NCBI GenBank assembly: GCA_963650805.1 | Contig: CAVJMG010000008.1 | Coordinates: 8,199-72,198, forward strand | Length of the DNA stretch: 64,000 nt | DNA from: an uncultured Bacteroidales bacterium | Lineage (GTDB): Bacteria; Bacillota_I; Bacilli_A; RFN20; CAG-826 | Direction: 5' to 3' | Shown: positions 1-64,000 of the stretch, piece by piece | Layout of the letters: every line of letters starts with the position of its first letter | How positions within the stretch are numbered: position 1 is the stretch's first letter | Made by a program: the position numbers and the translations under genes | Notes under the pieces: generated by a model | The model's database searches: none | The model's input: the letters and a program-made list of their open reading frames with translations, nothing else | What the model was told of the DNA's origin: nothing

Positions 1-369
1 TGCTTAAATGCGTTATCTATGGCGTTGGAGATAAAGCTTATAGAAACGAAGATGGGGTTTATATTTTCCCCATAACCGCTTTGAAAGATTGAAGACTCCA
101 GGGCTTGATGGTTTTGGGCGTTATCGCTCCTTTAGCGTTTGTTATTTGGCATGTGGCTTTCCCATCTTTTAAGAGGGCTTCTGCGATAGGTTTTTTGAAA
201 ATTTAAAAGATGTTTCAAGGCGATAAGCGAACATTTTCTGAAAACGAAGAGCAAGGCTTTTATTGGTAGAGGCATAGTAAAAAACGTTTTTTATTTAACG
301 GGGGGAGTTGTTACATATCACTTGACAATTGCGGGGGGGTAAAATTTAGAAAATCTTGAGGAGGATTTT

Positions 370-771
370 ATGAAACATTGTGTCTCTTGTGGCGCTGGAA
401 TCGCCGATGACGCGAGGACTTGCCCAAAATGCGGGCATTTTGTTGAGATGACTAAGAAAGGCAAGACGTGGGCCAACGTATTGTGCGTGTTTACTCTGAT
501 TTTTGGAATTTTGAGCACTTGCATGGGCGGGTTATGCTGGATTCCGCTTCTTGGCGTGGCCATTGCTTGTCCAGCTTTGGCCCTTGCCGTAATCGGCTTG
601 GGCGGCTCAATTGTCTGCCGCGTATTTTCATCGAAAAAAGGCGTTTGCGTTACTGGCATCGTCTTTAGCGCGATTGGATTGATCCCATCGTTAATTCGAG
701 TGATTATGCTCATTGCTTACGCCGGAATCGCCGCTACTAACCCTGGGGCAAGTAGCTCCATTATGATGTGA
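370..771 (+). CDS. Zinc-ribbon (CxxC..CxxC) N-terminal domain fused to a multi-pass membrane protein, function unknown
   Basis: ORF with ATG at 370 preceded by a GAGGAGG RBS at 358-364. The N-terminus has CxxC...CPKC; the rest has several hydrophobic spans. A TTGACA hexamer lies at 322-327. Confidence 0.45.
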   Translation: MKHCVSCGAGIADDARTCPKCGHFVEMTKKGKTWANVLCVFTLIFGILSTCMGGLCWIPLLGVAIACPALALAVIGLGGSIVCRVFSSKKGVCVTGIVFSAIGLIPSLIRVIMLIAYAGIAATNPGASSSIMM

Positions 772-898
772 TTAGATAAATCGCTTTAATCAAGGGCCTT
801 AATTGGTCCTTTTTCTTTTGGCTATAAATTGAGAATTTTACAGGTCTCCTGATTCTGCGCGAGACACCAAAGCGGCTCCAAACGGGGCCGCTTTTTCG

Positions 899-1501
899 TC
901 AATCGAAGTCCTTTTTCCTATACGTCATTATCGGCAATACCCTCTTTCTGAGACTGCTGAGCGAAAGGCATCCGTTCGATATTTTCTTCAGGGTCTTCGT
1001 CCTGCTGTTCAGCCCTTCCGCGACGGAGTTCGAGAAGCGCTTGCCCTCGTCGTTCGCGGCCATGCCGTTCGTTATCTCCACGTGCCAACGCATGCAGGTG
1101 GCAGCCGCCTTTCGGAGCGTCGGCGAGGCCCGTGCCGTTCAGCTTCGCGGCGATGCTCTCCACGAATTTCTACGCCTCCGTCCAAGCCGAGTATTCCCTC
1201 CATGTGTAGAGCGCTTGGAGGCAAAGCATCAGCACGCCGAAAGCCTCATCGAGACGCCGTCGGACCTGTGGGTGTAATAGCATTCCGGTATCTGCCGCTT
1301 TTTCATCGTGAACGCCCTCCACCTCGACTTCATGAAGGAATAATCGAAGTCGCCTTTGAGCTGGGTGGCCATCGTCTCCGCCCGGATCCTCTTGGCCGCG
1401 TCAACGAACAACTTTTCGCTGCTAAATACAAAACGTATCTCCCAAATGAAGAAGAATTGAAACATAAAATCGAAAGACGAAAAATGTTCTTTTGCTTTCA
1501 A
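899..1501 (-). pseudogene. Degenerate transposase remnant (ISL3-family-like C-terminus), split over several frames
   Basis: Minus-strand fragments 899..1093, 918..1163 and 1229..1501. Fragment 899..1093 ends with SNSVAEGLNSRTKTLKKISNGCLSLSSLRKRVL, matching the conserved ISL3-type C-terminal pattern (N..EG.N.K.K.LK....G.......R.R.L). Frame breaks and no intact ORF. Confidence 0.35.
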
Positions 1502-1838
1502 AGAGCGAAGGAAGCGGATTTGTTTAACTGTGGATGGTCTAATTGAAACCGCGAGATTAAGGGAATGCCGCTGTCGTAGCTATTTACTTATTTGTCCGCG
1601 TTTTACATAGAACATAATGGCTCTTTTCTGAAAGGGTGCATGCTGCGCTGATTAGAATCGTAACGATAGTGGCCATTACCATAAATTACTACCTAAAAAG
1701 ACTAGCAGAAAAACAATAAGAAAATATTTAGAATTACACTCTTTAAGATATGGAAAAATCAATTTGTGCATCGTGCACTAGATAACAAAAACTGAAAGCG
1801 CTATCATATTTCCACATTTCTTGGAGGAAATAAAACCA

Positions 1839-3164
1839 ATGTACGAATCTGACGTCGAAAACACAGTTGAAACTGCCGAAACCCCGGCGGAAGAACCCAA
1901 AGAAGAAGTCGTAGAGCAGAAGGAACAAACCGCTGCTGACGAAGGGTACGTTGTCTTGCGCCACATTGATAAGGTCTATGACAACAATGTTCAAGCTGTT
2001 TTTGATTTCAATCTCAATATCAAAAAACACGAATTCATCGTCTTCGTCGGGCCCTCTGGCTGCGGCAAATCTACGACGCTTCGTATGATCGCCGGTTTGG
2101 AAGACATTACTCGTGGCGAGCTTTATATCGACGGCGAGTACTCTAATGACCGCACTCCGAAAGACCGCGACATCGCCATGGTCTTCCAGTCTTATGCACT
2201 TTATCCGCATATGACCGTCTACAACAATATGGCCTTTGGCTTGAAGATTCGCCATCTTCCCCGCGCCGAGATCGATCGTCGCGTCCGCGAAGCCGCTAAA
2301 ACACTTCAGATTACCGAATATCTTGATCGCAAGCCTAAGGCCCTCTCCGGCGGCCAGCGTCAGCGTGTCGCCCTCGGCCGCGCCATCGTCAGGAACGCCA
2401 AAGTCTTCTTGATGGACGAACCTCTTTCCAACCTCGACGCCAAACTCCGCGTTCAGATGCGCTCGGAAATCATCAAGCTCCACGAAGCCCTTAACGCCAC
2501 AACCATCTATGTAACCCATGACCAGACCGAAGCTATGACCATGGCTTCCCGCATCGTCGTTATGAAGCTTGGCCGCGTGCAGCAAGTCGGGTCCCCGATT
2601 GAAATCTACAACAAGCCCGCGAACCTCTTCGTCGCCACTTTCATCGGCTCTCCGGCCATGAACGTTATGAAAGCCACCTACAATAACGGGGCTATTGAGC
2701 TTCTTGGCGACCACAAGATTCCCCTTTCTAAGGAAATCATCGCCATCCATGACGCCCACTACCAGGAAGAAGTGGAGAAAGGCGAAGCTGAACTCGCCGC
2801 TCTCCGCGAGAAGCAGGCCGGCCTTAAAGCCCCTGACGCCGCAATCGAAAAAGAAATCGCCGAACTTTCCGAAAGAGTTCAGAAGGATCGCGCCGCCCTT
2901 ACCGGCCCCCACGACATCATCTTCGGCATCCGCCCTGAAGACATCATCGAAGGAAAAGGCGAAGGCGAGGAATACAATATCCGAGTTGCCGTCGCCGAGT
3001 TGCTTGGCCATGAATATTATGTCCACACCGACTTCGGTGGCATTGACCTCATCGCCAAGATCCCTCTCACCCACGAAATCAAAATCGGCGATGAGATGGG
3101 CATCTCCTTCCGTGTTGAAAAGGCCCACATCTTCGACGCTTGGACCGAAGCTCGCATTTATTGA
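1839..3164 (+). CDS. ABC transporter ATP-binding protein, MalK/UgpC/MsmX-like sugar-importer ATPase with C-terminal regulatory domain
   Basis: Walker [11 protein letters not shown]-loop, signature [14 protein letters not shown], Walker [13 protein letters not shown]-loop, and a long C-terminal TOBE-like extension. ATG 1839 lies 10 nt after GGAGG (1824-1828); the track start at 1821 is TTG. Confidence 0.8.
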
Positions 3165-3179
3165 TTCGATGGTTCAATC

Positions 3180-3205
3180 GCCCTCTCCGAAAGGAGGGGG
3201 CTTTT
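3180..3205 (+). terminator. Rho-independent terminator after the MalK-like gene
   Basis: GC-rich hairpin cgccctctcc-gaaa-ggaggggg followed by a T-run. Confidence 0.5.
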
Positions 3206-3228
3206 GATTCGCCACAAAGCGGCCTTAA

Positions 3229-3450
3229 TTGCCTTATAATCAGGCCATGCCTGAATTCGGTAGCTACAAAAAGAAAAGCGACGAAAGCAAAAAGAAATCC
3301 GGCGAAGTCGTCAGCGCGTATTCCGAAGAAGGGAAGAAACGCCAGAAAAAAGCCGAATCTTTGAACCGGCTCTATTGGGGGATTGGTCTTGCTCTGGGCT
3401 TGCTGGGCCTTGCCCTTTTGATTTATTTCGTCGTGAAGAACCCTTTTTGA
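3229..3450 (+). CDS. Small membrane protein (73 aa): Lys-rich N-terminus, C-terminal TM helix
   Basis: ORF only; weak RBS. The hydrophobic C-terminus LYWGIGLALGLLGLALLIYFVV is consistent with a tail-anchored peptide. Confidence 0.25.
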   Translation: MPYNQAMPEFGSYKKKSDESKKKSGEVVSAYSEEGKKRQKKAESLNRLYWGIGLALGLLGLALLIYFVVKNPF

Positions 3451-3502
3451 TTCTCTTAAATCCCTTATCCTCCTTTATTCAATGAGTAGAGGAGGTTTTT
3501 TC

Positions 3503-3730
3503 ATGGAAGAGAAAACGAAATCGGCGAAGCTGGTAAAGCTTCTTTGCCTTGTCTTGGCATTGGCGTTGGTCCTCGTAGGCGCTATAAGGGCTTTTAGGGG
3601 CGATTCTTTATCCTTGGCCGAAGATGGCTTGATTGGGTTAGGAATTGGCGTTCTAGGGTACTCTATTTCGCTTATTTTGAGCCAAAAGGAAGAAACGGGG
3701 GAAGAAAAAATGGGCGATGAGGGGCTTTGA
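3503..3730 (+). CDS. Small membrane protein (~75 aa), two TM segments
   Basis: ATG 3503 is preceded by AGAGGAGG; hydrophobic LVKLLCLVLALALVLVGA and GLIGLGIGVLGYSISLIL. Convergent with the 3735..4997 gene. Confidence 0.35.
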   Translation: MEEKTKSAKLVKLLCLVLALALVLVGAIRAFRGDSLSLAEDGLIGLGIGVLGYSISLILSQKEETGEEKMGDEGL

Positions 3731-3734
3731 CCCC

Positions 3735-4997
3735 TTAATCGCCCTCATTCCCGCCGTCTTTTTTAAACGGCTTGGAAGATTTATATCCGTATTTGCGGTC
3801 TCCGTAACCCGACCTAGGCTTTTTGTAGCCTCCGCCGTGGAAGGAATTCCCTCCCTCTTTGGAATAGGTCTTCTTATACGGCTTGTCGGCATAGGAACGT
3901 TCTTTCTTGAAGTAGGGCTTGTCGCCATAATCCCTGGGCTTGCGCTCGTAGGATCCGCCTTCTTTGGAATAGGGTTTATCCCCGTCGCGGTGGAAGTCCT
4001 TTTTGTAAGGTTTATCGCCGAAGGAACGTTCTTTCTTGAAGTAAGGCCTGTCTCCGTAGGAGCGGTCCTTCTTGAAGTAGGACTTGTCGCCATAGCTCTT
4101 TGGTTTGCGCTCATAGGACCCGGAATCGTTTGAATAGGGTTTGTCTCCGTATTCCCTCGGTTTCCTTTGGTAGGATCCTTCTTTTGAATAAGGGCGATCC
4201 CCATCGCGGTGGAAGTCTTTTTTGTAGGGCCTATCCCCATAGGACCTTTCCTTTTTGAAGTAGGGCTTGTCACCGTAGGGGCGCTCTTTCTTGAAGTAGG
4301 GCTTGTCACCATAATTCCTGGGTTTGCGTTCGTAGGATCCGCCTTCCTGGGAATCGGCTTTCTCTCCGTCTTTTTGGAAGTCCCGCTGACCGTATTTTTT
4401 TCTTTGGTAGTCGGCGTTTCTTTCGTAGGAGCGTTCTTTCCTCTTCCAAGTGGGGTGGTGGTATCCCTCTTCGGAAGCCGGTTCCTCCCCGTTTTCCTTC
4501 GCGGCTTCTTTGGCTTTGATTTCCGCGGTTCTTTCCTCGACGATCGCGCGTTTCCTCTTTTGCATCTCAATGAACTCGGGGAGATCGTCTTCCGACATCA
4601 CCCAATAATCAATCGAGCTAAGAAGCGCGGCCGTGACGCCCATGCCTTTCTTCAGCTTCCCAGAGAAGGAGCCGTCGTGGATTTGGTAGACGCCGCAAGC
4701 GGGGCTTTTGTCCTTCAAGATGGCGATGTGGATGTTGAGGAGTTTGCATAGCCTAAGGGCTTTCTCGGCCCCGAGGTTGTATTGTTTGGTCACATTGGTG
4801 CCGTCTTTTGAATACACCCGCCCCGCTTTGATCTCGCTGGGGAGCCTTGGGGTGGGAAGCCCGCCTTCGACTTCGGGGCAGAAGGGGACCAAATCGAAGT
4901 AGCGGTTCAGTTCTTCGACCAAGGGGTTTTTGCAATCTTTGCCGTCGTAGCGGCAATGCTCGCCGAGCAGGCAAGCGGAAATGAGGATCTTGTCCAT
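3735..4997 (-). CDS. DUF523/TudS-like (putative [4Fe-4S] thiouracil-desulfurase-family) N-terminal domain fused to a ~270-aa basic Tyr/Lys/Arg/Gly/Asp-rich tandem-repeat C-terminal tail
   Basis: N-terminus MDKILISACLLGEHCRYDG...FCPEV...SPACG has the three conserved Cys spacing of DUF523. The C-terminal 270 aa are imperfect 12-aa repeats (S/P)YGD(K/R)PYFKKER arranged in about 2.5 higher-order ~66-aa units. Confidence 0.6.
   Translation of the reverse strand: MDKILISACLLGEHCRYDGKDCKNPLVEELNRYFDLVPFCPEVEGGLPTPRLPSEIKAGRVYSKDGTNVTKQYNLGAEKALRLCKLLNIHIAILKDKSPACGVYQIHDGSFSGKLKKGMGVTAALLSSIDYWVMSEDDLPEFIEMQKRKRAIVEERTAEIKAKEAAKENGEEPASEEGYHHPTWKRKERSYERNADYQRKKYGQRDFQKDGEKADSQEGGSYERKPRNYGDKPYFKKERPYGDKPYFKKERSYGDRPYKKDFHRDGDRPYSKEGSYQRKPREYGDKPYSNDSGSYERKPKSYGDKSYFKKDRSYGDRPYFKKERSFGDKPYKKDFHRDGDKPYSKEGGSYERKPRDYGDKPYFKKERSYADKPYKKTYSKEGGNSFHGGGYKKPRSGYGDRKYGYKSSKPFKKDGGNEGD
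3770..4460. repeat. In-frame tandem DNA repeats (36-nt unit, ~200-nt higher-order unit) encoding the repeat tail of the 3735..4997 CDS
   Basis: Recurring gggcttgtcgccata / ccgtaggagcg / ttcttgaagtag blocks; the plus-strand ORFs 3717..4133 and 4209..4751 are antisense artefacts of this repeat. Confidence 0.7.
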
Positions 4998-5037
4998 AAC
5001 TGCGATAGTCTAATCTTAATTCGGCCAAGAAGGAAGG

Positions 5038-5060
5038 AAAAAAGCCCCCGAAGGGGCTTG
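5038..5060 (-). terminator. Rho-independent terminator after the minus-strand lipoprotein operon (downstream of the 5078 stop)
   Basis: On the minus strand: agcccc-ttcg-ggggct followed by TTTTTT. Confidence 0.5.
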
Positions 5061-5077
5061 AATCGTCTTAACTTCGC

Positions 5078-6298
5078 TCAATCGCTTTCCAAGGGGTAAT
5101 CGTCGGGATTGAGGCGGGCGCCGGAATATTCTTCGTATTTGTCGACGGGGTCGAAGTCGAAGGTGTTCTCGGTGGTGATCATCATCTGCATCTCGCCATC
5201 GATGTAGTAGCCGATGACTTTCTCCACCTGGCAATGGACGATTTTGCCATTGCTGAAGGCCATTCCGCCGGAAACGACGTATTCATAGCCAACCGTGTAG
5301 CCAGAAGAAGTCTGGTTATTGACCATGTAGGCGTAGGCGAAGGTCTGGCCGAGCTGAGAGGCATCGAGCTGGCTCGGATCGATCTCGGAGATGTAGTAGT
5401 AGTCGCCAACGTAGCTCGTGGAGAGGTTGGCGAGGCGCTGCATCTGCTTCCCGGCTTTCAAATAGCCGTAAAGCTGGTTGATGTAGCCCATGAAGTATGA
5501 GGAGAAATCGATGTTGAGCGCGGTTTCGGGCTTATCTTGGGTAAGGGCGGTCACCGCTTTGTAATCGATGTTCGAAGACTCGTAATTGGGGTTTCTGGTG
5601 TTGTAGGTGACGACTTGATAGAAATTGTTGTTTTCATCAAGGGTATCTTGTTCCGTCGACCACAGATTCTCCGCGTTGAGCTCCTCGGCGGTGTGCCCGG
5701 CCTTCTTCTGATCCTCGGTGAGGTCGTCGTCGGTCGCGTAATAATCCGGGGAGTAGTTTTTGAGGATGGTGATGTCGGTGTAGCGATAAGCCTCGAGATG
5801 GGTTTTCCCGGTGAAGACCCTATCGGAGGCGTTGGCGTACCAAAGCTGGGTCTCGATGTCGGCCTGGACGTGGCCGACGAGGGGGCAATACCTCTGCACC
5901 TTGTCTTGGTATTCCTTGACGATTTGGGTGTCGCTGAGGTCAGCCATCAAAGTCCAGTGGGCGTAAAGGGAAGAAGGGGCAGCGCTATTGAAGTAGAAGG
6001 GGTTGCCTCCCTCTCTTTCGGTGTACCAGCCCTGGAAGACGCGGTTAGCGGAGACGGGCTCTATGGGCTCCTCCACGAAACCGGCCGCGTTGGGGCTAAG
6101 CTCTTTGTAGACGGTGAGATCAGTCGAAGAGAGGTTCAAATAAAGCTTCACCTTATTGGCGATGACCTCCGAAGAGGATGAGGAGGATGAGGGCGATGAA
6201 GAGGAAGCCTCGCTGCTATCTTGCCCTCCCCCCTGGGTGCAGGAGGAAAGGAGCAAAGCGCCGGAAAGCAGCAATATCGGAGTGAGCTTCTTGGCCAT
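5078..6298 (-). CDS. Lipoprotein, function unknown (signal peptide with LLSSC lipobox, then poly-Ser linker)
   Basis: MAKKLTPILLLSGALLLSSCTQGG then S-rich run. The start overlaps the stop of the upstream gene (TAATG at 6296-6300), indicating an operon. Confidence 0.6.
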   Translation of the reverse strand: MAKKLTPILLLSGALLLSSCTQGGGQDSSEASSSSPSSSSSSSEVIANKVKLYLNLSSTDLTVYKELSPNAAGFVEEPIEPVSANRVFQGWYTEREGGNPFYFNSAAPSSLYAHWTLMADLSDTQIVKEYQDKVQRYCPLVGHVQADIETQLWYANASDRVFTGKTHLEAYRYTDITILKNYSPDYYATDDDLTEDQKKAGHTAEELNAENLWSTEQDTLDENNNFYQVVTYNTRNPNYESSNIDYKAVTALTQDKPETALNIDFSSYFMGYINQLYGYLKAGKQMQRLANLSTSYVGDYYYISEIDPSQLDASQLGQTFAYAYMVNNQTSSGYTVGYEYVVSGGMAFSNGKIVHCQVEKVIGYYIDGEMQMMITTENTFDFDPVDKYEEYSGARLNPDDYPLESD

Positions 6299-9200
6299 TA
6301 TAAGGACTCCTTGGTGCCGTATTTGACGTTGACGGTGGTCGAGCCCATCAAATCGCTATCGAAGTACTTCCGGATGGCGTCTTTGGAATAGGCGAAGCTT
6401 ACGGTTTGAGAAGCGGTCCAGCCATTGAAGAGCCTCCTGCCGAGATCGGTGGCCGATTCGGGGATGGAGATGGAAGCGAACTTGCAGTTGCTGAAGGCGT
6501 ATTCGCCGATCTTCTTGAGCCCGTCGTTGAGGGTCAAAGAGGCGAGTTTGGCGTTCTTGCTGGAGAAATAGGCGAAGGCGTAGGGGTCAATGGTCCTGAC
6601 GGAGCTAGGCAAGGTGATGGAAGTGATTTCGCTGCCGGTGGCGAAGCCGTAAACGCGGGTCTTGCTCGCGTCCATGATCATCTGGTCGACGACGACGTAG
6701 GCGCTGGAATTGCTCTTGAATTCGGGAACGAGGCTGCGCTGCTCGGAGAAGGCACCTTCCCCTAGAGACGTGAGGGTGCTAGGCAAGGCGATGGTCGAGG
6801 AGATGCTGCAGTTGCGGAAAGCCCTGTCCCCAATGCTGACCAACCCTTCGTTGAGGGTGATGCTCCCTAGCGTGAAGATGGAGGAGAATGCTTCCTCGCC
6901 GAGGGTCTTCAAAGAGCTTGGCAAGGTGATGGCGTCGTACTTCTTGCTGCCATCAACGGTGGTGGAAGCGATTTCGACGAAGGTGAAGGCGTTATCGCCG
7001 ATGCTCTCAAGTCCTTCGGAGAAGGTGGAAGAAGAGAGGGCGAGGTTAGCGAAATAGAAGGCTTCCTTATCGATGGTCTTGACCGAGGAAGGTAGATTTA
7101 GCACCGTTCCGGAACCGTATTTGAAGGACTGGAGGAAGGCCCTTTCGTCGATCTTCTCTAGCCCTTCGGGGAGAGAAAGCCCCGTGGCGTTCTTCAAATA
7201 ATAGCAAGCGTAGGGGAGGATTTCCTTCGTGCCGGAATGGATGTTGATCGTCCCGTTTTTGGCCGGGGAGACGTAATAGAGCTTTTCATAGCCCGTGGAA
7301 TACAAAGCCATGTCGTCGATGATGAAGCTGGCTTTGGCTTTCTCGGAGAGAGTCATGTTGGTGATGGAGGCGGTACCGAAGGGGGCGCTGCCGAAGTCGG
7401 TGAGGCCGGCTCCAAAGGTGACGGAGTTAAGCGCGTTGGTGCCGTTGGTGGCGAAGGCGCTTGAGCCCAATGACTTCAAAGAATCAGGCAAAACAACGGA
7501 GGTCAAAGCCGCGCTGCCGGTGGTGAGGCCCTCATCGTCGCTGCTGGGGAAGTAATAGAAAGCCATCGAACCGATCGTCTCGATGCCCTCGCCCAATGTG
7601 AGCGAGGTGAGGGACGTGCCCATGAAGGCTTCCCTTTCGATCGTCTTGACGTTTCCGGGGATAACCAATTTGGAAATGCTCTTGCAATCGTAGAAAGCGG
7701 CCTCGCCGATGGTGGTGAGCCCTTTGCCGAAGCTGACTCCGGTGATCGCGCAGTTCATGAAGGCCTCATCGCCAAGAGCCGTCACCGAATCGGGGATTGC
7801 GACGGTTCCTTTGAACATGGAGTTGTAATGGAAGGCGCGCGGCTTGATTTCGAGTAGGGTTTCGGGCAAAACGATGGAAGTGACGAACTTCACGTCGGAG
7901 ATGCTGTGGCTCTCTAAGGACGTGATTCCAGAAGCGAAAGAGAGGGTATCCTCGCTGGTCTTAACGGACCAGTTGCCGGGGACGTAGTAGACTTTGGTCC
8001 CATCGGCGGAATAAAGGATGTCGTTAACGACTTTGAAATGGCTGTTTTCTCCGCCGAATTTGATGGTTTCGATCCCGTAATCTTGGAAGAAGACGGCGTC
8101 GCCGAAGCTCTCCAAAGAGGCGGGCAAGACGACCGTTTCAAGCGCGTTGAGGCGGGAGAAGCAATAGTCGCCGAGGACCTTGATGGAGTTGGGCAGGACC
8201 ATATCGCCCTTCAAATAGACGCCGGAGAAGGCCGAATCCCCGATCTCCTCAAGCCCTTCCGACCAAGTGATCTTCATGGTGACGGTGGAATCGAACATCA
8301 AGAAGGCCTTTTCCCCGATTTTCTTTAAAGAGGAGGGGAAGCTGAGGCTAGAAAGGGCGAGCTGCTCATAGAAGGCGCAGGCGCCGATTTCTACGAGTCC
8401 TTCGGGGAAGGTCACGGTGCTAAGCGTCGCGTCTGCGGCCACGAAGGAAGAGGTGTAGAAAGCGTAGGGCCCGACCTTGGTGACGCCGCTAGGAATGGCA
8501 TAGGTGGAGAGGGTGCGCGATTTGGTGGCGGCGAAATAAACGAGCTCGGTCCCGTCTTTGGTGAAGATGATGTTGTCTTCGGCTTTGTAGGCGGGGTTAG
8601 CGCTGTCGACGGTCACGGTGCTGATCTTGTAGGCGCCAAGGAAGGCCTTGGGGTTGATTTTCGTGACGCTTGCCGGAATGCTCACGGATTGGAGGTAGAT
8701 GCGGCTTTGGAAGGCCATTTCGCCGATTTCGGTGACGGCCTTGCCGTCGATTGAAGAGGGAATCGCGGCAACGACGGTGTCGATGTCGAGGAGCCCGTTG
8801 ATGCAGATGGTCCCGTCATCCTTGATGGTGAACTTATAGTTGAAGGCCTGGACGGTCCATTTGGCGTAGATTCTGTTGCCGGCGATGTCGCTTCCGACGT
8901 AGCCGGAGAAGGAATATTCGGTCCCGTCGGAATCCTTGTAATACCAGCCGGAGAAAACCTCGCCTTCTTTTTCGGGGATGGGGAGAGTGATCCTGTCGCC
9001 GACGAAAGTCTCGACGGTGTCGCTAGTTCCCGCGGGGAGAGTGCCTCCGTTGGGGTCGAGGGTGAGGGTGACTTTCTGGTCTTCGTTGACCTTATATTTG
9101 GCGACGAGGGTGACGTCGTCCCAGATTTGGGTGTGCCAAGAGAAGGCGACGCTATCGCCAGCGGCGTACCAGCCAAGGAAGGTGCTATTGGCTTTTGTGG

Positions 9201-9474
9201 GGGTTTCCGTTGGCTTCTTCGCCCAACGCCCCTCCTGGACCTTCTGAGAAGCCATGGTCGTGGAACCATCGCTTAAAGTGCCTCCGTTGAGGTCGAAGGT
9301 CACCGTGTGGTAGACGACGGCCTCGGAGGAAGAGGAAGATTCGCTGGTGGAAGTTTGGCTTTCGGAGCTCGCCTGCTCAGAAGAAGACGAACTCGCGGAG
9401 TTCCCGCCTTGGTTGCAGGAAGCCAAGGCCATGGCCAAGGAGGCGGAGAGGATCAATAGGGATTTCTTTTTCAT
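6298..9474 (-). CDS. Large surface lipoprotein with N-terminal Listeria-Bacteroides (Flg_new) repeat and many BspA-type leucine-rich repeats
   Basis: Lipobox LASCNQGG plus poly-Ser. VYHTVTFDLNGGTL...FLGWY is the Flg_new pattern. More than 15 repeats of ~23 aa of the form (I/V)P.SV..IG..AF..C..L..V. Confidence 0.7.
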   Translation of the reverse strand: MKKKSLLILSASLAMALASCNQGGNSASSSSSEQASSESQTSTSESSSSSEAVVYHTVTFDLNGGTLSDGSTTMASQKVQEGRWAKKPTETPTKANSTFLGWYAAGDSVAFSWHTQIWDDVTLVAKYKVNEDQKVTLTLDPNGGTLPAGTSDTVETFVGDRITLPIPEKEGEVFSGWYYKDSDGTEYSFSGYVGSDIAGNRIYAKWTVQAFNYKFTIKDDGTICINGLLDIDTVVAAIPSSIDGKAVTEIGEMAFQSRIYLQSVSIPASVTKINPKAFLGAYKISTVTVDSANPAYKAEDNIIFTKDGTELVYFAATKSRTLSTYAIPSGVTKVGPYAFYTSSFVAADATLSTVTFPEGLVEIGACAFYEQLALSSLSFPSSLKKIGEKAFLMFDSTVTMKITWSEGLEEIGDSAFSGVYLKGDMVLPNSIKVLGDYCFSRLNALETVVLPASLESFGDAVFFQDYGIETIKFGGENSHFKVVNDILYSADGTKVYYVPGNWSVKTSEDTLSFASGITSLESHSISDVKFVTSIVLPETLLEIKPRAFHYNSMFKGTVAIPDSVTALGDEAFMNCAITGVSFGKGLTTIGEAAFYDCKSISKLVIPGNVKTIEREAFMGTSLTSLTLGEGIETIGSMAFYYFPSSDDEGLTTGSAALTSVVLPDSLKSLGSSAFATNGTNALNSVTFGAGLTDFGSAPFGTASITNMTLSEKAKASFIIDDMALYSTGYEKLYYVSPAKNGTINIHSGTKEILPYACYYLKNATGLSLPEGLEKIDERAFLQSFKYGSGTVLNLPSSVKTIDKEAFYFANLALSSSTFSEGLESIGDNAFTFVEIASTTVDGSKKYDAITLPSSLKTLGEEAFSSIFTLGSITLNEGLVSIGDRAFRNCSISSTIALPSTLTSLGEGAFSEQRSLVPEFKSNSSAYVVVDQMIMDASKTRVYGFATGSEITSITLPSSVRTIDPYAFAYFSSKNAKLASLTLNDGLKKIGEYAFSNCKFASISIPESATDLGRRLFNGWTASQTVSFAYSKDAIRKYFDSDLMGSTTVNVKYGTKESL

Positions 9475-9519
9475 TTGTTTTTCCTTTTGTATTCGTTTGA
9501 TTTAAACGCTTTGATGGGT

Positions 9520-10851
9520 TTAGGCAATTTTGAGCTCTGTGTTTTTGCTCCCCATGCCTTGGGGGACGCTGCTGTCGACCACCTGGGTGAAGATGAGCTT
9601 TTCGGGCAGTCCGTCGCTATTTCTTTCGGTAGAAACGTTGAGCTTCCATTCGACGTCGCCGCGGTCTTCGACTCTTCCCGGAGCCGAGAAGGTGAGGGTG
9701 TTCGTCGAGGCGTCGAATTTGTATTTCTTCGTCGTGGTGCTTATAAGCGTGCTCACAGCGGACTTCTCTAGGTGCTGATAGCCGGTGAAGGGATTGAAAT
9801 CTTTGCAATCCCAATCTCCCCAATCGTCGGTTTCGTAATAATAGGTGACTCCCCAGGTCAGCATCCCGTCCCCAGAGAAGGAAATCGTGATGGTGGAAGT
9901 GTAAGTGGTGTAGTCCGTCGTCGGCGTGTAACTGTAGGTTCCAACGTAGGTGACGGCCTTGGTGAAGGGGTCATCCTCGCTCACGACCGGCTTAGCTTCG
10001 GTTGGGACGGAGATGGTGACGTTGCCTTCTGGCATGTAGAAGTAGTAGCTTCCCTCGCTGGCGCCATCCTTGATTCCAACACTCTTCGTCCCAGAATCTT
10101 CGGACGAGACGGACAAATAAGTTCCGCTGATGCTTCCAGAGAGCATGTAGCCCTCTTCGATGGCAATGGAGAAGCTGATCGTCTTCCCGGATTTGTAATA
10201 GGCCTGCTCCTCTTCGATTTTGTAGGTGAAGTGGTTCCCGGAGAAAGAGACGGAATACAATCTATCGCTTTCGACGTTCAAGGTGATGTCGAAACCCGGC
10301 ATCAAGAAGGAATAGGCGCCTTCTTGATTTGGTTCGAGGCTAACGCGCGGGTAATTCGTCCCCTTCTCGACGTAATAGACGCTTTTCAAGGAGTAGTATG
10401 CCCCTAGGGAAGAAAGGGTGAAACTAACTTCCTCCCCGGCTTTATAAGAGGTCGCTCCTTTAGAGAAAACCACGCTGTAGCCGCTAGTTTTCGTCGTTAT
10501 CGAATGGGCCACCTCCTCCAAGCTGGAGGACTCCTCGCTAGAAGATTCTTCGCTGGAGGAAGATTCGGAGGATTGATGGGAAATCGATTCGCTAGAAGAG
10601 CTCGATTCCGTGGATGATGATTCTTGACTGCTTGAAGAGGAATAGCTGCTCGTTTCACTGGATGAGCTCGTTTCCTGTTGGCTGCTAGAAGAGCTTTCGC
10701 TCTGAATAACTGAGGATGAAGATGTTTCGCTTGCTTTGCTTTCGCTAGATGAGGCCGAGGAAGAGGGCGCGCCCCCTGAGCCTGAGCATCCAACTAAAAC
10801 CAAGGAAGACAAAACTAGGATCAGCCCGGCTTTGCTTCGCTGCATTGGCAA
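9520..10851 (-). CDS. Lipoprotein with ~90-aa Ser-rich linker, function unknown
   Basis: MPMQRSKAGLILVLSSLVLVGCSGSGG, then a long S/E-rich low-complexity segment, then a globular C-terminal part. Lies 45 bp upstream of the LRR gene on the same strand. Confidence 0.55.
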   Translation of the reverse strand: MPMQRSKAGLILVLSSLVLVGCSGSGGAPSSSASSSESKASETSSSSVIQSESSSSSQQETSSSSETSSYSSSSSQESSSTESSSSSESISHQSSESSSSEESSSEESSSLEEVAHSITTKTSGYSVVFSKGATSYKAGEEVSFTLSSLGAYYSLKSVYYVEKGTNYPRVSLEPNQEGAYSFLMPGFDITLNVESDRLYSVSFSGNHFTYKIEEEQAYYKSGKTISFSIAIEEGYMLSGSISGTYLSVSSEDSGTKSVGIKDGASEGSYYFYMPEGNVTISVPTEAKPVVSEDDPFTKAVTYVGTYSYTPTTDYTTYTSTITISFSGDGMLTWGVTYYYETDDWGDWDCKDFNPFTGYQHLEKSAVSTLISTTTKKYKFDASTNTLTFSAPGRVEDRGDVEWKLNVSTERNSDGLPEKLIFTQVVDSSVPQGMGSKNTELKIA

Positions 10852-10949
10852 CTCCTTTCATCGACGGAATGCTTATGATTTCCGCAGAATACTTTGCAAC
10901 TTCTCTTTTATATACGCGCGCAGGAAAATAGCAAGTTTTTTCTTCATAA

Positions 10950-10977
10950 CAGAAAAGCCCCTCCGGAATGGAGGGGC
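10950..10977 (-). terminator. Rho-independent terminator after the 10995..13145 lipoprotein gene
   Basis: Plus strand cccctcc-ggaat-ggagggg preceded by an A-run (a T-run on the minus strand). Confidence 0.45.
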
Positions 10978-10994
10978 ATGAGATTGGCGTCAAT

Positions 10995-13145
10995 TTATTC
11001 GGCGCTGGTGTCGGTGGATTCGGTGGTTTCGGTGGTGAGCAAGGCCTTCGCGGCGGCGGAGACGTTGTCGGTGCCGACGTCGGAGATGGTGTATCCCCAG
11101 GTGTAGTAGATGGAAGAGCTCACCTGGAAGACGAAGGAAGCGGTGAGCTTGGTGCCGTCTTCGGAGAGGATGAAGGAATTGGTCACGTATTCGGCCCATT
11201 CCTGGAGCTGGATCCAAATGGAGGTGTAGAAACCGGCGGTGCCAAGAAGCATCGAGGCCATGGACATAGTGCCGACGTTATAGCCATCGGAGAGGCCGAA
11301 CTCGGAATCGTCGCCGTAGGTGTTGAAGTAGTAGGAAGTGGAGTTGTCCGCGTTGACGGTCTTTTCATAGAAGGAGGTCACGTCGAGGAGGGTCACGCCT
11401 TTGGAGATGACGTCGCTATCGAAGGCCTGGCCGAGCATGGTGTTCTTCGTCCAAAGTTCGGTTCTTGAGGTTTCTTCGGTTTCGGTGTGCTCGGCGTCGT
11501 ATTTGTAGGTGTCTTCGGCCGCGTCGTAGGTGCCGGAAACGGTCTTATAGCTGCCGTTTTCGATGAATTGGACGTTGGCGGTGCCGGATTCGCCGACCTC
11601 CTCATGGTATTGATAATCGTCGTCCATGGAGATGACGGTCTGCTCATACATCGTCGCGTTGGCGGCGATCTTCAAGGAATAGTTCCCGAAGACGCCCTTC
11701 TCCGTGTCGCTGAAGTGCATGTTCTCAGGGCAATCGATGTTTTTTCCATCGCCATCGGTCCACTGGCCATAGCCTTCGAGGGTCATGGTCTTTTGCTCGA
11801 TCATGTTCTTGAAGAAGGTGTTGATCGGGCTGATGTCGATTTGCTCGGGGATGACGGGATCGGCGGCCCAAGCCTCCAAAGCGGGGATTTTCACTCCGTT
11901 GACGTTGCTGACCATGACGGTGGTGCTATAGGTGTGTCCATCAGAGTAGCTGAAGCTGCCGATAAGTCCGCCATCGTTAGCCGGGACGACGTTGAGGACG
12001 CCGGAATCGGGGAAGTAGAGGACGACGGCGTAAGTGGCATCCAGGTTCCTTTGCAAGAAGCTCCAAACGGGGGCGCCGATGCCGGAATAGAAGTCGCTGA
12101 TGACGGTGCTGGAAGTGGAGGTCTCGGCGAGGGTGTAGACGTAATAGGGGTTGCCGTCGCTATCGGCTCCGATGACGGGGACGCCTTTGTCGGTCAATTC
12201 CGCGAAAGCGCTGGAAGAAGTGGCGAAAGCGGTGATGCCTTCGCTGTCTTTCCCCCCGGCGTAGCCCGGGTTGAAAGTGGCGGAATCCTCGAAGGTGACT
12301 TCGTCGTTGTCATCGATGGAGGCATTGATGGAGAAGCCATAGTTCTTGGAATCGTTCTTGTTGTAGACCGAACCGGTGAAGACGTATTTGCCGGTGGTGG
12401 CGTCTTTGCCGGCGAGGCTCGCGTAGTAGTTGTCGGCGAGCATGTAGTAGCCGGCCAAAGAGCTGTAGGATTCGAGGTTAGCGCCGATCGAGTCAATGAA
12501 GGCGTTGAATTTGAGCTTGTTCTCGGAAACGACTTTGCCGGTGATGGCCCTCTTGGTGGTGCCGGCGACGATGGTCACGCTGAAATCGCCAAGGGCAAGG
12601 CCGATGACTTTGTGTCCGTCGATCTGGACGGTGTCGGAATCGGTGGTCAAGCTCCAAGTGTCGACTTTGGTGACGGTGACGTATTGCTCGAGGTCAAGGG
12701 CGTTTTTGGAACCTAAAGCGATTTCGCCGGGCAAATTGTCGTAGTCGACGCTGATCTTGCCGGCGACCTGCCTCTCCTTGACGGTGAGGACGACCTCGCG
12801 GGTCGCGGCGCCGTTAGCGATGTTGGCAGTGATTTTGCAAGAGCCGACGCCGATGCCGGCGACAAGACCGGTCTCGGAAACGGTGGCGATTTCATTGTTG
12901 GACGAGCTCCAAGAAACGGGGAGCTGAGCCGGATCGGTGGTGACGGTCAATTGCAAAGTGGAGCCTTTTTCGACCTCAGGGTTTTCCTGGTCGATTTTGG
13001 CACTGTTGACAACGATCGAAGGGGTGCTGCTGGAGCTGCTGGATTCCCCGCCTTGCTGATTGCAAGAAGCCAAGGTGAGCGAAGTCGCGCCCACAGAAGC
13101 GACCAATGCGGCAGCGGTGAGCAGCTTAACGCAAATTTTCTTCAT
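10995..13145 (-). CDS. Surface lipoprotein with Ig-like (Big_2-type) domains
   Basis: MKKICVKLLTAAALVASVGATSLTLASCNQQGG lipobox plus poly-Ser. The N-terminal region GSCKITANIANGAATREVVLTV resembles the Big_2 fold signature. Confidence 0.6.
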   Translation of the reverse strand: MKKICVKLLTAAALVASVGATSLTLASCNQQGGESSSSSSTPSIVVNSAKIDQENPEVEKGSTLQLTVTTDPAQLPVSWSSSNNEIATVSETGLVAGIGVGSCKITANIANGAATREVVLTVKERQVAGKISVDYDNLPGEIALGSKNALDLEQYVTVTKVDTWSLTTDSDTVQIDGHKVIGLALGDFSVTIVAGTTKRAITGKVVSENKLKFNAFIDSIGANLESYSSLAGYYMLADNYYASLAGKDATTGKYVFTGSVYNKNDSKNYGFSINASIDDNDEVTFEDSATFNPGYAGGKDSEGITAFATSSSAFAELTDKGVPVIGADSDGNPYYVYTLAETSTSSTVISDFYSGIGAPVWSFLQRNLDATYAVVLYFPDSGVLNVVPANDGGLIGSFSYSDGHTYSTTVMVSNVNGVKIPALEAWAADPVIPEQIDISPINTFFKNMIEQKTMTLEGYGQWTDGDGKNIDCPENMHFSDTEKGVFGNYSLKIAANATMYEQTVISMDDDYQYHEEVGESGTANVQFIENGSYKTVSGTYDAAEDTYKYDAEHTETEETSRTELWTKNTMLGQAFDSDVISKGVTLLDVTSFYEKTVNADNSTSYYFNTYGDDSEFGLSDGYNVGTMSMASMLLGTAGFYTSIWIQLQEWAEYVTNSFILSEDGTKLTASFVFQVSSSIYYTWGYTISDVGTDNVSAAAKALLTTETTESTDTSAE

Positions 13146-13411
13146 ATTCTTTTCCTTTCTTTGCGCGTTTTTCGCACGAAAGCGCGCGCACTCACGTAGA
13201 GTTGCCTATGTACCATATAACGCAAATAAAAGATTGCAAGCCTTATTTTTTCTTTTCATTGACGCAAACGAAGTTTAGAAATGCTTTTGTAAGCGCTATC
13301 AAATTCATTTTGTATTCCTGTTCGTTTCTCATCATTTTGCCGACTTTGAAAATGCGAAAAACGCAACAATGAGCGGAAAATAATTTTAGATATATATATT
13401 CCTATATATAT

Positions 13412-13445
13412 GAAAAGGCCTCGGTAGTCCCGAGGCCTTCTTGCT
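13412..13445. terminator. Hairpin terminator downstream of the minus-strand 13452..15590 gene (bidirectional-type)
   Basis: aggcctcgg-tagtc-ccgaggcct flanked by an A-run upstream and a T-rich stretch downstream. Confidence 0.5.
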
Positions 13446-13451
13446 TTTGTC

Positions 13452-15590
13452 TCACGCGTCGATATTGACGAAGTGGATGGTGATCGAATCGTCGGTCTGC
13501 CCGGTGATTTCAAAGTTCCAGTTGAGCTTGCTGCCGTCGTTGAAGGTGAGGCCGTTCATGTAAAGGCTGCTCATCTTGAAGTTGCTGTAGGAGCTTCCGC
13601 CGTACTTCTTGTTGCCATCGTCGGCTTTCGGATCGCCGCCCCAGGTGAGGCTGTAATCATCGTCACCGAAGACGTTGACCATGTTGCCCATGGTGCTGTA
13701 GTAGGTGCTTCCGCCGAAGCTATCGACTCCGGAAGGGGTGATGGCCTTGACGTGGCGAAGGGCGGTCGGGGAGACGACGCTGCCGTCTTTGATTTCTTGG
13801 GACAAACGCCCGGAAGAGGTGCCGTCGTTGCTGGCGTAAAGAGTAGCGGCCTCTTCGTAGGTTCCTTTGGTCGTATCTTTATAAGAAGACGCGCGCGGAG
13901 TGTCGGTATAGGCCAAAGTGCCCTCGCCCTTGGAGCCATCCTCATCAAGCTTCCCTTGGACGGATGCGGTTCTAGCGTCGATGTGGAAGATCTGCAAGCC
14001 GGAGTGCTCATAGGTGCCGCCGTGGCCGTAGGTGGCTTGCCCGGAAGAGCTCGTCGCGTTGGACCATTCCGGATACCCGGTGGAATCCATCTTGTTGACG
14101 CCGGTGGGGGTGTAGTACTCAAGGACTAAATATTCGTCGTAGGGGGTTTCGTTCCAAGCGTCGGTGGTGGTGTTGCGGAGAAGGATGAATTTGCCGGTGT
14201 CCGTATAGGAGGGCAAGGTGATTTCGAAGTTGTCCAAAGAGCCGTCGACAACCATCGGCCCGACCCAGTTGTAGGCCATCTTCGTGTAGGCGTTATGGTC
14301 GCCGACGTTTTGGTCCATCATGTCGACGCATCCGGCGGCGCCTTCGAGGTGGTCATAGGAATAGTAGTCGGGGGCGCCCATCATGTGCCCGGTTTCGTGG
14401 ATGATGGTGTGGGCGTCGACGGCGTTGCCGTTGACCCTGTTGCCGATGGGGTTGCCGGACTCGTCCTGAACATCAGCGTAGTAGCTATTGGTCAAGAAGT
14501 CGAAGCGGGACCAGAAAATGCGCCTGGCGCCGGGCTTTTTCACGTTCTTGGTGCCGCTGACGTTGGTGGTGAAGTTCCACCACAGGTTGCCGCTTTTCTC
14601 GCTGGTTCCGAAGCCGCTTGTGGGGATGCTCTGGGAAGTGTAGTAGACGACTTCGATTCCGTCGATGTAGCCATCGCCGTTAGCGTCGTATTTGGTGGGG
14701 TCGAGGTCTCCGGATTCGGTCAACTGCTTCACGGCGTCGAGGGTGATTTTCTGAGCTATTGAGGTATCGTCTCCGTTGAGCTTGGAATCGTCGGCGTCGT
14801 AAGTGACGATCGGGGTGACGTCGCCGGTGATGTTCAAGGCACCGAAGCTCGCTTTGTCGTAATAGGAGTGGAGAGATTCCCAAGGGGTGTCTTTCCCATC
14901 CTCGTTCTTGGCGAAGAAGGCTTCCTCAAGGACGTCATGGACCTTTTCTTCGCTGATGCCGGCGTTGCTGAATTTGGCATTGTTGAATTGGACGGGGATG
15001 ACCAAAATATTGACCGTTCCGCTGCTAGGCATGCCCGACCCGCCGAGAGTCTCGATGCCCGAATAGTTTTGGTAGGTGTATTGGGAGAGGCTTTCCTTAG
15101 AGACTGTGTGGTAGCCTTTGCCTTCGCTGGCTTTCTTAACGTCCTTCTCTTGGACGGTGAAGTCGATCGTCTTGGTCCACTTGGCCTTCATGTAGCGCAC
15201 TTTGGCGGTGTAGGAGCCTTTTGGGAGGACGTCTCCGGCTTCATAGACCTTGGTGGAATCGTTTTTGTCGGTGATCGTGTAGGTGGTCTGGAATTTGTAT
15301 TCGGTGACGTCTTTGTCGGTGCCGGCTTCTTCGTCAATGAAATGGACGCTGGGCTTGGCGGCGTCGAAGAAGCAGGTGCCCTCCGGGATGACCGTGTTCC
15401 CCAAGGAGACTTCCACCCTTTGCTTCGAGGGCGTAGAGCTTATGGATTCTTCGCTGGATTCCGAGCTGGATTCGGAACTTTCGGTGGATTCGATGGCGCT
15501 GGAACTCGAGGATGAGGAGTTTCCGCCGGTTTGTCCGCAAGAGGCGAGGGCCAATCCGAGAACGGCCCAGGCGAGGTATTTCTTTTTCAT
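13452..15590 (-). CDS. Lipoprotein zinc metallopeptidase, M6 (immune inhibitor A)-like HExxHxxGxPDxY motif
   Basis: MKKKYLAWAVLGLALASCGQTGG lipobox plus poly-Ser. Motif HTIIHETGHMMGAPDYYSYD. Confidence 0.55.
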   Translation of the reverse strand: MKKKYLAWAVLGLALASCGQTGGNSSSSSSSAIESTESSESSSESSEESISSTPSKQRVEVSLGNTVIPEGTCFFDAAKPSVHFIDEEAGTDKDVTEYKFQTTYTITDKNDSTKVYEAGDVLPKGSYTAKVRYMKAKWTKTIDFTVQEKDVKKASEGKGYHTVSKESLSQYTYQNYSGIETLGGSGMPSSGTVNILVIPVQFNNAKFSNAGISEEKVHDVLEEAFFAKNEDGKDTPWESLHSYYDKASFGALNITGDVTPIVTYDADDSKLNGDDTSIAQKITLDAVKQLTESGDLDPTKYDANGDGYIDGIEVVYYTSQSIPTSGFGTSEKSGNLWWNFTTNVSGTKNVKKPGARRIFWSRFDFLTNSYYADVQDESGNPIGNRVNGNAVDAHTIIHETGHMMGAPDYYSYDHLEGAAGCVDMMDQNVGDHNAYTKMAYNWVGPMVVDGSLDNFEITLPSYTDTGKFILLRNTTTDAWNETPYDEYLVLEYYTPTGVNKMDSTGYPEWSNATSSSGQATYGHGGTYEHSGLQIFHIDARTASVQGKLDEDGSKGEGTLAYTDTPRASSYKDTTKGTYEEAATLYASNDGTSSGRLSQEIKDGSVVSPTALRHVKAITPSGVDSFGGSTYYSTMGNMVNVFGDDDYSLTWGGDPKADDGNKKYGGSSYSNFKMSSLYMNGLTFNDGSKLNWNFEITGQTDDSITIHFVNIDA

Positions 15591-15630
15591 GCGTGTGTTC
15601 TTCCTTTCTTAAAACCTGCTTAATATAAAT

Positions 15631-16110
15631 ATGGTAGGGTTTTTGTCAAGGAAAAGCGTTCTGGAGCGCTTGTTTCTATTGCCAGAAATCCCTTTTGATT
15701 TTATCCTTCAACGCATGGATCCGCGCAAAAGGAAAACGCTGCTTCAACTCCTCTATTGGGGGATAGGCTGCTCTGCGGTATTTTGTCTCGTCTTTTTCCT
15801 TCGTCCTCCCTACACCATCAAAGGGGCAAGCGACGCTTGCTTCATCGCCGGAGCCTTGGGCTTGGCGGGAATCGGAATGACGTTCGCGATACGTTCTGGA
15901 AGCTTCGACGTTTTGAACTATGGTGTTTATCGCCTCTTCGAATCCTTCCGCCTCGACAATAAGAAGCGGTGGGACACCGCGGGCGACTACAAACTCGACA
16001 TGGACGCTAAACGCCACAAGAACAAAGCTCTCTATTGGCCCGCACTCATTGTTAGTGGAGTCTATCTAACCATTGCCCTTGTTTTGACGGTTTTCGTCCT
16101 CGTTGGGTGA
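15631..16110 (+). CDS. Small polytopic membrane protein (DUF3899-like), unknown function
   Basis: ATG at 15631. Two hydrophobic pairs flank a charged loop. Divergent from the lipoprotein cluster. Confidence 0.4.
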   Translation: MVGFLSRKSVLERLFLLPEIPFDFILQRMDPRKRKTLLQLLYWGIGCSAVFCLVFFLRPPYTIKGASDACFIAGALGLAGIGMTFAIRSGSFDVLNYGVYRLFESFRLDNKKRWDTAGDYKLDMDAKRHKNKALYWPALIVSGVYLTIALVLTVFVLVG

Positions 16111-16232
16111 AACTCGCGTTAGTTTCGCTTATTTTTATAAAATAACGCTTGCCTTTTTTTCGCCGTGTGGTTAGGTATAGCAGCGCTTGCAGTTTTTTAA
16201 GCGTGATTACGTCAATGCAAAGGAGAAAAGCT

Positions 16233-18950
16233 ATGAACAAAAACAAAGCGTTTGCCCTCCCTCTAGTTGCCTTAAGCCTCATCCTCGCCTCTTGCGGCGG
16301 TAATGGTGGCAATACAGGAAGCAGTTCCGCCAGCAGCAGCGGTGGCAAAAGCGATTCAAGTCAGACTAGCACCAGCACTAGCCAAAGCGGGTTCACCCCC
16401 GATCCCTCCGCCGTTTTGCCCGAGACCCCCACGGGGAACCTCGCCGACGGCGCCTTCGACTATTCCGAGCTCGACTGGAAGGAGAGGTCCAAGATCCTCG
16501 CCTCTTTGGAATACTACGCCCTGAGGAACCACACGGCCGGCATCCCCCTCTACGACGACGCCAGCTACGAGCAGTTCTCTCACCGCATCACCCTCCCCTC
16601 GACCAAATACCTCACCAACTACGGCTTCGGCACGAGCTACGGCACCATCGACGCCGGCGGGCTCATGAACGACAAGACCATCGACGAGCCGGTCGAGAAG
16701 TGGAAGAGCTACTTCCACGGCTACACCAGCACCGACTCCGGTACCTTCAACGCCTGGAACTCCAACGGCAGCGACGTCTCCGAGCGCTCCTCGATGATCA
16801 CCTCGAGCTACTTCGGCGTCAAAGCCAACGCGGACAACACCTCCTACAGCTGGGTCGGCTCGCTCTCCAAGACCGACGCCCCGATCATGCTCGACTCCGA
16901 GGGCAACGTCGTCGACAGCCCCGCCTCCGACGCCACCTCCAAATACTGGAGGGTCAAGGTCAAGACCGGCGGCGACCTCATCTACCACACCGCCGCCACC
17001 AGCAAGTGGAAGTCCAAATACGACGGCACGGCCGTCAAGCTCGAGGACTATTTGACCCCGTTCAAGGCGCTCCTTATGTCCAACATGGTGCGCACCAGCA
17101 CCCTCGTCTCCGACACCTCGGGCTTCGAGGGGGCCATGGATTTCTTCTACAACAACGAGAAGTCCAAATACCTCAACGACTGGGCCAATTCCGGCGTCGG
17201 CATCCAGCTCAACGAAAAGGAGGGCGCGATCGACTTCACCTTCATCCAGCCCAAGAGCGCGAGCTACGCCAGGACCTCCTTGGCCAGCAGCCTCTTCTCC
17301 CCGATGCCCCAGGAATTCCTCGAGGACCTCGGCGAGGGCTCCTTCACCAAAGGGACCTCTAGCTACGGCTTGATCGGCACCTCTAGCGACAACAGCTACA
17401 CCGACGTCTTCGACAACATCCTCATCCTCGGCGCCTACATCCCCGAATTCTGGCAGCAGAAGGTCAAGCTCGTCTATTCCGCCAACAAGGATTACTTCGA
17501 GGCCTCCGACTTCCATTACGACGGCTACTCCGAGGTCATCTTCGAGGGCACTACCGCGGACGAGGACGCCTACAACGCGTTCCTGAGCAACAAGCTCGAC
17601 GAGGTCACCATCCCCCTGTCCCAGCTCACCAACCACAAGAACGACCCGACCGTCCTCCGCACCGAGGGCTCGACCATCATCAAGCTCAACCTCAACACGA
17701 CCACCGCCGAGGAGTGGGAGTACTACTTTGGCAAAAACGGCACCATCACGACCCACCCCGAGAACAACTACTGGAGCACCCAGGCCCTGATGAGCAACGA
17801 CGACTTCCTCGACGGCCTCTATTACTGCATCGACCGCAAGGAGCTCGCCGACCTCGCCGGTAAGAACCCGGCCGCCAGCTACCTCTCCAGCGCTTACATG
17901 CTCGACCCCGAGGGCGTCGTCTCCTACCGCGACTCCTCCTACGGCAAAGGCGTCCTCGCCAACTTCCAGAAGGCCGCCAACAACGAGTACTGCTATTCGC
18001 GCTCCCTGGCCCAAAGCTACTTCAAGCGCGCCGGCGACGCCTTGGTCGCTAGCGGCGAGTACGAGAAGGGCGAGGAGATCACCCTCCAGGCGCTCTACCG
18101 CTACCAGAAGACCATCGACAACCTCGGCAGCTACATCAAAAAGTACGTCGAGGAGGCCTTCAACGAGGCCAACAGGGGCTCCTCCGGGCTCACGCTGAAG
18201 CTCAATCTGAAGACGGCCGGCAACAACTACACCGACTGCTACACCAAGATGGACAACGGCGAATTCGACTTCGCCGAAGGCGCCATCACCGGCAACGTGC
18301 TCAACCCGCTTGAGTTCATGAACACCCTCTCCACCAACAAGACCCTCAACTCGGGCTTCTGCCTCAACTGGGGCAAGCGCACCGACAGGCTCCACGAAAG
18401 CGGCTCCAAAGACCGCTATGCGGCCACCTACAACGGCATGGACTTCAGCTACGACGCCCTTTGGAACGCCTCGCAGGGCTTCACCCCCGTCGACGAGGGC
18501 TTAGCCATCCCCGTCGGCGACGAGGCCAAGATCGAATACAACGCCTCCAAGAAGACCGTGGACTTCTCCGCGAAGTTCTCCTCCAACGTCACCGACGACA
18601 ACGGCAACTTGCTCTACAGCTTCTCCTTCGGCGACAGGATCGCGGTCATCACCTCGAACCAGGCCGGCGGATATGACGGCGGCTACTACACCTCCGCCAA
18701 CTCGGCCCTAAAGGTCGACCCCAACGGCAAGCTTTCCTTCTCCATCCCCACCTCGGAGATCGAGAAATTGGCCAAGATGGTCGCCGGCTCCGATGAGGTC
18801 AAGAAGACGCAGAATTACTTCCGCCTCTACTTCACCCTCGTCTATTCGGTCAACCGCCCGAGCGGAAAGGTCACCAAATCGACCTTGATCGACGTCTCCG
18901 GCGCACTTGCCGACTACGGCATCTCCGCCGTCTACAAAGCCGAGAACTAA
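16233..18950 (+). CDS. Large lipoprotein, probable oligopeptide-ABC substrate-binding protein (OppA-like) by context
   Basis: ATG 16233 after AGGAG (16221-16225). MNKNKAFALPLVALSLILASCGGNGG lipobox plus Ser-rich linker. Located immediately upstream of oppBCDF. Assignment by synteny, not motif. Confidence 0.55.
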   Translation: MNKNKAFALPLVALSLILASCGGNGGNTGSSSASSSGGKSDSSQTSTSTSQSGFTPDPSAVLPETPTGNLADGAFDYSELDWKERSKILASLEYYALRNHTAGIPLYDDASYEQFSHRITLPSTKYLTNYGFGTSYGTIDAGGLMNDKTIDEPVEKWKSYFHGYTSTDSGTFNAWNSNGSDVSERSSMITSSYFGVKANADNTSYSWVGSLSKTDAPIMLDSEGNVVDSPASDATSKYWRVKVKTGGDLIYHTAATSKWKSKYDGTAVKLEDYLTPFKALLMSNMVRTSTLVSDTSGFEGAMDFFYNNEKSKYLNDWANSGVGIQLNEKEGAIDFTFIQPKSASYARTSLASSLFSPMPQEFLEDLGEGSFTKGTSSYGLIGTSSDNSYTDVFDNILILGAYIPEFWQQKVKLVYSANKDYFEASDFHYDGYSEVIFEGTTADEDAYNAFLSNKLDEVTIPLSQLTNHKNDPTVLRTEGSTIIKLNLNTTTAEEWEYYFGKNGTITTHPENNYWSTQALMSNDDFLDGLYYCIDRKELADLAGKNPAASYLSSAYMLDPEGVVSYRDSSYGKGVLANFQKAANNEYCYSRSLAQSYFKRAGDALVASGEYEKGEEITLQALYRYQKTIDNLGSYIKKYVEEAFNEANRGSSGLTLKLNLKTAGNNYTDCYTKMDNGEFDFAEGAITGNVLNPLEFMNTLSTNKTLNSGFCLNWGKRTDRLHESGSKDRYAATYNGMDFSYDALWNASQGFTPVDEGLAIPVGDEAKIEYNASKKTVDFSAKFSSNVTDDNGNLLYSFSFGDRIAVITSNQAGGYDGGYYTSANSALKVDPNGKLSFSIPTSEIEKLAKMVAGSDEVKKTQNYFRLYFTLVYSVNRPSGKVTKSTLIDVSGALADYGISAVYKAEN

Positions 18951-18971
18951 TCCTTCGGAATTGCCTTGATT

Positions 18972-18996
18972 GCCGCCCCTTAAGGGGCGGCTTTTT
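18972..18996 (+). terminator. Rho-independent terminator after the oppA-like gene
   Basis: gccgcccct-taa-ggggcggc followed by TTTTT. Confidence 0.55.
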
Positions 18997-18997
18997 C

Positions 18998-19026
18998 TTG
19001 CATTGACGCCACTAGGGGCGTAATCT
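18998..19026 (+). promoter_or_regulatory. Candidate sigma-A promoter for oppBCDF (TTGCAT-17 nt-TAATCT)
   Basis: TTGCAT 18998-19003, 17-nt spacer, TAATCT 19021-19026; the oppB RBS AGGAAAGGG follows. Confidence 0.4.
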
Positions 19027-19081
19027 ACTTTCGTTGCCGTTTTGCTGCGGCTAGTTTTGGAATTATAGGAAAGGGAATTGC

Positions 19082-20131
19082 ATGAAAGACAGCGTCAAAT
19101 ACGTCATCCAAAGGGTCCTCTTCATCCTTTTGACGGCGTTCATCATCCTGAGCTTGACCTACATTTTGCTCCAGCTCATCCCGCTCACCCCGGGCGGCAC
19201 CGACATTGAGCGGTGGACTTTCTGGGAAAAACAGGTGGAACTTGGCTATTACGTCCGCATCACCGACGTCATCGAAGCCCAAACCAAAGGCTACGACGTC
19301 TCCGTTTCGGTCAATGGCAGAATCACCTATTACCGCGCTCAGCCAATTATGGTGCGTTATTTCTCTTGGCTTGCCGCGGTGGCCAAAGGAGACTGGGGAG
19401 TTTCCTCCTCGGAGTATTGGAAAGGGCAAAGCGCCCTCACCATTTTGATGACCGGGCTTCCCTATTCCATGAGGCTCAACCTCATCTCCATCATCATCTC
19501 GATCCCCTTGGGCATTGGGCTTGGCGTTTTGGCCGCTTTGAAGAAGAACACCTGGGTCGACTCCCTCATATCGACCATCATCATGATCTTCATCTCCGTC
19601 CCTTCCTTCGTTCTCATCTCTTTCCTTTTGATTTGGTTTGGCAAAGTCAATGGGTGGCCGCTTAAATGGCCTAGCGACGCCGACGCCACCGCCGATCCAA
19701 TCCTCGCCGTCAAGGCTTACGTCATCCCCGTTATGTCGCTATGCTTCGGCTCCATCTGCGGCTTCGCCCGTTACACCAGGGCCGAGCTGACCGAGGTCAT
19801 GTCCAGCGAATTCTTGCTTTTGGCTAGGACCAAAGGGCTCACCCGCTCCCAATCGGTCGTTCGCCACGCCTTGCGCAACTCCATGGTCCCCATCGTCCCG
19901 ATGATCATCGCCGAATTCATCGGCATCCTCTCGGGCTCCATGGTCCTTGAGCAGATTTACGGCATCCCCGGCATCGGCTCGGTGCTTGTCAACGCGTTGA
20001 ACGCGACCGACGTCCCCGTCATCATGGTCGACATGGCCATTTACACGGTCATCGGCCTGGCCGCGACGCTCATCATCGACTTAAGCTATGGCATCGTCGA
20101 CCCACGCATCCGCATGGGCGCTAGAAAGTGA
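19082..20131 (+). CDS. oppB: Oligopeptide ABC transporter permease OppB
   Basis: Six-TM permease; N-terminus resembles OppB/DppB; EAA-like loop ARTKGLTRSQSVVRHALRNS. Confidence 0.8.
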   Translation: MKDSVKYVIQRVLFILLTAFIILSLTYILLQLIPLTPGGTDIERWTFWEKQVELGYYVRITDVIEAQTKGYDVSVSVNGRITYYRAQPIMVRYFSWLAAVAKGDWGVSSSEYWKGQSALTILMTGLPYSMRLNLISIIISIPLGIGLGVLAALKKNTWVDSLISTIIMIFISVPSFVLISFLLIWFGKVNGWPLKWPSDADATADPILAVKAYVIPVMSLCFGSICGFARYTRAELTEVMSSEFLLLARTKGLTRSQSVVRHALRNSMVPIVPMIIAEFIGILSGSMVLEQIYGIPGIGSVLVNALNATDVPVIMVDMAIYTVIGLAATLIIDLSYGIVDPRIRMGARK

Positions 20132-20141
20132 GGTTAAGGCA

Positions 20142-22172
20142 ATGGAAGACAAAAAACTCGAAAACCAGGAAGCCGCTTCCTCCCTTACGAACGAGGATTT
20201 CACCTTCGTTCAGGACAATGAGCGCCTCCACGATCAGAAATTCGAAACCAAGCCGACCACCTTCTTCAAAGACGCGTTGAAGCGCTTCGTCAAATCGCGC
20301 TCCTCCGTCGTTGCCGCCTCCATCCTTTTGGTTCTCATCGGGATGTCCATCATCGTGCCTTTCGCCGACGCTAACGACATCAACACCCCTTTGGGCCAGG
20401 CCAGCTACCTCCCCCCGAAATGGTTCGACGGCAACCTCAACGGCTTCTTAGACGGAACCGATTGGGTCGAAAGCGCGATCCTCAACCCCGAAACCGGCAA
20501 GCTCCCCGAAGATAGCGACTACAAAGAATTCGCCATCGTCGGCGACATCACAACCCGTTCCTCCTATAGCGACGTCTATTCCAACGCCGTCGCTAAATAC
20601 GGCAAAGGCGGCTATCTCACTATCACCAACGCCGGATATAAGGAAGACGGTGTTTTCCGCGCCGTTGACGAGGGCATCCGCTCCAAGGAAGTCACCCTCG
20701 ACCTTTCCTCCTCTTATAACTACAAAGTCAATTTCTCCACCGAGCAAAGCGTCGTTTGGGACGGAACCTCCCTTTCGACTTACCTCGCTTTCTCCTCGAC
20801 CTTAAGCGAAGAAGCAGGGGAGATCCTCATTCCCTTGACCGCGGAAACCGCTTGGGGCGAAAAAGGCATCGAAAGCCTGGAGGTTTCTAACGTCTCCTCC
20901 GCTTTGACGACCTATATGGAAGAGAACTCCATCGCGGTTCCCTCCTCTATTTCCGGGCGTTTTGCCATCGTCGTCAGCGCTCCCGAAAACGAGGCCTCTT
21001 CGGCCAACTCCCTCGCCGTCGGCTCCGTTGAGAGCAACGTCTCGGGCGTCACCTTCTCCGCCGGGCTTGACGCTAGGAAAGCGATGGCCGACAAATCTAG
21101 CAATGCCTATTCTGGCTTCCCCGACGCCCACTTGCCCACGATTGGGGTCAAGCACGCCGAAGTCGTCTACGGCAGCTTCCGCTACGATTTCTACGCCGCG
21201 GCATTCGGCGACGTCGATTACGAATTCACCGAAATCGACATCCAAAACTACATCGACAAAGGCTGGCTCGAATATGAGTGGGGCACCGGCTCGGAGCCGG
21301 AGAGCTGGAGGCTCACCGAATCGGGCGAAACCTATTGCCCCCTTCGCACCGTCGATTACCAAACCGTCGTCGAGAACCCCTTTGAGCCCGATTTGAACAC
21401 GCGCTCGGTGCATGGCAAGCGCTCACTCTACCGCCAGCTTTATTTCGAAGGCAAAATCGGCAGCTGCGCCGCCCCGAAATACATTTTCGGCACCGATAGG
21501 AACGGCAAAGACTTCTTCAAAGTCGTCTTCTCCGGCCTTCTCACTTCCCTTGGCTTAGGCGCTTTGGCCTCGGCCATCAACATCGTCATCGGTCTCATTT
21601 GGGGCGCGGTTTCCGGTTACTTCGGAGGCTGGGTCGACATGATTATGGAGCGCCTTACCGAGATTCTCGGCGGCGTCCCCTTCATCATCGTCATGACCCT
21701 CGTCGCTTTGCTTTGGAACAACAACGGCGGAGGCACGACCTTCTGGACCTTCCTCTTCGCCCTCTGCCTCACCGGGTGGATCGGCATCTCCGGCACGACC
21801 AGAAGCCAGTTCTACCGTTATAAAGGCAGGGAATACGTCCTTGCTTCTAGGACCTTGGGCGCAAGCGACGCGAGGCTCATCTTCAAGCACATTTTGCCTA
21901 ACGCCGTAGGCACGATAGTCACCAGCGCCGTCTTGATGATCCCCTCGGTCATCTTCACCGAGGCCAACATCTCTTACCTCCTTCCCGGCGCCCTTGCGCT
22001 TAAGAACAGCTTCGGCGTCACCATCGAATCCGTCCAAAGCGACATCTCCAAAGCCCCTTACCTCATCGTTTCGGCTTCGCTCATCATGGCCTTGCTCATG
22101 ATCAGCTTCAACCTCTTCGGCAACGGGCTTCGCGATGCCTTCAACCCCTCATTGAAAGGAAGTGACGATTAA
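20142..22172 (+). CDS. oppC: Oligopeptide ABC transporter permease OppC with a ~400-aa extracytoplasmic insertion after TM1
   Basis: ATG 20142 (the track start at 20088 overlaps oppB). TM1, then a long hydrophilic loop, then the permease core with EAA-like GTTRSQFYRYKGREYVLASRTLGASDARLIFKHILPNA. Stop overlaps the oppD start (TAATG). Confidence 0.75.
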   Translation: MEDKKLENQEAASSLTNEDFTFVQDNERLHDQKFETKPTTFFKDALKRFVKSRSSVVAASILLVLIGMSIIVPFADANDINTPLGQASYLPPKWFDGNLNGFLDGTDWVESAILNPETGKLPEDSDYKEFAIVGDITTRSSYSDVYSNAVAKYGKGGYLTITNAGYKEDGVFRAVDEGIRSKEVTLDLSSSYNYKVNFSTEQSVVWDGTSLSTYLAFSSTLSEEAGEILIPLTAETAWGEKGIESLEVSNVSSALTTYMEENSIAVPSSISGRFAIVVSAPENEASSANSLAVGSVESNVSGVTFSAGLDARKAMADKSSNAYSGFPDAHLPTIGVKHAEVVYGSFRYDFYAAAFGDVDYEFTEIDIQNYIDKGWLEYEWGTGSEPESWRLTESGETYCPLRTVDYQTVVENPFEPDLNTRSVHGKRSLYRQLYFEGKIGSCAAPKYIFGTDRNGKDFFKVVFSGLLTSLGLGALASAINIVIGLIWGAVSGYFGGWVDMIMERLTEILGGVPFIIVMTLVALLWNNNGGGTTFWTFLFALCLTGWIGISGTTRSQFYRYKGREYVLASRTLGASDARLIFKHILPNAVGTIVTSAVLMIPSVIFTEANISYLLPGALALKNSFGVTIESVQSDISKAPYLIVSASLIMALLMISFNLFGNGLRDAFNPSLKGSDD

Positions 22173-23623
22173 TGAAAACGATCGATTACCCCTATTCCGT
22201 CGGCTCTTCCGAAAACAAGGAAGCCGTCTTGTCCGTCCGCAACCTCGCCATCTCCTTCAAAACCGACGCGGGCTACGTCCACGCCGTCAGGGGCGTTTCC
22301 TTCGACCTCTATAGGGAAGAGACCCTCTGCATCGTCGGCGAATCCGGGTCCGGCAAATCCGTCACCAACAAAACCATCATGGGCATCCTCCCCAAAAGCG
22401 CCCGCATCGATTCGGGCTCGGTGATTTACGAAGGGGAGGACCTCACCAAAATCTCCGAGGATGAGTTCCATAACATCCGCGGCAACAAAATCGGGATGAT
22501 CTTCCAGGATCCGCTTTCCTCCCTCAACCCGATCATGAAGATCGGCAAACAGATCACCGAGGAGATGATCATCAACGGACATCACCTCCAAAATCTCTAC
22601 CGCTCTCTTATCAATGAGGAATTCATCGCCTACAAAAACGACCTCCGCCTGAAGCAACTCAACGAAGAGGCCAAAAAGAGGGCGAAGAAAGAAAAAGACG
22701 CCTCTTTCGACATGGAGGCTTACTCCAAGAAAAAAGAAGAGCTGTCCCTCAAAATCGAAGAGGACAAGAGGAAACTCTCCGAGAAGAAGAAGCTCGCCAA
22801 AGCCCAAGTCAACGCCAAGCGCAAGGAAATCCAAGACGAGCACAAGGCAAAAGTCTCCGAGATAATCAAGGGGAAGGGGAGCCTCAAGGAGAAATACGAC
22901 GCCTTCTTGATCGAGCATCGCCGCACCCTCAGCAAAATCCGCGTGACCCATAAGGAAGCTAAGGAGAAGGCCCTCAAAATCATGGAGGAAGTCGGCATCC
23001 CCAACGCCGAGCGCCGCTTCAACCAATACCCCTTCGAATTCTCCGGCGGCATGAGGCAGAGGATCGTCATCGCCATCGCCCTCACCGCCGAGCCCGACGT
23101 CCTCATCTGCGATGAGCCGACCACGGCCCTCGACGTCACCATCCAGGCCCAGATCCTCGAACTCATCAACCGCCTGAAGGCCACCCATCACATGTCGGTC
23201 ATCTTCATCACCCACGACCTCGGCGTCGTGGCCAACATGGCCGATAGGGTCGCCGTCATGTACGCGGGCAAAATCGTCGAATACGGGAAGGCCGAGGAAG
23301 TCTTCTATTCGCCCGCCCACCCTTACACCTGGGCCTTGCTTTCCTCCATCCCCGACGTCGATTCCAAAGAAAAGCTAGAAGCGATCCCCGGCACCCCGCC
23401 GAACATGCTCTTCCCGCCTAAAGGCGACGCATTCGCGGCCAGAAGCAAATACGCCCTGTCGGCCGACTTCAAGGAAGAGCCCCCGATGTTTGAGATTTCG
23501 CCCACTCATTACGCCGCCACGTGGCTCCTTGATGAGCGCGCGCCCAAAGCCGAGATGCCCAAAATCGTGGCCACGCGCATCCGCAACAGCCTTTCCAAAG
23601 GCTCCTCGGAGAAAGGAGAATGA
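22172..23623 (+). CDS. oppD: Oligopeptide ABC transporter ATP-binding protein OppD with a ~140-aa Lys-rich coiled-coil insertion
   Basis: Walker A GESGSGKS, signature FSGGMRQRIVIAIAL, Walker B LICDEPTTALD, H-loop ITHDLGVV. Insertion at about residues 128-268 between the Q-loop and the signature. Confidence 0.85.
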   Translation: MKTIDYPYSVGSSENKEAVLSVRNLAISFKTDAGYVHAVRGVSFDLYREETLCIVGESGSGKSVTNKTIMGILPKSARIDSGSVIYEGEDLTKISEDEFHNIRGNKIGMIFQDPLSSLNPIMKIGKQITEEMIINGHHLQNLYRSLINEEFIAYKNDLRLKQLNEEAKKRAKKEKDASFDMEAYSKKKEELSLKIEEDKRKLSEKKKLAKAQVNAKRKEIQDEHKAKVSEIIKGKGSLKEKYDAFLIEHRRTLSKIRVTHKEAKEKALKIMEEVGIPNAERRFNQYPFEFSGGMRQRIVIAIALTAEPDVLICDEPTTALDVTIQAQILELINRLKATHHMSVIFITHDLGVVANMADRVAVMYAGKIVEYGKAEEVFYSPAHPYTWALLSSIPDVDSKEKLEAIPGTPPNMLFPPKGDAFAARSKYALSADFKEEPPMFEISPTHYAATWLLDERAPKAEMPKIVATRIRNSLSKGSSEKGE

Positions 23624-25008
23624 CCATGGCAGAAGAAAACGAAAAGAAACTGCTCAAGGAATCCCTGAAGCAAAAGAAGAACGCTCTTTCTTCCTTCAAG
23701 CTCGCCCACCCCAACAAAAAAGCCTGGACGGAGGAGCAGAAGAAGGAATACGCCGCCCTTTGCCAAGACATTGATGACATCAAATTCCGCCTCGGCAATT
23801 ACGGCATCACCTTCGATCAGAAGCTCGTCGACGACCGCGCGATCCTCTCCGTGCGCCACCTCAAGCAATTCTTCCGCTCCGGAGAATACAAGACCAAAGC
23901 CGTCCACGACGTCAGCTTCGACGTCAAAGAAGGGGAGTGCTTCGGCCTCGTCGGCGAATCCGGATGCGGCAAAACCACGACCGGAAGGTGCATCATCGGC
24001 CTTTACGACATCACCAGCGGCGCCATCTACTATAAAGGATATAGGATCGCCGCCGGCGACAGGTGGAACCGCAAGGAAATCAAGTGGAGCAAAATCCACA
24101 CCCAAGAGAAAATCACCGCCCTTCGCGAGCAGGAGCATTGCGACCTCTCCGACGCCTCCGCACCGGGGGAAGCCGAAGCCATCAAAGCCCGTTACGAAGA
24201 GCAAATCGCAAAGCTCCAAAGCGACGAGAAAGCCCACGTCGACGAGCAAAAAGCCCTCATCCGCCAGATCCATTACGATTCCAAGCACGTCAATTCGCGC
24301 CTGAGGAATCAAATCCAGATGATCTTCCAAGACCCCATCGACTCCCTTGATCCGAGGATGACGGTCGAAGACATCATCACTGAAGGCCTCCACATCCAAG
24401 GCAAATACAACAAGGAAGAGAACCGCAAAACGGTTGAAGCCGCCCTTAAGCGCGTCGGCTTGATCCCCGAATACGCCTCTCGCTACCCCCATGAATTCTC
24501 CGGCGGCCAGCGTCAGCGCATCGGCATCGCCCGCGCTCTTGTCATGAATCCGAAGCTCCTCATTTGCGATGAGCCGATCTCGGCCCTCGACGTCTCCATC
24601 CGCGCCCAGGTCCTCAACCTCTTAAACGAGATCAAAGAGGAGATGGGGCTGACGATGGTCTTCATCGCCCACGACCTCTCCGTCGTCAAGTATTTCTGCG
24701 ACCGCATCGCGGTCATGTACTTCGGGAACATGGTGGAACTCGCCTCTAGCGATGAGCTCTTCGCCCACCCTCTCCATCCTTATACCAAAGCCCTTCTCTC
24801 CGCCATCCCTAAGCCCGACCCCCGCAGTGAGAAAAACCGCATCCGGAAGGTCTACGATCCAAATTCCGCTCACGATTACAGCGTCAACAAGCCGACCTTC
24901 CGCGAAGTTTTGCCGGGCCACTTCGTCCTTTGCAACGAAGAGGAGGAGCAGAAGTACCGCCTTGAGGCCGCTAGCCTCGACAAGAAGAAAGAGGAGGAAG
25001 CAAAATGA
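23620..25008 (+). CDS. oppF: Oligopeptide ABC transporter ATP-binding protein OppF with internal insertion
   Basis: Walker A GESGCGKTT, signature FSGGQRQRIGIARAL, Walker B LICDEPISALD, H-loop IAHDLSVV. About 90-aa insert at residues ~145-235. Start overlaps the oppD stop. Confidence 0.85.
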   Translation: MTMAEENEKKLLKESLKQKKNALSSFKLAHPNKKAWTEEQKKEYAALCQDIDDIKFRLGNYGITFDQKLVDDRAILSVRHLKQFFRSGEYKTKAVHDVSFDVKEGECFGLVGESGCGKTTTGRCIIGLYDITSGAIYYKGYRIAAGDRWNRKEIKWSKIHTQEKITALREQEHCDLSDASAPGEAEAIKARYEEQIAKLQSDEKAHVDEQKALIRQIHYDSKHVNSRLRNQIQMIFQDPIDSLDPRMTVEDIITEGLHIQGKYNKEENRKTVEAALKRVGLIPEYASRYPHEFSGGQRQRIGIARALVMNPKLLICDEPISALDVSIRAQVLNLLNEIKEEMGLTMVFIAHDLSVVKYFCDRIAVMYFGNMVELASSDELFAHPLHPYTKALLSAIPKPDPRSEKNRIRKVYDPNSAHDYSVNKPTFREVLPGHFVLCNEEEEQKYRLEAASLDKKKEEEAK

Positions 25009-25670
25009 AAGAGAAAACGCGTTTCATCCTAGTCATCGTCTTCTACGGCGTCTTGCTAGGACTCCTTGTCCCCATCTTCGTCTACGCTCTCTTAGCCTTC
25101 TCCAACCCCCCGGCCTACAATTACCGAATCGATTACCTTGAGCCCGGGGACGACCCCGCCGGATACCTCCATACAGGGGAATACGGATTGTCGCTCGTCT
25201 TCCTTGGCTTGCTCTTCGTCGGGTTGCTGCTAGGCCTTCTCCATTGGATCTTCAGGAAAAAATCGACTCAGCTCGTCATTTCCTTGCTCCTAGGCCTCAT
25301 CGCCTGCGGATACGCGATTGCGCGTTCGGCGTATTGCTTCGGGAAGGGCGGAACCTCTTCGCTCCCTGGAATCCTCTACATCGTATCCGCGCTTGCCATG
25401 GGCGCCTCCCTCTATTTCTTTGTCAAGAAGACGCTTGACGGGGATTGCTCTTGGCCTTATTACACTTGTCTCATCGTCGGTGCCGCATTGCTATTCGTGG
25501 CCTCCTGCATGAAGTATTCCTACTCCGTCTTAAACGCCATGGGGCACCAGAACGACATCGTCTACTGGGGCTCTTACGGCATCAGCCGTCTCGTCTTGCT
25601 TTCCTATCTCCTTGGGGGGTGGCTCAATCTAAACCTCGATTACGATCCCACCCCAAAGCTGGAGAAATAA
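25005..25670 (+). CDS. Polytopic membrane protein co-transcribed with oppF, unknown function
   Basis: ATGA overlap with the oppF stop. Five to six hydrophobic helices. Confidence 0.5.
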   Translation: MKEKTRFILVIVFYGVLLGLLVPIFVYALLAFSNPPAYNYRIDYLEPGDDPAGYLHTGEYGLSLVFLGLLFVGLLLGLLHWIFRKKSTQLVISLLLGLIACGYAIARSAYCFGKGGTSSLPGILYIVSALAMGASLYFFVKKTLDGDCSWPYYTCLIVGAALLFVASCMKYSYSVLNAMGHQNDIVYWGSYGISRLVLLSYLLGGWLNLNLDYDPTPKLEK

Positions 25671-25682
25671 AAGACAAGTCCC

Positions 25683-25708
25683 TTAAGCCGCGCAGCCGCG
25701 CGGCTTTT
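25683..25708 (+). terminator. Rho-independent terminator ending the opp operon
   Basis: gccgcgc-agcc-gcgcggc followed by TTTT. Confidence 0.5.
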
Positions 25709-25785
25709 CATTTGCCTCTTTTAACCCTCAAAATCAGTAGTATTATTAACTCGGAGAAAACTGAGTCAGTTTTTACCGAGTAAAT

Positions 25786-27168
25786 ATGGGATTCGTTGCT
25801 AGAAAAGAAGAAATTCAGAAATTGAGCCGGAATTTCTCTTCCGACAAATTTTCGTTCTCGTTGATCTACGGAAGGAGGAGGGTGGGAAAAAGCGAGCTCG
25901 TCAAGCGCGTCCTTAAGGATTGCGACGCGTTCAAGGTGTATTACGAATGCAAAGAAATCTCCGAGGAAGGGAACGCCTTAGGTTTAAGCCAAATCATCGC
26001 CGAGCAGCTTGGTTTGCCGAAATTTTCCTTCAACGGGATTGAAGACGCCCTTCGTTACGTTTTCGAGCTATCCAAGACTAGGAAAGCCATTTTAATTCTT
26101 GATGAATATCCCTATCTCCGCTCCTCCGTCCCCGGCATGGACAGCATTTTGCAGTCCCTTATCGACAATTACAGGGGAGAAGCGAAGCTCTCTATTGTGA
26201 TTCTTGGCTCTTATGTCGACACAATGCGTTCCCTGCTGCTTCATTCAAACCCTCTTTATGGCCGCGTTGACTTATCCCTTGAGCTGAAGCCCATGGATTA
26301 TTACGATTCTTCTTTGTTCTACCCTTCCTTCTCCGACGAAGACAAAATCAGGCTTTATTCCGTCTTCGGGGGTATCCCTTATTATAACTCCCTCATCGAC
26401 GAGAATCTAACCGTAGAGGAAAACATCGTCAACCTCATCGCTTCGCCTTCCTCGCGCCTGGAGAACGAGGTGTTGTTCTATTTGCATTCGGGAATCGGGA
26501 AAATAACGAATGCGAATGAAGTTTTCAACGCGCTTTCGGAAGGCTACAGCAGATTTTCGGATATCCTTTCCCAATCCCATGCCTCGAGCAGCCCAGCTTT
26601 GGCCGACGTTTTGAACAAATTGCTGGGAATGGGTGTGGTTTGCAAAATCGCCCCGATCAACGATGCAAGCAACAAGAGGAAGATGGGCTACTACATCGCC
26701 GATAACCTATCGTTGTTCTATTACAAATACCTTTTCAGATATTCGTCCCAAATGCAGGTGATGGATCCGCGTTTGTTTTACAAAAGGTACATCGAGAAGG
26801 ATTTCGAAGAGCAATACGTTCCCCATGCGTTTGAAAAGGTTTGCCAGCAATATTTGATTCGCCAGAACAAACGCTCACTAATCGATCCTTGCTTCGACAA
26901 GATAGGGAAATATTACTACGACGATCCCGTAAGCCATTCAAACGGCGAATTCGACATCGTCACCGAAGACCCTGAGGGTTACGTCTTTTATGAAGCGAAA
27001 TTCAAGAAAAGCAAAATCTCTGCCCAAGACATCGAAGAGGAAATCCGTCAAGTCGAAAGAACCGGGCTGAAGTGCCATAGGTACGTTTTCATCTCTAGAA
27101 GCGGCTTTGCTTGTTCCGCTCAGCAACACGTTGAATTTATAGATCTATCCTCTTTATATAAAGAATAG
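25786..27168 (+). CDS. AAA+ ATPase of the Arch_ATPase/DUF234 family
   Basis: Walker A GRRRVGKSE, Walker B ILILDEYPY; C-terminal DUF234-like region. GC (~45%) is lower than its neighbours. Confidence 0.65.
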   Translation: MGFVARKEEIQKLSRNFSSDKFSFSLIYGRRRVGKSELVKRVLKDCDAFKVYYECKEISEEGNALGLSQIIAEQLGLPKFSFNGIEDALRYVFELSKTRKAILILDEYPYLRSSVPGMDSILQSLIDNYRGEAKLSIVILGSYVDTMRSLLLHSNPLYGRVDLSLELKPMDYYDSSLFYPSFSDEDKIRLYSVFGGIPYYNSLIDENLTVEENIVNLIASPSSRLENEVLFYLHSGIGKITNANEVFNALSEGYSRFSDILSQSHASSSPALADVLNKLLGMGVVCKIAPINDASNKRKMGYYIADNLSLFYYKYLFRYSSQMQVMDPRLFYKRYIEKDFEEQYVPHAFEKVCQQYLIRQNKRSLIDPCFDKIGKYYYDDPVSHSNGEFDIVTEDPEGYVFYEAKFKKSKISAQDIEEEIRQVERTGLKCHRYVFISRSGFACSAQQHVEFIDLSSLYKE

Positions 27169-27206
27169 TGTTGCGACATTGTCTTAACGGCCTTCTAAAA
27201 GCTGCA

Positions 27207-27241
27207 TAAAAAACTTGCTCGGAAATTGCCGAGCAAGTTTT
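27207..27241. terminator. Strong bidirectional rho-independent terminator
   Basis: aaaaaa-cttgctcgg-aaatt-gccgagcaag-tttt; a perfect 9-bp stem flanked by an A-run and a T-run. Confidence 0.6.
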
Positions 27242-27359
27242 GACTGAGTGAATTTTAACGAGGATTCTTTTAATATTGGCATTAAAAAACGGCCGTCTTT
27301 ATGGCGTCCTCCCTTCGTTTGGGAAGATGCCTTCTTGACGGCCGCTTGTCGTTGAGGGA

Positions 27360-30167
27360 TCAGGAAACTTTGGTTATTGAGGAGAAGTTATAAGTCTCGT
27401 AATCGTATTCGTAGGTGCCGCTCATCCTGCCGGTTGACTCATTGTAGGTGAGGGTGACGTCGGTGTCGCCGGCGGTGAAGGTGATGGTGGAGCCGCTGAC
27501 GGAGTAGCTCATCGCGGTGCCGTTGTAGGTCCCGGTCCCGTCTTCGTTGAGGACGATGATGAAGCTTGACCCGTAGGAGTTCGTGGCTTTCCAGGTGCCG
27601 ACGTATCCGGCGGCGGTTTTCTCCTCGACTTTTGTCATCGCAAGCGCGGAGACGACGTTGTCGCCGTATTCGTCCTCAAGGTGGACGGTGACGCTTCCAT
27701 CGTCATTCCAAGTGATCGTGTTGAGGTCGCTATCGAAGGCTCCGAAGGAAGAAATCTTTCCCTTTTTGGTGGAGGAATCGTAAGTCCAAGTGAAGGAGGT
27801 TCCGTCCCAAGTCCCTGTTCCATCGGAATTGAGGACCATATCGATCTTGGTCGTGGATCTATAGGTTCCGCAGATTTCCTCGGGGATAGAAGGAGTGGGG
27901 GCTGGCTCTTCCTTAACGGTCAAGTTGGTGCCGGAGACGGTGTATTGCTTGCCGTCGATGGTCACGGTCGCTCCGTCTTCGAAGGTCCCCGAGACTTCGA
28001 CCAATTCGCCAGAGCTGATGCCGTAATTAGCGCTAGAAGTGACGTAGACCTTGATTTTCGAATCGGAGGTGGAATAGGTAGAGGTGATTTCTTCCTTAGC
28101 CCCGAAATACTCGCTGCTATAGAAGACGCCCTTGGCTTCGTCGTAATTGAGACCGTCGGCCATCAAAATCATGGGGACGCGGATGTTGAACAGCCCGCTG
28201 CTTAGCTTGGTGAAGCCGCCATCGTATTGAGTGCCCTTATCGGAATTGCCGAAGGCGGTTCCGTCTTCGTTGAGGGTGACTTTCTTCCCATTGGAGAAAT
28301 ACCATTCGCCGATAAAGGATTGCCCTTTGTAATCGGGAAGCACGAAGGTGGAAGAGCTCCTTGTGCCGGTGTAGGGATATTCCGAGCTCGTCGCGGTGTC
28401 ATAGCCCGTGATTTGCCCGTCTTCGTATTTGAAGATTTCACCTTCGTAACCTCCAGTGCCTTCGCCGATGAAGATATAGGTGCCGTCGAAGGTGTAGGAA
28501 TAGGTGAAGGTCTCGTAGTAGCGGTTCTGCCAATAGAAGGTGTCTTCGGTGAAGTGCCAAGTCCCGGTCACGGTATAGCAAGTGTAATCCCAAGTGCCGA
28601 GGATAAGGCTTAAGTCGCCGTAGCTAGCGTAGAGACTCGTATCGGTGAACAACGGGGCGAAGTAGCAGAAGGGCTGGGTTCCTTCTTCGTCGTAGAATAG
28701 TCCCGCATAAGAATATCCCGAGCGTTTGAACTCTTTGCTCAAAACCGCGGAGATGCCGTTTTTGTCGAATTCCCCTTTGCTCCAAGGAAGGGTCTGGTTC
28801 TGGCTTTCGCCGCCTTCGTAATTGCTAGAAAGGGTGACGCTGACTTTGCTCTCTTCTCCTTTGGGGGCGAGGCTGATCTCCCCGTCGACGATGGACCAAT
28901 AGGATGATAACCCTGCGTCTTCGATGGCCTTAGCGCCGCCTTCAGAGGCCAACCCGTTGACCCCGACGCTATCGGAGGAGGGGGTGATGTCCTTGGCGTA
29001 GTTAGCGTAATTCACCGTGCCTTGGATATTGCTCGAATATTCATATCCGTTGCTATAGGCGTAGCCAATCGAAGTCCCGGCGTAGGATTTGTAGTAGTTG
29101 TTGCCGGAGGGGGCGGCTTTGATCGAGTCGAAGGAGGAGAAGTTGTGGAGGACGGCGGTTTCGTAATACCCTTGCCCCAAAATGCCTCCGACGTAAGAAG
29201 CGTCGGTGTCGGTGGTTTCAAGGGAAGAGCCTTCGGCGTAGCAATCGACGATGCTGGTATAGCTAGAGATGACCGCGGAGATGCCTCCGACCACGCTTCC
29301 GCCTTTCAAATTGCCGGAATAGTAGGAAGAAGTAACGGCGTAGAGCCCGATGCTGGAGCTTGTCGATTCGTTGCTGATGGCCCCAACCACGCCGCCGACG
29401 GCATTGGTGGTGTCTGAAGAGTCGGACATGTCGCAGGTGATGTTGACCGTGGAGACGGCGTTGGAAAGCCCGACGTAGTAATTCTCCCCGGCCCCAAGCA
29501 TCCCGGCGATGCCGCCGACGACGAGGACGGCGCTGGAGTTTTGGGCAGAGGAAAGATTGATCTCGCCGCTGACCATGACGTTTTCGATGACGGTGTTGTA
29601 TCCGCCTCCTAGCAATCCGCCGACATAGACGTAGCTTTTCGCGCCAAGGGGGCTGAATTCGTAGTCGATGCTCACGGCGAGGTCATTGATCCTGCTAGAG
29701 CTAGCGTAGCCGAAGAGCCCGTAATAGCCGTTTTCCTTGGAGAAGTTATAAAGCGAGACGCCGGTGATGGAATGCTTCTTCCCATCGAAGGACCCATAGA
29801 AAGGGGCGTCCTTGCTGCCAATGGGGGAAAGAGTCTGGCCTTGGAGATCGATATCCGCGCCCAGGGTGTAATAGACAAATTCGCTCTTTTCCGTCAATAT
29901 GTTGTAGTTTTTGGCGAAGTTTAGGAACTGGGTTGAAGTGGAGATGACGTAGGGGTCCTCCTTGGTGCCGGAACCCGTCATTACCTCGGGAATAGAAGAG
30001 GACTCGCTGCTGCTAGAAGAGTCAGCTTGGGACGAAGAGGATGAGGATGAGGACGATGAGGAAGAAGCGGAACTGCCGCTTTCTCCTCCGCCTTGGTTGC
30101 AGGCCGCAAGCATGCCGGTGAGGGCAAGCGAAGCGAGAACCAATAGGCCTTTCTTACTGCTGTTCAT
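27360..30167 (-). CDS. Giant surface lipoprotein with multiple GLUG motifs (IgA-protease/adhesin-type beta-helix)
   Basis: MNSSKKGLLVLASLALTGMLAACNQGGG lipobox plus poly-Ser. Repeated GLUG-like segments VGGLLGGGYNT, VGGIAGMLG, VGGVVGAISN, VGGILGQGY. Upstream TATAAT and AAGGAG. Confidence 0.6.
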   Translation of the reverse strand: MNSSKKGLLVLASLALTGMLAACNQGGGESGSSASSSSSSSSSSSSQADSSSSSESSSIPEVMTGSGTKEDPYVISTSTQFLNFAKNYNILTEKSEFVYYTLGADIDLQGQTLSPIGSKDAPFYGSFDGKKHSITGVSLYNFSKENGYYGLFGYASSSRINDLAVSIDYEFSPLGAKSYVYVGGLLGGGYNTVIENVMVSGEINLSSAQNSSAVLVVGGIAGMLGAGENYYVGLSNAVSTVNITCDMSDSSDTTNAVGGVVGAISNESTSSSIGLYAVTSSYYSGNLKGGSVVGGISAVISSYTSIVDCYAEGSSLETTDTDASYVGGILGQGYYETAVLHNFSSFDSIKAAPSGNNYYKSYAGTSIGYAYSNGYEYSSNIQGTVNYANYAKDITPSSDSVGVNGLASEGGAKAIEDAGLSSYWSIVDGEISLAPKGEESKVSVTLSSNYEGGESQNQTLPWSKGEFDKNGISAVLSKEFKRSGYSYAGLFYDEEGTQPFCYFAPLFTDTSLYASYGDLSLILGTWDYTCYTVTGTWHFTEDTFYWQNRYYETFTYSYTFDGTYIFIGEGTGGYEGEIFKYEDGQITGYDTATSSEYPYTGTRSSSTFVLPDYKGQSFIGEWYFSNGKKVTLNEDGTAFGNSDKGTQYDGGFTKLSSGLFNIRVPMILMADGLNYDEAKGVFYSSEYFGAKEEITSTYSTSDSKIKVYVTSSANYGISSGELVEVSGTFEDGATVTIDGKQYTVSGTNLTVKEEPAPTPSIPEEICGTYRSTTKIDMVLNSDGTGTWDGTSFTWTYDSSTKKGKISSFGAFDSDLNTITWNDDGSVTVHLEDEYGDNVVSALAMTKVEEKTAAGYVGTWKATNSYGSSFIIVLNEDGTGTYNGTAMSYSVSGSTITFTAGDTDVTLTYNESTGRMSGTYEYDYETYNFSSITKVS

Positions 30168-30681
30168 GATTTACTCCTTGTTTAGAACGCGCGGATTATA
30201 AAACCTCTAGCAAAATTGAAAAGACTTATTTTCTCTCGATTGGGTCGAACTTTTTTCAATTGACGTTTTTCAGTTCGATCGACTTTTCGGCTTAGAAAAA
30301 AGGAATGCATCATTACGTCAAACTGTTATTTGGACGAAATGCGTCAACGTTAAGGAATTCCACTTCAATTTCGTCTAATAAAACTTTCGCGATGAGCTTA
30401 AAAACTAGCCGAAAGAGAGGTTTTTTGGTAGCTTTGATTGGCTATATAAGTTCCAAACTTTCCAAAGCAAGTTCTATCGAGACGATTTTCTAAAGTTGCT
30501 TTCTTCGTCGATGGAAAACAGCCTATGGAGAGAAAAACCTCGTCTTCATAAACTCATTGGCGTTAAACTGACGGGAATTCCCCAAATTGGATTTGCTTTG
30601 ATTCACGGGCTCCCTTCTTTCTCAATACCTTCTTGATTCGTTTCCCTCGCCTCGCCGTCTTTGCTTTATAATTCCCTAGCC

Positions 30682-31314
30682 ATGGGAAAAGAGCCGTTCA
30701 TCAAATACAAGGGGAAGAAATACTCCGTCTCCATCGTTAATGATGAGCAGGCGAGAAACTACCTCGTCACCCTGGATAAAGAGAAAGACGCCTTAACCGT
30801 CTCTTGCCCTAGAAGAGGGAATGAAGCAGGGGCCTTAAAAGCGGCGAAAAGCTGCTTGCCCTCGCTATATTGGCTGAGGATTAAACAAATATCCCCATAT
30901 AAAGATGGATGCATCTACCTTTTCGGCGAGAAAGTCTACGTCGGGCAGATGAACGAAGAAGACCTCGATATATTCATGAAGGAAAAAGCCCTTCCCTATT
31001 ACAAAGAAAGAGTGGCCCATTTCGAAAAGGAAATGGGCGTAAGCGAGCCTTACCGAGTCAGGGTCAGGACGATGAAAACCCGCTATGGGGTCAATTCCAG
31101 GCGGACTCACTGCATAACCCTGCAGACTCAACTCATAAGCTTCCCTCCGGAGATCATCGATTCGGTCGTCGTCCATGAGCTCGCCCATCACTTCGTCTTC
31201 AACCACAGCAAGGCATTCTACGACGTCGTTTACCGTTATTGCCCCGATTACAAAATCCTCATCGAGCAACTAAGGACCAAACAATATGAAAGAAAGACTG
31301 ACCTCGGTAAATAA
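30682..31314 (+). CDS. YgjP/DUF45-family (SprT/M48-like) metal-dependent hydrolase
   Basis: C-terminal motif VVHELAHHFVFNHSKAFYDVV is the DUF45 HExxH...NHS...F signature. ATG 30682 (the track start at 30661 is TTG). Confidence 0.6.
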   Translation: MGKEPFIKYKGKKYSVSIVNDEQARNYLVTLDKEKDALTVSCPRRGNEAGALKAAKSCLPSLYWLRIKQISPYKDGCIYLFGEKVYVGQMNEEDLDIFMKEKALPYYKERVAHFEKEMGVSEPYRVRVRTMKTRYGVNSRRTHCITLQTQLISFPPEIIDSVVVHELAHHFVFNHSKAFYDVVYRYCPDYKILIEQLRTKQYERKTDLGK

Positions 31315-32002
31315 CCCCCATATCAAAGAGCTCTCTTGCCTTAAGAAGAATAATCCCGAGCTTTTCCTCGTCGAGGGCTTCCACCTCGTGGAGATGGCTA
31401 TCCGGCATGGCGACCTTGTCGAAGTCCTTTCTTCGTCCCCTTATGAAGCGAATTGCCGCTGCGTCGAGGTGACTCCCCAAATCATTGCTAAACTGGCTCA
31501 AAGCAAAACCCCCGAAGGAATCATCGGAGTATGCAAGAAGAGAGAGGAGACTACGCTTTCTAACGATAGGGTATTGTTTTTAGACCGCGTCCAAGACCCA
31601 GGTAACATCGGAACCCTTTTGCGGAGCGCCCTTTGCTTCGGCTATAAGGAGATCATCTCCATTTCCGGAAGCGCCTCTTTCTACAACCCCAAGGCCATCG
31701 CCTCTAGCCAAGGGGCGCTATTCGCACTTTCCCTCCATGAGAATTGGAGCCAAGAGGAAGCGGTGGAGACCCTGAAGAAAGAAGGCTATTATCTTTTGGG
31801 CAGCTCCTTAGCTAACGGAGCCGACTTCCATTCGCTTCCTCCTTTGCCAAAGAAAAGCTGCCTCATCCTCGGCAACGAAGGCAAAGGCATGAGCGACTAC
31901 CTCTTATCCCAAACCGACGCCAACGCCTATATCCCCATCGAGGGCATCGATTCCCTTAACGTCGGCGTCGCCGGGGGGATATTGATGGAGCGTTTCCGCT
32001 GA
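31286..32002 (+). CDS. TrmH (SpoU)-family RNA 2'-O-methyltransferase
   Basis: SPOUT-family motifs LDRVQDPGNIGTLLRSA and LILGNEGKGMS...IPIEGIDSLNVGVAGGILM. Overlaps the upstream gene by 29 nt. Confidence 0.7.
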   Translation: MKERLTSVNNPHIKELSCLKKNNPELFLVEGFHLVEMAIRHGDLVEVLSSSPYEANCRCVEVTPQIIAKLAQSKTPEGIIGVCKKREETTLSNDRVLFLDRVQDPGNIGTLLRSALCFGYKEIISISGSASFYNPKAIASSQGALFALSLHENWSQEEAVETLKKEGYYLLGSSLANGADFHSLPPLPKKSCLILGNEGKGMSDYLLSQTDANAYIPIEGIDSLNVGVAGGILMERFR

Positions 32003-32059
32003 CTTTCTTTTAGAAAAGAAAAGCGGTGCATTTTTTTCTCGTTGGTCCATAATCAAGGC

Positions 32060-33262
32060 ATGAAAAAGATCTATGCATTAATCGCCACTTCGCTTCTTCT
32101 TGCTTCCTGCGCATCTGGAGGCAATAAAGAAGGGGAAGGTAAAGCCTACATCGCCTCCTTAAAGGAAGCGACCCAATCTTCCTTGAAGCAGGATTCCTAT
32201 TTCTTCTCCAGCAACGGGTCGGGCATCAAATTCGCCGCGGGGGTCAAAAACCTCAACGACACCTATTACCATCTCTCCGGCTCCTCCATCCTTTTCGAAG
32301 GCGGGGCCAAAGGGCTTAAGTCGAAGCAGCTTAAGGATTACCAGGGCGAATTGCTCCTGCAAGGCGGGACCATCAGCTTAGACACCAACATGAAGGAAAT
32401 CTCTAGTTACAAGAATTTCCTCAAGCTCTCCCCGCTTAAAGCCAAACTCTATTTCTCCGACTCGGCCGTCTATTTCAACGCCTCCGGATCGCAAGGGGAG
32501 ACCAACGCCACTTTGGGGTTGCTCGTCCAAACCGCGATTCAAGGCATCACCGGCGATTCCTCTTACGTCCTTTACGGGGGAGGCAACAGGCTCGACAGCC
32601 AAAACAAATACAAAGGGAAGTGGACCCTCTCTGCGGAAGACCAGGCCACGATTTCGGAGCACCTCCCCTTGGTGGATGAGAATAACGATTATTCCTCCGC
32701 GATCGCCTCGCTTTCTTCTTTCCTAGAAGGGGCCTATAGCGATTCTAACGGCAAAACCTCCTTCTCCTTCGAGACCAAGGAAGACGGCCAAAAGAAAATC
32801 GCCTTCGAATCCAAGGACAAGAGCGTCCTCGCCTCTTGCTTTGCCTCCGCTTTAAGCAAAGGCGACCTCAGCTCCTTCACCTCCTCTTCGACCTCCTATA
32901 CCTACGACGAAGCCAAGCAAAAGGCCGACAAATTCCTAAGCTACGCCGAGCCAAAGGCCTTCAAGATCGAAGTCTATTTCAACGCGACTTCTTTATTGCA
33001 AACCCGCTTCGACGTCAATTTCGCCCTCGACGAAGCCAAAATCAAAGAGCTTTACCCTAACGGCATGATCGACGCCTCCGAAGGCATCGAAGAAGGGGAA
33101 GACCCCAAGGATTATCGGTTTATCCTCGATTCCTCCTTGTCTTTCTCCGGCTCCATCATGAGCGATTTCTCCTCAACCTCCCCCTTCACCCTGCCTGATC
33201 TCTCCTCCTACTTGGAATTCCCCGAGGTCAAGCTTTCCTCTAACGAGCCCGAAGTCGCCTAA
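32060..33262 (+). CDS. Lipoprotein, function unknown
   Basis: MKKIYALIATSLLLASCASGG lipobox. ATG 32060 after AAGG. Confidence 0.55.
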   Translation: MKKIYALIATSLLLASCASGGNKEGEGKAYIASLKEATQSSLKQDSYFFSSNGSGIKFAAGVKNLNDTYYHLSGSSILFEGGAKGLKSKQLKDYQGELLLQGGTISLDTNMKEISSYKNFLKLSPLKAKLYFSDSAVYFNASGSQGETNATLGLLVQTAIQGITGDSSYVLYGGGNRLDSQNKYKGKWTLSAEDQATISEHLPLVDENNDYSSAIASLSSFLEGAYSDSNGKTSFSFETKEDGQKKIAFESKDKSVLASCFASALSKGDLSSFTSSSTSYTYDEAKQKADKFLSYAEPKAFKIEVYFNATSLLQTRFDVNFALDEAKIKELYPNGMIDASEGIEEGEDPKDYRFILDSSLSFSGSIMSDFSSTSPFTLPDLSSYLEFPEVKLSSNEPEVA

Positions 33263-33268
33263 TTCTTT

Positions 33269-33293
33269 GGCCCCATCATTCACGGGGCTTTTT
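33269..33293 (+). terminator. Rho-independent terminator
   Basis: gcccc-atcattcac-ggggc followed by TTTTT. Confidence 0.5.
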
Positions 33294-33344
33294 AAAAGTT
33301 CGGATTGGCCTTAATAATTCTTTTCTTTGAATAAAAACAAGCTT

Positions 33345-34301
33345 ATGAAATTCCTTTTTTTCGACATCGAATGCGCGAATTGCTTTAACGCCGAGCCGAA
33401 GGTCTGCGAATTCGGCTACGTCCTCACAGACGAGAATTTTACCGTCCTCAAAAAGCGAGACATCCCTATGTCCCCTGGGAAGGGGAAGGGGACTTCTTTT
33501 GACATGAAGATAAGGAAATTCGACCCTAACTTCGACTGGGCCTATGACATCTCCTATTATTATTCTTGCCCGGAGTTCCCGACTTATTACGAGCGTATCG
33601 CGAGCTTATTGAAGCGGGAGGATACCCTTGTCTTCGGCTTCTCCGTTTTCAATGACGTCACCTACCTCGATTCCGCCATCTCCATCTATGGGCTAGAGAG
33701 GTTCGATTACAGGGTTAACGACATCCAAAAGCTGGCCTCTTGCCTATTGAAGAAGAAGGCTTCTTTTAATTTGGAGGGGCTTTTTTCTTCCCTTTGCGGC
33801 AAGCGAGAGCTCATTCGCCTTCAACCCCATCTTTCCAGGGACGACGCCTACATGAGCATGAGGATCCTCCAAACCCTTTGCCAAAAGGAGAACCTCTCCC
33901 CAAAAGAGCTTTTCCAGAAATACCCCCATTGCGGCTTTTCGTCTTTGGAAACCCTGGAAAAGCATTATGAGAAGGTTGCCCACCAGCAAGAAAGTACGGA
34001 GAGGCTTAAAGAAGGCAAAAGGCGGTGGGAAGAATTTTGCCGGGAAGGGCAAAGCAAGCACCCCTGGGCTTGCCCCAATTCCTCGCTTCTTAAGAATCCG
34101 GAGAGATTAAGCACCTTGATCGCCCTTTGCCAAAAAATGGGCTATGGGGGAGCCTACAAGCTTTTTAGAAGCGATGTTTTCCTCGTTTCCTCCAAGGTAG
34201 AGGCGGAAAAAGCCAAAAGCTCCTTGAAGGGGGCTTACGGCGGGAAGATTATGACCCTTGAGGAATTTCTAAAGTCCTCGGACTCTTCCCCTTCTTCCTA
34301 A
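33345..34301 (+). CDS. Putative DEDDh-type 3'-5' exonuclease-fold protein
   Basis: FFDIECAN (Exo I D.E), FNDVTYLD (Exo II), HLSRDDAYM (Exo III H-x4-D). ATG 33345 (the track start at 33327 is TTG). Confidence 0.4.
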   Translation: MKFLFFDIECANCFNAEPKVCEFGYVLTDENFTVLKKRDIPMSPGKGKGTSFDMKIRKFDPNFDWAYDISYYYSCPEFPTYYERIASLLKREDTLVFGFSVFNDVTYLDSAISIYGLERFDYRVNDIQKLASCLLKKKASFNLEGLFSSLCGKRELIRLQPHLSRDDAYMSMRILQTLCQKENLSPKELFQKYPHCGFSSLETLEKHYEKVAHQQESTERLKEGKRRWEEFCREGQSKHPWACPNSSLLKNPERLSTLIALCQKMGYGGAYKLFRSDVFLVSSKVEAEKAKSSLKGAYGGKIMTLEEFLKSSDSSPSS

Positions 34302-34319
34302 ATGAGGGTTTTTCTTGAA

Positions 34320-34572
34320 AGGCGTAGGGAAGGGGATAGAATGGAACCGTCCAATGAAGCGGAGCAGTAGCGGAGCTACTTCCGGGCACAGGGAGGGATG
34401 AACAGTGAGACCATCCCCGATGGAAGCCGCGAATTCGCCGCCGAGGACGGGAGGGTGACCTCCCCGGCCCCGCCGTTATCGGGAGTGAGAGCGATTTGGG
34501 AAAGTCCAAATCGAAGTGGGATGGCACCGCGGAGTTATCCGTTCCCGCCGGGCCGTCTTTTATTTTTAAGGA
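34320..34572 (+). promoter_or_regulatory. T-box riboswitch leader upstream of pheST (Phe specifier UUC)
   Basis: Conserved T-box sequence aagtGGGATGGCACCGCGGag at about 34519-34539. The specifier-loop candidate gctacTTCcggg contains UUC. Terminator/T-tract cgtcttttattttt lies just before the RBS AAGGAG. Confidence 0.6.
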
Positions 34573-34580
34573 GTATGAGC

Positions 34581-35621
34581 ATGGATCCCATCCAAACGGC
34601 ATCCTCGGTCTTAGAGGAAGCCAAAAACGCCGAGAAGGAAGTCAAAGACCAGAATTCGCTGTCCGAGTATTTTAACCGCTTCCTTTCCAAAAAAGGCAAA
34701 GCCAGCGGCTTGATGACCTTGATGAGAGAGGTCTCCAACGAGAACAAGGCCGCCTTTGGGAAGAAAGTCAACGAAGTCCGCGCCTCCATCGCCTCTTTCT
34801 ACGAAGCGAAGAAGAAGGAGCTTGAGCAGAAGGAGCTTGAGGAAAAGCTCCGGAAGGAAAGAATCGACATCTCTTTGCCCCCTAGAGGGAACCTTTCCGG
34901 CAGGAAGAATCCCTTCTACCAGATCATCGACGAAGTCGAAGACGCCTTCGTCTCGATGGGCTACCAGGTGGTTTCCGGCAGGGACGTGGAAACCGATCAT
35001 TATAATTTCGAGCTTTTGAACGTCCCCAAGGACCATCCTTCCCGCGACATGCAGGACACCTTCTATTTCGACGCGGAGACGCTGCTGAGGACCCAAACCT
35101 CCGCCGCGCAAGCCCACGCGATGGTCAACAACCTCGAGAAGACGCCGATTAAGATCATCTGCCCGGGGAAAGCCTATCGCCGCGATGACGACGACATGAC
35201 CCATTCCCATCAATTCGCCCAAATCGAAGGCTTGGTGGTGGACAAAGACATCTCCTTGGCCAACCTAAAGGCCACTTTGGAGCTCTTCGTTAAGAAAATG
35301 TTCGGTGAGAAGCGCGAAATCAGGCTCCGTTCCTCCTATTTCCCCTTCACCGAGCCTAGCGTCGAAGTCGACGTCTCTTGCTTTAATTGCCAGGGGAAGG
35401 GCTGCCCGATGTGCAAAGACACGGGCTGGATCGAAATCCTCGGCGCCGGCATGGTCAATCCCAAAGTTTTGTCGATGTGCGGATATGACCCCGAAATCTA
35501 CTCCGGCTTCGCCTTTGGCGTCGGCGTTGAGCGGGTCGCCATGCTCCGCTATGGGGTAGACGACATCCGCCGCTTCTACCAAAACGACATCCGCTTCCTT
35601 AAGGAATTCCCCGGAAAGTGA
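34581..35621 (+). CDS. pheS: Phenylalanine--tRNA ligase alpha subunit
   Basis: Class II aaRS motifs (FPFTEPS, GAGMV...GFAFGVGVERVAMLRYG). ATG 34581 lies 7 nt after AAGGAG; the ORF track extends upstream through the leader. Confidence 0.9.
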   Translation: MDPIQTASSVLEEAKNAEKEVKDQNSLSEYFNRFLSKKGKASGLMTLMREVSNENKAAFGKKVNEVRASIASFYEAKKKELEQKELEEKLRKERIDISLPPRGNLSGRKNPFYQIIDEVEDAFVSMGYQVVSGRDVETDHYNFELLNVPKDHPSRDMQDTFYFDAETLLRTQTSAAQAHAMVNNLEKTPIKIICPGKAYRRDDDDMTHSHQFAQIEGLVVDKDISLANLKATLELFVKKMFGEKREIRLRSSYFPFTEPSVEVDVSCFNCQGKGCPMCKDTGWIEILGAGMVNPKVLSMCGYDPEIYSGFAFGVGVERVAMLRYGVDDIRRFYQNDIRFLKEFPGK

Positions 35622-35630
35622 GAGCTAAAC

Positions 35631-38018
35631 ATGAGAATCAGTTGGAAATATCTTACCAGCGTCCTTCCTTTGGAAGGGCACACCCCCGAAGAAGTCGGGA
35701 ATAAGCTCACCTTCGCCGGAGCCGAAGTGGAGGAGATCCTCCACTTGGCCAGCGGAGACAACCTCGTCATCGGGGAAATCCTTTCTTGCTCCGCCCACCC
35801 GGATTCTGACCATCTGCATATCCTCCAAGTCGACGAAGGCAAAGAATTCGGCGTCCATCAGATCGTCTGCGGCGCCCCTAACGCGAGGACCGGCCTCAAG
35901 GTCATCGTCGCTAGGGAAGGGGCGAATCTCCCTGGCGGCAAAATCATTAAAAGCACGATCCGCGGCGTCGAAAGCGATGGCATGTGCTGCTCGTTGGCGG
36001 AGCTAGGCGTGGATAAAAAATACCTTTCCGAAAAGCAAATCGGCGGGATTGAGGAGCTTCCTAGCTCCGCTACAGTCGGAGAGACCAAGGTTTTGGAATA
36101 CCTTGGCTTAGACGACGTCATCATCGATTTCTCCGTTTTGCCAAATCGCCCCGACCTTTACGCGCTTAAAAACATCGCCGCCGAAGTCGCTTGCCTTTTG
36201 GATTTGCCCTATTCCACGAAGGAATACCCCGAATTCGAAGGAAGCGAAGAGGATTTCCTCATTACGTCCAAAACCGACAAATGCCCCCAATTCGACGCGA
36301 TTCTCGCCCATGATTTGGTCACGCAACCCTCGCCTAGGGAAGTCTCGTCTCTACTTGAGGCCGAAGGCATCCGCAGCATCGATTCCACGGTCGACGTCGG
36401 AAACCTCGTGATGCTTCTTTCCGGGCAGCCGTTAAACATGTACGACGCGGATAAGCTCCCAAGCAAAGAGCTCACCGTCACTGACGATTACGAAGGCGAT
36501 TTCCTCGCGATGGATGGCAAAACCTACGCCCTGCAAAAAGGGGATTTGGTCATCACTAGCGGCGGCGTCCCCGTTTGCCTTGCCGGCATCATGACCGCCG
36601 AAGCGGCGAAAGTGGACGAAACTACCCGCAACGTCGTCGTCGAATCCGCCAACTTCGCCTACGCCTCCATCCGCCACACCAGCAATAGGCTCGGCCTGGC
36701 TTCGGATTCCTCAAGCCGCTTCTGCAAAGGCATCAACCCCGATCAGAGCAAAGACGTCCTCAAAATGGCCGCCTATTATTTGAAGCAATACTGCGCTTGC
36801 TCTAGCTTTGGGAAGGTTCATTGCTACGACACGCTTTCCCACAAGCAAAAGGAAATCCCCGTCACCCTTGCTTACATCAACTCTCGCCTTGGCACCAGCT
36901 TCTCCAAAGAGGAGGTCGTCTCCATTTTGCGGCGCGACCGCTTCGAGGTTAAAGAAGATGGGGATACCCTTCTTCTTGGCGTGCCCTCTTACCGCATCGA
37001 CATCGACGGGAAAGCCGACATCTCCGAGGAAGTCATTCGCATCGCCGGCTATTCCTACGTTCCAAGCACCCTCCCCGTGACTCGCCTTGCCTGCCAAGGG
37101 CTAAGCGAAACGCAGCAAAAGGAAAGGCAGATCCGCAGCTATTTCTATGGAGAAGGCGTTTCCGAGGCTTTGACTTACACCTTAGTCTCCAAGCAGAAGA
37201 GCCTTGCTTTCCCTTATCTCACCGACGGGGATCCCTTGATCCTCTCTAACCCCATGACCGACGAAAGGGAAGTTGTTAGGGAAAGCCTGATTCCTAGCCT
37301 ACTAGAGGCTGCTTCCTATAACTTCGCTAGGCAAAATAAAGACGGCGCCTTCTTCGAGATAAGCGACGTCGATGGGAAAAGGCTCCAATCCAGGCGCCTC
37401 GCCTTCGTTTTGTTCGGCGAAAAGCAGGAACAGGGCGCCCTTAAGAAGCGTCCTTACGATTTCTACGACGCGAAGGGGCTGTTCCTAGGGCTCCTCGATT
37501 TGCTCTCCATTCAGCCTAACCGCGTTTCCCTCAAACCTTGGAGCCTTGGGAAAGAAGAGCTCCACCCCGGCAAATCCGCCGAAATCACGATGGGTAAGAG
37601 GCTGCTTGGCTATATCGGCGAGCTCCATCCCTTGTGCTTGAAGCAGTGGGGGCTTAAATCCGCCGTCGTCGGGGAAATCGATTTGCAGGCGTTCCTCGAC
37701 ATGAAGGTTTCGCCTTTAAAAGCCGGCGTTCCCTCTCGCTTCCCAAGCGTTTCCCGCGACCTCGCTTTCCTCATCGACGAAGACGTCCCCTTCGAAGACA
37801 TCGCTAGGGAAATCAAAAAGAGCGACAAGCTCATCGACAAAGTCGAAGTCTTCGACCTCTACACCGGGGCCAACATCCTCCTAGGCAAGAAATCGATGGC
37901 CATCACCATCACCTTCCTCGATAAGGAGAAGACCTTGAAAGACGAGGAGATCAAAGCCTTGATGAACAAGATTGTCGCCTTGTTGGCTCAGCGCTTCGGC
38001 GCCGAGGTCCGACAATGA
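35631..38018 (+). CDS. pheT: Phenylalanine--tRNA ligase beta subunit
   Basis: 795 aa. Has a tRNA-binding N-terminal domain, B3/4, B5, and a C-terminal FDX-ACB domain. Located 10 nt after pheS. Confidence 0.9.
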   Translation: MRISWKYLTSVLPLEGHTPEEVGNKLTFAGAEVEEILHLASGDNLVIGEILSCSAHPDSDHLHILQVDEGKEFGVHQIVCGAPNARTGLKVIVAREGANLPGGKIIKSTIRGVESDGMCCSLAELGVDKKYLSEKQIGGIEELPSSATVGETKVLEYLGLDDVIIDFSVLPNRPDLYALKNIAAEVACLLDLPYSTKEYPEFEGSEEDFLITSKTDKCPQFDAILAHDLVTQPSPREVSSLLEAEGIRSIDSTVDVGNLVMLLSGQPLNMYDADKLPSKELTVTDDYEGDFLAMDGKTYALQKGDLVITSGGVPVCLAGIMTAEAAKVDETTRNVVVESANFAYASIRHTSNRLGLASDSSSRFCKGINPDQSKDVLKMAAYYLKQYCACSSFGKVHCYDTLSHKQKEIPVTLAYINSRLGTSFSKEEVVSILRRDRFEVKEDGDTLLLGVPSYRIDIDGKADISEEVIRIAGYSYVPSTLPVTRLACQGLSETQQKERQIRSYFYGEGVSEALTYTLVSKQKSLAFPYLTDGDPLILSNPMTDEREVVRESLIPSLLEAASYNFARQNKDGAFFEISDVDGKRLQSRRLAFVLFGEKQEQGALKKRPYDFYDAKGLFLGLLDLLSIQPNRVSLKPWSLGKEELHPGKSAEITMGKRLLGYIGELHPLCLKQWGLKSAVVGEIDLQAFLDMKVSPLKAGVPSRFPSVSRDLAFLIDEDVPFEDIAREIKKSDKLIDKVEVFDLYTGANILLGKKSMAITITFLDKEKTLKDEEIKALMNKIVALLAQRFGAEVRQ

Positions 38019-38476
38019 AGATCTACCGCAACCTCGTCAAAGAAGGCCATCCCCTTGAACTGGAGGAAGACATCGCCTTCTCGAAGGAGGACTGCCAAAA
38101 CGATTACCCCCTTCTAAGCGTCCCTTCTTGCCATGTGAAAATGGTCTTTGAAAACGTCGACGAATTCCTCACCTGCGACTATTTCCTTGAAGGGGAGATG
38201 GAGCTCTCCGATTCAAGGACCGCCGAACCCTTCCTTGAGAGCTTCGAAGACGATGACCTCATCGACCTCCTCCAAAGCGAAGAGGAAGACGGGGAGGGGT
38301 ATATTTTCCCGGGGACCTTCCTCGAGAGCAAAGACCTCGCCCATAAAATCATCCGTTCCCTAGTTCCGATTTCTCCGCATAAGGAAGGCGCGTGCCTGCC
38401 AGAATCCGGGGAAGGCTATTCCTTCTACCAAGAGAACGAAGTGCCTCTTTCTGAAGAAGAGCCCGCGGATAAATGA
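38015..38476 (+). CDS. Highly acidic 153-aa hypothetical protein translationally coupled to pheT
   Basis: ATGA overlap with the pheT stop. About 30% Asp+Glu. No recognisable motif. Confidence 0.4.
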   Translation: MKIYRNLVKEGHPLELEEDIAFSKEDCQNDYPLLSVPSCHVKMVFENVDEFLTCDYFLEGEMELSDSRTAEPFLESFEDDDLIDLLQSEEEDGEGYIFPGTFLESKDLAHKIIRSLVPISPHKEGACLPESGEGYSFYQENEVPLSEEEPADK

Positions 38477-38485
38477 AAAAGATAA

Positions 38486-38517
38486 GAAGGCAACCGAAAG
38501 GCGGCCTTCTTTTTTTG
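38486..38517 (+). terminator. Rho-independent terminator after the pheST operon
   Basis: gaaggc-aaccgaaaggcg-gccttc followed by TTTTTTT. Confidence 0.45.
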
Positions 38518-38779
38518 TTGCCGTTATAAAAAACTAACTTAAAAAGACAAGCAAAGAAAAAATAAAAATATGTTTTATTCTCTTACAACGGAATTTCGGT
38601 CTGCCTCATTTTTGGATTTCCAGTTTTAGGGTTTCCCCAAAACGCTTGCTTCCCTGCATAACGAATGTCGAACTTATTCTGTTTCCTCATTCTTTCCGGC
38701 CCCATCGGAGTTTTTCGATTCCTTCTACACGGGCTTCTTCCAAAAAATGCTAAGAAGTCGTTGCCAAGAATTAACACCG

Positions 38780-38818
38780 GTGGTAAATTGTGGTAGCCGA
38801 GGTGGTAAAAAGTGGTAA
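38780..38818 (+). promoter_or_regulatory. Putative MraZ operator: four direct GTGGTA(A/G) repeats at 10-12 bp phasing overlapping the mraZ start
   Basis: GTGGTAA 38780-38786, GTGGTAG 38790-38796, GTGGTAA 38802-38808, GTGGTAA 38812-38818; the last repeat contains the GTG start codon. Confidence 0.5.
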
Positions 38819-39240
38819 GCATATTCTATGGAACTTATTCGCGAAACCTCGACCCCAAAGGCAGGCTGATGCTTCCTAAGGAGCTCGGGATCGTCCCTGG
38901 AGAGACCCTCTACGTTATGAAGGGCTTCGAGGGATGCCTTAGCATCTATAAAGAAGAAGCCTTCGAAGCGATGGTGAAGAAGCTCTCTTCATTAAGCTAC
39001 GAAAACGAAGAAAGCCGTGCCTACATCCGCCTAGCCTGCGCCTCGATGTTCAAGATGCAGCTAGACAAAGTCGGCAGGGTGTTGCTTGGGAAGGATCTCC
39101 TCTTCGATTATTCGATCGGTCGGGAAGTCACTCTCATCGGCGTCCTCGATCATCTCGAACTCTGGGATGCCGGGGCCTACGCCAAATACCTCCTTGCCAA
39201 CGCGACGAAGTACGAATCCCTCGCAGGAAGGAGCCATTAA
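38812..39240 (+). CDS. mraZ: Transcriptional regulator MraZ
   Basis: N-terminus VSIFYGTYSRNLDPKGRLMLPKEL and a second DxxxR-type half (LDKVGRVLLGKDL). GTG start at 38812; there is no in-frame ATG upstream of the conserved N-terminus. Confidence 0.8.
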   Translation: MVSIFYGTYSRNLDPKGRLMLPKELGIVPGETLYVMKGFEGCLSIYKEEAFEAMVKKLSSLSYENEESRAYIRLACASMFKMQLDKVGRVLLGKDLLFDYSIGREVTLIGVLDHLELWDAGAYAKYLLANATKYESLAGRSH

Positions 39241-39242
39241 GG

Positions 39243-40169
39243 ATGGGAAGCCATTACCCCGTGTTGCTGCATGAAGCGTTTGAATCCCTGAACGTCAAAG
39301 AAGACGGGATTTACGTCGACTGCACTCTCGGCAGGGCAGGGCATTCCAGCCTTATCCTCTCCAAAGCTAAAAAGGGGCACCTGTATTGCTTCGACCTCGA
39401 CGAAGAGGCGATGGAAGAAAGCAGGGCCAAGCTTGAAGCTATCGGCGACAACTTCACCTTGATTCATTCCAATTTCGCGAATTTGAAGCAAGAGCTGAGC
39501 TCTAGAGGCGTTTATGCAGTCGACGGCATCTTAGCTGACCTTGGCGTCTCTAGCCCCCAATTCGACGAAGGGGAAAGAGGTTTCTCCTACAAAGAAGACG
39601 CCCCCTTGGACATGAGGATGGACCAAACCCAAGCCCTCACGGCAGCGGGGGTGGTCAACACCTACAGCGAGGATTCCCTTGCGAAAATCTTCTACGAATT
39701 CGGGGAAGACCCCGATTCGCGGAGAATCGCAAGAAACATCTGCCTTAGGAGAAAGCAAACCCCGATCAAGACGACCTTCGAACTCGTCGACATCATCAAA
39801 GCCAGCAAATCGGAAAAAGAGCTCCGCAAAAAAGGGCATCCGGCGAAGCAGATCTTCCAAGCCATCCGCATCGAAGTCAACGGCGAGGAAAAAGCCCTCG
39901 AAGCCTTGCTCCAAGACGGGCCCGAATTGCTGAATCCCAATGGAAGACTCGCCATCATCACCTTCATGTCGCTAGACGATCGCCTTGTTAAGCGCTCCTT
40001 CATTAGCCGCAGCAAAGCTGTCGTGGACCGCCACCAAATCTCTCTCCCCGGGCAAGAGGAGATGCCATATCGCTTATTAAGCCCAAAGCCGATTCTCCCT
40101 AGTGAAAAAGAGCTTGAGGAGAATAGGCGCTCCCAAAGCGCGAAGCTGCGGGTTCTTGAAAAGAAATAA
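39243..40169 (+). CDS. rsmH: 16S rRNA (cytosine1402-N4)-methyltransferase RsmH (MraW)
   Basis: HYPVLLHEAFESL...YVDCTLGRAGHS and DLGVSSPQFD motifs. Starts 2 nt after mraZ. Confidence 0.9.
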   Translation: MGSHYPVLLHEAFESLNVKEDGIYVDCTLGRAGHSSLILSKAKKGHLYCFDLDEEAMEESRAKLEAIGDNFTLIHSNFANLKQELSSRGVYAVDGILADLGVSSPQFDEGERGFSYKEDAPLDMRMDQTQALTAAGVVNTYSEDSLAKIFYEFGEDPDSRRIARNICLRRKQTPIKTTFELVDIIKASKSEKELRKKGHPAKQIFQAIRIEVNGEEKALEALLQDGPELLNPNGRLAIITFMSLDDRLVKRSFISRSKAVVDRHQISLPGQEEMPYRLLSPKPILPSEKELEENRRSQSAKLRVLEKK

Positions 40170-40209
40170 CTCCCAAGAATAAAAAGGAAAAAGGAAGGAG
40201 GGAGCCAAG

Positions 40210-40449
40210 ATGAAAGACAAACTCTACAAAACCGGTCACAAGAAAGCCTATTACCGCATCCGCGGCGCCGCCAGGGCGACTTTGTTCGCGCTTGCTTTGG
40301 GGCTTTCAACGGCGACCCCGATCCTCATCACCTATGGCGTGGAACAGTCTCGCGCCGAAGCCGCCAAAGAGAAGGAGAGCGTCAGCGAGACCGTTTCCGA
40401 ACCCACCTCCTCAGAGGAGATCCTCTCCTACAACGCAGCCCTAATCTAA
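40210..40449 (+). CDS. Small single-pass membrane protein in the division cluster (FtsL-position ORF)
   Basis: Strong RBS GGAAGGAGGG before ATG 40210. Basic N-terminus, one TM (ATLFALALGLSTATPILITYGV), acidic tail. Confidence 0.45.
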   Translation: MKDKLYKTGHKKAYYRIRGAARATLFALALGLSTATPILITYGVEQSRAEAAKEKESVSETVSEPTSSEEILSYNAALI

Positions 40450-40626
40450 AGCGAAAAAACGAAGCCGCTTTTAGGGCGCTCCAAAAAGCCGAAACGAAGA
40501 AAACCGCGGTCACAAGCGCGGTTTTTATATATAAAAAACGACTAGAAAACTACTAAAAATAGGCTTGAATTTGTCTTGTCAGCCCTCTAGGAAAATAAGT
40601 AGGGGTATATTAAAATATACCCGATT

Positions 40627-41889
40627 ATGGAAAACAAACTCCGCGCCTGCTTCGAAATCACCCAAAAAAGCATTAAAATCCTCATCGGCCATTGCCTTGG
40701 GGAGCAGCCTTTCGTCGTATACACCACCGAAAAAAGCATCGAGGGGCTCGTCAAAGACGGCCTTATAAAGGACAAAGCCGCGCTGTCTCAGTGCCTCCAG
40801 CAGTATTTGAAGGTGGAGGATGAAAGCGCCAACGTCCGCGTCACCATCGGGGAGATTGCTATCGTTTTGCCTCCCTTTGGCTTGAAAATCTATTCCAAAG
40901 ACGAATCGACGACTTCCGGGGCCGCGGATAAGCAAATCACCAAATCCGACATCAACACCGTCCTCAACAAAATCAAAAACGAGGAGATCCCGGGGGCCAA
41001 CGAGCTCGTCGACATCATTCCCACGAGCTTCGTCGTCAACGGCAACCAATCTTTCCTCAATCCTCCCATCGGGGTGGTGGGGCCTTCCTTGAGCATGAGG
41101 GCCATGATCCACACTTTGCCTAAGCCCATCGCCTTGGATTACCCAAGCCTCGCCAATTCTTCGGGCTTCCGGGTGAAGAAATCCTGCGTCGCCCCTTATT
41201 GCCAGGCGCAGCTATTCGCCACTGACCCGAGCCTCCCGAACACCTACATCCTCGTTGACCTCGGGGCCAAAACCACGAACGTTTCCATCGTCATCGGCCA
41301 CCAGCCCTATAGGACAGCGACTTGCTATCTCGGCGGAGACACTCTCACCGAGCAGATCGCCAACGATTTGGGCGTCGATTTGGAGAAAGCCGAGGAACTC
41401 AAGACGAAAATCGGCTACGACACTCGCCCCTTCCTCTATCGCCCTCCCCTGGCTAAAGGCGCCGACCCGATGAACGGGGCCGACAAATGGGTCGTTCAGA
41501 AAGACCTCAACAAGGCCATCGAATCCTATTTCAAGGCTTTCTTCGAGAAATTCGATGCCTGCCTTTCCTCCCTTTTCGACGGCGCGGAGAAGGATCTGCC
41601 CATCATCCTCACCGGAGGCGGCAGCAAATTGAATGGAATCGGAACCTTCTTCTCCGCTCACCGCGGCAAAAACCAGATTCTCAATCCCCATCTTAAAATC
41701 GTGGGAGGGGAGGACCCTCGGTATTCCGCTTGCCTTGGCTTGCTGATTGCCTGCGGGCATTATTCCGGGACTTTGGAGGACAACTACCACGGGGTGGCCT
41801 CGGTCTCGAGGGTTGAGGAAGAGCCCTCAAGCGAAAAGAAAGACAGACGCGCCTATAGAAGGCAAACGCCAAACGAAGACACCTTATGA
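40627..41889 (+). CDS. ftsA: Divergent FtsA-like actin-family cell-division protein
   Basis: Actin/Hsp70 fold signals: N-terminal phosphate-1-like region, ILTGGGSKLNGIGTFFS adenosine motif. Located immediately upstream of ftsZ. Confidence 0.6.
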   Translation: MENKLRACFEITQKSIKILIGHCLGEQPFVVYTTEKSIEGLVKDGLIKDKAALSQCLQQYLKVEDESANVRVTIGEIAIVLPPFGLKIYSKDESTTSGAADKQITKSDINTVLNKIKNEEIPGANELVDIIPTSFVVNGNQSFLNPPIGVVGPSLSMRAMIHTLPKPIALDYPSLANSSGFRVKKSCVAPYCQAQLFATDPSLPNTYILVDLGAKTTNVSIVIGHQPYRTATCYLGGDTLTEQIANDLGVDLEKAEELKTKIGYDTRPFLYRPPLAKGADPMNGADKWVVQKDLNKAIESYFKAFFEKFDACLSSLFDGAEKDLPIILTGGGSKLNGIGTFFSAHRGKNQILNPHLKIVGGEDPRYSACLGLLIACGHYSGTLEDNYHGVASVSRVEEEPSSEKKDRRAYRRQTPNEDTL

Positions 41890-41902
41890 GAGGAGCTAAT
41901 CG

Positions 41903-43066
41903 ATGAGCTACGAACAATCCATGGATTTAGATAATTTCGAACCGGTCGCTAGAATCGTCGTCATCGGCGTAGGCGGTGGGGGGAATAACGCGGTCAACCG
42001 CATGATCGACGAAAACATCCCCAACGTCGAATTCTACGTCATGAACACCGATAAGCAGGCTTTGGCGACCTCCAAAGCCCCCAACCGCATCGCCTTGGGC
42101 GAAGAATTGACCAACGGCCTCGGCGCGGGCGGGGACCCTGAAATCGGAAGGAAGGCCGCCGAGCTTTCGGTTGAGGACATCCGCGCCGTCGTCAAAGGGG
42201 CGAAGCTTGTTTTCATCGCCGCCGGAATGGGCGGCGGGACCGGGACCGGGGCGGCGCCGGTAGTGGCTTCAATCGCTAGGGAAGAGGGAGCGTTGACCGT
42301 CGCTATCGTCACCCGTCCCTTCACCTTCGAAGGGCAGCGGAGAATCAAGAACTCCGTGCAGGGGCTAAGCGACTTGAAAAGCGCGGTCGACTCCATCATC
42401 ATCGTCAGCAACGACAAATTGCTTTCCGCGGCGGGGAAGGCGCCAATTTCCGAGGCTTTCTCCTCTAGCGACGCCGTTTTGGCCCAATCGGTCAAGACCG
42501 TGACTGACCTCATTTTGATGCCTGCGATCATCAACCTCGATTTCGCTGACGTTTGCTCCACGCTGAAGGATTCCGGCATCGCTCTTATCGGGTTCGGCTC
42601 TGGATCTGGGCCAGACAAGGCCGAGGAGGCGGCGGAGAACGCGATCAACTCGCCTTTGCTGGAGGCTTCCATCTCCGGGGCGAGGAAAATAATCGTCTTC
42701 GTCACCTGCGGGCCCGGCGTCTCCTTGTTCGACGCGCAGGAATGCGTGACCAAAATCCAATCCACGGCCGGGAGCTCGGTGGACGTGATGTTCGGGGTGG
42801 CGATAAACGACCAGCTCGACGACACCATCCTCGTTTCGGTCATCGCCTCCCATTTCGCCGAGGAATACGATTTCACCTCCGTTCCCAAATACGTCCCTCC
42901 CCGGAAGGACCAAGTCGGCAGCGGAGTCGACGAGACGCGTTCCAAAAACATCCAAATCATCGAGGCTTCCGAAGACCAAAACGCCCAAAACGAAGAGGGC
43001 ATTGAGAAGAAAATCGTCCCCAATTTCCTCAAGGAAATGATGGAAGGCAAAGATTCCGGAAATTAA
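41903..43066 (+). CDS. ftsZ: Cell division GTPase FtsZ
   Basis: VIGVGGGGNNAVNRM, GGGTGTGAAPVVA and NVDFADV-like T7 loop; RBS GAGAGGAG. Confidence 0.95.
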   Translation: MSYEQSMDLDNFEPVARIVVIGVGGGGNNAVNRMIDENIPNVEFYVMNTDKQALATSKAPNRIALGEELTNGLGAGGDPEIGRKAAELSVEDIRAVVKGAKLVFIAAGMGGGTGTGAAPVVASIAREEGALTVAIVTRPFTFEGQRRIKNSVQGLSDLKSAVDSIIIVSNDKLLSAAGKAPISEAFSSSDAVLAQSVKTVTDLILMPAIINLDFADVCSTLKDSGIALIGFGSGSGPDKAEEAAENAINSPLLEASISGARKIIVFVTCGPGVSLFDAQECVTKIQSTAGSSVDVMFGVAINDQLDDTILVSVIASHFAEEYDFTSVPKYVPPRKDQVGSGVDETRSKNIQIIEASEDQNAQNEEGIEKKIVPNFLKEMMEGKDSGN

Positions 43067-43086
43067 TTTGACGAACGAAAATAAGG

Positions 43087-43123
43087 GCGGTGGCGAAAGA
43101 AATCGCTAAACCGCTCTTTTTTT
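43087..43123 (+). terminator. Probable terminator after ftsZ
   Basis: Nested stem gcggt..ggcga-aagaaa-tcgct..accgc followed by TCTTTTTTT. Confidence 0.4.
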
Positions 43124-43161
43124 GGTTGCCTAAGATACAGCAGAGTTTTATATTCTAAGAT

Positions 43162-44595
43162 ATGCGCAAAAGAAAAGCCCCCGTTTACTCACAGAATCAT
43201 CCTCGCTTCGCTTACGACGTTTTCCTGCAGGGGAAGACGCTATACGAAGAGGGGAAAGCCTCCATCACCTATTTCGATCCCCTTTCCTATGAAGTCCACG
43301 GCAACGTGGACGAAGACGGAAAGCGTTTCGCCATCGGGATGAGCTTCTCTCTTGACGGCGCTTTAAGCGGGGCTTCTTGCTCTTGCAAGGGCAATTCGTC
43401 CCATCCTTGCCGCCACATGGCCGCGGTTTTGCTGAAGCTTGAGGAGCAAGTGGGGGAAAAGGCGGAAGCCTCGCTCCCGGATTTCCTCTTCTACGTTAAA
43501 TCCCAGGCCCCCCTTTGCCTTTCCAAAGGCCCCATGAGCTACCTCAAGAAATGCGTCAAGGAGCTTAAGAAGAGGAAAGAGAAATGGAATTTCGATTCCA
43601 ATAGCGTCTACGAAGGCTTCAAGGCCATCCTTTCTTCCTCCCCTAGCTATAGCGGCTTCGGGGGAGAAGAGGAGGGGGAGGCGATCCCTAGCTTCCTAAG
43701 CGAGCTGGGGATGGGGGTCGACATGGTTTCCATGGCGATGTCGGAATTCCCGTCTTTGCTATCGGTGGATGCGAGGAAAGGGCTCTACATCGGCCTGCTT
43801 TCAAGCGAGGATTGGAAAGAACTCGCCACCGAGCGGTTCGAAGCCGGCCTCACCAACGGGGTCTCTTACGACGTTTTGCGGCTATATCTAGGGCAAGAAG
43901 AGAGCCTTCTTTGCTTGCTTAATTCCTATAGCCTCCATTTGCTTTGCCGGGCCGACTTCCGCTTCAAGGGGTTTGAGAGCTTGGCGAAGATGCTTTTGGA
44001 AAGGGGGGACGCGCAGGGGCTCTCCCTTCTTTGCGACAACGCCCATTGCGACCTGAGCTTCGCCTCCTGGAGCCAAATCGGCACCTTCTTGGAGAAGGAA
44101 GGCGACGTCGAAGACGCCTTATGCTGCTATAAGAAGATGTTCGGGAAAGGGGAGGGCGACCTTCCGGCCCTATGCGAATATTGGAGGGGCCTATCCGAAG
44201 AGGAGAAAGCCCTTAAGAAAGAGGATTTCACCGCCTCGCTTAAGGGGTCTGGACTATTGGCCCCGTTCTTGTTCCTATTAGGAGAAGGGAAAGACGAGGA
44301 CATCGCCTCCTTCCGCCTTGGGGATTTCCCCGCGCTTAAGAAGGAGCTTGAGGGCCATCCTTACGAGAACTATCTGATCGCCAAAATGAATAAGGCGCTC
44401 AAAGAGAAGGAGGGGGCCCACGAAGCCATTTGGTCTTGCTTCAGGGATTTCCCCTGCCTAGAAAGCACGCTTCTAGGGAAAGAGGCCGAGGAGCTCTCCT
44501 TGACCTCGCCTTACGACCGCTCGATTTACCTATATCTTTTGACGAAGAAGAAGCTTCTTGACCGCAAAGGGCTATCGCTATGGGAGGGAAAATGA
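43162..44595 (+). CDS. SWIM zinc-finger domain protein (partner of the downstream SNF2 helicase)
   Basis: CSCKGNSSHPCRHMAAVLL matches the SWIM CxC..CxH motif. The stop overlaps or abuts the SNF2 start. Confidence 0.6.
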   Translation: MRKRKAPVYSQNHPRFAYDVFLQGKTLYEEGKASITYFDPLSYEVHGNVDEDGKRFAIGMSFSLDGALSGASCSCKGNSSHPCRHMAAVLLKLEEQVGEKAEASLPDFLFYVKSQAPLCLSKGPMSYLKKCVKELKKRKEKWNFDSNSVYEGFKAILSSSPSYSGFGGEEEGEAIPSFLSELGMGVDMVSMAMSEFPSLLSVDARKGLYIGLLSSEDWKELATERFEAGLTNGVSYDVLRLYLGQEESLLCLLNSYSLHLLCRADFRFKGFESLAKMLLERGDAQGLSLLCDNAHCDLSFASWSQIGTFLEKEGDVEDALCCYKKMFGKGEGDLPALCEYWRGLSEEEKALKKEDFTASLKGSGLLAPFLFLLGEGKDEDIASFRLGDFPALKKELEGHPYENYLIAKMNKALKEKEGAHEAIWSCFRDFPCLESTLLGKEAEELSLTSPYDRSIYLYLLTKKKLLDRKGLSLWEGK

Positions 44596-44596
44596 A

Positions 44597-47500
44597 ATGT
44601 ATTTGAAGAACATTGGGCAAGAAACCCTCCAGAAATGGGAGGAGACCCTTTCGAAAAACTCCGATTTCAAATTAAACCTCGCTCTTCTAGACGATAGGAA
44701 AACGAAGATCGTCTACCGCTTCGACCTCGATTCAAAGACGCTTCTTTACGAAGCCTTCACCGGCGGTGGGGATTACCTCAGCTGCCTAATCGGCTCAGGC
44801 AAAACCGTTTCCAAAAACCCCGCCTTCCCCTCCGAAAGGGAGGATAAGAGCCTGCTCCTAGCCTATTACATCGCCAAAAAGGAAGAAGCGATGTCGGAGA
44901 CCGAAAGGAAAGCCGTCTATGGCAGCGATTACGTTTTCCTCCGGCAAGACGCCGATTTGAGCTTGGAAGAAGCCAACAAAATCGCCTCCAGCAACAAAGA
45001 GCTCGACGTGCTTTCGAAGAACCTCTATCAAAGCCTGCCGACTCTAGAAAAAGCCAGCAAGCCCGTTTTCTCCTATGTCTTCATCCGCGGCGAGGGAGGC
45101 ATGGTCAAAGCCTGCATGTACCTCATGCAGGGGAGCGAGAGAAAGAAAATCTCGAGCCCTGCGATGCTACTAGATTTCTATAAGAAGAGAAAGAAAGTGA
45201 CTCTAGGCGGAGCGGCCATCGACTTTGCCTTGCTTAGCGAAGTTCCTTCCTTGGATTTCCTCTGCTCTAGGGCGGAGACCTCCTCAACTTTAAGCGACAC
45301 CTTCTCGATGCGCGAAGAGGACTTCCCCCTTTTCCTAACCAAGCTCGTCGGGCAAAGCGTCGGCTATGGATTGGTCTTCTATAGCGTCAACGAGCCCGTC
45401 AAAGGCAAGTTCATCGCCGAAAGCGCCTCTAGCTTCTCTCTTCCCCATCCCCCGACTTCGGACATGGACTATTTCTCCTCTCCCTTTTACGGGGCCTGCT
45501 TTGACAAAGCCAGGAAGGAGCTGACTCTTTACCGCTTCCATTCTTTGGCCGCCTCGAAGTCCTACACCTATCTTTATTCCCATCCGGATTTCCCTTACGA
45601 CAAACTCGGCAGCAAACTCGCGACTTCCTTATTGCCTTATCTATCCAAGGAAGAGCTTGAAGGGGAGGGGTATCACCCTCTCTCCATTTCCTATAGGCTC
45701 GCCTTCGAGCCTTCAAAAGGCATCCTCTGCGAAAGCCATTATAGGCGCGGAAATAAGGAACTCTCCCCTTCTGACTTCCTCTCGATGCCCGAGAAGCGCA
45801 GAAAAGAGATTTTCCAATCCTCCTTGGTTTCTCTCGGCTTGCTTGAAAACGGGCTCATTTCCGACCCTAAGCGCATCAATGCGACGATCGAGAAAGACCT
45901 CAACCCCCTGAAGGCCCTCTGCGACGCCGAAATCGATCCCTTGCTCAGCGCCGGGCGCCCCAGAAGGCTCCCTTTGCCGACCTTCCGCTTGGAGAAAAGC
46001 TCCTTCGGCGAGTGGTTCGACCTTAAGCTCTCCAGCGAGGAATTCACCGAAGAAGAGCTCAACTTGGCCTTATCTAGCTACGTGGAGAAGAAGAAATACA
46101 TCCCCCTTAAGGGGAGGTTCTATTCTCTTTCTTCCCTTGATAGCAGCCTCATCCCAACGTTGCTTGAAATGAGGATCAACCCCTCGACGTCGTGCAAATT
46201 GACCCTCCCCGAGGCCATGAGGCTCCGCGGAGAAGGGGCAGAAGGGGCGACGAGCTCCGGCGAGCTTAAAGGCATCCTCGAAGACGTCATCGACTACGAA
46301 AAGCTGACCCTTCCGAAATCCAGCGCCCCCGCGTTTAAATTGCTCCGTCCCTACCAAGCTAGCGCGGTCAAGTGGATGAAGGCCCTATCCAACCATGGAC
46401 TAGGCGGCATTTTGGCGGACGAGATGGGCTTAGGGAAAACCCTTGAGAGCATCACTTTCCTCTCCTTGCTCGATAAGCCTTCCCCAATCCTCGTCGTCGC
46501 GCCCAAATCGGTTCTTTGCAATTGGAAGGAGGAGTTCGCCAAATTCGACCCCTCCATGGAAGTCACTTTGCTCCCTTCCCCCCAAAAGGAAAGGGAAGAC
46601 ACCATCCTCTCCATTAGAAACGACAGGAAAGTCGCCTATTTGACCTCTTACGACTCCCTTCGAAACGACATTGAGTATTACAAAGGCAAGCATTTCAGCT
46701 GCGTCATCCTCGACGAAGCCCAGACGATCGCCAACGCCTTTGCCAAAAAATCCCTCGCCGTCAAGGAAATTGAAGCCGATTGCCGCTTCGCCCTCACCGG
46801 CACCCCGATCCAAAACTCCCTCCTTGACCTCTGGTCCATCTTCGATTTCCTCTTGCCGGGGTATTTCGCCGACTACTCTTCCTTCAAGGGGGAATACGGG
46901 TCTGGCGAATTCGCCAGCCCCTCCCAAAGAAAGAAACTCGAGGCAAAGATTTCACCCTTCTTGCTCCGCCGCACCAAAAAGGAGGTCCTCATCGACTTGC
47001 CTAAGCGCGAGGAGAAGGAGTACTTCCTCGAATTGCCCGAAGAGCAAAGAAAAGTCTACGACGCCTATCTTGCCTTGGCCAAAGGCGAGCTTAAGAAGGC
47101 CCTTTCCGGGGAAGGGGACAGGATCTCGGTTTTGGCCGCGATCACCAGGCTCCGCCAAATCTGCGTTTCGCCTTCCCTTTTCCTAGAATACGATGGGGAA
47201 GCCATCAAAATCGATTATCTCATGGATTCGCTTCTCTCCTTGCTTGAGGAAGGGCATAAAGCGCTGGTGTTCTCCAGCTTCGTCTCCGCTCTTGAAATCG
47301 TCAATGGAAAACTTGACGAAGCCCACATCAAGCATGGCTTCTTGCAAGGATCCTCGTCTGCCGAAGATAGGCAATCGATGGCCTCTTCCTTCAATAACGA
47401 TCCCTCCGACAAGGTGATGCTCGTCTCCTTAAAAGCGGGGGGGACCGGGCTTAACCTCACCGGCGCGGACACCGTTTTTCTCCTCGATCCCTGGTGGAAC

Positions 47501-47704
47501 CTCTCCGCGGAAGAGCAGGCCTTCGCCCGCGCTCACCGCATTGGCCAAGACAAAAACGTCACGGTCTTCAAGCTCATCGCGATTGGGACGGTTGAGGAGA
47601 GAATGCTTGCCTTGCAGAAGAAAAAGAAGGATTTGGGAACCGTTCTGGGAGGCATTACATCCTCGACGTTCACCAAAGACGACTTCGCATTCTTGCTTTC
47701 GTAA
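44597..47704 (+). CDS. SNF2/RAD54-family DEAD-like helicase
   Basis: LRPYQASAVKWM (motif I region), GILADEMGLGKT (Walker A), VILDEAQTIAN (DEAQ box), TGTPIQNSL, and a C-terminal helicase domain GGTGLNLTGADTVFLLDPWWN...HRIGQ. ATG 44597 sits just after the SWIM stop at 44593-44595. Confidence 0.8.
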   Translation: MYLKNIGQETLQKWEETLSKNSDFKLNLALLDDRKTKIVYRFDLDSKTLLYEAFTGGGDYLSCLIGSGKTVSKNPAFPSEREDKSLLLAYYIAKKEEAMSETERKAVYGSDYVFLRQDADLSLEEANKIASSNKELDVLSKNLYQSLPTLEKASKPVFSYVFIRGEGGMVKACMYLMQGSERKKISSPAMLLDFYKKRKKVTLGGAAIDFALLSEVPSLDFLCSRAETSSTLSDTFSMREEDFPLFLTKLVGQSVGYGLVFYSVNEPVKGKFIAESASSFSLPHPPTSDMDYFSSPFYGACFDKARKELTLYRFHSLAASKSYTYLYSHPDFPYDKLGSKLATSLLPYLSKEELEGEGYHPLSISYRLAFEPSKGILCESHYRRGNKELSPSDFLSMPEKRRKEIFQSSLVSLGLLENGLISDPKRINATIEKDLNPLKALCDAEIDPLLSAGRPRRLPLPTFRLEKSSFGEWFDLKLSSEEFTEEELNLALSSYVEKKKYIPLKGRFYSLSSLDSSLIPTLLEMRINPSTSCKLTLPEAMRLRGEGAEGATSSGELKGILEDVIDYEKLTLPKSSAPAFKLLRPYQASAVKWMKALSNHGLGGILADEMGLGKTLESITFLSLLDKPSPILVVAPKSVLCNWKEEFAKFDPSMEVTLLPSPQKEREDTILSIRNDRKVAYLTSYDSLRNDIEYYKGKHFSCVILDEAQTIANAFAKKSLAVKEIEADCRFALTGTPIQNSLLDLWSIFDFLLPGYFADYSSFKGEYGSGEFASPSQRKKLEAKISPFLLRRTKKEVLIDLPKREEKEYFLELPEEQRKVYDAYLALAKGELKKALSGEGDRISVLAAITRLRQICVSPSLFLEYDGEAIKIDYLMDSLLSLLEEGHKALVFSSFVSALEIVNGKLDEAHIKHGFLQGSSSAEDRQSMASSFNNDPSDKVMLVSLKAGGTGLNLTGADTVFLLDPWWNLSAEEQAFARAHRIGQDKNVTVFKLIAIGTVEERMLALQKKKKDLGTVLGGITSSTFTKDDFAFLLS

Positions 47705-47721
47705 ATCCGATGAACAACGAG

Positions 47722-47748
47722 AAAAACGGGATGCAATCCCGTTTTTTT
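47722..47748 (+). terminator. Rho-independent terminator after the SNF2 gene
   Basis: aaacgggat-gcaa-tcccgttt followed by TTTTT. Confidence 0.6.
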
Positions 47749-47952
47749 GTTAATAAATAATGTTATTAAAAAAGTTAACTTTTCTTTGCTTTTCGGATAA
47801 CTTACTAGTATATTGAGTTCATAAGGTGAATAATCGGCTCAAGGAGGCACGATGTTAAGTACGTTGTTTTTAGTCGCGGGCGCTGCATTAAGCTGTGTCT
47901 ATCGTCTGAGGGAAAATCCGCCGGCAAATGGGCGCAAGACACCGAGAAAGCC

Positions 47953-48228
47953 GTGGTGGAAATACCTCGGTATTACAAAATAAAGAAGAACATCATCGGA
48001 AGTACTAAATACGTGGAAAACTACCATTGGTGCTTAAATACTTCTTATCTTTGCAACGGCGCCTTGCCTGAGAACGAATGTTTCCATCACGAAGGAACGA
48101 AGTTCTACTCAACGGTCGTCTCCAAAGGGAACGGAAAGACTTATTACGGATGTCTTAATCTTCTTTACGGGGATGGCGCTTTAGAAAAACTCTTTGAAAA
48201 AGAAGCGAAAAGCCTAGATGAAATTTAA
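47953..48228 (+). CDS. Cys/His-containing 91-aa hypothetical protein at the left edge of the AT-rich islet (alternative: overlapping 43-aa ORF 47852..47980)
   Basis: GTG start with no strong RBS; 4 Cys and 3 His. The overlapping out-of-frame ORF 47852-47980 has a better RBS (AAGGAGG) and a lipoprotein-like leader LFLVAGAALSC. The coding assignment is unresolved. Confidence 0.25.
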   Translation: MVEIPRYYKIKKNIIGSTKYVENYHWCLNTSYLCNGALPENECFHHEGTKFYSTVVSKGNGKTYYGCLNLLYGDGALEKLFEKEAKSLDEI

Positions 48229-48240
48229 GAGGAAGAAAAA

Positions 48241-48483
48241 ATGAAAAGCAGCAATAAGGCAATAAAATGGATTAAAAATCCGGAGAATTGGATTCCTTGG
48301 ACGGTTTTCGGCGGCATATTGGTGGCCGTGATTCTATCCTGGATGACAATATTCTTCGTGGAATATGGGCCGTATTTTGATCGTGGCTACCAAGAGAATC
48401 TGTTCGATTGTTTGGCTTGGAACGAAAAAGGGGAAAGAAACGATTATATATTAGATGATTATACAAAAGTGTTGGTGAATTAA
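48241..48483 (+). CDS. Islet cassette gene B1: ~80-aa single-pass membrane protein (paralog of 50112..50348), with the C-terminus replaced by IS1595 left-IR sequence
   Basis: RBS GAGGAAG. KWIKNPENWIPWTVFGGILVAVILSWMTIFFVEYGPYF is ~80% identical to the downstream paralog over the conserved core. The last ~10 codons (LDDYTKVLVN) lie inside the IS inverted repeat. Confidence 0.45.
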   Translation: MKSSNKAIKWIKNPENWIPWTVFGGILVAVILSWMTIFFVEYGPYFDRGYQENLFDCLAWNEKGERNDYILDDYTKVLVN

Positions 48484-49500
48484 ACCCCGCAACCCGGAGG
48501 TTGAGCCTATAATCAAACCGCTAGATAAACGGCAAGGGTAGCCGCCGGGACGGTTTATCTAGCAGTATCCCTTTCTCCGGCGGCTACCCTTGCTCAAGAA
48601 AGGGATTTTTTGATGCTTGGGAAATTGATTTGCCCGCGGTGCGGCTCCGCGGACGTCGTCTCTTATGGGAGGGCAAAGAAGAAACGTGCCAGAATGCTGT
48701 GCAAGGCCTGTGGCCGCACCTTCTCGAGGACCACGGGGACCGTGATGTTCTCGCGGAAGCTGAGGGCGGAGAAGCTGGCCGCGATGGTCAATCTCATGGT
48801 GAACGACACGAAGCTCAAGGCCATAGAGGATTCCGTCGGCATCACGCCGAGCACCGCCTACCTCTGGAGGATGAAGGCCTACGCGGCGGCGAGGAAAATT
48901 CGCGACGGAGCCGTCCTTTCCGGCGACGTTTGGATCGACGAGAAGCTCATCCCCGTCAACGAGGGCCTGATATGGCGAAGGCCGGACGGCAAAAAGCCCA
49001 GGGGGATCTCGAGGAACCAGATCGTCGTCGCCTGCGCCGTCGACGGGGAGGGGAAGCGCTACGCCGAGGTCGCCGGGAAAGGGCACATCAGCTCCCTCCA
49101 ATGCCTCAAGACGTACGGCAGGCACATAGCCAAAGGCTCGACCATCATCCACGACGGGATCTTCAGCCACGACGCCCTCGCCGCCTCCGTCGGCGGGGCG
49201 TCCAAGGTCTACAAGTCGACGACGCGCGAGGCCCACGCGAAGCTCCAGAAGGTCAATTCGTTCATAGCCGAGATAGAGAGGTTCGTCACGGTCCATCCGG
49301 GCCTGAAGAGCGATTACCTCGACCTCTACGCCGCCTGGGTGGCCTTCAAGGCGTCGCTCAAGGAGGGGAAAATGGACCAGAAGATAGCGGAACTTCTGCA
49401 AATTTGCGAAGAAACGCCTGCCGAGTTTTGCCGTAAAACTCGACGGCATCGAAAATAACCCATCAACACTTTTGTATAATCATCTATTATATATCAATCG
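48441..49500 (+). mobile_element. IS1595-family insertion sequence (~1.06 kb), apparently intact
   Basis: ~38-bp imperfect terminal inverted repeats: left cgattatatattAGATGATTATACAAAAGTGTTGgtg (48441-48478); right is its reverse complement at 49459-49500 (24-nt perfect core). Encodes one transposase. GC is host-like (~60%), unlike the flanking ~38% GC genes. Confidence 0.65.
48610..49458 (+). CDS. IS1595-family (ISXO2-like) DDE transposase
   Basis: N-terminal zinc ribbon CPRCGS...CKACGRTF, helix-turn-helix region, then DDE motifs GDVWIDEKLI / IVVACAVDGEGKRY / GSTIIHDGIFSH. Confidence 0.75.
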   Translation: MMLGKLICPRCGSADVVSYGRAKKKRARMLCKACGRTFSRTTGTVMFSRKLRAEKLAAMVNLMVNDTKLKAIEDSVGITPSTAYLWRMKAYAAARKIRDGAVLSGDVWIDEKLIPVNEGLIWRRPDGKKPRGISRNQIVVACAVDGEGKRYAEVAGKGHISSLQCLKTYGRHIAKGSTIIHDGIFSHDALAASVGGASKVYKSTTREAHAKLQKVNSFIAEIERFVTVHPGLKSDYLDLYAAWVAFKASLKEGKMDQKIAELLQICEETPAEFCRKTRRHRK

Positions 49501-49532
49501 AAATTAATAACGACTTCTATTGGGAAATCTCT

Positions 49533-50018
49533 ATGACCGTTGATTTTGACGGGGACAGTTCTTATGGGAGCCGCGTGATCAGCAACGATTCCAAAGGCAA
49601 CGGCGTGGCCTATAAAATCGAAAAAGACGCGGCCGTTATGGACTGCTATAAAGTCATTAATTCCGAACTAAAAGAGAAAACCAGCGGAACGCTTCTTTCA
49701 TCGACAGAATTTGCTTCATTTTGCATTGACCTGCAATTGCCTTCATCCGAGATGTCCTTTAAACCCAAAATGGATAACATCTCCGTTTTCAAAAAAGACA
49801 ACGCCCTTGTCAGCGAAGCCTCGATGCCTCGAAACAAGACCTATTCACTTTGCTGCGCTGGTTGGGAGAAAACGATTGAACTTTCTAACGTCAAGGTTTC
49901 TTGCTTTTCCTATCCTTGGAAGAGTGAAACGGGCTCTTATATGCAGAGCTTTTCAGTGAAGGGCTATAGCCAAGGGTCGCTTATAAACGCTCATTGGACT
50001 GCGGCGTGGGCGGCCTGA
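49533..50018 (+). CDS. Islet cassette gene C1: 161-aa soluble hypothetical protein (intact copy of the 50379..50863 pseudogene)
   Basis: Shares SEMSFKPKMDNISVFKKDNALVSEASMPRNKTYSL.....EKTIELSNVKVSC with the downstream frameshifted copy. No signal peptide. AT-rich codon usage. Confidence 0.45.
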   Translation: MTVDFDGDSSYGSRVISNDSKGNGVAYKIEKDAAVMDCYKVINSELKEKTSGTLLSSTEFASFCIDLQLPSSEMSFKPKMDNISVFKKDNALVSEASMPRNKTYSLCCAGWEKTIELSNVKVSCFSYPWKSETGSYMQSFSVKGYSQGSLINAHWTAAWAA

Positions 50019-50111
50019 TGAATGTTTGCGGTTGCAGCGGGCTTTTTTGAAGGTCGCCCTGATCCAATGGTTTTACAAACCGGCCTTTGAATGTCTTTAA
50101 AAGTGAAAGAA

Positions 50112-50348
50112 ATGAGAATGAAGAACGAGAAGAAAATCATCAAGTGGATGAAGAAACCCGAGAATTGGATTCCCTGGACGGTTTTCGGCGGCATACTGGT
50201 CGCTGCCATCTTGTCTTGGATGACCACCTTCTTTGTTGAATATGGGACCTATTTCAACTCGGATTACCAAATCTCCTTATTCAAAGGAAGGGAACGTAGG
50301 CAAGAGGGGACGCTTTTTGAGATGGGCCATATTTACGTTGACGGGTAG
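50112..50348 (+). CDS. Islet cassette gene B2: ~79-aa single-pass membrane protein, intact paralog of B1
   Basis: MKNEKKIIKWMKKPENWIPWTVFGGILVAAILSWMTTFFVEYGTYF. The start is chosen by alignment to B1; the track ORF begins at 50091. Confidence 0.45.
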   Translation: MRMKNEKKIIKWMKKPENWIPWTVFGGILVAAILSWMTTFFVEYGTYFNSDYQISLFKGRERRQEGTLFEMGHIYVDG

Positions 50349-50378
50349 CTTACTTGGGACGCAGATTCGACTTTCGAT

Positions 50379-50863
50379 ATGAAAGTCGGAGGATCGACAT
50401 GGAACTTCATTAGAATCGCCAACGCGAAAGGCGACGGTTATTCATATAGGGTCGATGAGGAGAAAGGCATACTCGTGAAAAGCCAAATTTCCAGTGGAGA
50501 GAAAAAGGGAATCTCAACGCAAGGAATCCCTTCCAGAAAGGATTTCATGGACATGGGATTTAGTTTTAATCTTCCCGTGGAGGAGATGTCCTTCAAACCG
50601 AAAATGCAGAGCATCTCACTTATTAAAAGGACAACGCCTTGGTAAGCCGAGCCAAAATGCCCGAAAACAAGGTTTATTCTATGAAACTAGGGGGCTTTGA
50701 GAAGACGTTTGAATTGTCTTCCGTATCCCTTTCTTGCGTGGCTTCCCCCTGGAGCGAAGATCAAGACAAGGTAAGCTCGACGACGTTTAGATACAAAATC
50801 AGCGGCTATTTCGAAAACGCACATATCGAGATATCGCGCTGGATGTGCTGGAGCTACGCCTGA
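50379..50863 (+). pseudogene. Islet cassette gene C2: frameshifted paralog of C1 (two ORFs, 50379..50645 and 50639..50863)
   Basis: EEMSFKPKMQSISLIKRTTPW* is followed in the +1 frame by AKMPENKVYSMKLGGFEKTFELSSVSLSC, which is collinear with C1. Frame break near 50640. Confidence 0.45.
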
Positions 50864-50889
50864 TAGGCCTCGCACCCTAAACGCCTTTT

Positions 50890-51180
50890 CCTTAAGGAAA
50901 ACCCGTCTTGTTTATACCTTGCCGCGGCATTAAGATATCCGTGGCGATGACGAAGACGCGCCGCTTCCCAAAGACAGAGAACCCCGCCGAAGTTGAGAAG
51001 GGGGAAGGGAAGGGGACATCACTTCCGAGCCCGTTCTTCGAGTCCATTTGGAGGTAGGGGAGCCCGCTTCTTGCCGGGAGCAAGATTCAATGAAGCGCTT
51101 GGGCGATGCCCAAGAAGCAAGGTGGTACCGCGCATTGAGCGCCCTTGCGCAAGCAGGGCGCTTTTATTTATCCAAAGGAG
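50890..51180 (+). promoter_or_regulatory. T-box riboswitch leader upstream of ileS (Ile specifier AUC)
   Basis: T-box core caAGGTGGTACCGCGca at about 51118-51134. Terminator hairpin gagcgccctt-gcgcaagca-agggcgc followed by TTTTATTTA (51138-51170). Candidate specifier gacATCact. Confidence 0.55.
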
Positions 51181-51186
51181 AAAACT

Positions 51187-53913
51187 ATGGGCTACAAAGA
51201 AACGCTGCACATGATGCAAACCGAATTCCCCATGAGGGCGGGGCTCGCTAGCAAAGAGCCGGTCCTCGTGAAGAAGTGGGAAGAGGAAAAACTCTATGAG
51301 AAGATGAACCGAAATAGGGTCGATTGCCCCGAGTTCATGCTTCACGATGGCCCTCCCTACGCCAATGGGGACATGCACTGCGGCCACGCCTTGAACCGCT
51401 GCCTCAAGGATTTCGTCATCCGCTACAAAAACATGTCGGGCTACAAAACCCCCTTCGTTTTCGGCTGGGATACGCATGGCCTCCCCATCGAAACCCGCGT
51501 CACCAAATCCGGAGTTGATAGGAAGAAGACCCCGCTTCCCGAATTCAGAAGAATCTGCGAAGACTACGCGAAAACCCAAGTCGATAGGCAAAAAGCCCAA
51601 ATCAAGAGGCTTGGCTGCCTCGGCGATTATTCCCATCCTTATTTGACCCTTCTCCCCGAATACGAGGCAAGGCAAGTCGAAGTCTTCGCCAAAATGGCTT
51701 TGAAAGGGCTGATATTCAAAGGCCTTAAGCCGGTTTATTGGAGCTGGAGCAGCGAGAGCGCTTTGGCCGAAGCCGAGGTCGAATACGCCGATGTGACCGC
51801 CAAAACGATGTACGTCGCTTTCCCAATCAAGGACGGGAAAGGCGTTTTGCCGTTAGATTGCTCCATCGTCATTTGGACCACGACCCCTTGGACCATCCCA
51901 AGCAACCAAGGCATCACGGTCAATCCCGCTTTCGAATATGGGCTATTCGAAACAGAGAAAGGGAAGTTCGTCTTCCTTTGCTCGCTTAAAGAGAAGCTGC
52001 AAGCAGAGCTCGGATTTGAGAAGTGCGAGCTTTTGAAAACCTTCAAAGGCGCCGAAATGGATGGCATCTTGGCTTTCCATCCGCTTTATGATGACCGCGT
52101 TTCCTTGGTGATGAACGCCAACTTCGTCACCGAGGATTCCGGAACCGGATGCGTCCACACCGATCCTGACCACGGCTTAGACGACTACAACACCTGCCTC
52201 AAATACGGCCTCAAACCCCAAGAAACCGTCGATGAGAGGGGCATTATGCACTTCAACGAAGGCGACCCATGGAATGGCGTCTTCTACGAAAAGGCCAACG
52301 ACCTCGTCATCGAGGCCTTGACCCAAAGGGGGAGGATGCTCAAAGAACAAGACCTCGTCCATAGCTACCCCCATGACTGGAGGACCCATAAGCCCGTCAT
52401 CTTCCGCGCCACGCCGCAATGGTTCTGCTCCATCGAGCCCATCCGGAAAGACCTGCTCAATGAGATTGAACGCATTCAGTGGCTTCCTTCCTGGGGCAAA
52501 GAGAAGATGGTCAACATGATCAAAGACAGAGCCGATTGGTGCATTTCCCGTCAGCGCGTTTGGGGCGTCCCTCTCCCCATTATCTATAACGAAGACGGTT
52601 CCCCGATTCTAGAGGAGGCTGTCTTCGCCCATATTCAAGAGCTTTTCAGACAATATGGTTCCAACGTGTGGTTTGAAAGGGAAGCCAAGGACTTGCTTCC
52701 TGAAGGCTACACCAACCCCAAGTCTCCCAATGGGCTCTTCACCAAAGAGAAGGACATCATGGACGTTTGGTTCGATTCCGGCTCGTCTTGGAACGGCGTC
52801 CTCAACGAAAGGGGCATGTCTTGCCCGGCCGACCTCTATTTGGAGGGGAACGATCAATACCGCGGCTGGTTCAATAGCTCGCTCATCCTCTCCCTCGCCG
52901 TCTCTGGTCATAGCAGCTTCAAAGCCTGCCTCACCCACGGCTTCGTCATGACAGAGGATTGGAAGAAGATGTCCAAGTCCGCCGGAAACGGGGTCGACCC
53001 CAACAAAATCGCCGGCGAATACGGGGCGGACATCCTCCGCCTTTGGGCCGCGACCGTCGACTATCAAGCCGACGTTAGAATCGGTGAGCGCATCATCGCC
53101 ACGACCGCCGATAACTATAGGAAAATCCGCAATACGTTCCGCTTCTTGCTGGGCAACCTCGCCCATTATCAAGGGGAAAGCGTTGATAATGTCGAGCTTT
53201 CTTTGATTGACCGTTATATTTTAGCCGAAGAAGAAAGAGTCAAGAACAAAGCCCTCGACTGCTATGACCGCTACGATTTCTCCGGCGCGGTCAACGCCAT
53301 CATCGCCTTCATGGGCAATGACCTCTCTTCCTTCTATTTGGACATGGCCAAAGACGTCCTTTATTGCGACGCCATCTCTTCGCCTAGAAGACAAGCCGTC
53401 GAAGCCGTCATCTATTCTTGCTGCTATGAGCTTTGCCTCCTTCTTAACCCGATTCTCCCCTTTACCATGGAAGAAGTTTACGGGTATCTTCCGCTTAAGA
53501 AGAAAGAATCCCCTCAGCTTGAGGACATGCCTAAGCGCACCCATAGTTACGGCGAAAAAGAGCTAAGTGGCTACGCTTCTTTCAAGAAGCTCCGCCTCTT
53601 AGCCAACAAATCCCTTGAGGAAGCCCGCCGAAAAGGGCTCATCGGGAATTCAGAAGACGCTAAGCTCGGGCTTGTTGTCTCCGACAAAGATTTCTACGAA
53701 GTCTTGTCCAAAGAGGGAGAAGAAGCCCTTTGCAAAGCCTTCATGGTGTCCTCTATTTCCCTTAGCCAAGGCGAAGACAAAGCCGTTGTCGAAGTCGACG
53801 CTAGGCCCCTTTGCCCAAGGTGTCGAAACCACGTGGACGAACTCCATGGGCAAGGCGAGGAGGCCATTTGCCGCCGCTGCGAGGAAGCCGTCGCGGAAGG
53901 GAAGGGCGAATGA
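51187..53913 (+). CDS. ileS: Isoleucine--tRNA ligase
   Basis: N-terminus MGYKETLHMMQTEFPMRAG, HIGH motif PPYANGDMHCGHAL, KMSKS motif KKMSKSAGNG, C-terminal Zn finger CPRCRNH...CRRCEE. ATG 51187 after AAAGGAG. Confidence 0.9.
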   Translation: MGYKETLHMMQTEFPMRAGLASKEPVLVKKWEEEKLYEKMNRNRVDCPEFMLHDGPPYANGDMHCGHALNRCLKDFVIRYKNMSGYKTPFVFGWDTHGLPIETRVTKSGVDRKKTPLPEFRRICEDYAKTQVDRQKAQIKRLGCLGDYSHPYLTLLPEYEARQVEVFAKMALKGLIFKGLKPVYWSWSSESALAEAEVEYADVTAKTMYVAFPIKDGKGVLPLDCSIVIWTTTPWTIPSNQGITVNPAFEYGLFETEKGKFVFLCSLKEKLQAELGFEKCELLKTFKGAEMDGILAFHPLYDDRVSLVMNANFVTEDSGTGCVHTDPDHGLDDYNTCLKYGLKPQETVDERGIMHFNEGDPWNGVFYEKANDLVIEALTQRGRMLKEQDLVHSYPHDWRTHKPVIFRATPQWFCSIEPIRKDLLNEIERIQWLPSWGKEKMVNMIKDRADWCISRQRVWGVPLPIIYNEDGSPILEEAVFAHIQELFRQYGSNVWFEREAKDLLPEGYTNPKSPNGLFTKEKDIMDVWFDSGSSWNGVLNERGMSCPADLYLEGNDQYRGWFNSSLILSLAVSGHSSFKACLTHGFVMTEDWKKMSKSAGNGVDPNKIAGEYGADILRLWAATVDYQADVRIGERIIATTADNYRKIRNTFRFLLGNLAHYQGESVDNVELSLIDRYILAEEERVKNKALDCYDRYDFSGAVNAIIAFMGNDLSSFYLDMAKDVLYCDAISSPRRQAVEAVIYSCCYELCLLLNPILPFTMEEVYGYLPLKKKESPQLEDMPKRTHSYGEKELSGYASFKKLRLLANKSLEEARRKGLIGNSEDAKLGLVVSDKDFYEVLSKEGEEALCKAFMVSSISLSQGEDKAVVEVDARPLCPRCRNHVDELHGQGEEAICRRCEEAVAEGKGE

Positions 53914-54563
53914 AAACCCTTTTGGAGAAATGGAATAAGCTTACAAAAGAGGCGAAGCTCGGAATCTATTTCGGGCTCGGCGCCTTTGGTTTGTTCCTAC
54001 TCGACCTCATCAGCAAATGGGCGATTGAGAAGACCCTCCCTGTTGGGGGCAGTATCACGATCATCCCCAATTTCTTCTATTTCACCAAATCCTACAACAC
54101 CGGCGCAGCCTTCTCCTTAGGCGCCTCTTGGGGTGTCTGGGGAAGAGTGCTCGGCATTGGGATATCGTTAGTGATGTCCATCGCCATCGTTTGGTATTGG
54201 GTTGTATCTAACAAGAAGATCAACAACGCCGAAAGAGCCGCCCTGATGCTCCTTTCTAGCGGAGCCATCGGCAACCTCATCGACCGTTCCTTCTATTGGG
54301 AAGGTGTCGTCGGATTTAATGGGGTCATCGATTTCCTTCAATTCTACCTCGGGGGAGGACCTTCGAAAGCCCCCTCTTCCATCAACCCCTTCGCGACCTT
54401 CAACGTCGCTGACGCTTGCCTTACTTTAGGCGTTATCGTCTTAATCGTCGCCATGGTCGTCGACGCGCTGAAATCCAAAAACGACCCCAATGAAAAAGAC
54501 CCCAGAATCGCCGAAAGCAAAGAAGGGCAAGACGAAGCGGAAAAGAAGGAGGGGGATGAATGA
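53910..54563 (+). CDS. lspA: Lipoprotein signal peptidase II
   Basis: NTGAAFS and IGNLIDR motifs; four TM helices. ATGA overlap with the ileS stop. Confidence 0.85.
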   Translation: MKTLLEKWNKLTKEAKLGIYFGLGAFGLFLLDLISKWAIEKTLPVGGSITIIPNFFYFTKSYNTGAAFSLGASWGVWGRVLGIGISLVMSIAIVWYWVVSNKKINNAERAALMLLSSGAIGNLIDRSFYWEGVVGFNGVIDFLQFYLGGGPSKAPSSINPFATFNVADACLTLGVIVLIVAMVVDALKSKNDPNEKDPRIAESKEGQDEAEKKEGDE

Positions 54564-55465
54564 ATTCCTTTCTCGTCGGCGAAAGTTTCGCCGGAAAGCG
54601 CCTTGATGAGGCTTTGGCCGCTTTTGGGGCGTCCTTGTCCCGGGCCAAATGCCAAGCGATGATCAAAGAAGGCAAGGTGAAGGTGGACGGGAAATCCGAA
54701 AAAGCCTCATTGAAGCTCAAACTCGGCCAAAAAATCGAATTTGAGGACTATGAGGCCCCAAGCTGCCAACTCACTCCCGAAGACATCCCCTTGGACATCA
54801 TTTACGAAGACGATTTGATCATCGTCATCAATAAGCCCGTTGGCCTAGTCGTCCATCCGGGCAACGGGAATCCGGACGGAACGCTTGTCAACGCGCTTCT
54901 ATATCATCAAAAGCTCCTCGCCCCTTCTAGCGACCCCCTTCGCCCGGGCATCGTCCATCGCATCGATAAAGACACCTCGGGATTGCTCGCCATCGCCAAA
55001 ACCGAAGAGGCCTTGCTCAGCTTGCAAGCCCAACTCAAAGACCATTCGATGCATAGGGAATACCTTGCCTTGGTGCAAGGGATAATCCCAGAGGAAGGAG
55101 GGGAGATCTCCGCTCCGATAGGCAGGGACAAAACCCATCCGACCAAGATGGCGGTGGTCCCTAACGGCAAAGAAGCGAAAACCTACTTCTCCGTCAAAAA
55201 GCGCTTCGTCAACGCGGATATGACCCTTGTTGACTGCGCCCTTAAAACCGGGAGGACCCACCAAATCAGGGTTCATATGGACTATATCGGCCATCCCGTT
55301 ATCGGCGATCCGCTTTATGGCAGGGGCAATCGAAAGCTTTACGACAAGGGGCAATTGCTCCATGCCTATAAGCTCACGCTGACCCATCCCAAAACCGGCG
55401 AGCTCATGAGCTTTGAAGCCCCAATCAACCCTGAATTCGGCGCATTTCTAAAATCCTTATCCTGA
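54560..55465 (+). CDS. rluD: RluA-family 23S rRNA pseudouridine synthase (RluD-like) with N-terminal S4 domain
   Basis: S4-like N-terminus; catalytic HRIDKDTSGLL; HQIRVH motif. ATGA overlap with the lspA stop. Confidence 0.85.
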   Translation: MNSFLVGESFAGKRLDEALAAFGASLSRAKCQAMIKEGKVKVDGKSEKASLKLKLGQKIEFEDYEAPSCQLTPEDIPLDIIYEDDLIIVINKPVGLVVHPGNGNPDGTLVNALLYHQKLLAPSSDPLRPGIVHRIDKDTSGLLAIAKTEEALLSLQAQLKDHSMHREYLALVQGIIPEEGGEISAPIGRDKTHPTKMAVVPNGKEAKTYFSVKKRFVNADMTLVDCALKTGRTHQIRVHMDYIGHPVIGDPLYGRGNRKLYDKGQLLHAYKLTLTHPKTGELMSFEAPINPEFGAFLKSLS

Positions 55466-55504
55466 GGGAAGCCTCAGGATTTTTCATTGCTAAAGAAAGA
55501 GACC

Positions 55505-57118
55505 TTATTTGGTCTTGAATCCCGTGTTCCCGTCGGAAAAAGACATGTTTTTCTCTAGATTAGGATACTTCGTGTTGTAAGTCGCGGGGGAAGGAAACCC
55601 GACTTTGCCAATGGCTTTGGTATCGACGTAGACGCGGCTACGGGCAAATTCTTCTGGCTTGGGGGAATCGCTGATGGAAGTGAGGCTCGAGGGGATGGGG
55701 TTTTCCTCGTAGAGGTCGGTGATTTCGTGAAGCAGCATCGCCCCGCGGGTTAAGGAAGTGGAGACTTTCTTGAGGACTCCGCTTTTTAAATTGTCCCTTA
55801 TGGCCATCAAGGTGCCCAAAGCTAGGATGAAGCCGGGGATGTAATCTAGGGGAACCCCGTTGAGATTGACGGGCTTTTCTTTAGAGCCGTTTCTTATGGA
55901 AAGCCCGGTGATGTCCTCTGCTAATGGCGCCCAGCCTGGGCGAGTTTTCCACGCGCTTGGGGAGAAGCAATTCAAGCTCGAGTAGATGACGCGCGGATTG
56001 AGCTTTAGGATTTCCTCTTCGGAGAGCCCGAATTTATCGAAGCACCCGTTTTGATACGAATAGGTGATGACGTCTGCCTGCTTGATGAGCTCCTTCATTT
56101 TGGCGAGATCTTCGCCCCTATTGAGGTCAAGCTGAATCGAGTCCTTGCCCGCCCAGCCATCGAGCTCGAGCATGGCTTGCTCTTGATGCTTGAAGTCGCC
56201 TCTTCTAACGAGCAATACGTCGGCCCCGTATTCGGCGAGAATCCTCGAGCAAGCGGGCCCGGCGATGATGTGGGTGAGGTCAAGCACCTTGATTCCGCTT
56301 AAAGGGCCTTTGGACAAGGAACGGGGGAGTTCCATTTTGCCGTGTCCGGTTTCTTGAAAGGAAATAAGAGGCATTTCCTTCACGGCTTTCCCGACTTCTG
56401 TGGCTTCCCATTCGTCCCTGCTGCGGAGAACGCAAGCGCAGGCCCCACAAGAGAAAGCAAGTTCTTCAAGTTCGTTGGAATCCCATTTGGCGACTTCTTT
56501 TTTGAGGTAGCGGATATCCCTTTTCGTCGATAAAAGGGTGAATTTGTCGTAGCTTTTCTTTAGTTTCATCGCCTCGACGAGCTTTTTTTGCTGAGATTGA
56601 TAATAGGTGTGGAAGGAGATGTAACGGCCGTCTTTGGTTTTGTATTTATAGAAAGAGCCGTTGATCGCATTGTCGACGCGGATCGCGGAGGCCAATCGGC
56701 TTTTCTTGAATTCGCGGTCGTAGTAATTGGCCATGTAGAGGCGGATGGCCTGCAGCCCCGCGTAGGAGATGTCACAGTCGATTTTAGACCCCTGGATATC
56801 CTCGCCCCGAAGCTCTCCGATTTCTGAAGCGAGGTTGCTGCAAAGAGACAAAACGGCGGCGATGACGCCGGTTTGGATGACCTTTTCTTCGCTGAAGAGC
56901 CGCTCAACGGCTTTTTTCCTTAGCTTAGCCAAAACAACGGCGATGACGTTGGGGAAGGGATTTTCCTTAAGGTAATTCTTCTTGAATTCTTTCTCCGCGT
57001 CGGTTGAAGCGATGAAAGTGACGGGCAAAGCGGGGTCGATATGGAGAATGTCTGCTAGATAATCGTATGCGATTTGGGCTTGCTTGGCCTTTTGCTCAAG
57101 CACCTCTTTACTGCTCAT
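55505..57118 (-). CDS. Two-domain protein: unknown ~260-aa N-terminal domain fused to a CoA-transferase family III (CaiB/BaiF-like) domain
   Basis: GIKVLDLTHIIAGPACSRILAEYGADVLLVRRGD at residues ~268-300 matches the family-III CoA-transferase N-terminal Rossmann motif, but it sits mid-protein. Confidence 0.45.
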   Translation of the reverse strand: MSSKEVLEQKAKQAQIAYDYLADILHIDPALPVTFIASTDAEKEFKKNYLKENPFPNVIAVVLAKLRKKAVERLFSEEKVIQTGVIAAVLSLCSNLASEIGELRGEDIQGSKIDCDISYAGLQAIRLYMANYYDREFKKSRLASAIRVDNAINGSFYKYKTKDGRYISFHTYYQSQQKKLVEAMKLKKSYDKFTLLSTKRDIRYLKKEVAKWDSNELEELAFSCGACACVLRSRDEWEATEVGKAVKEMPLISFQETGHGKMELPRSLSKGPLSGIKVLDLTHIIAGPACSRILAEYGADVLLVRRGDFKHQEQAMLELDGWAGKDSIQLDLNRGEDLAKMKELIKQADVITYSYQNGCFDKFGLSEEEILKLNPRVIYSSLNCFSPSAWKTRPGWAPLAEDITGLSIRNGSKEKPVNLNGVPLDYIPGFILALGTLMAIRDNLKSGVLKKVSTSLTRGAMLLHEITDLYEENPIPSSLTSISDSPKPEEFARSRVYVDTKAIGKVGFPSPATYNTKYPNLEKNMSFSDGNTGFKTK

Positions 57119-57319
57119 GGAATGGCTCCTAAATATGTTAAAGTCGAACGAGCTTATTCTAGCATGAGCAGAAGAACTAAGAACATCGAAAGAAAGGAAA
57201 CTAAACTTCTGCTTTCTTGAAATTCAAAGGGGAGCTTCTAGCTATTGAAAATATAGAACAACATGAGCAGGGTTTTGAAAATAGAAAGCCATGTCAATTC
57301 TTTTAATTGAGATCAAAAA

Positions 57320-58270
57320 TTAATTGGAAGCGTCCAATGTTTCTTTGATGGTTTTGAAATTCATCTTCGCGACTTTTGAAAGCTCTTGCTCACCGAAGTT
57401 AGAAACGAATTCCTTCAAAGCGCCTTTTGCTTGTTCACCCGCGCCGAAAGGGAAAATGAAGGAATATCTTTTGCTAATGGCGTCCATTTTCTGCAGGAAA
57501 GAATAACGGGCGATGATCGAAGCGCAGGCGACGCTTGGGAAGGCAAGCTCCCCTTTGGTTTTGAAGATGATGCCTTCTTGGACCTCGGGCTCGTCACGAA
57601 GATAGGAATAATAGAGCCTAGGCTCTGCGAATTGGTCTTGGTAGATGTTGGAATTTGGATATTTCTTAGAAAGGTTCAATAAGCAGCGATTGTGCATCTT
57701 CGCCTTAATCGAATTGAGGTTCTCGCCCTTTTGGTATAGTTCATTGTATTTTTCTAAAGGCAAGGAAAGCGAGGAGTAGGGTATCTTTTGGATTAGGACG
57801 ACTCCTATTTTTCTTATTCTGTCGTCGGTCAATTTTTTCGAATCGGTGACGCCTAGCTCTTCTAGCAAGGGGAGATCTTCTCTTTTGACGTAAGAGGCCA
57901 CCACGCAGACGGGGCCGAACAAATCGCCCGTCCCGACTTCGTCTGAGCCGATTTGGGGGTAGAGGTTTTCAAAGCCGTCCTTCCTTTGCTTCGGGGCGAT
58001 TGAAGCGGATTCGAAGAGGCTTGGCTGGACTGAACGCGCTCCCCAAATGGAAGCCTCTTCTTGGCTGCCCTTTCCCTGGAAAACGACTTTATGGGCCCCG
58101 TTATGGACTTTCGAATAAACCGAAACGCTGACGCCATCCTCCGTTTTGGCGAAGAATTGGATGTAGGGGTTTGGGCTGGGCAAGCGATTATCGCTATAAA
58201 AAGCCTCTAATTCTGCTAGGGCTTCTTCGTTAAGCAACAAGGCGGAGATAAGGCTAGAAGAATTTTCCAT
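57320..58270 (-). CDS. rnhC: Ribonuclease HIII
   Basis: 316 aa; N-terminal TBP-like domain plus RNase H fold with DEVGTGDLFGPVCVVASYV and downstream catalytic Asp/Glu. Confidence 0.8.
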   Translation of the reverse strand: MENSSSLISALLLNEEALAELEAFYSDNRLPSPNPYIQFFAKTEDGVSVSVYSKVHNGAHKVVFQGKGSQEEASIWGARSVQPSLFESASIAPKQRKDGFENLYPQIGSDEVGTGDLFGPVCVVASYVKREDLPLLEELGVTDSKKLTDDRIRKIGVVLIQKIPYSSLSLPLEKYNELYQKGENLNSIKAKMHNRCLLNLSKKYPNSNIYQDQFAEPRLYYSYLRDEPEVQEGIIFKTKGELAFPSVACASIIARYSFLQKMDAISKRYSFIFPFGAGEQAKGALKEFVSNFGEQELSKVAKMNFKTIKETLDASN

Positions 58271-58339
58271 CGCCCAATTTTAAGCCCTTCGAATCCAAAG
58301 AAGAAGAGCGACCCTGAGGGGTGGTATAATCTCCCCGTT

Positions 58340-60649
58340 ATGCAGAACGTTTACGAAGTGCTTGAATGGGATAAGGTCAAATCTCGCCTTGGGGGATATT
58401 GCAAAACCGAAATCGGGAAGAAGAGGGCCGCTAATCTAACGATGATGAAGGAGGAGGAACTCAAAAAGGAGCAATCCTTCCTTTCCGAGGCCTCTTATTG
58501 CTTATCCTTATACGGCAACCTTCCTTTGGACGTCTCTAGCGACCTCTCCCAGGAAGTGAGGATGGCCAGCAAGGGCTATACCCTTTCGATCCAGACCTTA
58601 GAAAGGGTCGCCACCGACGTCGCCACGGCAAACGAGGTCAAATCCTTCCTTGGAAAAGGGGAGGACATCCCCCTTTTGAAGGAATACGCTTCCAAAATCC
58701 CGGACCTCCTCTTCCTTGAGAAGGACATCCATAAAGTCATCGCCCCGGATTTGTCCATTTACGACAGCGCCTCTCCGGCTTTGAAGCACATCCGCATCGC
58801 GATTGCCCGGCTAGAAAAAGACATGGTCAGCAAGCTAGGCTACGTCTTAGAGCAAAACAAAGTTTATCTCTCCGACACGACTCTCACCATGAAAAATGGG
58901 CATTACGTTTTGCCTGTTTCCAATTCCTACAAAAGCAAAGTCAAAGGCATCGTGCAGGATATCTCCAGTTCGGGCAACACGACCTTCATCGAGCCAGAGC
59001 TGTTGGTCTCGCTGAACAACAAAATGGTGGAATTGCAGAATAGCGAGAAAGAGGAAATCGCCAGGCTGCTTGGGGAGCTCTCGAAGGAAGTCGGCGGAGC
59101 AGGGGAGTCCCTTATTGAAAGCAACGCCTCGCTAGGCTACCTCGACTTTTTGCAGGCCAAAGCGACTTTAGGGGCGAAAATGAAAGGGCACATCGCTACT
59201 TTTAGCGATGATGGTTCCATTGATCTGCGCGCTTTCCGCCATCCTTTGCTAGACCCCGAAAAGGTCGTGCCAAACGATTTCGCGATTTCCCCGAAGCGGC
59301 GGGTCATCATCATCTCCGGGCCTAACGCCGGAGGCAAAACCGTGGCATTAAAAAGCCTCGGCATGGCCGCGCTCATGAACCAATGCGGGCTATTCGTCCC
59401 GGCCGAGCAGGGGGCGATGCTCCCTTATTTCAAGAACATCTTCCTCGACATCGGCGATTCGCAGTCGCTTTCGGATAACCTCTCCACCTTCTCCGCGCAC
59501 ATGTCAAATCTAGGCCAAATCGCTTCCAGGGTGGGCGGAAAAGACCTTGTCTTATTGGACGAAGTGGGAACTGGAACCTCCCCTAAAGAAGGGGAGGCCA
59601 TCGCTTATGGGGTCGTTAAATTCCTCCTTTCCAAGCATTGCTGCGCGCTGATATCCAGCCACTTCGAGGGCCTAAAGGCCTATGCGATGAGCGAAGAGAG
59701 GGTCGAAAACGCCTGCATGCTCTTCGATAAGGCCACTTTGTCTCCGACCTACATCCTCAAAATGGGGCTTCCCGGAGAAAGCTATGGCATCACGGTGGCT
59801 AGGCGATATGGGGTGGATGAATCCATCCTCAAGGAAGCCGAGTCCTACAAAAACGGGGAAGGGGATTTCTCGCTTGAGGAATCCATCGCTAGGCTTTCCC
59901 TTTTAGCCAAGGAAAACGAAGCCCTCAAAGCCGCCAATTTAAAAAAACAAAGCGCCCTAGAGCTCAAGGAAAAGGAAATCCAAGCCAAGGAGAAAACCGT
60001 CTCCATGCGCGAGGAGAAGCTGCTTTCTTCCGTTGAAGGGGAGAAGAAGAGAATCCTCGATGAGGCCGAGGAAAGAGTCAATGACATCATCGCCACCTTG
60101 CAATCCCCTGAAGTCAAGCTCCATCAAGCCATCGCCGCGAAGAAGAAACTCGCCGAGCTAGAGGAGAATTCCATTAAGGAAGAGTCCTTCTCCGGGAAAG
60201 TCGAGCTCAATGATTACGTCAGCTTGCCTAGCCTTGGAATCGTCGGCAAAATCACCCGGATGGACGGAAGCAAAATCACGATTACCACCCCCGAGGGGAT
60301 GGATTTCAAAACAAGCAAAGACCGCGTCGTCAAAACAGCCAAGCCCGAGAGCAAGAAAGTGCCCATGAAGGGGAATGTCCTCGACTCCGTCGGCTCTTCT
60401 TCCTTGTCTTTGCAGCTCAATTTGATTGGAATGCACGTCGATGAGGCCCTCGACGCGCTAGACCGCTACCTCGATAAGTGCCGCCTTAAGGGCTTCAAAA
60501 GAGTGAAAATCGTCCATGGCTTCGGCTCCGGCGCCCTCAGGAACGCGGTCCACGATTACCTTAGGAAGCATTCTTCTTTCGTGGCTTCCTTTGAGTTAGG
60601 CGGAGAATACGAAGGTGGGGGAGGCGCCACCGTGGTGCACCTGAAATGA
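58340..60649 (+). CDS. mutS2: Endonuclease MutS2 (MutS domain plus C-terminal Smr)
   Basis: Walker A GPNAGGKTV, MutS signature region, C-terminal Smr IVHGFGSGALRNAVHDYLRK. Extended -10 TGgTATAAT at 58322-58330, only ~10 nt before the ATG. Confidence 0.85.
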   Translation: MQNVYEVLEWDKVKSRLGGYCKTEIGKKRAANLTMMKEEELKKEQSFLSEASYCLSLYGNLPLDVSSDLSQEVRMASKGYTLSIQTLERVATDVATANEVKSFLGKGEDIPLLKEYASKIPDLLFLEKDIHKVIAPDLSIYDSASPALKHIRIAIARLEKDMVSKLGYVLEQNKVYLSDTTLTMKNGHYVLPVSNSYKSKVKGIVQDISSSGNTTFIEPELLVSLNNKMVELQNSEKEEIARLLGELSKEVGGAGESLIESNASLGYLDFLQAKATLGAKMKGHIATFSDDGSIDLRAFRHPLLDPEKVVPNDFAISPKRRVIIISGPNAGGKTVALKSLGMAALMNQCGLFVPAEQGAMLPYFKNIFLDIGDSQSLSDNLSTFSAHMSNLGQIASRVGGKDLVLLDEVGTGTSPKEGEAIAYGVVKFLLSKHCCALISSHFEGLKAYAMSEERVENACMLFDKATLSPTYILKMGLPGESYGITVARRYGVDESILKEAESYKNGEGDFSLEESIARLSLLAKENEALKAANLKKQSALELKEKEIQAKEKTVSMREEKLLSSVEGEKKRILDEAEERVNDIIATLQSPEVKLHQAIAAKKKLAELEENSIKEESFSGKVELNDYVSLPSLGIVGKITRMDGSKITITTPEGMDFKTSKDRVVKTAKPESKKVPMKGNVLDSVGSSSLSLQLNLIGMHVDEALDALDRYLDKCRLKGFKRVKIVHGFGSGALRNAVHDYLRKHSSFVASFELGGEYEGGGGATVVHLK

Positions 60650-62421
60650 AGCCCCTAACCGAGAAATTGACCCGCCTCATCGCCCTTCTCCCCAATAAGC
60701 CCGGGGTGTACCAAATGAAGGACGAAGACGGGAAAATCATCTACATCGGCAAAGCCAAGAACCTCAAGAAGAGGGTCTCCCAGTATTTCCTCCGACCTCA
60801 AGTCGGGAAAGTGAAAGCCATGGTCGACCACGTCGATAGCTTCGACATCATCGTCCTCAGGACGGATAGGGAGGCCTTCATTTTGGAATGCAACCTCATC
60901 CAAACCCATCACCCCCGTTACAACATCATGCTGATGGACGATTCCCATTATCCCTACATCGCCCTGAAGAAGAAGGGGGACCCCCATCTTAAAATCGCTA
61001 GAAGCGACAAGGACAAGGCCTATTTCCACTTTGGCCCCTTCCCCAATTCGGGCTATTGCCATTCGACCATCGATCTCCTCAATAGGATCTACTCGACGAG
61101 GAAGTGCCGCAACATCCCCTCTAAGCCGTGCCTTTATTATTCCATGGGGCAGTGCCTCGCCCCATGCATCAACAAAATCCCGGAGGAAGAGCTCAACAAA
61201 CTTTATTCAAGCATCAAATCCTTCTTGCTTGGAGATGGGAAGGAAGAGGAGGACAAGCTCCGCCAGAAGATGGAGGAGGCTTCCTCTAACCTCGAATTCG
61301 AAAAAGCCTCCGACTATAAGAAAACCCTCGATTCCCTCCGCTACGTCAAAAGCAAGCAAGCGGTGGAGATGACCGGAGACAAAACCCCGAGGGACGTTTT
61401 TGCCTACGCCGAAAGGGATGGGTATAGGAGCTTGGCAATCCTTACCTATAGAAACGGGATGCTGCTTGGGAAAAGCGTCCACGTGGTGCCTTCCTTTTTG
61501 GAGGCGCCCTCCCAAATCAGCGACCTCATCGAGCAATATTACCTCTCTCATCCTTTGCCTAAGGAAATCCTAGTGGGGCTATTGGAGGCCAAGGAGCGCA
61601 TCGAAAACGAATTCGACGGGGCGAAGGTAATCGTCCCTAAAGAAGGCAGGTTGCTTGACGCGCTTAATCTAGCGGAGCTTAACGCTAGGCAAGGCTTGGA
61701 CACTCATTTCTACAGCGCGAGGCTAGAAGAGGACAAACTGGCCTTGCTTGAGGAGCTGCAGACCCTATTGGGGCTAAAAGAAACCCCTCTCCGCATCGAG
61801 CTTTTCGATAACTCTCACCTTCAAGGCTCCTCTCCCGTCGGGGCCATGGTTTGCTATCTTAATGGGGCCCCATGCAAGAAAATGTACCGCAAATTCCACC
61901 TTAAAGAAGAAAACGCCGGAGACGACTACCGCTCCATGGTCGAAGTCGTTTCTAGGCGCTACGGCAGACTTAACCAAGAAGGGGCCGAGCTTCCGGATTT
62001 GATCCTCACCGACGGCGGGCTTCCCCAGGTTCACGCTTCTTTAGAAGGGCTTTCTATCGCAGGAGTGGACATCCCCGTCTTTGGCCTCTATAAGAACGGC
62101 AAGCACCAAACCGAAGGCCTCATCGATAGATACGGGAAAACTTACCCCATCGATCAGAAATCCCCTTTGTTCTTCCTTTTGATGAGAATGCAGGATGAGG
62201 TCCATCGCTTCGCCATCTCCTTCCATAAGCAGCAGCGGGCCAAGGGCATGACCGCCTCCATATTCGACGGAATCGATGGGATTGGACCCAAGCGCCTCGA
62301 GCTTCTCCAGAGCCATTATCCCAGCATCGACGCTTTGCTCTCCGCCTCAAAAGAAGAGCTTTCCCAAATTATCCCCAAAGAAAGCGCGGACGCTTTGTTT
62401 TCTAAGCTCCATCAGGATTAG
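60646..62421 (+). CDS. uvrC: Excinuclease ABC subunit C
   Basis: GIY-YIG motif GVYQMKDEDGKIIYIGKAKNLKKRVSQYF, UvrBC-interaction region, RNase H-like endonuclease domain and C-terminal HhH. ATGA overlap with mutS2. Confidence 0.9.
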   Translation: MKPLTEKLTRLIALLPNKPGVYQMKDEDGKIIYIGKAKNLKKRVSQYFLRPQVGKVKAMVDHVDSFDIIVLRTDREAFILECNLIQTHHPRYNIMLMDDSHYPYIALKKKGDPHLKIARSDKDKAYFHFGPFPNSGYCHSTIDLLNRIYSTRKCRNIPSKPCLYYSMGQCLAPCINKIPEEELNKLYSSIKSFLLGDGKEEEDKLRQKMEEASSNLEFEKASDYKKTLDSLRYVKSKQAVEMTGDKTPRDVFAYAERDGYRSLAILTYRNGMLLGKSVHVVPSFLEAPSQISDLIEQYYLSHPLPKEILVGLLEAKERIENEFDGAKVIVPKEGRLLDALNLAELNARQGLDTHFYSARLEEDKLALLEELQTLLGLKETPLRIELFDNSHLQGSSPVGAMVCYLNGAPCKKMYRKFHLKEENAGDDYRSMVEVVSRRYGRLNQEGAELPDLILTDGGLPQVHASLEGLSIAGVDIPVFGLYKNGKHQTEGLIDRYGKTYPIDQKSPLFFLLMRMQDEVHRFAISFHKQQRAKGMTASIFDGIDGIGPKRLELLQSHYPSIDALLSASKEELSQIIPKESADALFSKLHQD

Positions 62422-62476
62422 CCTTTGGACACAAAGGGGTTGAACCCCACCTTCCTTAAGTCCATAATTTGCTCAC

Positions 62477-62553
<77 letters not shown>

Positions 62554-62689
62554 TTGCAAAAGATGCGACGCTTCGTTGGAGGGGTGTCGTTTTTATTTTG
62601 TTTGTAAATATTTCAATTTCGTTCTAATGACAATGTAATGACATTAACGATATAAACGTGAACATAATTAACCAAATGGAGGCATAGAT

Positions 62690-62962
62690 ATGGCGACAAC
62701 TAATTTGAACATCAGGATAGACAAGACCGTTGAAAATCAATCTGAGGAAATATTCAACGAACTCGGCCTCAATATGACAACTGCCATCAATATGTTTTTA
62801 AGGGCCGCCGTCAGGGAAAGGGGCATTCCGTTTGGTTTAAAGCTGGATGTGCCGAATGATGTTACGGCATCCGCCATTGAAGAGGGCAGAGCACTTATGA
62901 CCGATTCCGCTTCGCCAAGATATTCAAGCATGAGCGATCTTAAGTCGGCGTTAAATGCATGA
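62690..62962 (+). CDS. dinJ: RelB/DinJ-family type II antitoxin
   Basis: MATTNLNIRIDKTVENQSEEIFNELGLNMTTAINMFLRAAVRERGIPFGL is a DinJ-like ribbon-helix-helix. RBS GGAGG is 7 nt upstream of ATG 62690. Confidence 0.7.
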   Translation: MATTNLNIRIDKTVENQSEEIFNELGLNMTTAINMFLRAAVRERGIPFGLKLDVPNDVTASAIEEGRALMTDSASPRYSSMSDLKSALNA

Positions 62963-63238
62963 AATACGATGCGCAGTTTACGAGTCAGCTTAAAAAAGAT
63001 CTGAAGCTGGCAAAAAAGGCAGAACAAAAATCTCGATAGGCTGTTTGGGGTGATTGAAATCCTCGCGAACGGTGAAATTCTGGACGCGAGGTATAAAGAC
63101 CGTGATTTATCAGGAAACTACAAAGGGACGCGTGAATGCCATATCGAACCTGATTGGTCACTCGTTTACGAAATCCGAAACAAATTGCCCGTGCTGATGC
63201 TCATCCGACTCGGCACGCATCCGGAGTTATTTAAGTAA
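62959..63238 (+). pseudogene. yafQ: YafQ-family (RelE/ParE superfamily) toxin gene, frameshifted in an A-tract
   Basis: ATGA-coupled to dinJ. Frame 1 MKYDAQFTSQLKKDLKLAKKAEQKSR* stops at 63037-63039. The +1 frame continues KNLDRLFGVIEILANGEILDARYKDRDLSGNYKGTRECHIEPDWSLVYEI...GTHPELFK, matching YafQ. The shift lies in the A-runs at 63012-63030. Confidence 0.55.
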
Positions 63239-63696
63239 CCTCCGCCACAAGCGCGGCCCTCATTCGTTGGTCGTCTGCCACAAGCGACAAGCTTTCTTTT
63301 TGTTTCGTGTGGACGTCTATAACTTTATAAGCAAGGTTTGCTAATTATTGGCTTGGCCATGGGCACTTTGGAAAGAGTGATCCAAACCGTATGAGTTGCC
63401 TTGCGGGCATAAATACTAGTCCCAGACTAAAAGCCGGATTTTGGGGAAAGCGGAAATAGGCTTAAGAATTCACGCGTGTTCACGATGATTTTCTTTTGTC
63501 CGGGTTGAAATTAGCTCAATGTGCTATTATTTTTTTGCCCTCGTGTTTTCTGTAGCTGGGAAACCGGGGGTATTTTATTTTGCAGCACTTATTTATTTTT
63601 GGTTGCGTTGAAACCGCTCCTTTAGTTTGGAAATTGACCCTGTTGCGGTTTTTAGGATGGCACGGATGTTTGATTTAGAATAAGATATAAATGACT

Positions 63697-64000
63697 ATGA
63701 AAAGAAAAAGTACATCGGTTTTGTTTTATGCAATTTTGGCCGTCAATCTTTTAGCGGCTTGCTCTGGCGGGAAAGAAGAGGGGGACGGAATTCCCCCGGG
63801 ATCTTTGCTTCCCTATGAAATCGATGCCAAAGGCACAATTAACCGATTCCTAGCCAACGAGAAAAATAGCAAAGAAATTAAAATTCCCTCAACTTATAGC
63901 CTTAATGAAAAGGGGCAAGTTGTTTCAGGGACCGCATATCAAATAAAGGGAATTGGCGACCATTGCTTTTCTAACAACAGTTTGGTTCAAAAAATCACTG
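63697..64000 (+). CDS. Partial (5' end) lipoprotein with BspA-type LRR beginnings; runs off the window
   Basis: MKRKSTSVLFYAILAVNLLAACSGGKEEG lipobox, then IKIPSTYSLNEKGQVVSGTAYQIKGIGDHCFSNNSLVQKIT, which resembles the LRR units of 6298..9474. No stop within the window. Confidence 0.4.
   Translation, partial: MKRKSTSVLFYAILAVNLLAACSGGKEEGDGIPPGSLLPYEIDAKGTINRFLANEKNSKEIKIPSTYSLNEKGQVVSGTAYQIKGIGDHCFSNNSLVQKIT

Follow-up and report, generated by a model that had tools for sequence, protein, structure and literature searches.

A TudS-family protein with a disordered repeat tail that may tether a thiouridine desulfidase to RNA

The 64-kb stretch of DNA analysed here (the window), which comes from an uncultured gut bacterium, carries on its minus strand a gene for a 420-aa protein in which a TudS/DUF523 domain is continued by a charged linker and by a 250-residue repeat tail that is predicted to be disordered. 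At the N-terminus stands a genuine TudS/DUF523 domain, whose conserved residues indicate a TudS-type [4Fe-4S] enzyme that desulfurises thiouridine/thiouracil. The tail is genuine as well and evolves under purifying selection, and closely similar segments were found on several RNA-modifying enzymes. From these sequence comparisons, we propose that the protein may be a thiouridine desulfidase tethered to RNA by its disordered tail and functionally parallel to RudS, a reading to which we give an even chance.

TudS enzymes were assigned a function only recently, and to our knowledge the sole route from a nucleotide-salvage TudS to a tRNA eraser is the fusion with DUF1722 (RudS). A large, unannotated tailed subfamily is concealed in the ‘single-domain’ TudS class, because domain databases are blind to low-complexity tails; elsewhere, tails of this kind are seen on enzymes that modify rRNA and tRNA. 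If the tail delivers the desulfidase to RNA, thiouridine erasure would be far more widespread than now known and would extend to anaerobic bacteria of the gut, in which it cannot serve as protection from UVA. In that case, RNA-directed enzymes in metagenomes could also be spotted by a simple and recognisable repeat.

The desulfidase domain and its gene

The initial annotation had assigned the N-terminal part of the protein to a DUF523/TudS-like family, and an HMM search bore this out: Pfam PF04463 (2-thiouracil desulfurase/DUF523) matched aa 4-138 over profile positions 1-141 of 141 with 146.6 bits (E = 6e-43), the curated cut-off being 34.7 bits. The sole PDB sequence match of the protein was TudS (6z92/6z96, E = 5e-30), and the identity between the catalytic domain and TudS_A was 42-44%. 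The AF2 model of aa 1-135 (pLDDT mostly 85-96) was matched by Foldseek to 6z93_A with E = 7e-17, a TM of 0.88 (normalised to target) and an rmsd of 2.0 Å. In TudS_A, three cysteines ligate a [4Fe-4S] cluster with one free iron, Glu45 and Ser101 are catalytic, and Arg17 binds phosphate (PMC10611767, PMC11417400). According to the phmmer alignment to 6z92_A, Cys9, Cys40 and Cys101 of the window protein align with Cys10, Cys43 and Cys104, while Glu42, Ser98 and Arg16 align with Glu45, Ser101 and Arg17; the three cysteines (n = 23), Glu42 and Ser98 are invariant among tailed homologues. The second catalytic serine (Ser103 in TudS_A, Ser113 in RudS_KT) is replaced by Ala100 in an SPACG motif that occurs in 39/137 tailed and 4/50 stand-alone clusters, most others having SPSCG. 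RudS_KT Ser113 was counted among the residues at which a mutation left essentially no activity (PMC11417400). The catalytic domain is under strong constraint despite Ala100 (dN/dS 0.04-0.06).

A coordinate check of the ORF showed that positions 3735-4550 of the window are exactly aa 150-420 plus the stop codon, and the gene was also called in the orthologous loci L001, L002, L003, L005 and L086. No Shine-Dalgarno-like sequence was visible ahead of the desulfidase ATG when the sequence was read, and a sigma-70 promoter scan gave no match near the gene, for whose promoter and leader the terminator-like hairpin of the upstream lipoprotein gene leaves only ~45 nt. TudS is divergent from the genes for a YgjP-like protein, a SpoU/TrmH methylase and PheS in 61/74 loci; since the genes lie on opposite strands and, in the window, 25.7 kb apart, this neighbourhood was taken as synteny, not as an operon, and was discarded as a functional clue. 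Among the 40 window ORFs scanned with Pfam (64 kb covered), ThiI, whose gene accompanies RudS in genomes, was absent. The window organism has a Mollicutes-like division cluster together with large Opp and ABC transporters, and looks genome-reduced and reliant on uptake. The coordinates of all features are given in Table 1.

Table 1. Window coordinates of the TudS-family gene, its protein segments, key codons, repeats and upstream flank
Feature	Position	Strand	Source
Whole gene, 420-aa TudS-family protein with disordered repeat tail (predicted)	3735..4997	-	ORF list
Stop codon TAA	3735-3737	-	
TudS/DUF523 catalytic domain, aa 1-135	4593..4997	-	Pfam, phmmer, AF2, Foldseek
Fe-S ligand codon Cys9 (by alignment)	4971-4973	-	
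Fe-S ligand codon Cys40 (by alignment)	4878-4880	-	
Ala100 codon, at the TudS_A Ser103 position	4698-4700	-	
Fe-S ligand codon Cys101 (by alignment)	4695-4697	-	
Charged linker, aa 136-170 (EFIEMQKRKRAIVEERTAEIKAKEAAKENGEE…)	4488..4592	-	AF2/DSSP, composition
Lys/Tyr/Gly/Asp/Pro-rich repeat tail, predicted intrinsically disordered, aa 171-420	3738..4487	-	AF2, composition
Higher-order tandem repeat, 219 nt = 73 aa x 1.9 copies, 78% DNA match	3958..4369	-	Tandem Repeats Finder
36-nt (12-aa) array in first higher-order unit, 2.5 copies, 79% match	4224..4313	-	Tandem Repeats Finder
36-nt (12-aa) array in second higher-order unit, 2.1 copies, 79% match	4005..4079	-	Tandem Repeats Finder
Terminator-like hairpin of the upstream lipoprotein gene	5042..5059	-	terminator scan

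Linker helix and repeat tail

Behind the catalytic domain, AF2/DSSP predicted one long alpha-helix over aa 136-168, along which the pLDDT dropped from ~90 to 67. The linker to which it belongs contains 8 K+R and 10 D+E among its 35 aa, is conserved in the consensus of tailed homologues and is missing from the untailed 143-147-aa forms. No folded domain was predicted by AF2 after aa 168, and for the tail itself the pLDDT was ~40 with no secondary structure, i.e., predicted disorder. The 270-aa repeat tail described initially was thus retained for aa 171-420, while aa 136-168 form a predicted charged helix that is not part of the repeat. The tail has 44 aromatic residues (18%) and not a single I, L, V, M or C, so that its description as aromatic, of low complexity and without a hydrophobic segment held; ‘extremely basic’ was an overstatement, as the tail is a net-positive polyampholyte (69 K+R vs 45 D+E, net charge +24, pI 9.63, fraction of charged residues 0.46; KR 0.27, DE 0.19, YF 0.16, G 0.12, P 0.07). 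It matched nothing in Pfam, NCBIfam or the PDB sequences, even at E ≤ 10. Weak Mucin-like and Nup214-FG matches of the protein P0096 were compositional, and cell-wall-binding, mussel-adhesive-like and dehydrin-like readings of the tail, drawn from composition only, were rejected as primary explanations because no signal peptide was recognisable and no profile matched. A conserved acidic, SSB-like C-terminal tip was likewise rejected (at least two D/E in the last six residues in 24/44 tailed proteins, a mild enrichment of 0.27 vs 0.155).

The 12-aa unit SYGDKPYFKKER was matched at ≥ 8/12 positions by ten stretches of the tail (500 shuffles: mean 0.8, maximum 4), and the identity autocorrelation peaked at lag 73 (0.34) and lag 12 (0.32), with a shuffle maximum of 0.22. 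Recognisable 12-aa units number ~10-11, and half-units like SYERKPR and RDGDRPYSKEGG bring the total to roughly 15, in place of the ~22 repeats counted at first; the higher-order unit, previously put at ~66 aa, is 73 aa long according to both Tandem Repeats Finder and the autocorrelation. The units of the two short arrays are NYGDKPYFKKER, PYGDKPYFKKER and SYGDRPYKKDFH in the first higher-order unit and SYGDKSYFKKDR, SYGDRPYFKKER and SFGDKPYKKDFH in the second. Within one 90%-identity cluster the proteins were 421, 420, 366, 365 and 347 aa long, the strains differing by whole 55- or 74-aa units with the reading frame and the C-terminus unchanged. Of the length variation by slippage suggested earlier, the variation by whole units was therefore observed, but the repeat copies in the window are only 78-79% identical and do not form a hot slippage tract. 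As units of 36, 165 and 219 nt are all multiples of 3, a change in length resizes the tail and does not switch the gene off; a contingency (phase-variable) locus was rejected on these grounds, the observed variants being in frame.

Tailed relatives and the same repeat on RNA-modifying enzymes

The fusion had been considered unusual, but when homologues were surveyed the tail proved to be the rule among the closest TudS relatives: in the search with the N-domain, tailed forms accounted for 15/15 proteins at ≥ 250 bits and 39/45 at 160-250 bits. These closest relatives, nearly all tailed, belong to uncultured Bacilli of gut and rumen. When the N-domain on its own was searched exhaustively, nearly all of the best ~50 representatives were 200-470 aa long with the domain at the N-terminus, and 44 of the 79 complete genes from 80 GTDB species loci reached at least 200 aa. 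A neighbour-joining (NJ) tree of these 79 genes and the window gene placed the untailed forms in one clade; untailed 143-147-aa orthologues in sister lineages occupy the same gene neighbourhood. The statement that the family is normally stand-alone applies to a part of it, as about 59% of TudS proteins are single-domain and 40% are DUF1722 fusions (PMC11417400).

In relatives the tail ranges from ~20 to > 300 aa and is poorly alignable between clades. Across 137 tailed clusters the composition is kept while the sequence drifts, and the composition remains the same in lineages whose N-domains share only 50-60% identity; some relatives have His-rich tails (10-15% His). In comparison with three orthologues, the tail had a dN/dS of 0.06-0.12 (all gene parts 0.04-0.12) and a dN ~4 times that of the domain. 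No other such tail was found in the 64-kb window and none but that of TudS itself in 85 related loci, where a split ‘tail-only’ gene beside an untailed TudS was also absent; being present there only on TudS ORFs, the tail is not the outcome of a proteome-wide drift or habit. The literature search returned no paper describing a tailed TudS variant.

A database search with the tail only returned one protein (P0121) and missed orthologues that phmmer scores at E = 1e-112; the word index apparently lacks low-complexity words, so absent matches in this search mean little. P0121 is low-complexity throughout and has the SYGDKPY repeat in common with the tail. When it was used as query, 74 proteins were returned, including five tailed TudS, and the non-TudS proteins with a Pfam domain were without exception (67/67) RNA modifiers or binders, i.e., 27 with S4 plus pseudouridine synthase, 34 RlmB-type, 3 RsmI, 1 RsmB N-domain, 1 RRM and 1 S4 only; the identities of the RNA enzymes were confirmed by NCBIfam. 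The window tail aligned by BLASTP with the C-terminal tail of the RsmI P0278 (46-49% identity, ~200 aa, composition-adjusted E = 8e-29), with a common unit (E/D)RKPRx(Y/F)GDKPY and a similar C-terminal end, and the tail of the TudS P0007 with the N-terminal extension of the RsmB-like P0267 (56% identity, 206 aa, E = 3e-53); as these similarities lie in low-complexity sequence, the E-values are unreliable and convergence is possible.

Extensions of this type are carried by RsmI (P0278, P0268, P0270), RsmB-like (P0267), RlmB (P0271, P0321), RluB/RluF-type (P0269, P0272, P0274) and RRM (P0327) proteins. They resemble the TudS tails in having nearly the same 12-aa and 6-aa motifs, including KPYGEK(K/R)S(Y/F)GD, in identity (46-56% over ~200 aa), in length (150-265 aa) and in a nearly identical composition (KR 0.25-0.31, DE 0.16-0.19, YF 0.08-0.15, G 0.04-0.15, P 0.09-0.14), and the motifs …RKPRxYGDKPY… and KPYGEKRSYGD… recur on both TudS tails and RNA enzymes. 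They differ from TudS in their catalytic partners, which are rRNA methyltransferases and pseudouridine synthases, and usually stand at the N-terminus, the C-terminal position being seen on RsmI, the RRM protein and TudS. We defined a KPYG(D/E)K-type module for this analysis, which is not a curated family, as a hydrophobic-free segment with the motifs (K/R)P(Y/F)G(D/E)(K/R) or (Y/F)GDKP(Y/F) and with K/R ~27%, D/E ~18%, Y/F 10-16%, G ~12% and P 7-10%; the window tail has both the composition and the motifs. No such tail is present on the SpoU methylase (31286-32002) or the RluA-family pseudouridine synthase (54560-55465) of the same window, and no description of such extensions on rRNA-modifying enzymes was found in the literature. 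The presence of the same repeat on RsmI, RsmB, RlmB, RluB/RluF-type synthases and an RRM protein lends indirect support to the tail being a putative RNA-binding segment.

Proposed function, alternatives and known systems

Because near-identical tails are found on rRNA-modifying enzymes of other bacteria, the tail probably tethers the desulfidase to RNA. In such an architecture, the catalytic domain (aa 1-135) would be connected by a rigid charged helix (aa 136-168) to a 250-residue disordered tail acting as a sequence-loose, composition-dependent RNA-tethering module that would use Lys/Arg for contacts with phosphates, Tyr/Phe for stacking on bases and Asp/Glu to stay soluble. The tail would concentrate the desulfidase locally on RNA, and the enzyme would then strip 4-thiouridine (possibly 2-thiouridine) of its sulfur, be it within intact tRNA or within RNA under degradation; in-frame gain or loss of 36-, 165- or 219-nt units may tune the tail length among strains while the gene is kept active. 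A broader proposal, which we put forward tentatively and consider rather doubtful, joins two ideas. Tailed TudS would be a second class of RNA thio-modification erasers, widespread in uncultured gut and rumen Bacilli, that captures tRNA or other RNA by a disordered tail and not by DUF1722; the KPYG(D/E)K / RKPRxYGDKPY repeat, in turn, would be an unrecognised modular RNA-targeting disordered element, which at least six families (TudS, RsmI, RsmB, RlmB, RluB/RluF-type, RRM) would have gained on separate occasions through exchange or convergence and which could send these proteins to one shared RNA-rich location, for instance ribosomes under assembly or a condensate of RNA.

The case for an RNA tether is one of guilt by association through low-complexity similarity, and several points weigh against it. 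The substrate of RluB, RlmB, RsmI and RsmB is the rRNA of ribosomes under assembly, on which TudS is not known to act, and RudS is tied to UVA stress, a condition without relevance to the gut. The 250 aa of the tail include 45 acidic residues and carry a net charge of only +24, Ala100 stands at the position of RudS_KT Ser113, and the SpoU methylase and RluA-family synthase of the window are without such a tail. In E. coli RluB and RluF, the disordered C-terminal 40 residues (unrelated to the present tail) add nothing to the binding of the substrate stem-loop (PMC3919597).

The protein could instead be an ordinary nucleotide-salvage TudS for free 4-thio-UMP, 4-thiouridine or thiouracil, the tail having a role unrelated to the substrate, e.g., in localisation to an RNA-decay or ribosome-rich compartment or condensate, as a solubility aid or entropic bristle, in nucleoid or DNA binding, or in metal binding in the His-rich relatives. 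We regard this as possible but on the improbable side. It is favoured by a catalytic domain typical of TudS, whose stand-alone members prefer 4-thio-UMP (PMC10611767), by the apparent genome reduction and uptake dependence of the organism, by the His-rich tails, by the polyampholyte and not purely polycationic character of the tail and by the untailed orthologues in the same neighbourhood, which suggest that the core function can do without a tail. It leaves unexplained, however, why the same repeat is found on at least five RNA-acting or RNA-binding families and on none unrelated to RNA, and an enzyme of free nucleotides would gain little from a 250-aa tail held at a dN/dS of ~0.1.

It is unlikely that the tail is a largely neutral, self-expanding repeat, produced in a lineage that evolves fast and has a reduced genome, by replication slippage or by unequal recombination, and tolerated without being used. 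Its variable length and poor alignability between clades, the differing copy number inside one 90% cluster, the elevated dN and the one tailless clade would fit such an origin, but not its low dN/dS, the complete lack of I/L/V/M/C in 250 residues, the constant composition among lineages with diverged N-domains, its confinement to this ORF in the window and to TudS ORFs in the 85 loci, or the selection of the same motif on other RNA enzymes. An artefact (an expansion or a collapse in assembly, the fusion to a downstream gene by a frameshift or the shadow of an opposite-strand gene) is very improbable and effectively refuted for the window copy. In its favour, short reads make repeats difficult to assemble, a collapse might in principle account for the 366/365/347-aa variants, and the plus strand across the gene holds long ORFs at 3717-4133 and 4209-4751. 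Against it, the same architecture recurs across many independent assemblies and species, the repeat copies are too diverged to collapse in assembly, synonymous changes far exceed non-synonymous ones in the minus-strand frame, and a Logan contig from SRR13434624, perhaps built from the same reads, agrees with window 2330-6993 at every one of 4664 nt.

Among known systems, the DEAD-box helicases RhlE1/RhlE2 also carry a disordered charged extension on an RNA enzyme; we know of no Tyr-Gly-Asp-Lys-Pro repeat on RhlE-type helicases, the sequences are unrelated and the likeness is an analogy only. In bacterial RhlE proteins, RNA binding is reported to depend on basic disordered regions as its driver, and each helicase is reported to owe its functional specificity to its C-terminal disordered region (PMC11260450). 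The likeness to TudS (6Z92-6Z96, 6ZW9) extends over the full-length domain, the fold, the cluster cysteines and the equivalents of Glu45, Ser101 and Arg17, whereas TudS_A is a 166-aa single-domain monomer with Ser103, and the window protein has Ala at the equivalent site and adds a 33-residue charged helix (predicted) and the 250-residue tail. Stand-alone TudS shows no action on tRNA in vivo (PMC10611767), while RudS, in which TudS is fused to DUF1722, is a tRNA 4-thiouridine eraser, the added RNA-binding part having turned nucleotide salvage into tRNA s4U erasure (PMC11417400). On overexpression in E. coli, RudS lowered tRNA s4U 5-26-fold, and stand-alone TudS left it unchanged (PMC11417400). 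The window protein shares with RudS the TudS core followed by a C-terminal appendage; the appendage of RudS binds tRNA and thereby turns the enzyme away from free nucleotides and towards s4U8 in tRNA. It differs from RudS in having no DUF1722 (no Pfam match in aa 150-420 at E ≤ 10) and an appendage predicted to be disordered, and in its hosts, which are anaerobic gut and rumen Bacilli for tailed TudS and UVA-exposed Proteobacteria for RudS. The window protein is not a member of RudS and would be its parallel in function only.

A TudS-family protein with a repeat tail

The initial annotation had placed the fusion at 3735-4550, an interval which corresponds exactly to residues 150-420 plus the stop codon, the whole ORF running over 3735-4997. 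Its assignment of the N-terminus to DUF523 was confirmed, as residues 4-138 cover the whole Pfam PF04463 profile (2-thiouracil desulfurase, formerly DUF523; E=6e-43, 146.6 bits vs. a cut-off of 34.7). The sole PDB sequence match was TudS (6z92/6z96; E=5e-30), a [4Fe-4S] thiouracil desulfidase, and in this alignment the cluster ligands Cys10/Cys43/Cys104 correspond to Cys9/Cys40/Cys101 of the window protein, Glu45 and Ser101 to Glu42 and Ser98, and the phosphate-binding Arg17 to Arg16 (residue roles in TudS from PMC10611767). Ala100 occupies the position of a proposed catalytic residue, Ser103 in the reference TudS_A and Ser113 in the RudS reference RudS_KT; mutants at Ser113 are among those in which RudS activity was essentially lost (PMC11417400). 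This replacement of SPSCG by SPACG was found in 39 of 137 clusters of tailed TudS proteins and in 4 of 50 stand-alone clusters, and is thus a recurrent natural variant. In the AlphaFold2 model (23 homologues as input), residues 1-135 are confidently folded, residues 136-168 form one long helix and residues 171-420 are structureless (pLDDT ~40); the folded part superimposes on TudS 6z93_A with E=7e-17, a TM score of 0.88 and an rmsd of 2.0 Å. The window protein belongs to the TudS family and has a replacement at one serine proposed to be catalytic.

Features of the window around the TudS gene and further along the contig
Feature	Position	Strand	Remarks
TudS-family gene	3735-4997	minus	420 aa, single ORF
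219-nt (73-aa) repeat unit	3958-4369		1.9 copies, 78% match (Tandem Repeats Finder)
36-nt (12-aa) array			inside each 219-nt copy; 2.1-2.5 copies, 79% match (Tandem Repeats Finder)
Small ORF	3229-3450	plus	73 aa, one hydrophobic helix
Small ORF	3482-3730	plus	82 aa, one hydrophobic helix
Terminator-like hairpin	5042-5059		of the upstream lipoprotein gene; precedes the TudS gene
BspA-type LRR protein	6298-9474		block 5078-30167
Big_2 protein	10995-13145		block 5078-30167
SBP_bac_5 protein	16215-18950		911 aa, unusually large; block 5078-30167
Long ORFs without Pfam family	27360-30167, 13452-15590, 9520-10845	minus
YgjP-like	30682-31314
SpoU methylase	31286-32002
Long ORFs without Pfam family	32060-33262, 33345-34301	plus	between SpoU methylase and pheS
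PheS/PheT	34398-38018

The repeat is real, as seen from the Tandem Repeats Finder units, from ten protein windows with at least 8/12 matches to SYGDKPYFKKER (shuffle mean 0.8, maximum 4) and from peaks of protein identity autocorrelation at lags 73 and 12. Its dimensions had been overestimated in number and underestimated in length: the clear 12-aa units number about 10-11 rather than ~22, and the higher-order unit measures 73 aa (219 nt, lag 73) rather than 66 aa. Assembly collapse of the repeat was rejected, since the copies are too diverged (78-79%). The tail (residues 171-420) indeed lacks a hydrophobic segment, being free of I, L, V, M and C; with 44 aromatic residues, 69 K+R, 45 D+E, a net charge of +24 and a pI of 9.63 it is a net-positive polyampholyte rather than "extremely basic". 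Searches of this region against Pfam, NCBIfam and PDB gave no match.

Conservation, spread and length variation of the tail

Orthologues in three other assemblies (L001, L002 and L003; 95%, 82% and 75% protein identity) conserve the architecture and the C-terminal end. Nei-Gojobori dN/dS against the orthologues was 0.04-0.06 for the domain and 0.06-0.12 for the tail; the minus-strand frame is hence translated, and purifying selection acts on the tail. The plus-strand ORFs 3717-4133 and 4209-4751 were dismissed as shadows of this gene. The protein plan is a constrained TudS core, a rigid charged linker and a selected, disordered Tyr/Lys-rich tail. A Logan contig (SRR13434624) is identical to window 2330-6993, though it possibly stems from the same source data and carries little weight. 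Against L001, synonymous divergence is 0.29 in the tail (3738-4487) vs. only 0.066 in the catalytic domain, for which gene conversion between units, recombination with another allele or misalignment of the repeat are possible explanations.

A search with the full-length protein returned 266 proteins; nearly all of the best 120 measure 230-505 aa and combine a TudS domain with a charged tail poor in hydrophobic residues. To keep the tail from biasing the result, the N-domain (144 aa) was searched by itself against 1.84 billion cluster representatives (6491 matches); nearly all of the top ~50 were 200-470 aa long with the domain at residues 1-144, and stand-alone proteins of 143-157 aa were common only below about 145 bits. 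Pooling both sets, re-scoring the N-domains locally and classing the tails gave the same picture, with a basic low-complexity tail in 15/15 proteins at ≥250 bits and 39/45 at 160-250 bits, five of the six "other" tails being basic too and narrowly outside the hydrophobicity threshold. The fusion, first regarded as unusual, is hence routine among the closest TudS relatives. The 80 GTDB species representatives are all uncultured Bacilli from gut, rumen or digester (labelled Candidatus Enteromonas, 'Mollicutes', 'Erysipelotrichaceae' RUG or Bacillales UBA); 44 of their genes are at least 200 aa long and about 30 have 143-157 aa. A neighbour-joining tree of N-domains united the untailed genes in one clade and placed the window gene within a long-tailed clade (372-427 aa). 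Together with the search rankings, this indicates a tail that is lineage-wide and long retained.

Between relatives the tail sequence drifts (KPYGEKRSYGDK…, HSSYGH…, KKPF…) at constant composition, as is typical of disordered regions that have a function. Tails rich in His (10-15%; repeats HSSYGH and HKPYGEH) and nearly devoid of net charge occur in the TudS relatives P0060, P0068, P0096 and P0103 and at locus L082, so basic character is not universal while Tyr and Gly are retained, which may reflect aromatic 'sticker' behaviour or metal binding.

The predicted length polymorphism between strains was borne out: members of the 90%-identity cluster of the window protein (P0259) have 421, 420, 366, 365 and 347 aa and differ by entire 55-aa or 74-aa blocks as assembled, some short alleles possibly being collapses. 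At DNA level, a 165-nt unit is present in 2.4 copies (94% match) in a 421-aa strain (L086) and in one copy less in a 366-aa strain (L087); sister clusters of 415 and 389 aa show indels in steps of repeat size. As every unit is a multiple of three nt, repeat changes resize the tail without acting as an on/off switch for the gene.

The family census reports about 59% single-domain proteins and 40% DUF1722 fusions (PMC11417400), and tailed proteins would be concealed within the 'single-domain' class. Tails of this kind are apparently not treated in the titles and abstracts of the DUF523 literature or under the terms searched in the TudS/RudS papers; the window protein is part of a large, undescribed tailed TudS subfamily.

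Gene neighbourhood

The TudS gene is convergent with the two small ORFs, the second of which stops 4 nt short of its stop codon, and with a MalK-like ABC ATPase gene. All five orthologous loci (L001, L002, L003, L005, L086) have at least one small gene call (65-82 aa) at the corresponding position, and four have both, so the two ORFs probably encode real small membrane proteins. Just ~45 nt of upstream sequence follow the hairpin, and a Shine-Dalgarno sequence is not obvious. A YgjP-like metallopeptidase gene is directly divergent from TudS in 61/74 related loci, followed by a SpoU/TrmH-family methylase gene in 53 loci and pheS in 32, an arrangement treated here as synteny rather than as a clue to function. 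In the window these genes lie at 30682-35621, and a stretch of ~25.7 kb, occupied by genes for surface proteins and Opp transporters, separates them from TudS. Predicted lipoproteins, Opp permeases and ATPases, an ATPase_2/DUF234 protein and a number of large Pfam-less ORFs also lie in block 5078-30167, which has the appearance of a surface and transport island inserted specifically in this lineage. The long Pfam-less ORFs tabulated above span 318-935 aa (threshold E≤1e-5; 1e-3 for 27360-30167).

Beyond PheS/PheT, mraZ, mraW/rsmH, ftsA and ftsZ are adjacent in series at 38869-43066, and neither penicillin-binding-protein or mur genes nor genes of ftsL/ftsW size lie between mraW and ftsA. Such a Mollicutes-like reduced division cluster fits a lineage of Bacilli that is wall-less or strongly reduced. 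A conserved-looking gene pair follows at 43162-47704 (plus strand), encoding a SWIM zinc-finger protein (477 aa) and a 1035-aa SNF2-family helicase with a SNF2_assoc domain.

Related repeats on RNA enzymes and the possible role of the tail

Queried with the tail alone, a word-indexed protein search gave a single match, P0121, and missed orthologues for which local phmmer gives E-values from 1e-112 to 1e-4; as the index apparently leaves out low-complexity words, negatives for such queries are uninformative. P0121, low-complexity throughout with DRSYGDKPYNKDRS repeats, matched 74 proteins as a query: 34 SpoU_sub_bind+SpoU methylases, 27 S4+pseudouridine synthases, three TP_methylases, one NusB-domain protein, one RRM protein, one S4-only fragment, five tailed TudS (P0001, P0002, P0003, P0007, P0021) and two proteins without a domain. 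NCBIfam identified P0278 as RsmI (196.6 vs. cut-off 167.9), P0271 as RlmB (216 vs. 160) and P0272 and P0274 as RsuA/RluB/RluF-type synthases (above the cut-off of the pseudouridine synthase subfamily model); the N-domain of P0267 (truncated contig) best fits RsmB models, under their cut-offs, and P0327 falls just under that of the RRM 'Rbp' regulator (99.3 vs. 100). By these Pfam and NCBIfam identities, all non-TudS matches with a recognisable domain act on or bind RNA.

The window tail and the C-terminal tail of P0278 (L089 3001-4545; OW818676.1, a 4.23-Mb chromosome) share 46-49% identity over ~200 aa (composition-adjusted E=8e-29), the unit (E/D)RKPRx(Y/F)GDKPY and similar C-terminal ends (KEGGNSFHGGGYKKPR vs. 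KSKGGNSGGFKRKPR). Local phmmer at database size gave 5.6e-37 for P0278, 1e-13 for P0274 and 5e-9 for P0270, while the tail of TudS P0007 matched the N-terminal extension of P0267 (56% identity, 206 aa, E=3e-53). Low-complexity E-values need caution and convergence is inseparable from exchange, yet the motif identity is visible directly in the sequences. RsmI, RsmB-like, RlmB and RluB/RluF-type enzymes of other bacteria (P0278, P0267, P0271, P0321, P0269, P0272) carry 150-265-aa extensions built of KPYG(D/E)K / RKPRxYGDKPY repeats, a shared module for which no description was found in the literature searched. The extension sits at the N-terminus in 62/63 checked synthase, RlmB-type and RsmB-like matches and in the S4-only fragment; RsmI and the RRM protein carry it at the C-terminus. 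Composition is nearly equal in the window tail (KR 0.27, DE 0.19, YF 0.16, G 0.12, P 0.07) and the RNA-enzyme extensions (KR 0.25-0.31, DE 0.16-0.19, YF 0.08-0.15). Judged by sequence, the same tail type is present on several RNA-enzyme families and recurs as an add-on to enzymes that modify RNA.

The tail could tie the desulfidase to RNA, where the tethered enzyme would act on thiouridine in tRNA or in decaying RNA. We regard the candidate tethering role as an even prospect and true activity on intact RNA as less likely than not. Against such a reading count the partner families, which act on rRNA, no known TudS substrate, the serine replaced by Ala100, the UVA-protection rationale of RudS, inapplicable in the gut, and the window's own SpoU methylase and RluA-family pseudouridine synthase, which lack such tails. 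The main rival, an ordinary salvage enzyme whose tail serves localisation, solubility or metal binding, is a possibility we hold less likely than tethering. A neutral, expanding repeat would agree with the length plasticity of the tail and is improbable given its conflict with the dN/dS values and the constrained composition. An artefact origin is essentially excluded.

The initial annotation holds as an observation with corrected numbers, and in part as an interpretation. Tailed TudS proteins, whose function we infer, give research on RNA modification a specific lead that can be put to the test. As a possible parallel to tethering by the tail, disordered regions set the functional specificity of bacterial RhlE helicases, according to the abstract of PMC11260450. 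The preferred substrate of stand-alone TudS is 4-thio-UMP, and the enzyme leaves tRNA sulfur in place in vivo (PMC10611767); RudS, in which TudS is fused to the tRNA-binding DUF1722, erases s4U8 in tRNA (PMC11417400), and the window protein is not a RudS.
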